Shown: piece by piece, positions 1 to 64,000 of the stretch | Numbering within the stretch: position 1 is the stretch's first letter | How the letters are laid out: every line of letters begins with the position of its first letter | Assembly: GCA_002269645.1 (NCBI GenBank) | Contig: NIVC01001803.1 | Span: 121,941 to 185,940 of the forward strand | Direction: 5' to 3' | Length of the DNA stretch: 64,000 nucleotides | Source of the DNA: Macrostomum lignano | Taxonomy: Eukaryota | Program-made: the position numbers and the translations under genes | Notes under the pieces: generated by a model | Databases searched by the model: none | The model's input: the letters and a program-made list of their open reading frames with translations, nothing else | What the model was told of the DNA's origin: nothing

Positions 1-345
1 AGGCTGCAGGCAGAATCTGGCTCGGGAAAACTGATTGGATTGACTTTAGCAGAGCTGCTTCGCTTCGCTGCCTGCTAGAGAGCCAGATCGAGCTGAGACT
101 CATTTGCTGACAGATGAGCAGAAGGCCCGTCACAGCTGGATTGGCCTGGGATAAAACCCATCAGCTGCATCCATTGCCGGCTATAGAGATCCTGCATGTA
201 AAGCGAGGCTCCGCATACTGTCAGCTCTCCCATAGCTCTTAAAACAGTGCTTTAGAGACAGTGCCAGTGTCATTTCTGAGCATCCGATCTCTTTCATAGT
301 CTGAGCATCGCTAGTCCTAATTTGGTTTCTGAGCTGTCTGACCTC
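1..345. pseudogene. Decayed coding-like segment, paralogous to 8020-8375; possibly a kinase-gene relic
   Basis: Collinear shared blocks with 8020-8375 (aggctgcag, gagctgcttcgcttc, ccgtcacagctggatt, ctgcatccatt, cctgcatgta, acagtgccagtg, ctctttcatagtctgagcatcgc, ttctgagctgt). All frames broken. Kinase identity is inferred only from neighbouring fragments. Confidence 0.35.
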
Positions 346-352
346 AGACCTT

Positions 353-645
353 CCTATTGAGCCATGGCATCTCAGACACTCCCTATTGAGCCATGGAATC
401 TCAGACACTCCCTATTGAGCCATGGCATCTCAGCAACTCCCTATTGAGCCATGGCATCTCAGCAACTCCCTATTGAGCCATGGCATCTCAGCAACTCCCT
501 ATTGAGCCATGGCATCTCAGCAACTCCCTATTGAGCCATGGCATCTCAGCAACTCCCTATTGAGCCATGGCATCTCAGCAACTCCCTATTGAGCCATGGC
601 ATCTCAGCAACTTCCCATTGAGCTAATTGGCATCTCAGTAACTCC
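353..645. repeat. 29-bp minisatellite (catggcatctcagcaactccctattgagc), ~10 copies
   Basis: Direct reading; same unit family as 15207-16395. Confidence 0.95.
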
Positions 646-656
646 CAAGGGCACTA

Positions 657-881
657 AAAGGCACTCTGAACATCATGGCGCCAGAGCTGCTCGGAATCGC
701 CAATGCCAGAAGCTACTGTGAGCTGCTCCAGCATCTTGACAGGAGGGGCGCCACGGCCCTGCCGGATGGCGTGCCCGCGGAGCTGAGGGATTTCTACAGC
801 CGATGCACCGCCAGAGACCGCAGGGAGAGACGATCCGCACAGGAGCTGCTCCTGACGAAAAAGTCGGACTCGCAGCGCTAA
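657..881 (+). pseudogene. Ser/Thr protein kinase C-lobe fragment
   Basis: KGTLNIMAPELL (subdomain VIII, GT..MAPE) followed by PAELRDFYSRC...RRSAQELL (subdomain XI). Subdomains IX-X appear missing and no intact N-lobe is visible. Confidence 0.65.
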
Positions 882-1619
882 GACGGGATGGTTTCTCAAA
901 CTGTTGCAGAAGATTTATTGTTTCGGCAGTCTAGCTTACAATTCTTTTTTTTGAATCTTCCCTAATTTCATCCCTACATATAATGATATGCATGCTTCAG
1001 TTTGCGTTTCGATTCTTCCATTTTAACGAGTGTTTTGTACGCATGTACTTTTAATTTGGTGTTTTGTACTTTAGGCAGTTATATAACACGGTGAAGTTTT
1101 ATTAAACTTTCTGTGACTGGCTGATTTTACTTACAACTAATTCCCATCTCTAAAATGTCGCATTCAGAGACCGTGTTGAAATATTTTCAAGGCCTTGTAA
1201 TCAATTACTGAGGATTTCTTGCACAGTGAAAATTTCTGGCAAATCTGAATACAATTTGGAATTGTTTTAAAACATTTACAGCCCGCTCAAATTTCAGACC
1301 AAATTTATGCAACTTTCGTGTCTCGAGTTCTCCCGATTCTCACACTATTCATCCCAGAACTGTTTATAAATATGCTGCACACACAGGCTGGGACTGCTTC
1401 AATGCCCCTGCGCTGAGTGACAGATGCACTAATGAACTTTTCTCATTTTTAAACTTGTTTATCTGCACCGCAGTCGTTACCGCCTCTGTTTTATCTTCCC
1501 GTCACTGTTTTAATCTCTTTCCACCTTCAAGCAGTGAAGCTGCTCAAATGCCAAACGGTACTCAAGATTTTTGCTATTTGCCATCAGCTGCTGTAATCAT
1601 TCTACGAGCCTTTGTAACC

Positions 1620-2311
1620 TGTGTGCTGTAGCTGTGTGCTGTAGCTGTGTGTGCTGTAGCTGTCTGCTGTAGCTGTGTGCTGTAGCTGTGTGCTGTAGCT
1701 GTGTGTGCTGTAGCTGTGTGCTGTAGCTGTGTGCTGTAGCTGTGTGTGCTGTAGCTGTGTGCTGTAGCTGTGTGCTGTAGCTGTGTGTGCTGTAGCTGTG
1801 TGCTGTAGCTGTGTGTGCTGTAGCTGTGTGCTGTAGCTGTGTGTGCTGTAGCTGTGTGCTGTAGCTGTGTGCTGTAGCTGTGTGTGCTGTAGCTGTGTGC
1901 TGTAGCTGTGTGTGCTGTAGCTGTGTGCTGTAGCTGTGTGCTGTAGCTGTGTGCTGTAGCTGTGTGCTGTAGCTGTGTGTGCTGTAGCTGTGTGCTGTAG
2001 CTGTGTGCTGTAGCTGTGTGCTGTAGCTGTGTGCTGTAGCTGTGTGCTGTAGCTGTGTGCTGTAGCTGTGTGCTGTAGCTGTGTGTGCTGTAGCTGTGTG
2101 CTGTAGCTGTGTGTGCTGTAGCTGTGTGCTGTAGCTGTGTGCTGTAGCTGTGTGCTGTAGCTGTGTGCTGTAGCTGTGTGCTGTAGCTGTGTGCTGTAGC
2201 TGTGTGCTGTAGCTGTGTGCTGTAGCTGTGTGTGCTGTAGCTGTGTGCTGTTGATGTGTGCTGTAGCTGTGTGCTGTTGATGTGTGCTGTAGCTGTGTGT
2301 GCTGTAGCTGT
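1620..2311. repeat. 13/15-bp microsatellite-like array (tagctgtgtgctg)n
   Basis: Direct reading; ORFs 1574..2372 are its periodic translations. Confidence 0.97.
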
Positions 2312-2379
2312 CACCAACCCTACATCCCAGCCTGTCTCTCTCCCTGCCCGTCCGCGTCACCCTACATCCCATCTGATGG

Positions 2380-3156
2380 AGAATAGAGAAGCTGAGCTGT
2401 CGAGGTCACAAATCTGTGCAAATGCTGAAGTGTCGGTCGGCAGGCACCGAGCTGAGCTGATGGCTGATGGAATCTGAGCTGGAAAATGCAGAGGCTGCAG
2501 GCAGGGTGCATGCTGGATGGGGAAAGCAGCTTTAGCAGGTGAGCAGCAAACCCCATTGCTTTCCTTGTTGTCAAGCTGCTGTCCATAAATGCGTACTGAC
2601 TCAGAGCTTCTGCTGCGGCAGGGGACCCGAGAGAGGGCAGGCAGGTGCAGATGGGGCTGGGCTCGCAGCCTCCAAAAGCAAACATTTGAATTTCTAATTA
2701 GTCATGTCTTATCAGTGCACCGAGGTGCACTTTTCAACAATTTTTCATATTTAAACTCCCTGTTCAGTAATAAATTTCAGTGCTGTCATTTCCATTTATA
2801 ATTTCAAATCAAATACACTTTTTCACATTTACAATAATTTCAATCTAGCTCCAGCACCACTCCAAGTGTCAGGGACCTTCTGAGCTGCTTTGCTAAGCTA
2901 GACTGCATGAGTTCCAATGCGTGACACCTGACAGCCCTGCGAATTGACTTTGAGCAGTGTCTTTGACCGTGACATGCTTGTTTGTGAGAGACGGCTGAGT
3001 CCTTGCAAGCTTTAAAGATGCTTAGAGAAACAATGCTTTACAAGGCAATTCTACAGGGCCTTCTCAGTCTACCTGCAATAACACCTATCACTAAGCTGTA
3101 TTATTGGGAAGTCGCAACGAAGATGGTGAAAAGACTTGGATTTCCTCCAAGAAGAG
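2380..3156. pseudogene. Further decayed kinase-like fragments
   Basis: Contains aggctgcaggcag (as at position 1) and cagggccttctcagtctacctgcaataac, which resembles 14925-14950. Frames are broken and no complete motif survives. Confidence 0.25.
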
Positions 3157-3164
3157 CTACCTTC

Positions 3165-5111
3165 CAGGGGCGTCGACACCGTGGGGACAGGGTGGAGGGG
3201 CATGCCCCCCCCCAGTAAAAGTTACGCGGGGGACAAGCCAATGTTTTGTCCCCCCACCCCAAACCTTTGCTTACCTGTTATTGAAATAAAAAAATTGCTT
3301 TATGGTGACTAAACATAGCGCCTGAGGCGCTAGAATGAGTGCCTGTGGCGCTAGAATGAGTGCCTGCGGTGCTAAAATGAGTGCCCGCTGCGCTAAAATG
3401 AGTACCTGCGGCGCTAAAATGAGTACCTGCGGCGCTAAAATGAGTGTCTGCGGCGCTAGAATGAGTGCCTGCGGCGCTAGAATGAGTGGCTGCGGCGCTA
3501 GAATGAGTGCCTGTGGCGCTAGAATGAGTGCCTGCGGTGCTAAAATGAGTGCCCGCGGCGCTAAAATGAGTACCTGCGGCGCTAAAATGAGTGTCTGCGG
3601 CGCTAGAATGAGTGCCTGCGGCGCTAAAATGAGTGCCTGCGGCGCTAGAATGAGTGCCTGCGGCGCTAGAATGAGTGCCCGCGGCGCTAAAATGAGTGGC
3701 TGCGGCGCTAGAATGAGTGGCTGCGGCGCTAGAATGAGTACCTGCGGTGCTAAAATGAGTGCCCGCGGTGCTAAAATGAGTGCCTGCGGCGCTAGAATGA
3801 GTGCCCGCGGCGCTAAAATGAGTGCCCGCGGCGCTAAAATGAGTGCCTGCGGCGCTAGAATGAGTGCCCGCGGCGCTAAAATGAGTGCCTGCGGCGCTAA
3901 AATGAGTGTCTGCGGCGCCAAAATGAGTGCCCGCGGCGCCAAAATGAGTGCCCGCGGCGCCAAAATGAGTGCCCGCGGCGCCAAAATGAGTGCCCGCGGC
4001 GCCAAAATGAGTGTCTGCGGCGCTAGAATGGGTGCCTGCGGCGCTAAAATGAGTGTCTGCGGCGCTAAAATGAGTGCCTGCGGCGCTAGAATGGGTGCCT
4101 GCGGCGCTAAAATGAGTGTCTGCGGCGCCAAAATGAGTGCCTGCGGCGCTAGAATGAGTGCCTGCGGCGCTAAAATGAGTGCCTGCGGCGCTAAAATGAG
4201 TGCCTGCGGCGCTAGAATGAGTGCCTGCGGCGCTAAAATGAGTGCCTGCGGCGCTAAAATGAGTGCCCGCGGCGCCAAAATGAGTGCCTGCGGCGCTAGA
4301 ATGAGTGCCCGCGGCGCTAAAATGAGTGCCTGCGGCGCTAGAATGAGTGCCCGCGGCGCCAAAATGAGTGCCTGCGGCGCTAGAATGAGTGCCTGCGGCG
4401 CTAGAATGAGTGTCTGCGGCGCTAAAATGAGTGCCTGCGGCGCTAAAATGAGTGCCTGAGGCGCTAGAATGAGTGCCCGCGGCGCTAAAATGAGTGCCTG
4501 AGGCGCTAAAATGAGTGCCTGAGGCGCTAGAATGAGTGCCCGCGGCGCTAAAATGAGTGCCTGCGGCGCTAGAATGAGTGCCCGCGGCGCTAGAATGAGT
4601 GCCTGCGGCGCTAGAATGAGTGCCTGCGGCGCTAGAATGAGTGTCTGCGGCGCTAGAATGAGTGCCTGCGGCGCTAAAATGAGAGCCTGCGGCGCTAGAA
4701 TGAGTGCCTGCGGCGCTAAAATGAGTGTCTGCGGCGCTAAAATGAGTACCTGCGGCGCTAGAATGAGTGCCTGCGGCGCTAGAATGAGTGCCCGCGGCGC
4801 TAGAATGAGTGCCTGCGGCGCTAAAATGAGTGTCTGCGGCGCTAAAATGGGTGCCTGCGGCGCTAAAATGAGTGCCTGCGGCGCTAGAATGAGTGCCTGC
4901 GGCGCTAGAATGAGTGCCCGCGGCGCTAGAATGAGTGCCTGCGGCGCTAAAATGAGTGTCTGCGGCGCTAAAATGGGTGCCTGCGGCGCTAAAATGAACG
5001 CTGAAAACACCAATTCTGAAAATAATGTTCATGTAGGGATTTAGTCCTGTACATGTACATGTGGAACTCTTGGCTTTGTCCCCCCACCATAAAATCCATG
5101 GCGTCGCCCTG
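3165..5111. mobile_element. Non-autonomous hAT-type element (MITE-like) with internal minisatellite
   Basis: Imperfect TIRs CAGGGGCGTCG... / ...CGTCGCCCTG. Flanked by an 8-bp near-duplication, ctaccttc (3157-3164) and ctaccttt (5112-5119). Subterminal tttgtccccccacc near both ends. An 8-bp TSD with CAG termini is characteristic of hAT. Confidence 0.7.
3318..4997. repeat. 21-bp minisatellite (gcctgcggcgctagaatgagt), ~80 copies
   Basis: Direct reading; 7-aa periodic ORFs in several frames. Confidence 0.97.
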
Positions 5112-5538
5112 CTACCTTTGGAGAGGTAAGTAAGGGTTAAGCCATGGCATAAAGGGAGGCTTGGTTACAAAAACTGACTCTAAAAACTTCATAATGCAGA
5201 ACAAGCCACTACCACTTCCTACACGCCTTGTGGAATTCATAGGAGGTATGCAAAGTAAAAGTACAATCGCGCAAAGCTTCTGTACGTGATTGGCTCACTA
5301 TGTTAGAAAACAGGCACATGGGTAGCAGATTGTTGGCATAAAACCAGAATTAAGCTGGCTTTTTATACTGATAGTAATATAATGCCGACACGTCAATACG
5401 ATATTCAGTATTGCATGATATGCTGATATGAATGCGCCAGCATAATTCCCACATGGTTTACGCCTGGGAAGCCATTAGCGCAGTTGTGCAAAATTATAGA
5501 CCGGGCAGAATGCGGGAAAAGTAGATTGAGAGGCAGAG

Positions 5539-7373
5539 ATGTATATAATCATGGATGTTTAATGCGCATTCTAGGGTTAGAAAGTCCAAGGCTGCAGTTG
5601 ATGGTCTCGAGGCGAGCGAGTTATATTACTGTATAACGAAGCAACAAAAAAACAATTTTCTAGCCAAAGCATAGACAATTGGTAGGATTATATAGGAAAC
5701 ATATTACGTTTTCTTCAGTGCATTAAACGTTTCACAAACTCACTTAAACTGAATTTCGATTTTAGCTCCATCAATGATGATAGACTTGACACCGTGGTCA
5801 GTAATAGAAGCGCTGGAATCTCCAGAAGCGACAGGCTCACTTACATGCATGCCTGGATTAGTTTCGGCTGCAGGAGACGCACCCTGTAAAACATTAGAAG
5901 CGAATCTGGCCACCTTTGCAGACGGAGCGATATAGCGTTCTATGGCAGCTGAACTGTGTCCAGTAATTTTCGCGATTTCGGGCCTGGACATGCCCTCGTC
6001 ACGCAGCGTTGTGGCGCAAGTCTTCCTGAGCGACTGATTGCTGTACTTCCCACTTGTTGGCTCCGGCAGGCTCACCGTGACGCTGCGCACAACTGAATCG
6101 ATAGTGTGGCGTCCTAGTACCTGATTCTGATACCACTTCCCAGCTTGAATAGATGCAGGATTCCGGTACCAGACCAAAAATAGTTGCGGCTTTGTGCATT
6201 CGGTCGGGCGGAGGCTGACGTAGCGCTTGTAAAAGCAAACAAGACAGCGATTGTGTCCTGGTGTATGATACACCGTGTTACACTTGATAGGCCGATTGAA
6301 GGTCTTAAGCCACACGGTCGTGTTTTGGACACCGTGGTTTCGGCATACGTCAGAATCTCGTCTTCTCCCTCGGTCGCCAGTTGGATTTGTTTGTTATACT
6401 CTAGGAGATAAAGTTCGCGTCCTCCACGAAGTCCAAACACTTTACCAATTAAAAATATCACTGTAAAAACGAGCGTCTTTGGTGTGCTGTCTCCAAGAAA
6501 TCCTCGCTCCCAGAGAGTGGCTTCCTCTGTGGCAGGAATCGGTGCTGCAGTTTGAGAGCCATTCAGGTTCCCGGCTTTAGCAGTCTCACGCATTGCCGCG
6601 TCCAAGGCCTGTCGCGAGCTAGCAAATTCTGCGTCCGTCCAGATGGACATCTGGCGCTTCATTGTATACACGTAAAAGTGTTGGATCATCGACACCAAGT
6701 TTTTCAGAGTTCCCGGCGGATATTTTTCGCCATTCTCCTTCCTCACCTCAAAAACGAAGAATTGCAACAGTTCGTTGATCTCATTCTTTGTAAGCTCTTC
6801 GACAGGCTTAATCACCGCGAGTCCTGACAGACGGCCTTGCATTTGCAGTTGGACACGATTCTCCTTCCACGTCCGGAACACATTCATCGCCCACTTTTCT
6901 CTTGCTAGTGTAGACTCAGGTGAGCTCTCTAGCATTCTGCGCTCCAAAGCGGTCTCATCAAGCAACTCACCGAAACGAGAGCTAGGTTTGGTCGGCAGTG
7001 TTTTAGCGTTTCCGAGGGGCGGCGGAACTACATTTCCAGCAGGGGCTGGATCGAAATAATTAAAAAAAGTTGTCGCTATCAAATTCTTCTTCCATCGCGG
7101 TGTGGTTCAAGAGAAAGCTACGAAAGAAGTAATTCGGATTTCGTCTAGCTAGTACTGTCTTAAATTTATGGAAAATTTGTCTATGGTTCCAATGTGGGGG
7201 CTTTGCCCCCACACCCCCAGTCGGGGCTTCGCCCCGACACCCCCAGTCGGGGCTTTACCGACTGACTGCACCGCATTCGGCCCGGCTCAAGAGAAAGCTA
7301 CAAAAAAGCAATTCGGATTTCATATAAGATCACGGTAGTTTAATGCGCATTAAACATCCATGATTATATACAT
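5539..7373 (-). mobile_element. Crypton (tyrosine-recombinase) DNA transposon with 32-bp terminal inverted repeats
   Basis: atgtatataatcatggatgtttaatgcgcatt (5539-5570) is the exact reverse complement of 7342-7373. The pair encloses a DUF3504-type recombinase ORF. No TSD seen. Confidence 0.85.
5740..7082 (-). pseudogene. Crypton tyrosine recombinase (DUF3504/ZMYM-KCTD1-like), one frameshift near 6312
   Basis: YPPGTL..L, LDAAM, EE..LWERG.LG..TP, FGLRGG.E, SKT in frame 6114..7082. RCLV..YK.Y, WY.NQ.LG, NQSLR.T.AT.L, ITGHSS...ERY continue in frame 5740..6315. A 1-nt change around ccgtgtggcttaag joins the two frames. Confidence 0.9.
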
Positions 7374-8019
7374 GAAATCAGATTGCTTATCTTTGGGGAT
7401 ATTTTATCTGGTCCATCTGGTTTCCAAAATCAGGTCTGCAAGTAAAAATAAGGTGTTGCGTGCTGATTTAGCTACTATTTTAAACAGTTAAGATAATATA
7501 GTATCTGGGGAACTTTTGTATTTCTGTAAAGAGTAAATTTCTATTCTACGAGCTATATACCAGTTTGTTTTTGTCAAGTTCGTTGATAAACTCGCGACCT
7601 ATTGAACGATATTTCGAGCTGCTTGCTGTGGATTCGCCAATTCGGGCACTCAGGCCAACTGCAGCATGAGTCGGATGCTCTTCAGTGCAACCACACTGCC
7701 ACCTGTAGCGCCTGTCCAGTAAATATAGTTCAAATCATACGTCGAAGATTAGAGATGAATTTTGTTCGGATTGCACTTAGTGCTCATAGCAAACATCTTT
7801 GTCCGTGACAATTTTACTCAGACGAGGTGATTTAAAAAACGAAGAAGGAATTGCTGCTTTAGAAAATGTGCTAAATTTTCAAAAATTCTAAAAAATCGTT
7901 CTTTCAATGGATTTGCATAAATAAATTTGGATCCTTGCTGAAAAGGGGGCACTAGATTGCTAGTAGAAATATACTAAAATCGGCGGAATTGAAATGTTTT
8001 TACAAATGGAGCCCGTAAG

Positions 8020-8375
8020 GCTACAGGCTGCAGCCCAAGTGAGGCGGAATCTGGCACGGTCGAAAATCCCAAAAGATTGACTCTAACAGAGAGCTGCTTC
8101 GCTTCTCTGCCTTTGTGAGCCGAATCGAGCTGCATGAGACCCACTCTCTGGCAGATAGGCCGTCACAGCTGGATTAATTTTTGGCACTGGATAAAATTTA
8201 TTAACTGCATCCATTAAATAGCACGGAAGACCCTGCATGTAGAGAAGGCCGCTTCTCGATTAGAAGGATTTTTACGGCTTAAAAGCTGATAGGTGTAAAC
8301 AGTGCCAGTGCCATTCCTGAGCAGCCGACCTCTTTCATAGTCTGAGCATCGCCGCTCCTTGGGTTCTGAGCTGTT
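8020..8375. pseudogene. Second copy of the decayed segment at 1-345
   Basis: Shared collinear blocks listed for 1-345. Confidence 0.4.
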
Positions 8376-11300
8376 GTGAATTCCTGCTTGTTCCCGCAGA
8401 TCTCAATAAAGATTTGGCTTGAAAAGATCACTTTCTCTCTCTGAGCTGTTGTGAATTCCTGCTTGTTCCCGCAGATCTCAATAAAGATTTGGCTTGAAAA
8501 GATCACTTTCTCTCTCTGAGCTGTTGTGAATTCCTGCTTGTTCCCGCAGATCTCAATAAAGATTTGGCTTGAAAAGATCACTTTCTCTCTCTGAGCTGTT
8601 GTGAATTCCTGCTTGTTCCCGCAGATCTCAATAAAGATTTGGCTTGAAAAGATCACTTTCTCTCTCTGAGCTGTTGTGAATTCCTGCTTGTTCCCGCAGA
8701 TCTCAATAAAGATTTGGCTTGAAAAGATCACTTTCTCTCTCTGAGCTGTTGTGAATTCCTGCTTGTTCCCGCAGATCTCAATAAAGATTTGGCTTGAAAA
8801 GATCACTTTCTCTCTCTGAGCTGTTGTGAATTCCTGCTTGTTCCCGCAGATCTCAATAAAGATTTGGCTTGAAAAGATCACTTTCTCTCTCTGAGCTGTT
8901 GTGAATTCCTGCTTGTTCCCGCAGATCTCAATAAAGATTTGGCTTGAAAAGATCACTTTCTCTCTCTGAGCTGTTGTGAATTCCTGCTTGTTCCCGCAGA
9001 TCTCAATAAAGATTTGGCTTGAAAAGATCACTTTCTCTCTCTGAGCTGTTGTGAATTCCTGCTTGTTCCCGCAGATCTCAATAAAGATTTGGCTTGAAAA
9101 GATCACTTTCTCTCTCTGAGCTGTTGTGAATTCCTGCTTGTTCCCGCAGATCTCAATAAAGATTTGGCTTGAAAAGATCACTTTCTCTCTCTGAGCTGTT
9201 GTGAATTCCTGCTTGTTCCCGCAGATCTCAATAAAGATTTGGCTTGAAAAGATCACTTTCTCTCTCTGAGCTGTTGTGAATTCCTGCTTGTTCCCGCAGA
9301 TCTCAATAAAGATTTGGCTTGAAAAGATCACTTTCTCTCTCTGAGCTGTTGTGAATTCCTGCTTGTTCCCGCAGATCTCAATAAAGATTTGGCTTGAAAA
9401 GATCACTTTCTCTCTCTGAGCTGTTGTGAATTCCTGCTTGTTCCCGCAGATCTCAATAAAGATTTGGCTTGAAAAGATCACTTTCTCTCTCTGAGCTGTT
9501 GTGAATTCCTGCTTGTTCCCGCAGATCTCAATAAAGATTTGGCTTGAAAAGATCACTTTCTCTCTCTGAGCTGTTGTGAATTCCTGCTTGTTCCCGCAGA
9601 TCTCAATAAAGATTTGGCTTGAAAAGATCACTTTCTCTCTCTGAGCTGTTGTGAATTCCTGCTTGTTCCCGCAGATCTCAATAAAGATTTGGCTTGAAAA
9701 GATCACTTTCTCTCTCTGAGCTGTTGTGAATTCCTGCTTGTTCCCGCAGATCTCAATAAAGATTTGGCTTGAAAAGATCACTTTCTCTCTCTGAGCTGTT
9801 GTGAATTCCTGCTTGTTCCCGCAGATCTCAATAAAGATTTGGCTTGAAAAGATCACTTTCTCTCTCTGAGCTGTTGTGAATTCCTGCTTGTTCCCGCAGA
9901 TCTCAATAAAGATTTGGCTTGAAAAGATCACTTTCTCTCTCTGAGCTGTTGTGAATTCCTGCTTGTTCCCGCAGATCTCAATAAAGATTTGGCTTGAAAA
10001 GATCACTTTCTCTCTCTGAGCTGTTGTGAATTCCTGCTTGTTCCCGCAGATCTCAATAAAGATTTGGCTTGAAAAGATCACTTTCTCTCTCTGAGCTGTT
10101 GTGAATTCCTGCTTGTTCCCGCAGATCTCAATAAAGATTTGGCTTGAAAAGATCACTTTCTCTCTCTGAGCTGTTGTGAATTCCTGCTTGTTCCCGCAGA
10201 TCTCAATAAAGATTTGGCTTGAAAAGATCACTTTCTCTCTCTGAGCTGTTGTGAATTCCTGCTTGTTCCCGCAGATCTCAATAAAGATTTGGCTTGAAAA
10301 GATCACTTTCTCTCTCTGAGCTGTTGTGAATTCCTGCTTGTTCCCGCAGATCTCAATAAAGATTTGGCTTGAAAAGATCACTTTCTCTCTCTGAGCTGTT
10401 GTGAATTCCTGCTTGTTCCCGCAGATCTCAATAAAGATTTGGCTTGAAAAGATCACTTTCTCTCTCTGAGCTGTTGTGAATTCCTGCTTGTTCCCGCAGA
10501 TCTCAATAAAGATTTGGCTTGAAAAGATCACTTTCTCTCTCTGAGCTGTTGTGAATTCCTGCTTGTTCCCGCAGATCTCAATAAAGATTTGGCTTGAAAA
10601 GATCACTTTCTCTCTCTGAGCTGTTGTGAATTCCTGCTTGTTCCCGCAGATCTCAATAAAGATTTGGCTTGAAAAGATCACTTTCTCTCTCTGAGCTGTT
10701 GTGAATTCCTGCTTGTTCCCGCAGATCTCAATAAAGATTTGGCTTGAAAAGATCACTTTCTCTCTCTGAGCTGTTGTGAATTCCTGCTTGTTCCCGCAGA
10801 TCTCAATAAAGATTTGGCTTGAAAAGATCACTTTCTCTCTCTGAGCTGTTGTGAATTCCTGCTTGTTCCCGCAGATCTCAATAAAGATTTGGCTTGAAAA
10901 GATCACTTTCTCTCTCTGAGCTGTTGTGAATTCCTGCTTGTTCCCGCAGATCTCAATAAAGATTTGGCTTGAAAAGATCACTTTCTCTCTCTGAGCTGTT
11001 GTGAATTCCTGCTTGTTCCCGCAGATCTCAATAAAGATTTGGCTTGAAAAGATCACTTTCTCTCTCTGAGCTGTTGTGAATTCCTGCTTGTTCCCGCAGA
11101 TCTCAATAAAGATTTGGCTTGAAAAGATCACTTTCTCTCTCTGAGCTGTTGTGAATTCCTGCTTGTTCCCGCAGATCTCAATAAAGATTTGGCTTGAAAA
11201 GATCACTTTCTCTCTCTGAGCTGTTGTGAATTCCTGCTTGTTCCCGCAGATCTCAATAAAGATTTGGCTTGAAAAGATCACTTTCTCTCTCTGAGCTGTT

Positions 11301-14300
11301 GTGAATTCCTGCTTGTTCCCGCAGATCTCAATAAAGATTTGGCTTGAAAAGATCACTTTCTCTCTCTGAGCTGTTGTGAATTCCTGCTTGTTCCCGCAGA
11401 TCTCAATAAAGATTTGGCTTGAAAAGATCACTTTCTCTCTCTGAGCTGTTGTGAATTCCTGCTTGTTCCCGCAGATCTCAATAAAGATTTGGCTTGAAAA
11501 GATCACTTTCTCTCTCTGAGCTGTTGTGAATTCCTGCTTGTTCCCGCAGATCTCAATAAAGATTTGGCTTGAAAAGATCACTTTCTCTCTCTGAGCTGTT
11601 GTGAATTCCTGCTTGTTCCCGCAGATCTCAATAAAGATTTGGCTTGAAAAGATCACTTTCTCTCTCTGAGCTGTTGTGAATTCCTGCTTGTTCCCGCAGA
11701 TCTCAATAAAGATTTGGCTTGAAAAGATCACTTTCTCTCTCTGAGCTGTTGTGAATTCCTGCTTGTTCCCGCAGATCTCAATAAAGATTTGGCTTGAAAA
11801 GATCACTTTCTCTCTCTGAGCTGTTGTGAATTCCTGCTTGTTCCCGCAGATCTCAATAAAGATTTGGCTTGAAAAGATCACTTTCTCTCTCTGAGCTGTT
11901 GTGAATTCCTGCTTGTTCCCGCAGATCTCAATAAAGATTTGGCTTGAAAAGATCACTTTCTCTCTCTGAGCTGTTGTGAATTCCTGCTTGTTCCCGCAGA
12001 TCTCAATAAAGATTTGGCTTGAAAAGATCACTTTCTCTCTCTGAGCTGTTGTGAATTCCTGCTTGTTCCCGCAGATCTCAATAAAGATTTGGCTTGAAAA
12101 GATCACTTTCTCTCTCTGAGCTGTTGTGAATTCCTGCTTGTTCCCGCAGATCTCAATAAAGATTTGGCTTGAAAAGATCACTTTCTCTCTCTGAGCTGTT
12201 GTGAATTCCTGCTTGTTCCCGCAGATCTCAATAAAGATTTGGCTTGAAAAGATCACTTTCTCTCTCTGAGCTGTTGTGAATTCCTGCTTGTTCCCGCAGA
12301 TCTCAATAAAGATTTGGCTTGAAAAGATCACTTTCTCTCTCTGAGCTGTTGTGAATTCCTGCTTGTTCCCGCAGATCTCAATAAAGATTTGGCTTGAAAA
12401 GATCACTTTCTCTCTCTGAGCTGTTGTGAATTCCTGCTTGTTCCCGCAGATCTCAATAAAGATTTGGCTTGAAAAGATCACTTTCTCTCTCTGAGCTGTT
12501 GTGAATTCCTGCTTGTTCCCGCAGATCTCAATAAAGATTTGGCTTGAAAAGATCACTTTCTCTCTCTGAGCTGTTGTGAATTCCTGCTTGTTCCCGCAGA
12601 TCTCAATAAAGATTTGGCTTGAAAAGATCACTTTCTCTCTCTGAGCTGTTGTGAATTCCTGCTTGTTCCCGCAGATCTCAATAAAGATTTGGCTTGAAAA
12701 GATCACTTTCTCTCTCTGAGCTGTTGTGAATTCCTGCTTGTTCCCGCAGATCTCAATAAAGATTTGGCTTGAAAAGATCACTTTCTCTCTCTGAGCTGTT
12801 GTGAATTCCTGCTTGTTCCCGCAGATCTCAATAAAGATTTGGCTTGAAAAGATCACTTTCTCTCTCTGAGCTGTTGTGAATTCCTGCTTGTTCCCGCAGA
12901 TCTCAATAAAGATTTGGCTTGAAAAGATCACTTTCTCTCTCTGAGCTGTTGTGAATTCCTGCTTGTTCCCGCAGATCTCAATAAAGATTTGGCTTGAAAA
13001 GATCACTTTCTCTCTCTGAGCTGTTGTGAATTCCTGCTTGTTCCCGCAGATCTCAATAAAGATTTGGCTTGAAAAGATCACTTTCTCTCTCTGAGCTGTT
13101 GTGAATTCCTGCTTGTTCCCGCAGATCTCAATAAAGATTTGGCTTGAAAAGATCACTTTCTCTCTCTGAGCTGTTGTGAATTCCTGCTTGTTCCCGCAGA
13201 TCTCAATAAAGATTTGGCTTGAAAAGATCACTTTCTCTCTCTGAGCTGTTGTGAATTCCTGCTTGTTCCCGCAGATCTCAATAAAGATTTGGCTTGAAAA
13301 GATCACTTTCTCTCTCTGAGCTGTTGTGAATTCCTGCTTGTTCCCGCAGATCTCAATAAAGATTTGGCTTGAAAAGATCACTTTCTCTCTCTGAGCTGTT
13401 GTGAATTCCTGCTTGTTCCCGCAGATCTCAATAAAGATTTGGCTTGAAAAGATCACTTTCTCTCTCTGAGCTGTTGTGAATTCCTGCTTGTTCCCGCAGA
13501 TCTCAATAAAGATTTGGCTTGAAAAGATCACTTTCTCTCTCTGAGCTGTTGTGAATTCCTGCTTGTTCCCGCAGATCTCAATAAAGATTTGGCTTGAAAA
13601 GATCACTTTCTCTCTCTGAGCTGTTGTGAATTCCTGCTTGTTCCCGCAGATCTCAATAAAGATTTGGCTTGAAAAGATCACTTTCTCTCTCTGAGCTGTT
13701 GTGAATTCCTGCTTGTTCCCGCAGATCTCAATAAAGATTTGGCTTGAAAAGATCACTTTCTCTCTCTGAGCTGTTGTGAATTCCTGCTTGTTCCCGCAGA
13801 TCTCAATAAAGATTTGGCTTGAAAAGATCACTTTCTCTCTCTGAGCTGTTGTGAATTCCTGCTTGTTCCCGCAGATCTCAATAAAGATTTGGCTTGAAAA
13901 GATCACTTTCTCTCTCTGAGCTGTTGTGAATTCCTGCTTGTTCCCGCAGATCTCAATAAAGATTTGGCTTGAAAAGATCACTTTCTCTCTCTGAGCTGTT
14001 GTGAATTCCTGCTTGTTCCCGCAGATCTCAATAAAGATTTGGCTTGAAAAGATCACTTTCTCTCTCTGAGCTGTTGTGAATTCCTGCTTGTTCCCGCAGA
14101 TCTCAATAAAGATTAGGCTTGAAAAGATCACTTTCTCTCTCTGAGCTGTTGTGAATTCCTGCTTGTTCCCGCAGATCTCAATAAAGATTTGGCTTGAAAA
14201 GATCACTTTCTCTCTCTGAGCTGTTGTGAATTCCTGCTTGTTCCCGCAGATCTCAATAAAGATTAGGCTTGAAAAGATCACTTTCTCTCTCTGAGCTGTT

Positions 14301-14436
14301 GTGAATTCCTGCTTGTTCCCGCAGATCTCAATAAAGATTTGGCTTGAAAAGATCACTTTCTCTCTCTGAGCTGTTGTGAATTCCTGCTTGTTCCCGCAGA
14401 TCTCAATAAACATTTGGCTTGAAAAGATCACTTTCT
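8366..14436. repeat. 75-bp satellite, ~81 near-identical copies
   Basis: Unit ctgagctgttgtgaattcctgcttgttcccgcagatctcaataaagatttggcttgaaaagatcactttctctct. The only variants seen are at 14115, 14265 and 14411. Confidence 0.99.
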
Positions 14437-14919
14437 GTTTTACCAGTGTTCTAAACTCAGAAACATTAAGAATACTCGTATCAGGTTTCAAAGTGCTGAT
14501 TTGGATTTTGCTCACGTAACAGAGGACAAAAATTGGAGGAAAAGGCGACGACAGGTACATGTACTTTCGGTGAAGTTAACCATTCTAACCAACGAAAGAA
14601 ATAACAGTGCAGCATTGATCCATGAGAAAAAACTGCCGTTAGAGCAGGCCCAGCCCCCTCCCCAGGTCAGGAGGCGGTCAATCGAAATATTTTCTGCCAG
14701 GCTCAGCCCCTCAACTTCTGGTTAGTAGAAAGTAGCGCGTTCTTCTCTTCTCTTTTCTGGGTCAGTACGGAAAGTCAAGGCCGCTGTGCACCCAGTGTGA
14801 GTGTGTGCAGAGTGCGTGTCTGCGTACAGAATTGGCGCGCTTTTATGCGTTCAGGAGTCTGCGGAATGTGCAGAATTGCCTCAGCGCTGGTTGGGTGACA
14901 GGAAGTCGTCGAAGGCGTT

Positions 14920-15205
14920 TCGTCAGGGTGCCCGCAGCCTTCCTGCAATAATAAGCCATCATTGTCGGACAAAGAGTTGCCAATTGCTACTTATGGCATG
15001 AAGTGAAGACTTCATCAGCTGGTCTCACGAGTTCCCTCACGAGTTAGCCGCCTGCTCAGAAGGAGCCTCTCCAGCTCTGCCCTCGTTTGCCGAATCGTAG
15101 GTTCATCCTGAAAGACCGGCTGCTTACGTTGGGCCGGTCGCATCAACGGGGTCGCTTGCTTCGCCACGGCTCTGACCGCGGCATTTACCCCCGTGTACTC
15201 AGCAG
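14920..15205 (+). pseudogene. Possible decayed kinase catalytic-loop fragment
   Basis: One frame reads AFLQ**AIIVGQRVANCYLWHEVK, spaced like the FLH..IIHRDIK.AN.LL..VK region. Similar at DNA level to 3052-3090. Weak. Confidence 0.25.
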
Positions 15206-15206
15206 T

Positions 15207-16395
15207 GTCAGCAACTCCCCCCATTGAGCCATGGCATCTCAGCAAATCCCCATTGAGCCATGGCATCTCAGCAACTCCCCCCATTGAGCCATGGCATCTC
15301 AGCAAATCCCCATTGAGCCATGGCATCTCAGCAACTCCCCCCATTGAGCCATGGCATCTCAGCAAATCCCCATTGAGCCATGGCATCTCAGCAACTCCCC
15401 CCATTGAGCCATGGCATCTCAGCAAATCCCCATTGAGCCATGGCATCTCAGCAACTCCCCATTGAGCCATGGCATCTCAGCAACTCCCCCCATTGAGCCA
15501 TGGCATCTCAGCAAATCCCCATTGAGCCATGGCATCTCAGCAACTCCCCACAGATCCATGGCATCTCAGCAACTCCCCACAGATCCATGGCATCTCAGCA
15601 ACTCCCCACAGATCCATGGCATCTCAGCAACTCCCCACAGATCCATGGCATCTCAGCAACTCCCCACTGATCCATGGCATCTCAGCAACTCCCCACTGAT
15701 CCATGGCATCTCAGCAACTCCCCACTGAGCCATGGCATTTCAGCAACTCCCCACTGATCCATGGCATCTCAGCAACTCCCCACTGAGCCATGGCATCTCA
15801 GCAACTCCCCACTGAGCCATGGCATTTCAGCAACTCCCCACTGATCCATGGCATCTCAGCAACTCCCCACTGAGCCATGGCATCTCAGCAACTCCCCACT
15901 GATCCATGGCATCTCAGCAACTCCCCACTGAGCCATGGCATTTCAGCAACTCCCCACTGATCCATGGCATCTCAGCAACTCCCCACTGAGCCATGGCATC
16001 TCAGCAACTCCCCACTGAGCCATGGCATCTCAGCAACTCCCCACTGAGCCATGGCATCTCAGCAACTCCCCACTGAGCCATGGCATCTCAGCAACTCCCC
16101 ACTGAGCCATGGCATCTCAGCAACTCCCCACTGAGCTATGGCATCTCAGCAACTCCCCACTGAGCCATGGCATCTCAGCAACTCCCCACTGAGCCATGGC
16201 ATCTCAGCAACTCCCCACTGAGCCATGGCATCTCAGCAACTCCCCACTGAGCCATGGCATCTCAGCAACTCCCCACTGAGCTATGGCATCTCAGCAACTC
16301 CCCACTGAGCCATGGCATCTCAGCAACTCCCCACTGAGCCATGGCATCTCAGCAACTCCCCACTGATCCAGGGCATCCCAGCAACTCATCACTGA
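15207..16395. repeat. 29-31-bp minisatellite (catggcatctcagcaactccccactgagc), ~40 copies
   Basis: Direct reading; variants arranged in blocks; same family as 353-645. Confidence 0.97.
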
Positions 16396-16892
16396 TCCAT
16401 CGCGTCAATTATGCCAACAGAGATTAAAAATGAACTGCACTAAACAAACTCCAAACGCGTCAAGAATTGAAGGTCCTGTGTGCAACAGTAAAATCAGTTC
16501 TGCGAATAGGAGACACAAAGAGCAGGTGAGCCACTACATACATAAACATTTATTTATTGTTGAATAATAAAGAAAGAATTACTAAATCCCACAGGATCCA
16601 ACGATGGATCAAGAGAAAATAAAAAGTTTTATTAAAGAGTAAGAAAAGCGCAGACACAAGAATCGAGGAATCAGCCCCAACAGCTACAGCGCTAATATGC
16701 TGAAATTTAGTTTAATCAATTCGAACGTGCCAGAAAGTCTATATTAATGTAATTAATAAGGTATAATAATGTTATGCTACCTTATTGAATAACAACAGCC
16801 AGTTATCAGTTGGTTAGACTAAACAAAGAATAGTTATTAAGCTTTCTAATGGTTGAATTTTATTAACTGTGCCGCCTGGTTTGCTGATAATT

Positions 16893-18802
16893 CTGTAGAC
16901 TAAGAGCAATTCTACCTGTAGACTAAGGGAAATTCTACTGTAGACTAAGGGCAATTCTACCTGTAGACTAAGGGCAATTCTACCTGTAGACTAAGGGCAA
17001 TTCTACCTGTAGACTAAGGACAATTCTACCTGTAGACTAAGGGCAATTCTACCTGTAGACTAAGGGCAATTCTACCTGTAGACTAAGGGCAATTCTACCT
17101 GTAGACTAAGGGCAATTCTACTGTAGACTAAGGGCAATTCTACCTGTAGACTAAGGGCAATTCTACCTGTAGACCAAGGGCAATTCTACCTGTAGACTAA
17201 GGGCAATTCTACCTGTAGACTAAGAGCAATTCTACCTGTAGACTAAGGGCAATTCTACAGTAGACTAAGGGCAATTCTACCTGTAGACTAAGGGCAATTC
17301 TACTGTAGACTAAGGGCAATTCTACCTGTAGACTAAGGGCAATTCTACTGTAGACTAAGGGCAATTCTACCTGTAGACTAAGGGCAATTCTACCTGTAGA
17401 CCAAGGGCAATTCTACCTGTAGACTAAGGGCAATTCTAACCTGTAGACTAAGGGCAATTCTACCTGTAGACTAAGGGCAATTCTACCTGTAGACTAAGGG
17501 CAATTCTACCTGTAGACTAAGAGCAATTCTACCTGTAGACTAAGGGCAATTCTACCTGTAGACTAAGAGCAATTCTACCTGTAGACTAAGGGCAATTCTA
17601 CCTGTAGACTAAGAGCAATTCTACCTGTAGACTAAGAGCAATTCTACCTGTAGAATAAGAGCAATTCTACCTGTAGACTAAGGGCAATTCTACCTGTAGA
17701 CTAAGAGCAATTCTACCTGTAGACTAAGAGCAATTCTACCTGTAGACTAAGAGCAATTCTACCTGTAGACTAAGGGCAATTCTACCTGTAGACTAAGAGC
17801 AATTCTACCTGTAGACTAAGGGCAATTCTACCTGTAGACTAAGGGCAATTCTACCTGTAGACTAAGAGCAATTCTACCTGAAGACTAAGGGCAATTCTAC
17901 CTGTAGACTAAGAGCAATTCTACCTGTAGACTAAGGGCAATTCTACCTGTAGACTAAGGGCAATTCTACATGTAGACTAAGAGCAATTCTACCTGTAGAC
18001 TAAGGGCAATTCTACCTGTAGACCAAGGGCAATTCTACCTGTAGACTAAGAGCAATTCTACCTGTAGACTAAGGGCAATTCTACCTGTAGACTAAGGGCA
18101 ATTCTACCTGTAGACTAAGGGCAATTCTACCTGTAGACTAAGAGCAATTCTACCTGTAGACTAAGGGCAATTCTACCTGTAGACTAAGGGCAATTCTACC
18201 TGTAGACTAAGGGCAATTCTACCTGTAGACTAAGGGCAATTCTACCTGTAGACTAAGGGCAATTCTACATGTAGACTAAGAGCAATTCTACCTGTAGACT
18301 AAGGGCAATTCTACCTGTAGACCAAGGGCAATTCTACCTGTAGACTAAGGGCAATTCTACCTGTAGACTAAGGGCAATTCTACCTGTAGACTAAGGGCAA
18401 TTCTACCTGTAGACCAAGGGCAATTCTACCTGTAGACCAAGGGCAATTCTACCTGTAGACCAAGGGCAATTCTACCTGTAGACTAAGGGCAATTCTACCT
18501 GTAGACTAAGGGCAATTCTACCTGTAGACTAAAGGCAATTCTACCTGTAGACTAAGAGCAATTCTACCTGTAGACTAAGGGCAATTCTACCTGTAGACCA
18601 AGGGCAATTCTACCTGTAGACTAAGGGCAATTCTACCTGTAGACTAAGGGCAATTCTACATGTAGACTAAGGGCAATTCTACCTGTAGACTAAGGGCAAT
18701 TCTACCTGTAGACTTAGGGTAATTCTACCTGTAGACTAAGGGCAATTCTACCTGTAGACCAAGGGCAATTCTACCTATAGACTAAGGGCAATTCTACCTG
18801 TA
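16893..18802. repeat. 23-bp minisatellite (ctgtagactaagggcaattctac), ~83 copies
   Basis: Direct reading; contains complementary gtaga/tctac; no spacers. Confidence 0.98.
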
Positions 18803-19199
18803 TAATAAAGACGAGTATTGGCTGTTATCAGAACAGACAGCACAGTTCAGCAAATAGTCAATTCAATCGCATTCATAAAAAGGCACAGTTAAAACTCCAC
18901 CAGCTCAGAATTAAACAGTGAGTAGCCAGTATCACCTAGTTAAAACTGAATTAACAAACCAGAATAATATCGATGTTTTAGGAGAAGCACAGAATATGTA
19001 ATTAAAAATTATTAAAAGGTAAAAATACACACGGACCAAATGGTGAAGGTTTGTAAAAAATCGCCTAAGCGGGTACATGGAGCTACAGACTCGATAAAGC
19101 AGTCAGTCTATGGCTACAGTGCAAGAGCAGTTCAGGGACACCCAGGATAAACTTTTAACCAGATGAAACTATAAATAACTGAATTAGGAATTAGTTCAA

Positions 19200-19352
19200 G
19201 GAGGGTCACCAATGACCTGACAGAGGGGTCAAGGAGCGTCAGCAATGACCTGAAAAAGAGGGGTCAGGGAGGGTCACAAAGTCTGTAAATGGGGGTCAGG
19301 GGGGTCACAAAGCCTGCAGATGAGGGGTCAGTGGGGTCACAAAGCCTGTAAA
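19200..19352. repeat. Short degenerate ~30-bp repeat (ggggtca...ggtcacaaagcctg), ~4-5 copies
   Basis: Direct reading. Confidence 0.7.
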
Positions 19353-20112
19353 TATAAAACAAGCTGATTAGTAAATAAACACAGCTTTAGCCTTACTACG
19401 TGATTAAGCTTAATGACCCAAATTAAAATCCTAAAATCACCTAATAAATAGAGGTAATTAACCAGCATAAAATTATTTAATAGCAGCACATTATTTTTTA
19501 TAATTAGCTTAGAACGGATAAAAAGCTTAAAAAGATGCGCGTCAGTTTGAAATCAACCAAAAAACCCGAGATACTACTAAAAAAACAATCGCTATTCACA
19601 ACAGACTACTACCAAAAGTAGTACGCTTAATAAAATGTGCTTAAAATTTGATTAGACGATAAAAAACACCAAAATTTAATTTTTTGAATAGACACCCGCC
19701 TAAAATCAATACCGAAGAAAAACACTGCAGCTCAGGACACATGATAAGAACACACCAGAACAGCAGACTGCATATTGGATAAGCGAGTGGTGGAACAGAC
19801 TCAATTAAACAGAGGTAAAAATATTACAGCAGACCGATACTTGTGCAAAACAGACCGCTTACAATACAGATTTTGTATAGTATAAAAACTCCATCAGAGC
19901 AGCTGGATCAGGCGGACACCAAGCTAATCAAGTTGTCAATTTGAAAACAAGAACCAAACGCAGAAACGCAATTATAGAAAGTTTATATTATAGCAAATAA
20001 ACGCACAACAGAAGCCTACGGCAGATTGGAGAGAATTATTAACAGAAATTAAGCTCGGCCCACCAGGAGCCGCGAACGCAGCGCGAGCAGTCAATGCATT
20101 AATAATTAATAC

Positions 20113-20272
20113 TTAATGCGAATCAGTGAGCTGGCAGCAGATTGAGGGATGGTCAGTTGAGAAGCGGCGTAAGCGAGGTGCGGCTTCCAGTGGTATGACG
20201 TCATCACAGGAGGCTGGAACCTTCAAGTAGTGACCGACCGGCACAGCAAGGCGAACCGCCTCTGCCCCGGGA
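20113..20272 (-). other. Possible terminal exon of the TRAF-like gene
   Basis: GC-rich island after an acceptor-like ctcacccacag, followed on the minus strand by long T-rich UTR-like DNA. Donor and frame are not resolved. Confidence 0.25.
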
Positions 20273-20327
20273 CTGTGGGTGAGACTGAGAGACAGACGGA
20301 GAGAGGGGCTGTGGTTGAGGCTCTGGA

Positions 20328-21210
20328 AGGCTGGCCCAGCAACTGAGGATCTGGGAGGCTGGTGGCCCAGCAACTGAGTATCTGGGAGGCTGGCCCAGCA
20401 ACTGGGGATCTGGGAGGCTGGTGGCCCAGCAACTGAGTATCTGGGAGGCTGGTGGCCCAGCAACTGAGGATCTGGGAGGCTGGTGGCCCAGCAACTGAGT
20501 AACTGGGAGGCTGGTGGCCCAGCAACTGAGGATCTGGGAGGCTGGTGGCCCAGCAACTGAGTATCTGGGAGGCTGGTGGCCCAGCAACTGAGGATCTGGG
20601 AGGCTGGTGGCCCAGCAACTGAGGATCTGGGAGGCTGGCCCAGCAACTGAGGATCTGGGAGGCTGGTGGCCTAGCAACTGAGGATCTGGGAGGCTGGTGG
20701 CCCAGCAACTGAGGATCTGGGAGGCTGGTGGCCCAGCAACTGAGGATCTGGGAGGCTGGTGGCCCAGCAACTGAGGATCTGGGAGGCTGGCCCAGCAACT
20801 GAGGATCTGGGAGGCTGGCCCAGCAACTGAGGATCTGGGAGGCTGGTGGCCCAGAAACTGAGGATCTGGGAGGCTGGCCCAGCAACTGAGGATCTGGGAG
20901 GCTGGTGGCCCAGAAACTGAGGATCTGGGAGGCTGGCCCAGCAACTGAGGATCTGGGAGGCTGGCCCAGCAACTGAGGATCTGGGAGGCTGGTGGCCTAG
21001 CAACTGAGGATCTGGGAGGCTGGTGGCCCAGCAACTGAGGATCTGGGAGGCTGGTGGCCCAGCAATTGAGGATCTGGGAGGCTGGTGGCCCAGCAACTGA
21101 GGATCTGGGAGGCTGGCCCAGCAACTGAGGATCTGGGAGGCTGGCCCAGCAACTGAGGATCTGGGAGGCAGGCCCAGCAACTGAGGATCTGGGAGGCTGG
21201 CCCAGCAACT
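20328..21210. repeat. 27/31-bp minisatellite (ggctggtggcccagcaactgaggatctggga)
   Basis: Direct reading; source of ORFs 20113..21208. Confidence 0.97.
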
Positions 21211-21575
21211 AAGTTTCTGGAACGGTGTGGACTACATCAGGGCTCTTCAGTAAGGCAGCTCAGCCTGAGAATATGGTTAAACACTCTGCGGTCTGTCTCC
21301 CATATTCTAACAGAAATCAACCAGGATGCGAAATCAAAAACCTCAGGACAGATTGACGCAACGGAAAAATCCAGAAGACAGGAAGCGGATTCTACACTCG
21401 CAGGCTACATATCGGCTAATAATAAGCTAATAATTAATAACTGAAACGATAATTATTGGGACTGATTAAGCGTTTCCTTGAAATCCGACAAAAAACCAAA
21501 AATAAAAGTGCGCCAGTTCTGGTTGGCCGATTGGCTCCTCGACTCAACTAGCTCGATCTGGTGAGACACTTTATT

Positions 21576-23334
21576 TTAACGCCAAGCGGGTTGGTACTGC
21601 TGGTACTGCTGCTGTTGCTGCTGCTGCTGTTGTTGTTGGTGCAGAAGATTCCTCAGAGCAGCCGCTTGCTGCTGTTGTTGCTGAGCAGCGTACATCTGCT
21701 GCTGCTGTGACTGCATCGGCTGCTGCAGGTTCACCACCAGCTTGTCCAGCATGCAGTTCAGATCAGCTGTGGTGGCTCTCTGCTGCTGCTGCTGCTGCTG
21801 CTGCTGATGAGGATGCTGCTGCTGTTGCCATAGCAACTGCAGATGGTAGCTGTGAGCCTCGGCCACGTGGCGGCCGAGATCGCGCCTGTGCCGATTGGCA
21901 GCCGGACAGCCGAAGCTGGCGAAGGGGCAGAGCACCAGGGTGAGCGGGCACGCGCGGTCCACGTGCTCGTGCAGGCGCTGATGGCCGGCCAGCACCCGGC
22001 CGCAGCGGTGCGGACACGGCATGGGGAAATTGGAGCAGCCGAACAGGTAGTGAAAGTTCAGCTGCCGGTAGGGCACCGAGGCGGAGCAGAACACGCAGGC
22101 CACCTGGCGCTCCCGGCAGGCCGCTCGGTGGGCGGCTAAGTCGCAGCGGCGGATGCGGGACTGCGGGATGATCGGCGGGGTGCTGGGTGTACATTGGGTG
22201 CCGGGTGTACATTGGGTGCTGGGTGTACACTGGTGCTGGGTGTACATTGGGTGCCGGGTTTACATTGGGTGCCGGGTGTACATTGGATGCCGGGTGTACA
22301 TTGGATGCCATGTGTACATTGGGATGGGTGCCCGGTGTACATTGGGTGCCGGGTTTACATTGGGTGCCGGGTGTACATTGGATGCCATGTGTACATTGGG
22401 ATAGGTGCCCGGTGTACATTGGGTACCGGGTGTACATTGGGTGCCGGGTGTACATTGGGTGCCGGGTGCACATTGGATGCCAGGTGCACATTGGGTGCCG
22501 GGTGTACATTGGGTGCCGGGTGCACATTGGATGCCAGGTGTAGATTGGGTGCAATGATTCACACTGGGTGCTTGCATGTGCATAATTATGCACACTTGGG
22601 AGGCTACAGGTGCGGATATTTGAGAGCACAATCAAGTACTGGAAACTAAATCCAGCTGGACTGTCGGGTGTACACTGGGCTGAATAGACACGCTGTGGAC
22701 TCACCTGGCACTGCTCGGGGCAGAGCTCCTCCACGAACTGGCAGGCAGTAGCCAGGTGCGATCTCAGGCCGCCCAGCTCCATGGCGGCGCCGCAGCCGGT
22801 GCGCGGGCATCGGACCGTCAGCTGCTGGACCTCGCGCTCCGTGGCCAGATCGTTGAACACGCCAGCGGTCAGGCCGCCGCGGCCAGCAGCCGACGGCCCG
22901 ACGTCGAGAATCGGCGAGCGGCACAGCGGGCAGGCGCGGCGGGCGCCGACAGAGGCTGGGCTTGCGGCGGCGGCAGCTGCTGCTGCTGCGGCTGCCGAAG
23001 CTGGCAGAGGCTGCTGGAACTGATGATGCTGCTGGTGGTGATGAAGGTGCAGGTGCTGATGGTGCAGCTGGAGCGCCGGCTGGACTGTTGAAGCTGCCCC
23101 GGAGGTGGTGGTGGAGGCAGCGGCGGCCGCGGCTGCAGAGAAGAAGCAGCCTCGGCAGAAGCGGTGACCGCAGCAGGTCTGCAGCGGCGACTTCAAGTGT
23201 CCGAGGCAGATGGGGCACTTCAGCCTGTCCGGCAGGGCGCTGACAAAGTCCGGCTCGTCAGGCTCTGCGGGCTCGCTGGCGCTGAGGCCAGCGACGGCCA
23301 CGGCGGCTGGGGGAGCTGGCGATGCTGATGGGAG
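21576..23334 (-). CDS. TRAF-family (TRAF6-like) RING + TRAF zinc-finger protein; 5' end unresolved, no MATH domain seen
   Basis: Exon 23334-22705: DFVSALPDRLKCPICL..L..P.QT.CGHRFC..C ... CPLCR, FNDLATEREV..L.V.CP..GC. Phase-0 GT-AG intron 22704-22161. Exon 22160-21576: CPEQCQ|SRIRRCDLAAH...C..RQVAC.FC, CPHRC, CP...V.CPF...GC; Q-rich tail; TAA. Confidence 0.88.
22175..22550. repeat. 18-bp intronic minisatellite (gtgtacattgggtgccgg)
   Basis: Fills the TRAF intron. Confidence 0.95.
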
Positions 23335-23372
23335 CTGCGGGAATGCGTGGGAGTGGCTGCGGTTTGTAGGGC

Positions 23373-23900
23373 ACTGACACTGACTGCTGACACTTGTCTC
23401 TATGCTGACACTAATTGCTGACACTTGACCCCATGCTGACACTGACTTCTGACACTTGTCCCTATGCTGACACTGATTGCTGACACTTGTGCCTATGCTG
23501 ACACTGACTGCTGACACTTATCCCTATGCTGACACTGACTGCTTACACTTATCCCTATGCTGACACTGACTGCTGACACGCGTCTCTATGCTGACACTGA
23601 TTGCTGACACGCGTCTCTATGCTGACACTGATTGCTGACACTTGACCCTATGCTGACACTGATTGCTGACACTTGTCTCTATGCTGACACTAATTGCTGA
23701 CACTTGACCTTATGCTGACACTAACTGCTGACACGCATCTCTATGCTGACACTGACTGCTGACACTTACCCCTATGCTGACACTGACTGCTGACACTTAC
23801 CCCTATGCTGACACTGACTGCTGACACTACTTATCCCTATGCTGACACCAACTGCTGACACGTGTCTCTATGCTGATACTTATCCCTACACTGACAAAAA
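23373..23900. repeat. ~31-bp minisatellite (ctgacactgactgctgacacttatccctatg)
   Basis: Direct reading; begins ~40 bp upstream of the TRAF acceptor. Confidence 0.93.
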
Positions 23901-24479
23901 TTGCTATAATATCCCTTTACTGACACTACAAATTATCCTGCTACCGGTAGCTACTGACACTTGTAGGAGCATCCTATCCTGCTAGCTGCTGACACTAATT
24001 GCTGACACTAGTTTCTGACACTAATTGCTGACAATGTATTCTGTCACTGACACTAAATAGCAACCAATTCTATAGATCTAGAACACTGCTGTGATAAGCG
24101 AAAATGTAAATAAGAAGACCACAAACAGACGAGCACTTAAACAAAGCACTTTGGCGAATTAAACGCATTTAGAAATTGGCTGCAACACAGTTTGATGAAG
24201 GAACGCTTAAACTGATGAAGCTAAAAAGAGAACAAAATAAACAGTTGGTGCTGGGAGCAACTGAGACAATGAATACTTATAGAAAATAAACTTGCAAACA
24301 AATTCAGATATTGCAATGCTGCACACGGGGTTTGACAAATATTTTACAGGCTGATCTTTTATTTGCTTTTAGACTGAGACAAGCAATTCAAGATTTGCTA
24401 ATCATTAGCTGGCGAACACATTGTGCCGCAATTAAAACTAATAAATTACTGCTGCTGCTGCGAATTCAACATTGAAGAG

Positions 24480-24960
24480 AAATCTCACCCTGCATCTCAC
24501 CTGTATCGCATACTGAATCTCACTTGTATCTGATTTGGAATCTCCCCCTGCATCTCATACTGAGTCTTACCATGCATTTTATGCGGAATCTCACCTTGAA
24601 TCTTATGCGGAATCTTACCCTGAATCTTATGCGGAATCTCACCCTGAATTTCATACTGAATTTCACCCTGCATCTCATACTGAATCTCACTCTGCATAAT
24701 ATACTGAATCTCACCCTGAATTTCATACTGAATTTCACCCTGCATCTCATACTGAATCTCACTCTGCATAATATACTGAATCTAACCCTGCATCTCATAC
24801 CGAATCTCACCCTGCATCTTATATTTAATCTGGCCATTCTCATTTTGATTCTTTTGATTCTTGAATCTCACTCACTATCTGTCTAATTCTCACCCTACAT
24901 TTCACTTTGAATCTCAACCTGCAAATCAATCTAAATCTCACCTTGTGTCTCATATACTGA
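24480..24960. repeat. Degenerate 12/24-bp repeat (ctgaatctcaccctgcatctcata)
   Basis: Direct reading; lies just 3' of the TPR stop. Confidence 0.85.
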
Positions 24961-25036
24961 CTCTCACCACATCAAAATGTCAATCCAGCAGTTTAAACAA
25001 CAGCAAAAAAGACAAACAAAAACACAAGTCGCCAGC

Positions 25037-39402
<14,366 letters not shown>

Positions 39403-41114
39403 TGACGACGAAGTTGGACCCGCTTCTTCGTCTGGCGCTGATGCAGACAGGAAGTAATGAGGTTGCATTGCACAAGTGTCCGAACAGTGTCCGGAGGTCC
39501 GGGTGTACATCTCACCCAACTCATGATATTTTGAGCAGTGTGTAGCAATTTGGGGACACAAACTTATCACATTTCATAGGAAATCTGAGCGCCAACAAAA
39601 CATATGCAGGCTGTGTGCAGAGTTAGGTGCCTTCTCAAGGAGACAAATTTCTTCCGAATGGGTTGAGAATTGAACCCCCTTAACCTTTCATTTCAGTCTG
39701 ACCACCTAACCACTAGGCTACAGCCTCTTACCACATACTATAGATGCTATGATGTTTTTTTTTCTAGACACCCAGAGACTGTCTACCAGAGTGTCTGCAG
39801 AAAAGCTTTTTGCTACCTTTTGTCTGCCTGTTTGCTGCCCTCCCCCTCATTTTCTGTCTGTTCTCTACCTTCTTGTTTGTAGCCACGGGTATCTCTCCTG
39901 AGGTCACAATGGTGGCCTGTTTTCCTTTTCATGAGCTAGTCATATGACAAGCCTTGTTTTCTTGTAGTCCTAAAGTGCAGTAAACATATTTGCTACACTT
40001 GCTGGTCTGTGTCGATAGGAAATCACATGCCCGGGAGCCCTTGCCAGAGGTGACTCATGTTTCTAAAAATAGACACTGAGTCACACAGCCCTGTGCACTT
40101 TGCCTGGGGACCCTGCATTCACTCTGGCAGGAAGTGACATCAGTTCTAAAAAAGAAAAAGTCAGAAGGTCTTGTGCACAAAGGTGCACTAGGGATTCTTG
40201 GGCTATAAATACAGACTCCCTTCACCCTTGGTTCAGTCAAGCCCTATTGGAATAAATGTTGAAAACTCGCAAACGCACGCTTTAGAAAAGAGTCAAACTA
40301 TTTTATTGAGCTTTAGGATTATTCAAGATGTTCCATTTTGTCGAAATCAAAATTTGCTAACTTTCCAAAATAGAAATTGAAATTTTCCTAAATAAAAGTT
40401 CAAAAAAAGTTTAGTTTAGTAAGTTTAGTATGACCAACATTCACTTTTTACCTTCAATTTACTGCTTATGCAAAATGAAATACATGTATATGTAGCAGAA
40501 ATTAGTTTATTTTAGCGACTTTTTAGACACTTCCAAAATTTTGACTTCTAAATTTTTTTTGAAATTGAAATTTGCTCTTAAAAAATTCAAATTTTGGAAA
40601 ATGAAATTGAAATTTTGGAACTTCTCTAAGCTTGATAAATTATGAGTGTATAGACCTCTAAGGGCCATGGCCGTGGCATGATGCAAATTCACATCAAATG
40701 CAAAAATAACACGGATACGCAAATTCTATCACCCCATTGCAAAAATTGAAGGCAATAGAGAATGCAAAAAAAAACAAAATGCTTCTTATAAGTTTTTCTA
40801 AAGAATTGTGTTGTGTAATAGGCCTTCATACAAATGGTTATTAAATAAATTTGACTATTGAATTCTTTATTTTTTTTTCTTTATTGTGCAGTACTTGAAT
40901 AAAAAAAGCTATCACCATGTTTTTTATTGTCTTAATCAAACATTTTATTTTGTTAAATGCGTAGATTTTTAAGATTTGGCTAATAATAAACACCATGAGA
41001 TAGATAGATGTGTTATCTATGCAACTATGGATTTGTAAAAGCTAGTACAGTTTGCTTGTACCTTTCTTTCATCTTGACACTTTCAGCCATTCAACAACTC
41101 AATCTTGCGCCTCC

Positions 41115-43530
41115 ATGAGCCTAAGTAATAGCCCGAGGTTACCAGTGGCTTGGAATGAAGACTGGCTAGAGCGCATTGATAACAATGGCAAAAAGATTGG
41201 CATCTGGGCAAAGAAGCTCAACAGCGAGAGTAGCACAGTGCGCTGCAACTGGTGTGCCAAAACTTTTGAAATAAAAAGTTGACTGACCAACTTTAGAAGC
41301 CACGCAGAGGCTGGCAAACATAAAAAGATTTTGTCCAGCAGAAAGAACTGCACTTCACTGCTGGTGGTGACTCAAACCCAAACTGATGTTGAAGGTGCTG
41401 CTGAAGCCAGCTCAGGCAATACATTTGCTTCAACTACATTAGACACAAGCAGTACAATTGCTGATACATGGGCAGCTGAAATTGGATATGTTACAAGACT
41501 TATAATCAAGGCACACAGCTTCGAATCAGAAGATCTCACTGAGAATATTGCTGCAATTTGTCGAGATTCAAAGATTCCTCCCCGTATGCAGCTCCATGAA
41601 AGCAAGATTGCTTATCTCCTTTAGGATGCATTGTTTCTATACATCAGAGAAGTAGTGCTGCAAGAGATCCGCACAGCTAAATGGTTCTCGCTCCAAATCA
41701 ATGAGGCTAATAAAGGATCCAAATACCTTGGAGTAGTTGCCCGCTTCCTGCCCAGCTTGTCTTTTGACGTTAAAGTGGTCTGCATTGACTTGTGTAAGTT
41801 AAAGTCTACAACAGCAGAGGCAATGGCGACTTCCATCCATCAGTCAATGTTGGAGTGTAGAATCAATAGCAACAACTGTCTCTCTATTATGAGTGACAGT
41901 TATAATGCTATGTGTGGTGTCAAGAGTGGTACAGTTGTTAGGCTAAAAACCAACGGGTTTCCTAACATAATCAATCTAGGAGGCTGTTCCTTACACCATA
42001 TCACTAACGTGGCTAGATATGCCTGTGGTTCTTCAGACCTTGGAATGTCAATAGAACACTTGCTTAAGGAGATCTACGCCTTCTTTAAGATAGTGCAATT
42101 GGATGGTTTTGATGACATTCTAGCTGACAGCTTCTGTGAGATAAAGAAGCTCGCATTCCTCAGACCTGTGGACACCTGGTGGCTCTAAGTGCTGCCTATC
42201 CTTGAACAAGTGCTCTATCTATATGCACCAATTGATAAGTTTTTTTTGGAACTGAACATCAAGAGTAGGGACTCAGGGCTGCACACTGGTACCATAAAAA
42301 GGCCCTAAGAGATCCAAAGACTGAGTTCTTTCTTTGCTTCTTAGTCAAGGTTTTGCAGCCACTTTAGCATTTTGAGCTTCTTTTCCAGCAGGAAAGCTCC
42401 TAGCTCCACATCCTACACATTCAAATGCTAGACTTGATAAAGTGCTAGCTGATGCAATTTGTAGATTTGGCCAAGCTTTCCAAGTGGCATCCATGGAAAG
42501 TCAACTTGGATGATCCAGCTGTCTGGCTAGGGCCCTATAGCATTAGGATGGGTGAGCCAGCAAAGGGATTGTTTGTTGACATGAGTGCTAACGACTAGCA
42601 AGTGTGTCTTTAAGCAATGAAAAAATTCTTCCAAGTTGGAACTGAAAAACTAAGGGACTACTTGCCCTTCAAGAGTAAGTTCGTCAAAGCCTGAAAATGC
42701 TGGATCTGAAGGAGCAGTGTAATTTATTGTATGTTAAGTGGGTTACAACCCTTGCGGCGGAAATGTAATTTGCTTTCACTGACATGGAGATTGGCAATGT
42801 GGAAGTTGAGGTATGTCTACACCAGATAGAGATTCTAGAGTTAGAGTTGTCAAATGTTATTGAGCTTTGGGAGTCTGTATCTAAGGCTAGTAATCATCCT
42901 CTATCAGATTTGTCAAAGCACTTCTTATTCTCCCACATGGGAATGCTGAATTTGAGTGAGTCTTGAGTCTGGTTTATGGTTTGGGACACAGTTACTAAGA
43001 AGCAAATGAGTTCGGCACCCTTCACTGTCAAGGCCTTAAGTTAATTGTCACTTGTTCCTGTTTGTCTATAAAGAAATAGACTGCTGCAAATCTGCCCGTC
43101 ACCTTAGCTCTCTGAACATGTGCGCAAGTGCTCATTTGGCATACTGACAGAGACTGAAGGATAAGGCAGCAGAAGCAAAGTGAGAGCGCTATAAAAAGCT
43201 AACGAAAGGGGTGCTCACTAAAGTGGAGGCAAAAAAGAAAGCTAGCAAGCAATTCAGCTCTTTGCAAATGGATGTTTCAAATGCAATGGAAATTAGGGAA
43301 AAAAAGAAGAGTGTTGCACTTCTGTTGCTTAAAGAAGCTTAGTAGAAAGCAGAGATGCACGAAAATGAGCTTGAAGAGCTTCGAAAGGCGAAGGATCATA
43401 TTTGGAAAAGGAATGAAGAAGAGTTAGAGCGAATTATGCAATTAGTTTTAAAGAGGAAGACTGCTGAGCTGGCAGCTATGACACCTTTGCTTGCATCTAT
43501 TGCCCAGAAAAAGTTTCAACGTGACTGACT
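41115..43530 (+). pseudogene. Decayed hAT transposase
   Basis: N-terminal zinc finger (W...W...C.WC...H). WFSLQINE (first catalytic D now N), SDS.NAM.G.K.G, CSLH (CxxH), TWWL (from TRWL), and PHGNAEFE (dimerisation domain) across a frameshift. Many stops. Confidence 0.88.
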
Positions 43531-43639
43531 TGACTAATCCTTTGCATTAATATAGACTGTAGTAGGCCCTAGTAGGTAGCAGGACTCATTGACAGTTGAC
43601 ACTCTACTTATTTAAGCTGTTTTTTTATGAGTGTAACAT

Positions 43640-43975
43640 ACACCGCACGTTATTACGCATGTTATTCCGCATGCTATTCCGCACGTCATTCCGCACGTTC
43701 CGCTAGTTATTCCGCATGTTCTGCATATTGTTCCGCACGGTATTCCGCACGTTATTCCGCACATTATTCCGCATGTTATTCCGTACGTTATTCCGCACGT
43801 TTTTCCGCACGTTATTCCGTACGTTATTCCGCACGTTATTCCGCACTATATTCCGTACGTTATTCCGCACGTTATTCCGCACGTTATTCCGCATGTTATT
43901 CCGGACGTTATTCCGCACATTATTCCGCACGTTATTCCGCTCCGCATGTTATTCCGTACGTTATTCCGCACATTA
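43640..43975 (+). repeat. Left foldback arm: 12-bp array (ttattccgcacg)
   Basis: Direct reading. Confidence 0.95.
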
Positions 43976-44108
43976 GTCCGCACATCTACTTTTTAAACAT
44001 ATTCCCCACCATTAATTAAGCTATTTCTAGTTTAACTTACATGTCCGATACATGATTTCCACGAAAAAACGTGAAGATATAGTTTTAATAAGTATAACGA
44101 TATGCATA

Positions 44109-44468
44109 GGGGGGGCGTAGCCCAGCGGTAGCGCAGCTGCTCTGGTGTGCCAGTGACCCAGGCTCGATTCCAAGTACAGTCACATTAGTTTGGGGCTGAA
44201 TTGGAATCTCGGCTTGGCTATGCTCGTGCAATTAACGGCCTTGAGAGCCAACCCTCCACGGCGCAGTGAAGTGTACATGCCTAACGATAATATAAAGTTA
44301 GGGCCGCTGTACACTCCTGTGTGATTGTGTGCCTGCGTACGTATCCGCGCGCTTGTATGCCTGCTCAGGGGAGTCGGCGGAATGGGCAGTAATGCCTCTC
44401 ACCGGTTGTGTGCCTATGTCGCTTAAAGTGCGCCAGGGTGCACACCCCCCTGCCTCTAATAAAAAAAT
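44109..44468 (+). mobile_element. tRNA-derived SINE
   Basis: Head with A box (GGCGTAGCCCAGCGGTAG) and B box (GGCTCGATTCC). Tail aataaaaaaa. 10-bp TSD GATATGCATA at 44099-44108 and 44469-44478. Confidence 0.8.
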
Positions 44469-45197
44469 GATATGCATAAAATGCGAAGGTAAAAATAATG
44501 CGTCATTAGCTAAATGCTTTTAGAGCATAATTAAAGCAGAATTACATGCATATTTAAAGATTTTCTTACTTTTGGTTCATTTTGTTATAACTTTTAGCAA
44601 CTACGCAGATTTTTGAAAAACGTTCTCTTATTGCTACCCGAACAATCACTACACGCGACCTGCTGCGGAACTTAGTAGTTCAAATGTACCTTACAATATA
44701 TGGTTATATGGCCTGGTCAAATAGGCATAGGCTCATTGAATTTTTTCTATTCATTCCAATTTTGAATTGGCTATAGGCAAAATGAAGCCGTTACCATGCC
44801 ACCTACTACTGACAAAATAAGTTTTTACCTGCAATTGTTTGATGTATAGGTTTTTCATTTTGAGATATCGTAGTGTCATGACAAAACAAAATTCTAATTG
44901 ACAAGACAATTGATGATTTTGGATCTTTGAACCAAACTTACATATATTCAGCTATTTGTATAATATAGTCTGCCAAGTAGTGAACATATGTATAAATTCA
45001 GATGCTATTGACTTTATGAGCATGCTATTCTAATTTTTAAAACTTCCTGAATTTTTTGTTATTGAATTATTTCATAATTTTACTATGCTTGTTAATAAAT
45101 TGGCTCATATATTATGCATTCATTTCAGCCATTCCAGCCATTTAGCCCTCTTCAAGCAACAATTTAATTCTGGTCAATCTTTTGATTTCCTCAAGAT

Positions 45198-45563
45198 ATG
45201 TTTGCACCAGGTGCATTTAATGACGAGTATTTGGACGTCTTATTGGCTGCCTTGCTTGCTGCTCGTGTTGAAAATGTGGTCTTTTTTGGCTTACACATGG
45301 TCCATGCTTTTCTTAAAGGAGGCATGGCATCTTTGATTGTGCTGTCTGACTGTCTTGATGACGCCGAAAATAAGATTCTTGAAGAAATGTGCAAGAGGTG
45401 TGATGTACCCCTTACTACGATTCCGGCTGATAAATTCAATTTATTAAATCCTCCTAATGATGTGACCAATGCAGCCGTCATCAATCAAAATTTACTATCG
45501 ATGTCTAATAGAGAAGTTTTGTGCAAGGCCATTCGTGAATTAAAACGGCACACAGCCAAGTAA
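45198..45563 (+). CDS. L7Ae/L30e/S12e/Gadd45-fold protein, 121 aa, intronless, inside the MULE
   Basis: AALLAAR..NVVFFGLHMVHAFLKGGMASLIVLSDCLD...ILEEMCKRCDVPL follows the family pattern (helix-G, basic/Gly loop, L-I-V-L strand, helix ending C...VP). By eye it aligns with L30e G.K..LK.L..GKAKLVILA.NC and S12e GIREAAKAL...AHLCVLASNCD. Confidence 0.7.
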   Translation: MFAPGAFNDEYLDVLLAALLAARVENVVFFGLHMVHAFLKGGMASLIVLSDCLDDAENKILEEMCKRCDVPLTTIPADKFNLLNPPNDVTNAAVINQNLLSMSNREVLCKAIRELKRHTAK

Positions 45564-46094
45564 GTCAAGTTACCTAGATTCTAAAAGCTTGCTACGAGGA
45601 AGGCAAGTGTTGTTACTTAAAAATAAATGGGAATCCCCGGCCGTCTCAGTGCCAATGAATCGGCATCCTGCAGCCTAAAAATCTTTATTCCATATGCTTG
45701 CCTTTTTTGAAAATCTTACCTCGAAATTATAACATTTCTATGCTACACCATCGTTCCACGTACTTATTAAAACCATTTTTACACGGGCCTTCCTTTTTTC
45801 TTGTGGCTATTATATATATAACTTACTGTAAATAACCTTGTTGTAACTCTACATGGAATTTGTGGGAATTTTTTTAAGTTACAATAGTATTAGATTTTTA
45901 AACGAATTTTACTAACGACACAAATAAGTTTTCATACATTCAAGCCAAAATAAGCCCTATTTAAATTATTTAAGGAATATACATGTACATTTCTTCCCGA
46001 AACTACCAGACCACGCGATAACGCAGCTGGCGCCTCTGCTTCCGGTTCAGCGGCTGCCTCCCATGCTTTTGATCGCAATGCAGCTCAGAATTTG

Positions 46095-49000
46095 ATGGAC
46101 TTTGCTACTACTCCTGGAACTACCAATCCCACGACTGAGTCTGGTGCCAATGAAACTGCTGCTCCCGAGTCTCAATCCGCGGCCTTTGAGACTACAAAGT
46201 TATTGGCCACAGAGGTTGGTGTGCGGATGTACGAGCGTAGCATTTTTTGCAACTAATTTTCATTTAAAATAAACGATTTCATTTGCTATTCTTAAGAAAA
46301 TCTTTTGTTTTTTAGTACAGTTATATTTTGCGACTCAATCTTGAAACTTTTGTAATATTATTTGGTTCTCTTTCGTCTCCCTATGTTAGGCTCGGTCGAT
46401 CAGCATCCCAGCAAACGTTTTCAAGCGGCACACTGAGGTGAAGGTGAAGGATGGAAAGGAGTGCATTGCCATGAAATCCTCATGGATAACGGAGGTTGTC
46501 CGACCGTTGCTTGCAGAAAGTGGTGAGCATTGCGCTGTGCATATCGACAAGCAGGTGCTGAGGCCCTACAAGAAAAGGAAAACTGCTGCTGCTTACTGGC
46601 TACGATTACGATGCGCTGAAGGGGGTGGCTGTCGCTGCAGTTTTATATTTGTATTCAACGAACTTCCGGTTAAAACTGATGCTGCACTTGCGTTTAGGAC
46701 CCAAGGAGAGCACGAAGGTCATGAAGCTTGTACCCCAAAGGAGAACATACGTCACCTGTGGCAACGCGGCTCATCCGAGGCCCGCGCCTTCGTTCAAGAA
46801 GAGGCAATGCAGCGCGGCGCTAGTGCAACTGAAATTTACGAGCAAAACGTAAGCAATTTTTTAAAAAAAGGTTGTTCTCTTTCTGCTGTGCGCCAGACTG
46901 TACACAGAGTGCGGTCGTCAGAAGATAAAGAGAACGACGAGATGAGAGATGTACTGAATCAGCGTCTTGATTGGCAAATCGCGATGCCGAGAAGCAAGCG
47001 CGGTGTGGCTGGATTCATCCAGCATGTCTCTGCGGCGCCCATATCTGTTACACTCTATCGCACCGAACAGATGGAACTTTTACAAAGTGTTTTAAGAAAG
47101 GATCCGATGACTCCTATCCACCTTGATGCTACGGGAGGCCTTATTCGGCAATCTGCGGTTGTTCCAGCCAATGTCCTGTTTTGCAGTGCGGTTATTTCCG
47201 ATAGGAAGGGAAGCAACATTGTTGCTGTACCACTCACGGAAGCCATCTTAGAGATCACGCAAACGGAAAACGTCGCTCATTGGATTGATAACTTCCTTCT
47301 TAATTTTGCCCGCTTCCGAGACCGTGGGATCTGGGAAGCTGGCAGCAAAGGACCGCAGCTATACGTTAGTGATTGTAGTTGGGTTTTTATTCACGCTATT
47401 CTTCGCTCCGCCGCTTCGATGAATATCGGAGGATACCTAAAGACTCAGTTCAAGCGCCTGATTGGTAAAGACCCAGGCTCCTCCCCTGTGCCTATGATAT
47501 TTTTATGTACGTCCCACTTCATTAAGAGAGTCGCTCTAACGATTAGCATCAAGAAGTCACATGTTCGACAAACTTTTCTGCTTGCCTTTGCACAAATTAT
47601 CCTAGCTCCAACGGTAAAATCCGCAGTTATTACATGGAAACTTATGCTTTGTGTTTTTGGATCGCGGACAAAAACCAGTCAGTTTAAGAGTGCTTACAGG
47701 GATTTGCGTAAACTTGTAAATAAGCTACCCGAGGAGTACCACGAGACAGTTAAGTCTCTGCCTTTGGATGAAGAACTGTCCGCTGCACAAACCAAGCTGG
47801 GATGCCCTAGTTTTCGTCCTGCCACTCAAACCCTTCGCAATGAGTCACCTTTTGCGGCACTTTTTGACTGCACCGAAATCTCTGAAGAGTTGGGTACTCC
47901 AAATGAACTCTTTCAGTTTAGTGCCCTAAGAAAAGTGCATGCCTTGTGGCTTCCACTTCTGCCTCTGTGGAGCACATGCGTTTTTCAAGGAACGACTAAA
48001 AGCAACCAGCATTTTACTAACGCCCCTGTAGAGACGTGGTTCAGATGGATAAAGTCGCAATTGCTTCGTCAGCCGGGAGCTCGACTAAAACTAAATCGTT
48101 TCGTGCGATGCCACTTTCAGTGCGTCAAGCAGCGTTTAGACCGAGTCACACATGAAATGAAGCAGCAACATCTACCCCCTAAAATGGCACGCAAAAGGCA
48201 CGCTTTGAACGATGAAACGTCTGCACACGGCCCTATGGGTGATGGTTGGACCAAGGCTTCAAAGCGGGCTCGACGAAGCTACTTAAAAGGAACGCAGCTT
48301 TCTCCTCTGCCCAGCAGCGACGACGAAGTCAGCGACGACGGCAGCAATATATGCATTCACGGGGACGATACAGACACTGACAAGCAGTACAGCGTCGGCA
48401 ATAACAGAAAAGAATATGGTGAGGAGGAATACAAGCAGGACAGTGACGACGATGGCAATGATGAAGATGTAGACGGTGATGAGGAGGAATACAAGCAGGA
48501 CAGTGACGACGATGGCAACGAGGAAGATGTAGACGTTGATGAGGCGGAAGACAAGCAGGACAGTGACGATGATGGCAATGAGGAAGATGTAGACATTGAT
48601 GAGGCGGAAATCAAGCAGGACAGTGACGATGATGGCAACAAGGAAGATGTAGACGGTGATGAGGCGGAAGACAAGCAGGACAGTGACGACGATGGCAACG
48701 AGGAAGATGTAGATGGTGATGAGGCGGAAGACAAGCAGGACAGTGACGACGATGGCAACGAGGAAGATGTAGACGGTGGCGAGACAGACCCATGCAAGTA
48801 TGACAGCAACAAAAGCGGCAATGAAGGGAGTGGCGACGGAAATGGTAACCAGGATGGTCGCTCCAATCAAGTAAAGAAATCACAGATAAAGAAGAAACCT
48901 AAAGAGCCAAAAATTTCGCGTTCGGCTTTAGTCCACTGTTTTACAACAGTAGGAAATCATGGATCATTCATTATTCGTCGTTTTGACCGGGATTCCTTGC

Positions 49001-51063
49001 TTAGGAAAGACTCGTGGATCAGCGCCAACGTAAGTTTACTTTAATTTTATCTGCTATATGTGCATCGATTTTTGCACTTTTTAATGCTCTCCGCTCTAAA
49101 GACGGTAATGTGTATGCAGCTTGGCGATAGTATGTTGAGTTCAACCGGTGAGTTTGTACTGGTTTTGTAGTGCGCAGAAAGTAAACTTTAAAATATTTGT
49201 CTTTTGCTAAGAGTTAGTAACATATTATACTCATAGATATAACTATATCGTATAGACCTTATGTGGGAACAAGACCAATTTATAAATAAAGGACACTACT
49301 AATACTGTGTCGGACAACACATCAGAATGCATGTCAAATAATTATTGCAATACACGTGTTTGTACAATAAAAAGGCATGTTAGGGATCGTTTCATTGGGC
49401 AGGGATGAAAATTTAACTATCGGCTTCTTATTTTTCAGTCCTCATATCAGAGTCAGCGCATGAATTTCGCTACTCATATTTTACAAGCGTTTACTTCATT
49501 AACCATTAGCGATCCCCTTGCGGAACCCAAAAATTTACAGGTTGTCAACGCTATTATTGCCGCCTTTGCCTCGGAGTGGGATGGATGTATTCCTCTTCTA
49601 AATTACGAAGTTGATCAGTTGCGGCAAGGCGAAGGTGCTATTACGGATGCACTTCTACGTAAGCTAGGCAAGGTAAGGTATTAAACTTGTTTAAGTACGT
49701 CGCACTCCGTACGTAAAGAATTTTAGTATGTCGACACTTGAATTTTAGCTTTTTTAGTTTAAAAATTTTTTAATACTAGAATTTTAGTTTTTACACCAAG
49801 AAAACGATAGGTACCATACACACCGCGTGAAAAAGTACATTCAGCAATTGAGTCACAGAAATCATATAAATTGCTCTTTGCTACACGCGTACCAAATAAA
49901 GGCGATTAGTTATATAACCCAACTTTTTGTCGCCATTGAAGGCTACCACCTCAATGATCGGATTGATTCATCAGAGCCATCACTTCATGCTACTTTACAT
50001 CAACATTTGCGATGGTTTCGTGTCGGTTCTGGATCTGCTGCAATGCTACGAGGACCTCAGCGTCTGCTTCTGCGCCAACCTAAAGTGAGCTGCAATGTTA
50101 TGTACCCATATTTCCCACATTACGCTCGTAATTTCTATAGCCACCAGCACCTTGCCTTTTCGTATTTTTTAAGCAAAATGTTTTAATGTCCTCAAAATTA
50201 ACTCTCCTGTCCAGTTCACTACGGCATGCTTTTCAATGGCGAAGAATGAAGCCTCTGCAGCTGCACCATTCGGTGCAGCAGGACGGCTCCAGCTGCGGCT
50301 TACTGGTTTCGCTTTTTGCGCAACGAATTGTCGCAAGACAATCTTTGCTTGTCTCCACAAGTTCGAAAGCTGTTTTGCAGTACCGCCTCGTCGTCTGGCG
50401 TAATCTACTAAATTTTGCACCAAATTCAGCCGAACTATGTTGGCATTGTGGCGAAGACCAGGTGGCCAAAAATGCCGCGAAATGAAAAAAGCTCGACAGA
50501 TGGGTAAGAAATGAAGTACTGAAATACTAAGTTAAGAAATCGGGCTTTAACCATAATTCATTTCTGATATTCTAACCGCATCACACTACTTCCTACGGAT
50601 ACCTATAGTAATGTTTCGGTTTTGATTTTTTGACAGCAAGTTATGGGAGTGGGGTGAAATAATTTTCTAGCAGGAGTTTTCAGCTTTTAAATCTATGGCA
50701 GCAGAACTAGCTACTACGGGAGGCTACGGGGGTGGAGCTGCAAAAATAGATGCGAAAGGCTAATGGTTAAGCTAAAAAAGCCAAATTTATATCAAAATTT
50801 GTCCTCCCAACTGACAGTAAGACAGGTCAAAGACGATTGACGGCCACAATTTGACCGCCCTTCTATTCAAGGTGAATGGGGTAGCGGTCAAATTTTGTCG
50901 GTTAATTTTTGGTTTCCCCCGTAAAACCAATTTGTATGTACCAAAGGAAAACGTGTTTTTTCAGATAGAGTGCGACGCATGCAATCGGTGGTTTCATCAG
51001 GCATGCGTCCGTGTTACTCAAGTTCCAAAGAATTGGTGCTGCGAATTTTGCCGCAAGGAGTAG
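46095..51063 (+). CDS. NOF-like MULE transposase - acidic repeat - Ulp1 (C48) protease - PHD finger; spliced, with one in-frame TGA at 50483-50485
   Basis: Exons (inferred) 46095-46214, 46390-49029, 49439-49672, 49942-50084, 50215-50503, 50965-51063, phases consistent. CxxxxxC..HxxH N-terminal finger; HLDATG (D), YVSDCS (D), LCTSH (CxxH), TNAPVETWF (E). HHFMLLY..VLD and QQDGSSCG form a C48-type triad. CWHC..W|IECDAC.RWFH.AC..W.CEFC is a PHD. The join across 49030-49438 is uncertain. Confidence 0.8.
48420..48780 (+). repeat. Coding 60-bp repeat (EAEDKQDSDDDGNEEDVDGD x6)
   Basis: Translation of ORF 46438..49044. Confidence 0.95.
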
Positions 51064-52117
51064 CTAGCCGCGTAACAACTGCAAGCATGCCTATATTTCT
51101 TTAAACTTACTTGAATTGTGTAATTATACAATTATGCCATTATCGTCAAATGTCATTCAGAAAGTCTAGAAAATTAAGACTTCTTAGAACAAAGAACTAA
51201 GAACAAAAGAAAAGTAAAAGGTATTGTAGCACGATATACGTACAGCTGTAAAATGTGAAAAAGCGTGCATTGAACGCAAAAGCGTGCTAAAATGGCTCGT
51301 GATTGCGTATTATTGCAAACTGTGTCATTCAATTAATGCATGAGAAATACCGGGTGGCGCATAAGTATACACCACGACATGGACTAAAGTTTAAATGGGG
51401 ATTACTACTACTCAATACTTGGTTTCCTAGCTTATGTTTGGTACTCAAAACCGCCAAAGTATTGAAAATAAATATCCATCCACCAAATCCTACATGTATA
51501 TCTAAAATGGTTTGTCGGTATTTATACTATCTATCTATAAATGCCGGTTCTCTCAATTCAACTTATTAACTGCTCTGTTTCTTTGATTTAAATTTGCTCA
51601 TTTGTGTATTTTGTTTTCATTTTTCGCCAGTTAATTAACCTATGTGGGTTTTTAAACATTAGTATGTTTTGTTCAAGTTTTTTAACCATTACATTAGTTT
51701 TTTTATTCACATGGTGTTAGGACTTATTAAAATTTATTAAAGCGTAAACTTCTTTCAGCATCAAAGACCACTTTATTTTGCGTCCTGTAGTGACCTTGTA
51801 CATGTATGATGTGATTCTTTCATTAATATATGTTGATAAGTAGTCACTCTTCTCTTCTTTTTCTCTAACCTCTCCGCGACCCCGCCTCTGTGCATGCAAC
51901 TCTGAACTCAACTTACAACTCTGCAACTACAGTTACTCTGTTGCAGTCAATTTATATAATTTTACGAATGGCATGTACTCGCAATCCAGGAAAATATAAC
52001 GACAAGCTAATGTACATGTAGGCTTTCGCTTTACATTTAAAATGTATAAAAAATTGAAAAATTACTTGTAAATTTTATACAGAACATCGTGGAAAAATGC
52101 TTATAGTAACATGCGAA

Positions 52118-52340
52118 ATAAAGTGCGGAATAACGTGCGGAATAACTTACGGAATAACGTGCGGAATAACTTGCGGAATAACATGCGGAATAACGTGCGG
52201 AATAACTTGCGGAATAACATGCGGAATAACGTGCGGAATAACTTACGGAATAACATGCGAAGTACCGTGCGGAATTACGTACGGAAAAACATGCGGAGTA
52301 CCGTGCGGAATAACGTATGGAATAACATGCGGCGTAAGTT
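52118..52340 (-). repeat. Right foldback arm: 12-bp array (cgtgcggaataa)
   Basis: Reverse complement of the left-arm unit. Confidence 0.95.
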
Positions 52341-55137
52341 ATTCACGTCTGTTTTTTACCTAAGCAGTTGAAAAGCTGCTTAATGAGTTAAAAATTAAAA
52401 TTAAAATTAAATTAAATCTCTACTCAAATTATTTTCAAAGTAAATAAGATTTTATTTACTTTGAAAATTCTGCCCATGATATGCCCCTTGGACTGTATAG
52501 TAAACATTTGTTCACTTATCTCTTATAAAAGTTGTTTTGTGACTAAAAAGACAGTAGACCTGAAGATGGCCCTAGCCTAGTTGGACCAAAACATGTCAAA
52601 AGAATAGCATTATAATATAATCTATGTTGATTTTCACTTTTATATTTCTTTGCCTTCTAAAGCATGCCACCTTACCTGAATAAAAGCACAATTTACGTGG
52701 TACCATGCGAATATTGAGTGCCCCAATTCTAATATTAAATAAATAGGCCCTAAAGATTTAGACACCCAACAAAACAAAAGGTAAAAGCAGAGCAGCAATT
52801 GCACATTAGACTAGATTTCATTATTCTAAGTAGCTATTGACCTACTGGTTTAAATAAAACGAAAATTAAATTCATCTTAGCCATATAAATATCATGTTAG
52901 GCCAGGCCAGCTAGGCCAGAGAACTTCATTTTTCATTCTAAGTAAAACTATCACAAAATGCTAGATTTAACTGAATTTTAATTAAAATGATGGCTCAGTA
53001 CTGGCATAAAGTTTGTCGGTTACTTGACACTTGTAAAAATTGCTTAACATAAATTATACAATTATTAGTCCAACTTTAAGTGTAATGTGTAACATGCAGC
53101 GCCCTGCCTCAATCTGTGTGTGTCTCTATTTTATAATAAGAATACTTTGAAGTTCATGGAAAAAAATTACTTTTTCAAATTTAAATATAAAACATAAAAA
53201 TGGTAAGCGTCTAAACAAAGCTACGTAGAGTTAAAAGCGGCTTTAAGCTAATCGCATGTTTTTGTGGTGATAGCAAAGTTTAAAAAAACATTTTTAACTT
53301 TTTATATGGCATTTAATATAAACAAATACATGAAATGAAAAGTTGTGACGCAGCGGTAGAAACCGGTAGATAGCATTTTTTGTTGTCAAGATATTAACGA
53401 AATGCTTGATTAGACCCTGTTAATCATCTCAACCACTCTTGTCTGGCGAGTTTGATATGTTATGATTTGTATGACTATACACATATTTTTATACGTTGGT
53501 TTTGTCTTTAATTCTTTTAAACTATTGTAGGCTGTTCGTGTTAGGCCTAGTTAGTTCTACTAGGGGCCTACGCCGCCTACTGTCAGTGTCAAGTGTCAAG
53601 GCCTCATTGACTAGGCCCTAGGGGCGATCAGGCAAACTAGGGCCTATACCGCTAATCAGAGACAGGCTCTAGATACGCATTTTAATACATATACACATAC
53701 AGCATAACAACAACTATATTATGCTGATTAGCATACATAGGCCTACTTATACCTACAGTATACTATATTACTATATCAAAACATGCTAATATGGGTAGGC
53801 CTACAACTATTACTATATACGCCTAACAAAACATAAAACAGCCTAATCGACCATAGATTAAAAAAACAATACCATGACCATGATTTTGAGATAGGCTACA
53901 CTAGGCCTATTAGTATTAGACTAAATTTGCATTTAATTAATTACAAATAAATAGGCCTAGCCTAGGCCATATGAAATTCTATTGGCTTAGCTATATCTAA
54001 AATTAGGCTATTATTAAGCTATTATTATCAAAATTTATATATTAGGCCTACTTTATAGTCACTTTCTTATGATATCTTATGGGAGCTTCTGCTGGGCATC
54101 ATGGGCGGCAAGAGCTTGCTTGTGGCACTAGGGGCATATCCTTATGCCCCCCTCTCCCAGAAAATGAGTCCACAGACCACATGTTAATTTTTAGTGCTTT
54201 TTCTGATTTTAGGCCCTTATTAGCAGCCTATAAAGGTACCTGTGCCCCCCTTGCCCTGTCTGTACCCAGTGCCCCTCCCCCTAAAATATTAGGCTCTGCT
54301 ACCTCTGCTAGGTAGGCCTATATCAATTGAAGGCTGAAGCTAATCTGGCAATGGTAATAGTATCTTACCTATGGTCTCATAGGTCCTAGTTGATTATAGA
54401 AGAAACAATGGCCAGGTTTTGGTTCAAGCCTACTTATTGAATCTATGTCTTTTTAAATTTGGTTTGGCATTAGCTACAATGTTTACTTCTACTAATCTCG
54501 CTTGGTCTCTAGGCTTTAGGCTTATATTTGTAAAGATTATTATCAAAACAAAGACAAAATGACTAGGCACTCTAAGTCTAATAATATTTTTACTTTTAGC
54601 TTTTATTCATATCTTTTGTTTCTGTGCTTTATTCACTTTGTACTCATTTGATACTTCTTTGTCAAATATATTAATATTAAAAGTTATTTTTTCTATTGTT
54701 CATTCTATGCTTACTCTCTTTTAGAATATTTAAATTTGTAAATGTTGTATTAATGGTATGCTAGCTCTTGTGCTAGAAAAGAAATAATCAGCCTTTGGGG
54801 CTACAACTTACTTATCTATATATTTGAGCATAGCTAAGCCATAGATATAAAATAAGCATTTGCATTTGCATTTGTTAAGAATACAATAGTAAATAGTTCT
54901 TTTTTATATTCTTTTTTAATTCACTAAGCTTTTTGCTCTTGAATTGCTGTTCAAGCCCCTATTAGATTAGTGGGCAAAGGTATCTGACTATCCATCATAA
55001 TTTTAATATTCTAGTGTCACAACTAGAGTCAAAGTAGATACTATTGCAATGAAGTAATACATTTTGGCCCTGAAAGTTTTAATCTAGTTCAAATGTACTT
55101 CCAACTAATGAATGCACTCCAACTAGCAAAAGCTAAA

Positions 55138-55923
55138 GGCTCATTCCATATAAGATAGACATATTTGGAAAATAGAAAAAAGTCAATATTTTTGCTTGCC
55201 ATTGCCTAATTAGCCTATTTTTTTACCAAATTTTTATATTGTGCAATATATACAATCTAAGAATAAAGGAATGGTAAAATGTTGGATTAGTATGTTATCA
55301 ATTGGCAAAAAGTCATTTTTGTAAAAATTTGGACATTTTTCGAAGCAAAAGACATCATTAAGATTTTGTACCTTTTAAAAACAAATAGAAAGCTTTTGAA
55401 GATTGAAACAAACTATAGATAAAAGTATAGTACTTGCATCATCAGATAAAAGCATTGGTGACCAAATAATCTATTATATTTTTAATGTATTAGTACCTCA
55501 AAGTTACTGAATTGACAGAAAAAAATATGTTACGACCATAATGTTATGACCATAAGGCTGCCTTTTCTTTTGTATCTTTGTTGCCTTTTGAGTTTATATA
55601 TTCTAATAAAAGAGTATGATTTCTAAAGATGTTCTTAGTCAAATTTTAAAAATGTATTGAAAAATATCAAAAATGAAAAATGTTATAAGACTTTTACCTT
55701 TTAGTTTCTATATGTCAAAAATCCTGTCGTTACGACCATAAGTGTCATTTAAGGTTTAATAGCATCTATACTAATGATGATATCTATATGAAACTCTATA
55801 AATATATTCTAGACAAAATAAACTTTCATTTAAAATATTGGTTTAGTATATTGTATTATTAGATTTCATTTTATAAGTAAAAATAACCTGTCATGTTACG
55901 ACCATGCTTATATGGAATGAGCC
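55138..55923. mobile_element. MITE, 786 bp, 17-bp perfect TIR, 4-bp TAAA flanking duplication
   Basis: GGCTCATTCCATATAAG (55138-55154) and CTTATATGGAATGAGCC (55907-55923). taaa at 55134-55137 and 55924-55927. Internal gttacgaccat motif recurs 3-4 times. Confidence 0.8.
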
Positions 55924-55980
55924 TAAAGACACAACCATAGTCTTAGCTATGCATGCGCAACCATTGGAATCACTTGGTCA

Positions 55981-56082
55981 TTTCTATTAGCAATATACAC
56001 ATATAAGTTGCTATTGGCTAAGAGCAGTCATATGACTACTATTCCATCCAATAGTGACTTATATGTGTATTGCCAATAGAAA
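55981..56082. repeat. ~100-bp imperfect palindrome
   Basis: 55981-56017 is the reverse complement of 56048-56082 with few differences; central agtcatatgact is itself palindromic. Confidence 0.85.
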
Positions 56083-58449
56083 CAGCCAGGTAAATCCTTA
56101 GGTTGCTCCCAAGCATGGTCTCAGCCAATGAAAAGTATTTATTAAGTAGGGTTTCTATATTTACTCTAATAGGGGTTCAAGCAAAATGAGCCAGTTTTGA
56201 ATGTCTTCTCTAGGAGTGTATTTTTCAAATTTCTCATCCCCTTTTGTCAATTTCTTTTAGCAAGTTTGCAATTATTATGCTGGCTTCTACCTCAATAGGT
56301 ATACTTGTTTTATCTTTTGCAAGCCTATTAAATGCCACTAAGTTGTACAAGTGCTTAGGTAATAAGATAGGTTCAGGTTGATTGCATATACAGTGATTAT
56401 ACAGTTGCACTACTTATGCTATAATAGAAAAAATTGAAAACTAAGAATTGATATTTTGTTTCTCTACTCTTCTTTTCTATTACAAATAGCATAGCATAGC
56501 TAAATAGCATAATTTACTTCAATGTATAACAATGTCAAGTTTTTGTGTACCATGACAATAAGAAGAATAAAAAGATTGTAGCAACCATATAGCAAGTCTA
56601 TAAGAAGTGAACCAGCTATCTGTGAAAACATGATAGCCTAGGCAAAGAAAAATATGGCAAAGCTAAGCTATGCCACAACCTTCATTTGTAGACAAATTTT
56701 GATAGCCCAGTCTATCATCAAACAATTGGTTGGCTTCAATTGATATGAGAATCTGAAATTTCCATAGGTAGGTCAATAAGACTAGACAAGACTTGAAATC
56801 TCTAGCTATTGGCTATACAGTTTAGCTTTTCACTTGTGCACTTCTTGCTAAGCCTTGTTGTCTTCTTAGAGACAGATTCAAGTAGAGCTTAATCTTATTT
56901 GCATCTTGATGATTGCATTCAGGCTCTGGATAAGGGATCCCTTGGCTAAGATATAGGCTTTATAAGTAGTTATATACCAATAAGTCTTATGCTATACAAA
57001 GGAAGACTGCTGTTCATGCAATATATCCTAATGAAGAGGAACAAGTATAGAATCCAGATGCACTGTCTCTGCAACTCCAACATAGCAAAATAATTCCAAT
57101 CAGTTTTCCCATATTAACTATGTATTCCTAGTTCAGCACATATGTTGGACTATTCTGCTTGATACAATTACTTTTCTTTCTGTTCACAATCTTAGGATGT
57201 TGCAAATTGGGTCTAACTTTTGATACGCAAGAGAAACTCAGACAGGTACTAGCCTGACATCAGTGATATCTTCAACAAGATGCCATAGTTCTCATATCTT
57301 ATCACTGTTCTTTTTCCTGGTCACTGGGAATGTTCAACTTTAGATCCATCAATTTGCTCATTAACTGCAGTGAACCAGCTTATATCTAATTCTCTATTAA
57401 GATCTAATGTGGAGCTAACTGCTATCTAGAATGGGAGAAAAGTAAAAATTCTATATATAATACATTCACTTGGCAAAAGGTGTGACAGTTTTTTGGTTTG
57501 TTGCATAGATGTTAAAATGGTTCTTGTTATAAAACTTTACAAAGCAGTAGTTATATTGGAATTTAAAGAAATAGGAATTAGTACTATTTTTACCTAATTT
57601 TGGATTGTTATATATAATCCCTGAAATTATATGTGACTAGGTTTTGATTTAAGAATTCTATTCAGTTCTTCAAATTATTCAAAACAATCTAAAAATTCTT
57701 CAATTTATTGTCAAATTCCTAAAAAAATAAATCTTTTTATGACTTACTCTTTGTCTATTACAATTATATTAGCTGGATTTGCTAGGTCTGCTAGTAGTCA
57801 TGCATATATGTTGAAGATATTATTACCTACTTTGCCAATTGACTTGCTGCAACATTGTCACTTGCACTAGCAAGATAAATCATAAATAAACTAAAAGTCA
57901 TAAAATTTGTGGCTTACCCTGATCTACCACAATCATGCTAGTTAGTTTGGCTTGTCAAATAGCAGTTGTGCCTATATGTTGAAATTAGTTTTTTTATTTT
58001 AGTTTCTATAGGCCTTAGCAATGCATAGAAATGTATTCACATAGCTTAAGCTTATTTGCTGTATAATTATTCCCTTATTGGCTGGCAGTTTACAGAATTG
58101 TAAGGTACATTATTACCCTAGGTAATGTAGCTTGTATTCTTACTGCATGTCTTGGTCTTCAGCTAATATAAAAATCATTTTAAAATTGTCCTGACATGTA
58201 TCTCAACTTCACGTTGGCATTATTTAAAAGTATTAATATTGATCTCATACTCTCATTAATTCTCAAATTTGAATAAAATTTATACTTTGTGTCTGCAGAC
58301 CAATTTTAAACTTGGATTGGATTGATTGATGCCGGTTTTGAATTTAGCTATGTAGCTGGCATGCTATACAGAGCGGAAAGCTCTCAGTGCTACTGGATAT
58401 TGAAGGCTTTGAACTTTGAAACCTTAAAAATGTATGTACCTTGCAGGCC

Positions 58450-59468
58450 ATGCGGCGGAAGCCAGTCATCTCGCTGCGCGGCCCCGTGCCGCGGCCGCCG
58501 CCGTCTCCGCCATCGCCGCTGGAGGAGCAGCCGCAGGACCAGCAGCAGCAGCCGCCGTCCCGATCCATCAGCCTTTTGCCGCGGCATTATGAAGCTAAAA
58601 AAGACACAGAGGCAAAATTTGATATCAGACACAGCAGTCTGCTGCTGCTCAGAGGCGGAGACAACGAGCTCAAGGACATCGACCAGGAGGACGAGGACGA
58701 TGATGAGGCCGACATTGACACGGGCGCCAGTGGCGGCGGCTGCTCCCTGGCGCCGCTCGACTTGTCAATCAAAGACGGCGCCGCGGGAAAAGGGTTTGCA
58801 TCGCCTCAGCCGGAGCCGCTGAGACCTTCACCATCCGCTGCCGGTGCCAGCGGAGCTTCTGCGGCCGCCACCCGCCTGGCCTGCACCGCCTGCGACCGAG
58901 AGTTCTTTGACCGGTCTACCCTGAACCGGCACGTGCGCACCGTGCACTCCGGCTGCAAGCCGCACCGCTGCGAACTCTGCGGCAAAGGCTTTGCTAGGGC
59001 AGATTATCTCAGGAAGCACTACACCACTCATGCGGCCGGCCAGGGCCTGACTGCGCAACGTGAGTTATTCTGTATTCTAGTTTCATTGACTGAAGCAGAT
59101 GCGCTTTGAGACGCAACTCGGTGATTGTACAGCGACTCTGACACGCCTCAACTATGTATTTTCATCGCGTGTATGATTTTTAGGCATTGTTTCTACCACT
59201 ACTTCTTTATATTTCTACTATAAGTAGCGCGATCAGGGCCTGAAACAGATGCATTTTTGTCGTTCGCATTTTAGCCGCAATTCAGCTGACGCCTCCGCCG
59301 CCGCCTCTGCATTCGCCAGCGGTTGCTCATCAGCAGCCTCAAAATCGGCAGCAGCAGCAGCAGCCACCGCCACCGCCGCCACTCAGCCCAGAAGTTGCTA
59401 ACGCATTGAAAGCGATCTGGTTGCAGCACAAGCTGTTGACTGCCGGTCCCAGTGCGCCACAATTGTAG
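58450..59468 (+). CDS. C2H2 zinc-finger protein (2 fingers) with PLDLS CtBP-binding motif, ~267 aa
   Basis: Exons 58450-59059 and 59275-59468 (phase-1 GT-AG intron, in frame to TAG). CTACDREF..RSTLNRHVRTVH-SGCKPHR-CELCGKGFARADYLRKHYTTH; APLDLS. Acceptor-like ccttgcag 3 nt before the ATG. Confidence 0.88.
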
Positions 59469-59562
59469 CTGTAGCCTGATGGAATGGAAATTGTAGTCTG
59501 TCAGATTGTCTACTCAGTCTGGGATTGCAGGCCTGTAGTTTCTGTTTGTCATTTTGTTTTTC

Positions 59563-59815
59563 TTCCTCAGTCCTTTGATCTGTGCCGCCAAGTCTAACCT
59601 TCCTCAGTCCTTTGATCTGTGCCGCCAAGTCTACCCTTAGTCCTTTGATCTTTGCCGGCAAGTCTAACCTTCCTCAGTCCTTTGATCTGTGCCGCCAAGT
59701 CCAACCTTCCTCAGTCCTTTGATCTGTGCCGCCAAGTCCACCCTTCCTCAGTCCTTTGATCTGTGCCGGCAAGTCCACCCTTCCTCAGTCCTTTGATCTG
59801 TGCCGCCAAGTCCCA
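59563..59815. repeat. 37-bp repeat (cctcagtcctttgatctgtgccgccaagtctaacctt), ~7 copies, in the probable 3' UTR
   Basis: Direct reading. Confidence 0.92.
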
Positions 59816-62022
59816 TTTTGAGCAAACAACTTCCAACACAACAAAAGTTCCATATTGCGCCGAAAAGCTTGCCTAGAGAGGAAAATTAATGACTATGAAT
59901 CGGTTCTCTTCACACCGTGTTGCTGTCGGATTTATTTCTGAATTTACTTGGTAGATTTCAAGTCTTCCGGACAAATTTTGCCTTGTTATTGACAAAAATG
60001 GTTAATTATTCATTAAAGCCTAACAACCTTTTATTGAAGTGTTTTTGATATTAATATATACATTTGATATATTGATATATACATCCCCGCATGTAAACCA
60101 CCTTTCACTGCCCCATCAACCGTTATCCCGTTTTACTGAATCTCATGTAATCCCAATTTCCTTATTTTATTATTTTTCCACGCATATTTATAAATCTAAA
60201 TTTCTTTGTTTTCCTTGGTGTTTTGATTTTTTTAGATTGTAAAACGCGCAGGCTGCCTACTGAACAGTAGCGCAGTTGGCTTATATTGTGTCAATAAGAC
60301 TTTTTTGGTTTTAGTACTGGTTGCCAATCCGGGGTGAGCTTTTCTCTCTCCTTTTTTGTAGCGATGGGCTATTGGCTATACTACTGCCGAGTAAGTAGTG
60401 CGCCCAACCCCTTCCAACTGTTAAATAGTCGTTTGCTGACTTCTATTCAGAAAATTACCGTACACGTTGCCGTCTGTCCTTTACCAGATTAATTCACTGA
60501 CCTGCGTCTGTAAATATGAATAGTGTGCTGCCTACTGACAGTAGTGTGTTTTCGTGGCCAACTGAATCTTAACTCTATTGTAGAGAAGTTTTATTGCGTC
60601 TTTTTGTGTCTTCCAAAAATCTGACTTATGCGCTCGGTACACGCGGCAGTTTTTGGTTTTACTGAATACCGTATCGCTTTTGCTCACTTTTGTCTGTACA
60701 GATATTGATGCATAGATATCAGGTTGCTGAACTGGTTTCTCACTTTACTGCACAGATCGTCAAGTGTTTTAATTGTCAAGACCGGCTGTCTGAGTAAAAT
60801 GTTGCAACTGCTCCAATTGTATTGTCGTATTGGGGTAGGTTAGGGATAAAATGTACTTTAGGTAAAGTTTAAATTTAATTATCTTGGGAAAATTTAATAA
60901 AGGCAAAAAACGCTAATTTTACTACTGAGAAACAAGTAGCAGTTATGTATTATCTGCGGCAAAGACTGTTTAAGTTTTGTATCGAAAAAAATAAACTAAA
61001 ATGACGGATTAACACTGTTTACGGGGATTTGTTGCAATTTCATTTTTGGTCAGCAGTTTTTTGTACGTGTAAAATTCTGCTTTAGTAGAAGAGACTTGAC
61101 TTTAATTGTGTTTTTTTACTTCGGCAGCATCCATTGTTTTATTGTTTTCCGGCTTTAAATCTTGTTGACTCTGTGAATATGAAATTACCAATACAGCTAA
61201 CTTACATAATTTTGTTTATTTGTGGTTCCATTTTCAACTTTTTAATCATGATATGTCCCTAAGCCTGTCTTCCCGAGGCTCGCAAGCGGGTCCTGATTGC
61301 CGTGTTAATTATTACTCGTTTCTACTGTAAAGAATTGTGCAGGCTTATGCATGTCTCGCGGCCAGTTGTACTTGAATAAAATTCATTACTTCCTTTGAAC
61401 AATAAAATTAGTCGACTAAAGTTCAAGATATCGAACTAGCATGCCTTGGATCTGTTTGAGATCTTCTATCTAAGGTTGGCAGTGCCGACAGATTCTGGAA
61501 CAACTAGATGGGCCACTTATCTTGATTTGCGTGTAAGCTACTTTCAGTTCAGTAGTAAGTTAAACATAAGCATTTTAATATGTTCTTAAAGTTAAGGCTC
61601 ACTTTATTGGCTCCTACCCCCAGCCTAAATCGCGCCTTTCCACACTACCCCGCCACCCCAATTTTTATTGCCTTTCTCGGAATTCCAGCCTAAAGCTGCC
61701 ATGTGCATTTCTCTGGACGGGCCAATGTACATTGTTGTACATTACTGCTAAGCCAATTAGCAAGTTGTTTACGCCTGCAAGCTTGGGCTTCTAATCTTAT
61801 CAAAGTCATTTTAGCTGCCTTTATTTATAAAATAGTTTATATATTCTTCCTTACTACTGAACTGAAAGTAGAAAGCTGATTTACGAAGTATAATTGCCTG
61901 TGTGGCCCATCTTGTTATTTTAGAATCTGTGATTGTATCCTCGTGTTTCCTGTGGGTGACCAACTTGCTGTATGACTTCTTGCTAAACTCCAGATTTTTT
62001 ATTGTTTGTTATGACCGATTTG

Positions 62023-62023
<1 letters not shown>

Positions 62024-62064
<41 letters not shown>
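62024..62064. repeat. (GA)n microsatellite
   Basis: Direct reading. Confidence 0.95.
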
Positions 62065-62069
<5 letters not shown>

Positions 62070-63003
62070 CTCAATATTGCAGATTTCATTTTTGCAAATC
62101 AGATGAATTTTAAGTGACAGATGAAGCCTTAATTATTCATAATAAAAAAGCTTTAATGCCTTTAATTGTGTGATTTTAATTATTTTATTATACGCATAGC
62201 GTTGTCGAGTTTTACTATTATTATATAACTTTCTGAGCGGAAACATTTACTAGCCAAAGCATTATTTATTGTTATAATGCTCTCTTTTTTACTTCTTTTA
62301 TCCTTGGCAGTAAAGTTTTTTTTCCTTTTATCGATGTTTTGGGATTTTTTACTTTTTACCTGGGCAAACATTAACATATACTATTTCGGTTTCCATTCTG
62401 TACAAAATCTCCTTATTTTGCCCATTCATTTAATCTGCTTGCTGCTGCTGCTTTTGCAATGCCTTTTTCTCTGTGTGTGTCTATTTTCCTGCAAATATAC
62501 CTTTGTTTTGTTGTTGTGTACAAGAATCCCGCGCGCGTTGTACTCGCGACTGAGTTTTCCTATTATAACACATTTACTAAGTAGTCTGTGTAGCATTTGC
62601 GGCTTAAATTTATTTATTGAATGGTTTGCTAGTTTCTACATGTAGTTTGTAAGCTAAATGCTTGAATTTTGCGTTAAATAACTATTTTTGACTACTTACA
62701 GTAGCAAAAATAGAAATTGCTCCAATGTTGGGCAGTTGGGCTTATAAAGCTAATCATTATTTAAACCATAGAAACTGAAAAAATGTGATGAAATATAGAT
62801 CATACACGATCAATGACAATAACGTACTTTATAAAAAATCTTTTTTGACAGCTTGTACGAGTATCTATTCTACTGCAAAACGTGAAATGTGCATAAAATG
62901 CGTTTGAAATGAGAGTTCACTGCACTGTAGAGTGTACAGTACAGTAGTTGCTCTGGCAAAATTCTCTGCAATATAAGTACTATGCTACCCATATAGGAGT
63001 AAG

Positions 63004-63075
63004 GGTTCGGTGGTGTAGTGGTTATCACATCTGTCTCACACACAGAAGGTCCCCGGTTCGAGCCCGGCCGAACCA
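63004..63075 (+). tRNA. trnV-CAC: tRNA-Val (CAC)
   Basis: Acceptor stem GGTTCGG/CCGAACC + A; D arm GTGTAGTGGTTATCAC; anticodon arm TCTGT-CTCACAC-ACAGA; GGTTCGAGC T loop; TTTTT terminator 4 nt downstream. The T-stem 3' strand is one G short. Confidence 0.92.
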
Positions 63076-64000
63076 TAGTTTTTGCACAATTCCATTGTTA
63101 TTTTGACATCAGAATTCGTTTTAAACTTTTAGATGGATTGTGAAAACAACAGTTCATAAATTTTAAGTTAAGAACAAAGCTGGCTTAGTCAAAGCGATTT
63201 TATTTTCTTGAGCCATTGCATTCGTTCTTGATTCCTTTGAGTCTGGACTTTATCTTAATTTTGACTTCAACTCAAAGCCAAAAGGTAAAATTTAATAGCG
63301 ATTAATAATAGTGCCGAGTGGTAGACTTCACCTATGAAGTGTAAAATTCCATTCCTTGCAAATTTATATGCACAAAACTTAACAGCTACCACTAGTACAT
63401 GTATGTTGTATCCTATATCTCCGATATGTATCGAAAAAAACTTTACTTTCTTTGCACAGAAATATATGCAATCGATTCAGCTACTTAAAGTAGCGTAAAA
63501 GCATACGCTTTAGAAACCTTGGCTTAGCTTGATAAATTGAGTTTTTCCATTCAATCTTTCCTTTCTGCATTTGTTAATGTTTAACCTTAAATAAATCATT
63601 ATACAACCTTATATAAATCATTATACAATGGGTGTCCATTGTTATTATGAATCACGAGTTTCTATTGCTGTGTGTTGACGGATTGACTTCGGTCCAGTTC
63701 AATTCGTGAACTCAGCTGCATGCATCATCAATTATTACAGATTCTGGCACAGGAGGCCGGCTACACGACAAGTCTAAGAGAAAAATTGAGAATGACAAAT
63801 TGCTTTTCCGGTGGGCAGCCATCACAATGCCCTTGCGTGTCAACCGTTTTCGATTGTCCCTCCTGCTTCCCTGAGATTGAGGGTCTTAATGCACATGTAA
63901 CCCTGAAAACAATCTATAATGATCGAATATTTGAAGGCCGTTGAAACATCAACATTGTTTAATCGGAATTTCAGTTGGGTTTAGCCAAAATAAACCAAAA

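Follow-up and report, generated by a model that had tools for sequence, protein, structure and literature searches.

Positions 43626-52348 of the DNA stretch analysed here, a window of 64 kb, very probably form a single, structurally complete DNA transposon of the autonomous type, belonging to the Rehavkus group of the MuDR/MULE superfamily and bearing foldback-like arms. The element is 8,723 bp long and has a perfect 9-bp direct repeat, CTGTTTTTT, on both flanks. The copy looks intact, and it is apparently a cut-and-paste element of an animal genome. As inverted arms built of repeats, a 9-bp target site duplication (TSD) and the fusion of transposase, protease and PHD finger have already been described for Rehavkus, we conclude that it is a good specimen of this group and not a new kind of element. 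The original prediction had delimited a foldback-like element of the Mutator superfamily, which is borne out by the TSD and the asymmetric, array-built arms; it had also held the full combination to be undescribed, and this was not upheld, since the transposase belongs to the Rehavkus group and the Ulp1 plus PHD tail was published in 2010 (PMC2836005). Rehavkus is a poorly documented transposon group, and nothing found here alters the knowledge of it in kind; the specimen is useful for annotation because its two ends and its TSD are visible and its gene is open throughout, with every domain present.

A search for other copies or empty sites had been proposed as a check. Neither was found in the 64-kb window, searched with the pair of 12-mers and with the whole element, but related copies in Macrostomum lignano have the same build and 9-bp TSDs. 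An exact 24-mer scan of metagenome contigs gave no match to the element, and neither did Rfam over the element at E <= 0.1. ARAGORN, also with relaxed settings, called no tRNA in a tRNA-like stretch at 44110-44300. About 90 bp upstream of the element lies a stop-terminated, putatively coding open frame (43346-43525), and the flanking stretch near it resembles, by eye, another transposase.

Target site duplication and termini

The two copies of the direct repeat were read directly from the sequence at 43617-43625 and 52349-52357; they are identical and abut the outer ends of the two arms, in agreement with the 9-bp TSD that had been proposed. Among random pairs of 50-nt windows drawn from 40-58 kb, about 1.2% have a 9-mer in common, wherever it lies. 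Immediately inside the TSD lie unique tips, also read directly: 17 nt at the left terminus (TATGAGTGTAACATACA; 43626-43642, + strand), outside the array, and 16 nt at the right terminus (52333-52348, - strand), which as reverse complement reads ACGTGAATAACTTACG. The left tip and the reverse complement of the right tip match at 10 of 16 positions. The inverted ends noted in the original prediction are therefore mainly the arrays. The right tip resembles a Macrostomum tip, ACGTATGAAACATTCG, and both it and the Macrostomum tips start with ACG, which the left tip lacks. Together with the imperfect match this points to a possibly damaged left end, from which perhaps 3 bp may have been lost.

The left arm (43643-43983, + strand; 341 bp) consists of about 27 tandem copies of the 12-bp unit CCGCACGTTATT (28.5 by TRF, with 80% matches), as also seen from listing the units one by one; positions 1-3, 5 and 8-12 of the unit are nearly invariant, and positions 4, 6 and 7 vary. 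The right arm (52107-52332, - strand; 226 bp) has about 19 inverted copies of the unit (18.8 by TRF), as also seen from inverted-repeat pairs and the unit listing, and is partly organised in a 36-bp higher-order pattern (CACG/CAAG/CATG). These lengths agree well with the asymmetric arms of about 330 and 220 bp first described. Inverted-repeat pairing between the arms extends up to 218 nt with 84-88% complementarity. The double 12-bp unit occurs 31 times in the window, always within the two arms, against an expected number of 0.

The transposase gene

Between the arms there appears to be one multi-exon gene with a predicted protein of roughly 1,190-1,310 aa, in which a Cys/His-rich domain at the N-terminus appears to be followed by a DDE domain with CxxH, an acidic repeat, a Ulp1/SENP-like protease and a terminal PHD finger. 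The putative gene model, derived from the sequence, has seven exons, with GT-AG at all splice sites and all joins in frame. Putative exon 2 (46010-46214, + strand), modelled from its open frame and GT-AG sites, would encode a low-complexity linker with an alternative start ATG at 46095. Exon 3 (46390-49029, + strand), identified by its open frame and by relatives, encodes the transposase from the Cys/His-rich domain through the DDE core and the acidic repeat to the start of the Ulp1-like domain.

Exon 3 lies in a stop-free frame of 884 codons (46390-49041), in which the two catalytic D are encoded at 47125 and 47371, the C..H at 47506-47517 and the E at 48031. The window copy has all four, and alignments of 36-42 relatives show them to be invariant; the DDE domain with CxxH is indeed intact, as had been claimed. 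The motifs HLDATGG, VSDCS, LCTSH and TNAPVETWFRWIK are likewise invariant in the relatives. The arrangement of C/DxxH between the second D and E, together with the [S/T]NxxE signature, is also found in the MULE rows of a published alignment.

The Cys/His-rich domain (46606-46725) has a conserved C...CxC...HxxH pattern. A Foldseek search with the predicted fold of the transposase returned WRKY domains with probabilities of 0.75-0.87 but weak E values of about 0.5-1, and the Cys/His-rich domain may be a DNA-binding domain of WRKY-like type. The AF2 model of the transposase reached a pLDDT of 83; searched against PDB with Foldseek it gave no match at E <= 0.001, the matches being weak ones to DDE/RNase H transposases and WRKY domains. 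After the DDE core, a 60-bp minisatellite of 6 copies (48420-48778, + strand; TRF 93% matches, self-BLAST) is read in frame as an acidic 20-aa repeat (EDKQDSDDDGNEEDVDGDEA). In our judgement this in-frame repeat may correspond to the minisatellite feature published for Rehavkus.

Ulp1-like protease and PHD finger

The remaining four exons, all on the + strand, complete the Ulp1-like domain and the PHD finger. Exon 4 (49439-49672; GT-AG, in frame, aligned with relatives) carries the N-terminal part of the Ulp1-like domain, with uncertain boundaries since it is longer than in the relatives. By alignment with relatives, exon 5 (49942-50084) carries the catalytic His (HHFMLL, 49978-49995) and Asp (SVLDLL, 50023-50040), and exon 6 (50215-50461), also identified by profile, the Gln and the catalytic Cys (QQDGSSCG, 50273-50299) followed by the first CxxC of the PHD finger. 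Exon 7 (50965-51063) completes the PHD finger and contains the stop codon. The His-Asp-Cys triad and oxyanion Gln of peptidase C48 (Ulp1/SENP) are thus found, by alignment, in the window copy; the relatives keep the His, Gln and Cys without exception and have Asp or Asn at the remaining triad position.

The Ulp1-like region of the window alone falls below the Pfam threshold, which could reflect a degenerate protease or an error in the model of exon 4. Singly, 10 of 13 aligned members pass the Pfam C48 threshold, and a profile of the module matches SENP1, SENP2 and Ulp1 at 5e-24 to 2e-19 (SENP1 5e-24). With the retained His, Gln and Cys, these matches support the protease exons of the original prediction, and the PHD exon is supported by a Pfam PHD match (E 1.4e-6). 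The Cys4-His-Cys3 pattern of the PHD finger becomes complete only once exons 6 and 7 are joined, the first two Cys lying in exon 6, and none of the eight ligands varies in the alignment with relatives.

Protease and PHD finger had been described as cargo. This was not borne out: they are exons of the predicted transposase gene, the PHD finger spans the junction of exons 6 and 7, and the same Ulp1-PHD module is conserved at the C-terminus of many related transposases. It is, as predicted from these alignments, a C-terminal module of the transposase itself. The order of DDE, coding minisatellite, Ulp1 and PHD is kept across distant members, which suggests that the domains are functional parts and not passengers, and argues that deSUMOylase-like and chromatin-reader domains may be part of how Rehavkus-type elements work.

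Assignment to the Rehavkus group

Reference DDE domains of six published Rehavkus elements were taken from the supplement of PMC6446971, and a family HMM was built from 150 relatives of the window transposase. The HMM aligned over the full length with each of the six Rehavkus domains (E 1e-88 to 6e-32), and phmmer with the window protein gave end-to-end matches to three of the six (E 1e-8, 1.6e-8 and 1e-6; Z=1e6), at a low identity of 22-24%. Five canonical MULE domains were not matched by the HMM (E >= 0.055), and Pfam recognised no transposase family in the window protein or in 42 relatives; the placement in the Mutator superfamily therefore rests on the literature. Rehavkus was placed there by Yuan and Wessler, as cited in PMC6446971, and was merged into MuDR by Repbase on sequence grounds (PMC4455052). 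Besides DDE homology and the minisatellite, the element has the 9-bp TSD, the inverted termini with tandem repeats and the PHD finger that are summarised as Rehavkus traits, along with long terminal inverted repeats (TIRs), in PMC6446971 and bioRxiv 10.1101/2024.12.02.626372; the published TIR range is 26-412 bp.

The lack of a match to any Pfam MULE model or, by profile, to canonical MULEs, as well as the presence of Ulp1/OTU/PHD tails on Ginger1 transposases too (PMC2836005), could be taken to indicate another superfamily with cysteine-protease/PHD-tailed transposases (Zisupton/KDZ, Ginger, P, hAT-like), in which case the Mutator-like features would be convergent. We consider this very improbable in view of the six Rehavkus references matched end to end by the profile, the 9-bp TSD, the [S/T]N..E..F...K motif and CxxH spacing that the protein has in common with the Rehavkus rows in the published alignment of MULEs, and the Repbase merger (PMC4455052). 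Zisupton/KDZ, hAT, P and Ginger were set aside on the Rehavkus profile match and the TSD.

The Rehavkus-type transposase family comprises 2151 representative clusters at E <= 1e-3. Although large, it was detected by no model in the Pfam copy used and is therefore easy to miss or misfile. A word-indexed search with the profile yielded 8 hits, all of them unnamed proteins.

The upstream L7Ae-like ORF

An intact ORF of 121 codons (45198-45560) lies upstream of the transposase exons on the same strand. It is weakly similar to L7Ae/eS12/Gadd45: the match to Pfam L7Ae (PF01248) is borderline (E 3.3e-5, 23.9 bits versus a cut-off of 22.1), and the best PDB match is eS12 (E 0.05). A single-sequence AF2 model of the ORF was unusable (pLDDT 41). 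The ORF may be either a small gene of its own or putative coding exon 1 (45198-45559, + strand), as splicing from a GTAAGT donor at 45560 to the acceptor at 46009/46010 would keep the frame. The extra gene of the original prediction is thus present as an intact frame, but it may belong to the transposase gene as its first coding exon instead of being a gene apart.

That the ORF is true cargo, a captured fragment of an L7Ae/eS12/Gadd45-fold host gene carried in Pack-MULE style, apart from the transposase transcript and probably non-functional, is quite possible, at somewhat less than an even chance. No counterpart was found among 165 family proteins or in related loci, one Macrostomum element has only 85 bp between its left array and the gene, the Pfam match is borderline as given above, and capture of host fragments by MULEs is known, as outlined in PMC8277862. 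Cargo is less easily reconciled with an ORF that shares the strand of the transposase exons, has 121 uninterrupted codons and stops precisely where a GTAAGT consensus donor begins, in frame with an acceptor that precedes the next ATG by 85 nt; a homologue search with the ORF found none, and no host parent gene. We regard it as doubtful that the ORF is a genuine spliced N-terminal domain of the transposase, forming a lineage-specific accessory module. If it were, such a module would be unreported for any Mutator-type element, and it might be an RNA-binding or Gadd45-like factor aiding escape from silencing.

Related copies in Macrostomum lignano

The closest relative is a Macrostomum protein with 42% identity to the exon 3 product and the same order of DDE, coding minisatellite and Ulp1 exons; its minisatellite, 30 bp x 33, is at the position matching the 60 bp x 6 of the window. 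In Macrostomum lignano, two copies from separate loci share 97.8% identity; their inverted arrays, 2.86 kb and 1.0 kb long, are made of an 11-bp unit, their tips match over at least 55 nt, and they have the 9-bp TSD GTACACTGT. Near-identity and kilobase arrays suggest that these flatworm copies may have been active recently. The Rehavkus-type group extends to flatworms; a 2019 survey had Rehavkus only from arthropods and annelids (PMC6446971). At the locus of a distant relative, L003, no clear TIRs were found within reach, and a 186-bp tandem repeat follows the gene.

Possible transposition mechanism

If the window copy is still mobile, the N-terminal domain of the transposase would bind the many 12-bp units in both inverted arms and so pair the ends. 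The element would then be excised by DDE chemistry and reinserted at a 9-bp staggered cut, whose repair would give the duplication of CTGTTTTTT. A role of the Ulp1-PHD tail would probably lie in chromatin or in SUMO-dependent processes connected with transposition or silencing.

Alternatively, the locus could be an immobilised or domesticated host gene derived from a transposase, with old arms around it, and no longer a transposon. It is a single copy in 64 kb, its tips are imperfect (10/16) with the left end maybe 3 bp short, and about 1,300 codons are read without interruption, suggesting selection or youth. Loss of TIRs is normal in domesticated genes, however, and here the TSD is perfect, both inverted arrays and all catalytic residues are kept, and the copy is next to the transposase-like stretch seen by eye, about 90 bp after the putatively coding frame 43346-43525. 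Domestication is therefore distinctly unlikely, and a structurally complete transposon is the preferred reading.

Comparison with known systems

The DDE domain of the element is homologous end to end with those of Rehavkus-1_HR of Helobdella robusta and Rehavkus-1_TC and -3_TC of Tribolium castaneum. Repbase Rehavkus elements resemble it in their 9-bp TSD, long inverted termini of tandem repeats, PHD finger and C-terminal/3' minisatellite, as summarised in PMC6446971 and bioRxiv 10.1101/2024.12.02.626372, and in being large, at 9-18 kb (PMC6446971). The present element differs in that its DDE core is only 22-24% identical to theirs and that its subrepeat, at 12 bp, is very short and accounts for almost all of the arm. 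The Rehavkus summaries in the same two sources mention neither a Ulp1 domain nor an L7Ae-like ORF.

Drosophila FB/FB-NOF is similar in the build of the arms and the TSD, with short tandem subrepeats, unequal arms and 9-bp duplications. Subrepeat arms of unequal length with a 9-bp TSD are classic FB features, and FB also shares with the element a large internal coding segment, present in a minority of copies; FB arms, unlike those of the element, are kilobases long with units of 10, 20 and 31 bp. Badal et al. in 2013 reportedly described FB-NOF as non-autonomous. The element could be a direct relative of FB-NOF, its transposase being a NOF orthologue instead of, or besides, a Rehavkus member. 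The arms and TSD would fit, most foldback elements are placed in the Mutator superfamily (PMC4079207), and one Rehavkus reference that matches the family profile (at 7e-50) is from a Drosophila species. The relationship that tested positive is nevertheless that to Rehavkus, and we hold direct kinship with FB-NOF to be tentative and rather unlikely; if NOF falls within the same clade, the two readings coincide.

Tm1, a Mutator/Foldback family of root-knot nematodes (PMC3169594), is like the Rehavkus-type element of the window in its composite TIRs with varying copies of a motif of about 14 bp, its 9-bp TSD, its short terminal motifs, which are asymmetric and lie beyond the inverted repeat, and its Mutator-type transposase within FB-like arms; its transposase, in contrast, is described as Phantom-like, of another MULE clade, and neither Ulp1 nor PHD is reported for it (PMC3169594). 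Animal MuDR-type and Ginger1 transposases end, as here, in a Ulp1 C48 domain directly followed by PHD, and their genes likewise have a few introns (Bao, Kapitonov and Jurka 2010, PMC2836005). Carriers of Ulp1(+PHD) include MuDR-type elements of hydra and lancelet, whereas Ginger1 differs from the present element by a retroviral-type integrase core (PMC2836005). Plant Ulp1-carrying MULEs (KI-MULEs, VANDAL-type) are also Mutator-superfamily elements with a Ulp1-like protease. In VANDAL, an accessory function is possibly linked to escape from silencing. In these plant elements, however, the Ulp1-like protein usually has an ORF of its own, the transposase is of the canonical MuDR type and the arms are not arrays of a 12-mer.

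Boundaries and terminal arrays of the element

Direct reading of the sequence placed two copies of the 9-bp target site duplication (TSD) CTGTTTTTT at 43617-43625 and 52349-52357, with 8,723 bp between them and both located exactly at the outer arm edges. Resampling of the local sequence as random pairs of 50-nt windows found any shared 9-mer, anywhere, in about 1.2% of pairs. Tandem Repeats Finder resolved the left arm (43643-43983) into 28.5 copies of a 12-bp unit, CCGCACGTTATT, and the right arm (52107-52332) into 18.8 copies of the reverse-complement unit. By repeat finding, the two arrays pair as inverted repeats of up to 218 nt with 84-88% complementarity; and double units with no more than 3 mismatches occur 31 times in the 64-kb window, all within the two arrays (0 expected). 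Beyond the arrays, the unique tips of 17 nt (left) and 16 nt (right) are identical at only 10 of 16 positions; therefore, the arrays are the main carrier of the inverted symmetry. The sequence description in the original prediction, with its 9-bp TSD and inverted arrays of 12-bp subrepeats, was thus borne out by direct reading and repeat finding.

Unit-by-unit listing found the 12-mer to be near-invariant at positions 1-3 (CCG), 5 (A) and 8-12 (TTATT) and variable at positions 4, 6 and 7, with a partial 36-bp higher-order pattern in the right arm. The first CpG (positions 2-3) is near-invariant; at the second (positions 6-7), TG or CA is frequent in the left arm, and the right arm has AG as well. 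The pattern resembles decay of one CpG and constraint on the other.

Gene model

An open frame of 884 codons is located at 46390-49041 on the + strand, followed 3′ by short open segments with PHD and Ulp1-like motifs. When seven segments are joined through canonical GT-AG sites, the reading frame is uninterrupted over 1,309 codons, with predicted exons, all on the + strand and in frame, at 45198-45559, 46010-46214, 46390-49029, 49439-49672, 49942-50084, 50215-50461 and 50965-51063 (exons 1 to 7). Of the PHD ligands, exon 6 supplies the first CxxC, at its end, and exon 7 the other six, so that the canonical Cys4-His-Cys3 would be formed only in the spliced product; this split is the strongest internal support for the predicted model. 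The joins of exons 1-2 and 2-3 are putative, being placed solely by splice-site consensus and frame.

The region of exon 1 corresponds to an ORF of 121 codons (45198-45560) with a borderline Pfam match to the L7Ae family (E 3.3e-5), its best solved relative being ribosomal protein eS12 (E 0.05). A homologue search with this ORF found none, and no counterpart was present among 165 family proteins and the related loci. The ORF ends exactly at a GTAAGT donor, which would join the next exon in frame. Possible readings are a first exon specific to the lineage, a fragment captured from the host, or a chance frame. Between the left arm and this ORF, the stretch 44110-44300 carries an A-box-like TAGCCCAGCGG and a B-box-like GGCTCGATTCC; GC-rich sequence then extends to about 44470. 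By eye, the stretch looks like a tRNA-derived SINE head; neither ARAGORN (relaxed settings included) nor Rfam returned anything for it, and it has no second copy in the window.

The transposase belongs to the Rehavkus clade

Pfam assigned no transposase family to the window protein, and a word-indexed search gave two relatives, the nearer being a Macrostomum lignano protein that is 42% identical across 97% of the query. When 1.84 billion cluster representatives were searched exhaustively with a profile, 2,151 proteins matched at E <= 1e-3, 125 of them at E <= 1e-30, and the predicted transposase family is by this measure a large one. Four motifs are invariant in alignments of the relatives, namely H.DATG (D), V.D.S (D), C..H and TN..VE.WF...K (E). 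All four are present in the window, with the catalytic D, D, C..H and E at 47125, 47371, 47506-47517 and 48031, respectively.

Six Repbase Rehavkus elements, whose DDE domains are given in the supplement to Dupeyron et al. 2019 (PMC6446971), served as reference. The window protein matched three of the six from first to last residue (E 1e-8, 1.6e-8 and 1e-6, at a nominal database size of one million), and an HMM of the 150 top-scoring relatives matched all six end to end, with E values from 1e-88 to 6e-32. The same HMM gave E values of 0.055 or worse against five canonical MULE domains from that supplement. Because of the end-to-end Rehavkus matches, set against these values for canonical MULEs, the predicted protein is assigned to the Rehavkus clade. 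The general class named in the original prediction, a foldback-like Mutator element, was therefore right, and the DDE-domain match specifies the family as Rehavkus.

The literature, and not detected similarity, is the basis for placing the protein in the Mutator superfamily. Rehavkus was merged into MuDR in Repbase on the basis of weak but significant similarity (PMC4455052), and the same view is taken in PMC6446971, citing Yuan and Wessler. An AlphaFold model built with 36 sequences had a mean pLDDT of 83, and Foldseek found no strong match to it in the PDB. The best-ranked meaningful matches, none of them strong, were DDE/RNase H-fold transposases (Mos1, IstA, Mu) and WRKY DNA-binding domains, which is compatible with a MULE-like layout without proving one.

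Ulp1-like and PHD domains

The protease and PHD exons had been regarded as cargo. This was not upheld, since the module ends many related transposases and the PHD finger is completed across exons 6 and 7: in many relatives, the very C-terminus matches the final 280 residues of the window model. Across 13 aligned sequences, the catalytic His, the Gln, the Cys and each of the eight PHD ligands are invariant. All of them are kept in the window, where the Cys is residue 1222 of the model; the Asp of the triad is Asp in the window and Asp or Asn in the relatives. The profile of this alignment matched SENP1, SENP2 and yeast Ulp1 (E 5e-24 to 2e-19) and PHD fingers (about 1e-10). Individually, 10 of the 13 members passed Pfam C48, which the window copy alone did not.

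Among 42 long relatives, Pfam found PHD in 13, Peptidase_C48 (Ulp1) in 9, YqaJ in 3, and OTU and UCH in 1 each. In the alignment of family proteins, an OTU protease, a UCH-like domain or a YqaJ-type exonuclease replaces Ulp1 or stands beside it in P0006, P0012 and three further proteins. Bao, Kapitonov and Jurka (PMC2836005) aligned Ulp1 and PHD domains across Ginger1 and Mutator transposases, and reported Ulp1-carrying Mutator elements in hydra, lancelet and plants.

Related elements in Macrostomum lignano

A Rehavkus-like element of about 12.9 kb was found in two copies at different loci of assembly GCA_002269645.1 (L004, 5686-18593; L005, 6318-18583), with 97.8% identity across about 10.8 kb. 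Inverted arrays of an 11-bp unit, 2.86 kb and 1.0 kb long (274 and 97 copies), lie on either side of its transposase gene. Its tips match over at least 55 nt, starting ACGTATGAAAC. One copy has GTACACTGT on each flank as a 9-bp TSD, and the second an 8-9-bp flanking repeat within an AT run. The right tip of the window element (ACGTGAATAAC...) is similar to this tip, and the left tip is without its first three bases, which may be damage. The pair puts the Rehavkus group in flatworms, which are absent from the 2019 survey.

The locus of the closest homologue, L001, has the same order: a DDE exon, an in-frame minisatellite (30 bp x 33) and three Ulp1-like exons, with a 2.2-kb array of a 20-bp unit farther along past these exons. 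Between two of the Ulp1-like exons (8983-9629) lies a 650-bp foldback element of 14-bp units (TTGCCCGCCGAGAT), which probably represents a non-autonomous element nested within an intron. Given the same build in the relatives, unequal array-built arms and a coding minisatellite after the DDE domain are group traits; the repeat unit differs by lineage, each with its own.

Surroundings of the element

Upstream, three consecutive open segments (41046-42185, +) with a C..H motif in GGCSLHHI resemble, by eye, a zinc finger plus hAT-like transposase; this likeness is unconfirmed, with no significant Pfam match. A 60-codon open frame (43346-43525, +) of charged, helix-like sequence, also without a Pfam match, ends with a stop codon about 90 bp before the element; were this frame a host gene's terminal exon, the insertion would lie directly downstream of that gene. 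About 75 bp 3′ of the right TSD is a near-perfect (95%) palindrome of 38 nt (52431-52468).

Farther away, an uninterrupted ORF of 2,093 codons (8279-14560, -), an unusual length for a single exon in this setting, matches Pfam DUF6342 many times over (E 7.6e-56). Another ORF, at 6114-7082 (-), carries QRICH1 and DUF3504 domains (E about 7e-10), a pairing often tied to Crypton-derived genes. In 2-kb windows, the GC skew of the region 32001-38000 is strongly positive (0.20 to 0.50), and long ORFs overlap there on both strands, which suggests a G-rich repetitive tract. A tRNA-Val (CAC) gene is located at 63004-63075 (+).

Proposed mechanism and comparison with known systems

The catalytic residues are intact, the inverted arrays pair, a 9-bp duplication is present and related copies have evidently moved. 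From general knowledge of DDE cut-and-paste transposition, we infer that the N-terminal Cys/His domain, at about residues 190-330 of the model, would bind the 12-mers, at many sites per arm, and that the ends would then be synapsed, the element excised and insertion made at a 9-bp staggered cut. In the passage of a Tribolium paper that cites Liu and Wessler 2017, more terminal tandem repeats lead to higher transposase binding and excision, which would explain why arrays are retained and expand. More speculatively, the Ulp1-like and PHD domains may act on SUMO-dependent chromatin processes or on repair near the insertion, as suggested by Bao et al. (PMC2836005).

The element is real, well delimited and apparently intact. 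Its full combination of features had been thought undescribed, and has in fact been described piecewise (PMC6446971, PMC3169594, PMC2836005). Rehavkus elements have a 9-bp TSD, TIRs of 26-400 bp, one ORF, a PHD finger and a minisatellite (PMC6446971, table 1), with sizes of 4.9-18.5 kb (table S1 of the same paper). Tm1 of root-knot nematodes likewise combines FB-like TIRs, built of a motif of about 14 bp, with a 9-bp TSD and a Mutator-type transposase (PMC3169594).

What the first reader, a model, noticed from the sequence alone, without database searches (positions are those of the whole stretch)
45198..45563. Transposon-borne L7Ae/L30e/S12e/Gadd45-fold gene
Seen: an intact, intronless 121-aa ORF between the left arm and the transposase, same strand, strongly diverged from ribosomal members (GLHMV where RNA-binding members usually have charged residues). 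Known: the fold includes kink-turn RNA binders (L7Ae, 15.5K, SBP2) and Gadd45, which is linked to stress signalling and DNA demethylation. Inference: a captured accessory factor, perhaps an anti-silencing or RNA-regulatory partner. Together with a deSUMOylase-like domain and a PHD reader, it could form a counter-defence kit against SUMO/chromatin silencing.
Basis: partly seen in the sequence, partly recalled or inferred. Interest (0 to 1): 0.85.

Follow-up and report, generated by a model that had tools for sequence, protein, structure and literature searches.

The report
Transposase first exon, L7Ae-like domain
The 121-codon reading frame is real and weakly resembles the L7Ae/L30e/eS12 protein family, but it is most likely the first coding exon of the transposon's own large transposase gene rather than a separate passenger gene, and its function is untested.

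Summary
The ORF at 45198-45563 (+) exists as described. It matches Pfam PF01248 (L7Ae/L30e/S12e/Gadd45) just above the curated threshold (23.9 vs 22.1 bits, E 3.3e-5). Ten reversed or shuffled controls gave nothing comparable. Its codon usage resembles the transposase exon (P about 0.01). The fold is not confirmed structurally: the AlphaFold model is useless (pLDDT 41) and no homologue of the domain was found anywhere.

The main correction concerns gene structure. The stop codon lies inside a perfect splice donor (CAA|GTAAGT), one of only three GTAAGT on that strand of the 8.7-kb element. Splicing from it gives a seven-exon, all GT-AG, in-frame gene of 1,281 aa: L7Ae-like domain, Ala/Ser/Thr linker, zinc-finger plus DDE transposase core, acidic repeats, SENP/Ulp1-like protease, PHD finger. 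Macrostomum lignano relatives conserve exons 3-7 and the intron positions but show no counterpart of exons 1-2. The N-terminal module therefore looks like a lineage-specific addition.

The element has a 9-bp target duplication, inverted 12-bp minisatellite arms and a PHD finger, so it resembles Mutator/Rehavkus elements. Ulp1 and PHD appendages are already known in transposases. The canonical K-turn RNA-binding residues are absent. The anti-silencing role is speculation.

The parts
43617..43625 (.). Left copy of the candidate 9-bp target-site duplication, CTGTTTTTT
   Evidence: The exact 9-mer recurs at 52349-52357, immediately outside the two arms. Random pairs of flanks share a 9-mer about 3.7% of the time.
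43626..52348 (+). The whole DNA transposon, about 8.7 kb, present as a single copy in the window
   Evidence: It is bounded by the TSD candidates and by inverted arms. No second copy is present in the window.
43643..43983 (.). Left subterminal arm: about 28 copies of a 12-bp unit (CCGCACGTTATT)
   Evidence: Tandem Repeats Finder. It is inverted relative to 52107-52332 with 82-89% complementarity.
44110..44450 (.). G+C-rich insert with a tRNA-like start (a possible SINE) in the element's 5' non-coding region; coordinates approximate
   Evidence: Read directly from the sequence. It is not called as a tRNA by ARAGORN or Rfam.
45198..45559 (+). Exon 1 (the finding): ATG plus 120 2/3 codons encoding the L7Ae/L30e/eS12-like domain. 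It ends at the donor CAA|GTAAGT. If intron 1 is retained, it reads AAG TAA and gives the 121-aa product.
   Evidence: Pfam PF01248 E 3.3e-5. Donor position and frame. Codon usage P 0.012. An in-frame stop lies four codons upstream of the ATG.
46010..46214 (+). Exon 2: 68-codon Ala/Ser/Thr-rich linker
   Evidence: In frame with exon 1 (phase 2) and exon 3 (phase 0), with AG and GT borders. GC is 0.54 against 0.30-0.33 in the flanking introns. Codon usage z 3.9, P 1e-4.
46390..49029 (+). Exon 3: putative C-x5-C...H-x2-H zinc finger, DDE-type transposase core (D...D...CxxH...TNxxExW..K) and the start of the protease domain. It ends at AAC|GTAAGT.
   Evidence: 42% identity over 641 aa to M. lignano PAA89924.1. 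25% identity to the Mercenaria protein P0006. Invariant residues are listed.
48420..48778 (+). Six copies of a 60-bp unit encoding a 20-aa acidic repeat, inside exon 3
   Evidence: Tandem Repeats Finder, 93% matches. M. lignano carries unrelated repeats at the same position.
49541..49672 (+). Exon 4: SENP/Ulp1-like domain, N-terminal part
   Evidence: Exon and intron position conserved in four M. lignano copies.
49942..50084 (+). Exon 5: SENP/Ulp1-like domain, His and Asp region
   Evidence: Conserved in M. lignano. Aligned to the SENP2 catalytic His and Asp.
50215..50461 (+). Exon 6: SENP/Ulp1-like Gln and Cys region, and the first half of the PHD finger
   Evidence: 40% identity to M. lignano. 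Two-species profile against SENP2, E 0.0046.
50947..51063 (+). Exon 7: second half of the PHD finger and stop codon TAG (an alternative acceptor is at 50965)
   Evidence: With this acceptor Pfam PHD covers profile positions 1-47. ALFIN-like PHD structures match at E 1.2e-4 across the exon 6|7 junction.
52107..52332 (.). Right subterminal arm: about 19 copies of the 12-bp unit in inverted orientation
52349..52357 (.). Right copy of the candidate 9-bp target-site duplication

Best explanation
The 121-codon ORF is the first coding exon of the transposase gene of an 8.7-kb Mutator/Rehavkus-like DNA transposon. After splicing (seven exons, all GT-AG) it forms the N-terminal domain of a 1,281-aa protein. 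The order of parts is a diverged L30e/L7Ae/eS12-like alpha/beta module, a flexible Ala/Ser/Thr linker, a zinc-finger DNA-binding region, the DDE catalytic core, acidic repeats, a SENP/Ulp1-like cysteine protease and a PHD finger. Shown: the ORF, the Pfam match, the splice-site geometry, the frame continuity, and the conservation of exons 3-7. Inferred: the module has lost the Asn/Glu/Lys residues that L7Ae-type proteins use to grip kink-turn RNA. It therefore most likely serves as a protein-protein or oligomerisation/regulatory module of the transposase rather than a classical K-turn binder. The intron begins GTAAGT in phase 2, so retaining intron 1 would end translation one codon later and give the free 121-aa domain. 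This could act as a truncated regulator, by analogy with transposon repressors made by intron retention. The module is absent from the closest relatives, so it was probably acquired by exon capture in this lineage.
For: The ORF and the Pfam PF01248 hit are above the gathering threshold, and shuffled controls are negative. The stop codon is embedded in CAA|GTAAGT. Only three GTAAGT occur on the + strand of the element, and two of them lie exactly at the ends of the two long ORFs, at 45560 and 49030. The exon 1-2-3 junctions are in frame, with an open 68-codon exon 2. Exons have GC 0.41-0.54 against 0.30-0.40 in introns. Exons 1 and 2 share the codon usage of exon 3, with P 0.012 and 1e-4. The region conserved with M. 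lignano starts at the first codon of exon 3, upstream of any Met in that exon, so translation must start in an upstream exon. The 3' exon model is validated by conserved exons and intron positions in four M. lignano copies, and by PHD and SENP matches that span exon junctions. An in-frame stop lies four codons before the ATG of exon 1, so exon 1 would be the first coding exon.
Against: There is no transcript evidence. No second copy or homologue shows the exon 1-2-3 arrangement. M. lignano copies have no detectable equivalent in their conserved upstream blocks, and neither does the clam relative. Exon 2 contains an in-frame ATG (..NLMDF..) that could start a transposase without exon 1. The exon 2 donor (GTTGGT) is weak. 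An AATAAA lies about 60 nt after the ORF's stop and could serve a separate small mRNA. The fold assignment is marginal: 23.9 bits, 60 of 95 profile positions. AlphaFold gave pLDDT 41, and hhalign against verified family members gave only P 0.015.
Confidence: 0.5

Rival explanations
1. One reading: the ORF is an independent, intronless accessory gene carried by the transposon. It makes a free 121-aa L7Ae/Gadd45-like protein that acts in trans, for example against host silencing.
For: The ORF has its own ATG in a purine -3 context, and a stop codon, with an AATAAA about 60 nt downstream. Exon 2 has an internal ATG that could start the transposase separately. The relatives' transposases appear to function without this module.
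Against: The stop codon coincides with one of only three GTAAGT hexamers on that strand of the element. The downstream exon is in the compatible phase and open. Under this view these would be coincidences, with a combined chance of roughly 1 in 100 or less. The two readings are not exclusive if intron 1 is sometimes retained.
Confidence: 0.15
2. Exon 1 is a real N-terminal coding exon, but the PF01248 match is a false positive and the domain has a different fold, for example helical or ankyrin-like.
For: The score is only 1.8 bits above threshold and covers 60 of 95 profile positions. An exhaustive phmmer search of 1.84 billion proteins returned only an ankyrin-repeat protein, at E 5e-5 summed over seven repeats. 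The AlphaFold single-sequence model was all-helical but of very low confidence. An HMM built from eS12 plus Gadd45 gave no signal.
Against: The Pfam E-value is 3.3e-5 and ten composition-matched controls gave nothing. The two top Pfam hits share one fold class. Most weak PDB hits are eS12 or eL8. No ankyrin Pfam model scored E<1, and the ankyrin score adds up seven weak repeat matches to one query segment.
Confidence: 0.2
3. The ORF is a non-functional relic. It would be a host gene fragment transduplicated into the element (Pack-MULE style), or a chance ORF that is still open only because this copy is young.
For: Mutator-like elements often capture host gene fragments (PMC6446971 abstract). 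The module is missing from relatives. Only one copy is available, so selection cannot be shown. Exon 1 has the lowest GC of all exons.
Against: The ORF is 121 codons open in 38% G+C DNA, with a start codon directly after an in-frame stop. It ends in a consensus donor, in a phase that continues into an open, codon-usage-matched exon. A random captured fragment would rarely have this arrangement. It is too diverged from eS12, eL30 and Gadd45 to be a recent capture of one of those genes.
Confidence: 0.15

Closest known systems
Pfam PF01248, the L7Ae/L30e/S12e/Gadd45 family (L30e-like alpha/beta fold); the nearest members by sequence are eukaryotic eS12 proteins
   Same: The HMM score is above the curated threshold. 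The aligned core is G-L-h-x-h...K-x-x-x-A-x-L-x-V-L...C...K-I/L-h-E-x-h-C-x-x-x-x-V/I-P-L, corresponding to beta1-alpha2-beta2-alpha3-beta3.
   Different: The Glu and Lys of the conserved helix, and the Asn-Glu-x-x-Lys K-turn-binding signature of L7Ae and 15.5K, are replaced by Met, Val and Ala. Only about 60% of the domain model is matched. No specific signal to Gadd45 was found. The domain is encoded in a transposon and probably fused to a transposase, which I found in no paper of the held library.
Rehavkus elements (Mutator-related DNA transposons, described in Repbase; summarised in PMC6446971)
   Same: [quoted passage not shown]
   Different: Here the minisatellites are at both ends and make up the inverted arms. 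The transposase also carries a SENP/Ulp1-like domain and the N-terminal L7Ae-like exon. Sequence relatedness to Rehavkus transposases could not be tested because Repbase was not available. Pfam MULE models do not hit.
Ulp1- and PHD-bearing transposases: Ginger1 (for example Ginger1-9_HM with Ulp1 + PHD) and Ulp1-containing Mutator elements of hydra, lancelet and plants (PMC2836005)
   Same: A C-terminal Ulp1-like cysteine protease followed by a PHD finger, fused to a DDE transposase and encoded by a multi-exon gene.
   Different: The catalytic core here is not integrase-like (no Ginger features). The protease is too diverged for Pfam PF02902 and is seen only by a two-species profile (SENP2, E 0.0046). 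None of those elements is reported with an L7Ae-like domain.
Macrostomum lignano hypothetical proteins BOX15_Mlig026520g2 / Mlig032215g2 (PAA89924.1, PAA65919.1) and Mercenaria mercenaria LOC128546961
   Same: The same unclassified transposase family. M. lignano is 42% identical over 641 aa, with the same Ulp1-like and PHD exons and the same intron positions. The clam protein is 25% identical in the core.
   Different: Neither has a detectable L7Ae-like exon. The clam model carries a USP/UCH (PF00443) domain instead, with a Peptidase_C48 gene next to it.

Membership tests
Pfam PF01248 Ribosomal_L7Ae/L30e/S12e/Gadd45 | Score against the family HMM at or above the curated gathering threshold | tested here: met
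   23.9 bits against 22.1, E 3.3e-5. 22.7 bits when exon 2 is appended. Ten reversed or shuffled controls gave no hit.
Pfam PF01248 Ribosomal_L7Ae/L30e/S12e/Gadd45 | Three-layer alpha/beta/alpha L30e-like fold | tested here: inconclusive
   The AlphaFold2 single-sequence model has mean pLDDT 41 and pTM 0.31, so it was unusable and no Foldseek search was run. No homologues were available to build an alignment.
Pfam PF01248 Ribosomal_L7Ae/L30e/S12e/Gadd45 | Similarity to verified members by profile comparison | tested here: inconclusive
   hhalign against seven verified members gave P 0.015 over residues 30-77. Shuffle tests gave P 0.01 (all seven), 0.005 (eL30/Snu13/NHP2) and 0.02 (eS12), and no signal for eS12+Gadd45.
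K-turn-binding L7Ae/15.5K/SBP2 subgroup | Conserved Asn-Glu-x-x-Lys helix and basic or hydrophobic loop residues that contact the kink-turn | tested here: not met
   The aligned helix reads G-L-H-M-V-H-A-F-L-K. The family-conserved Glu and Lys positions hold Met33 and Ala36 (alignments). The definition of the signature is from my own knowledge of L7Ae/15.5K structures.
Gadd45 | Specific sequence similarity to GADD45A/B/G, including the acidic loop region | tested here: not met
   An HMM of eS12 plus GADD45A/B/G scores the ORF no better than shuffles (3465 of 5000 shuffles score at least as high). No Gadd45 chain is among the PDB hits.
Mutator/Rehavkus-type DNA transposon | 9-bp (9-11 bp) target-site duplication | tested here: met
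   The exact 9-mer CTGTTTTTT abuts both ends. The chance is about 3.7% for random flank pairs, so this is suggestive rather than proof.
Mutator/Rehavkus-type DNA transposon | Long terminal inverted repeats, with a minisatellite near the terminus (Rehavkus) | tested here: met
   Inverted 12-bp arrays of about 340 and 226 bp, 82-89% complementary. The family description is from PMC6446971.
Mutator/Rehavkus-type DNA transposon | PHD finger in the transposase (Rehavkus) | tested here: met
   Pfam PHD at 22.6 bits, E 1.1e-4, just below the gathering score of 24. ALFIN-like PHD structures match at E 1.2e-4.
Mutator/Rehavkus-type DNA transposon | Transposase sequence related to MuDR/MULE or Rehavkus transposases | tested here: inconclusive
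   No Pfam MULE, Transposase_mut or SWIM hit and no PDB hit. Motif order D...D...CxxH...TNxxExW..K and a C-x5-C...H-x2-H finger are compatible with MULEs by eye. Repbase was not available for a direct comparison.
Ulp1/SENP (peptidase C48) | Catalytic His-Asp-(Gln)-Cys in order, in a papain-like core | tested here: met
   The two-species profile hits SENP2 at E 0.0046, and 6 of its 7 hits are SENP2 or SENP1, with His, Asp, Gln and Cys aligned. Pfam PF02902 itself is not hit.

The most novel reading that the evidence does not exclude
A DNA transposase has recruited a diverged L30e/L7Ae/Gadd45-fold module as its N-terminal domain, which is also released as a free 121-aa protein by intron retention. 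This module would bind RNA or chromatin and repair factors to protect the element from silencing, or to autoregulate its own mRNA. It would act together with the SUMO-protease-like and PHD domains of the same polypeptide. That would be a new class of transposase accessory domain.
Probability: 0.1. Interest if true: 0.7.

Novelty: new variant of a known kind. Interest (0 to 1): 0.4.

Why it matters
Transposases with C-terminal Ulp1 and PHD appendages are known, but their roles are still unclear. An additional N-terminal domain of the L7Ae/eS12 fold class has not been reported with a eukaryotic DNA transposase in the literature I could search. If it is real and functional, it would add an RNA- or protein-binding module to the known set of transposase accessory domains. 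It would also give a concrete case of exon capture by a Mutator-like element that can be tested by transposition assays with and without the domain. At present it rests on one copy and a marginal profile match, so it is a curiosity worth a follow-up in the source genome, not an established new system. Separately, the transposase family itself (window, Macrostomum, Mercenaria) matches no Pfam transposase model and appears to swap ubiquitin-like protease domains (Ulp1-like or USP), which may interest transposon taxonomists.

Tried and rejected
(1) Homologue searches with the 121-aa product. The k-mer/HMMER search of 5.8 billion proteins found nothing. Exhaustive phmmer over 1.84 billion representatives found only an ankyrin-repeat protein, whose score sums seven weak repeat matches; I rejected it as spurious. 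NCBIfam gave nothing.

(2) AlphaFold2 on the single sequence gave pLDDT 41, which is unusable, so I ran no Foldseek search. I did not run AlphaFold with an alignment of assumed remote homologues, because the result would be circular.

(3) I searched for the L7Ae-like exon upstream of the M. lignano transposases in four loci, with up to 10 kb upstream. There was no tblastn similarity and no long ORF in the conserved upstream blocks.

(4) Two weak collinear tblastn hits upstream of the clam homologue looked promising, but they lie in a roughly 170-bp tandem satellite. Rejected.

(5) Two metagenome-contig scans, one with the transposase profile and one with the ORF, found nothing.

(6) Exact-product look-ups for the ORF, the 868-aa and 857-aa forms of exon 3, and the 2,093-aa ORF were all not on record, so the source organism and other copies remain unknown.

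(7) Pfam on the spliced C-terminal part gave no Peptidase_C48 hit. The call was recovered only weakly, with a two-species profile against the PDB.

(8) The first codon-usage control was unfair, because its control windows contained stop codons. A stop-free shuffle version timed out. I replaced both with a stop-free random-ORF sampler.

(9) Rfam and ARAGORN found no structured RNA or tRNA in or near the element.

(10) Two of the nine reference sequences I recalled from memory (human SNU13 and M. jannaschii L7Ae) were not exact database matches, so I dropped them.

Full report
OBSERVATION

An ATG-to-TAA ORF of 121 codons lies at 45198-45563 on the + strand. It sits inside an element whose ends are marked by inverted arrays of a 12-bp unit, at 43643-43983 and 52107-52332 (82-89% complementary). 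It is 0.8 kb upstream of, and on the same strand as, an 868-codon ORF.

Against Pfam the product hits PF01248 (Ribosomal_L7Ae/L30e/S12e/Gadd45) at E 3.3e-5 and 23.9 bits. The curated cut-off is 22.1. The match covers residues 18-76 and profile positions 6-65 of 95. The next hit, SpoU_sub_bind (E 0.12), belongs to the same L30e-like fold class in SCOP, which I state from my own knowledge.

A phmmer search of all PDB sequences gives only weak hits, the best at E 0.05. Eleven of the 17 hits are eS12 or eL8/L7A ribosomal proteins. The reversed sequence and nine shuffles of the ORF gave no PF01248 hit and nothing better than E 0.03. The match is therefore more than composition would give, though it is marginal.

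HOW SOLID IS THE FOLD?

- The AlphaFold2 single-sequence model was useless (pLDDT 41).
- No homologue could be found to deepen the alignment. The 5.8-billion-protein search gave nothing.
- The exhaustive phmmer search of 1.84 billion representatives gave only an ankyrin-repeat protein. Its score sums seven weak matches of one query segment, and I regard it as spurious.
- I verified seven reference sequences by exact look-up: human eS12, GADD45A/B/G, eL30, NHP2 and yeast Snu13. hhalign of the ORF against their alignment gave P 0.015 over residues 30-77.
- HMMs built from subsets of these references scored the real ORF above all but 0.5-2% of 5,000 shuffles for three of the four sets. There was no signal for the eS12+Gadd45 set.

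I put the L30e-like fold at roughly 75%, with no specific link to Gadd45.

GENE STRUCTURE

This is the main correction. The ORF's last codons read ...GCC AAG TAA GTC, that is CAA|GTAAGT, a perfect 5' splice site. On the + strand of the 8.8-kb element there are only three GTAAGT hexamers. One is at 45560 (the end of this ORF), one at 49030 (the end of the 868-codon ORF) and one lies in the right array.

Splicing at 45559|45560 leaves phase 2. An acceptor at 46009|46010 opens a 68-codon Ala/Ser/Thr-rich exon in exactly the compatible frame. That exon ends at 46214 (GT). The strong acceptor at 46389|46390 then enters the long ORF in frame.

Continuing in the same way gives seven exons, all GT-AG, and one 1,281-aa product:

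- Exon 1: 45198-45559
- Exon 2: 46010-46214
- Exon 3: 46390-49029
- Exon 4: 49541-49672
- Exon 5: 49942-50084
- Exon 6: 50215-50461
- Exon 7: 50947-51063

Every exon is richer in G+C (0.41-0.54) than every intron (0.30-0.40). I compared each exon with stop-free random ORFs of the same base composition, scoring codon usage against exon 3. Exon 1 gives z 2.2 (P 0.012) and exon 2 gives z 3.9 (P 1e-4). The antisense and overlapping ORFs score no better than random.

VALIDATION FROM RELATIVES

The only close relative of the transposase is a set of Macrostomum lignano hypothetical proteins, 42% identical over 641 aa. All of those gene models are 5'-partial. They begin exactly where my exon 3 begins, upstream of any Met in that exon, so an upstream coding exon is required.

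Four M. lignano loci conserve the end of exon 3 and exons 4-7, with introns at the same positions in the protein. Amino-acid identity in these exons is 33-63%. ALFIN-like PHD structures align across the exon 6|7 junction at E 1.2e-4. A two-species profile of the region between the acidic repeats and the PHD finger hits SENP2 (E 0.0046) and SENP1, with the catalytic His, Asp, Gln and Cys aligned. The 3' part of the model is therefore well supported.

The 5' part, exons 1-2, rests on splice geometry, frame, composition and codon usage only. The M. lignano copies share conserved upstream blocks, but these contain no long ORF and nothing similar to exons 1-2. The distant clam relative (Mercenaria LOC128546961, 25% identity, with a USP/UCH domain) also lacks such an exon. 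Two weak hits upstream of it fall in a satellite. The N-terminal module therefore looks like a lineage-specific addition.

WHAT THE ELEMENT IS

An exact 9-mer, CTGTTTTTT, abuts both ends at 43617-43625 and 52349-52357. The chance of this for random flank pairs is about 3.7%. It delimits an 8,723-bp element.

A 9-bp duplication, long inverted ends, minisatellites next to the termini, one large transposase gene and a PHD finger are the published description of Rehavkus, a Mutator-related group (PMC6446971). The residues invariant between the window and M. lignano, which I also see by eye in the clam protein, follow the order D (LDATGG), D, CxxH, TNxxExW..K. They are preceded by a C-x5-C...H-x2-H pattern. 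By my reading this is Mutator-like.

No Pfam transposase model and no PDB sequence is hit, however. Repbase was not available, so membership is not established. Ulp1 and PHD domains at the C-terminus of transposases are already documented for Ginger1 and Mutator elements, and USP-type hydrolases have been seen with other transposases (PMC2836005). I found no paper linking an L7Ae-type domain to a eukaryotic DNA transposase.

MECHANISM (INFERENCE)

The most likely reading is that exon 1 encodes the N-terminal domain of the transposase. It would be joined by a flexible linker to the DNA-binding and catalytic parts. With its K-turn contacts lost, it would act as a protein-protein or regulatory module.

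Intron 1 starts GTAAGT in phase 2, so an unspliced message would terminate one codon into the intron and yield the free 121-aa domain. Nothing tested here bears on anti-silencing.

RIVAL READINGS

- A separate accessory gene.
- A real exon with a false-positive fold call.
- A non-functional captured fragment.

VERDICT

This is a new variant of a known kind, of moderate interest, limited by a single copy and a marginal profile match.

Noticed in passing
window 46390-49029; L001-L004 (M. lignano); L005 (Mercenaria): The transposase family matches no Pfam transposase model and no solved structure. In 5.8 billion proteins it has only flatworm and clam relatives. The flatworm and window versions carry a SENP/Ulp1-like domain plus a PHD finger. 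The clam gene model carries a USP/UCH domain and is followed by a Peptidase_C48 gene. This suggests swapping of ubiquitin-like protease modules.
   Followed up: partly
window 48420-48778; L001 6700-7700: Between the transposase core and the protease domain, the window has six 20-aa acidic repeats (60-bp unit). M. lignano has unrelated 10-aa repeats (TEIGQECAAT and AESAQPKRRM types) at the same place. A repetitive spacer seems to be a conserved architectural feature with unconserved sequence.
   Followed up: no
window 44110-44450: A G+C-rich insert of about 340 bp with a tRNA-like 5' end (GGGGCGTAGCCCAGCGGTAGCGC...) lies in the element's 5' non-coding region. It is possibly a SINE. ARAGORN and Rfam do not call it.
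   Followed up: partly
window 8279-14560 (-): A single uninterrupted 2,093-codon ORF with highly repetitive content (Pfam DUF6342, summed E 7.6e-56, no individually significant stretch). It is unusual for animal DNA, and its exact product is not on record.
   Followed up: partly
window 6114-7082 (-): An ORF with QRICH1 and DUF3504 domains (E about 7e-10 each). From my own knowledge this combination is associated with Crypton-derived genes.
   Followed up: no
window 41331-42188 (+): Two adjacent ORFs just upstream of the element have no significant Pfam match. They may be remains of another mobile element.
   Followed up: no
window 38002-38244, 38644-38848, 59562-59813: Three minisatellites, with 35-bp, 32/62-bp and 37-bp units at 89-97% identity, flank the region.
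   Followed up: no
window 63004-63075 (+): A tRNA gene (Rfam RF00005, 56.8 bits). It is the only Rfam family match in the window.
   Followed up: no
window 21763-23517 (-), 28257-29483 (-), 58441-59109 (+): ORFs with RING (C3HC4), TPR/MLP1 and C2H2 zinc-finger domains. These confirm an animal host genome with strongly varying G+C (0.31-0.60 per 2 kb).
   Followed up: no
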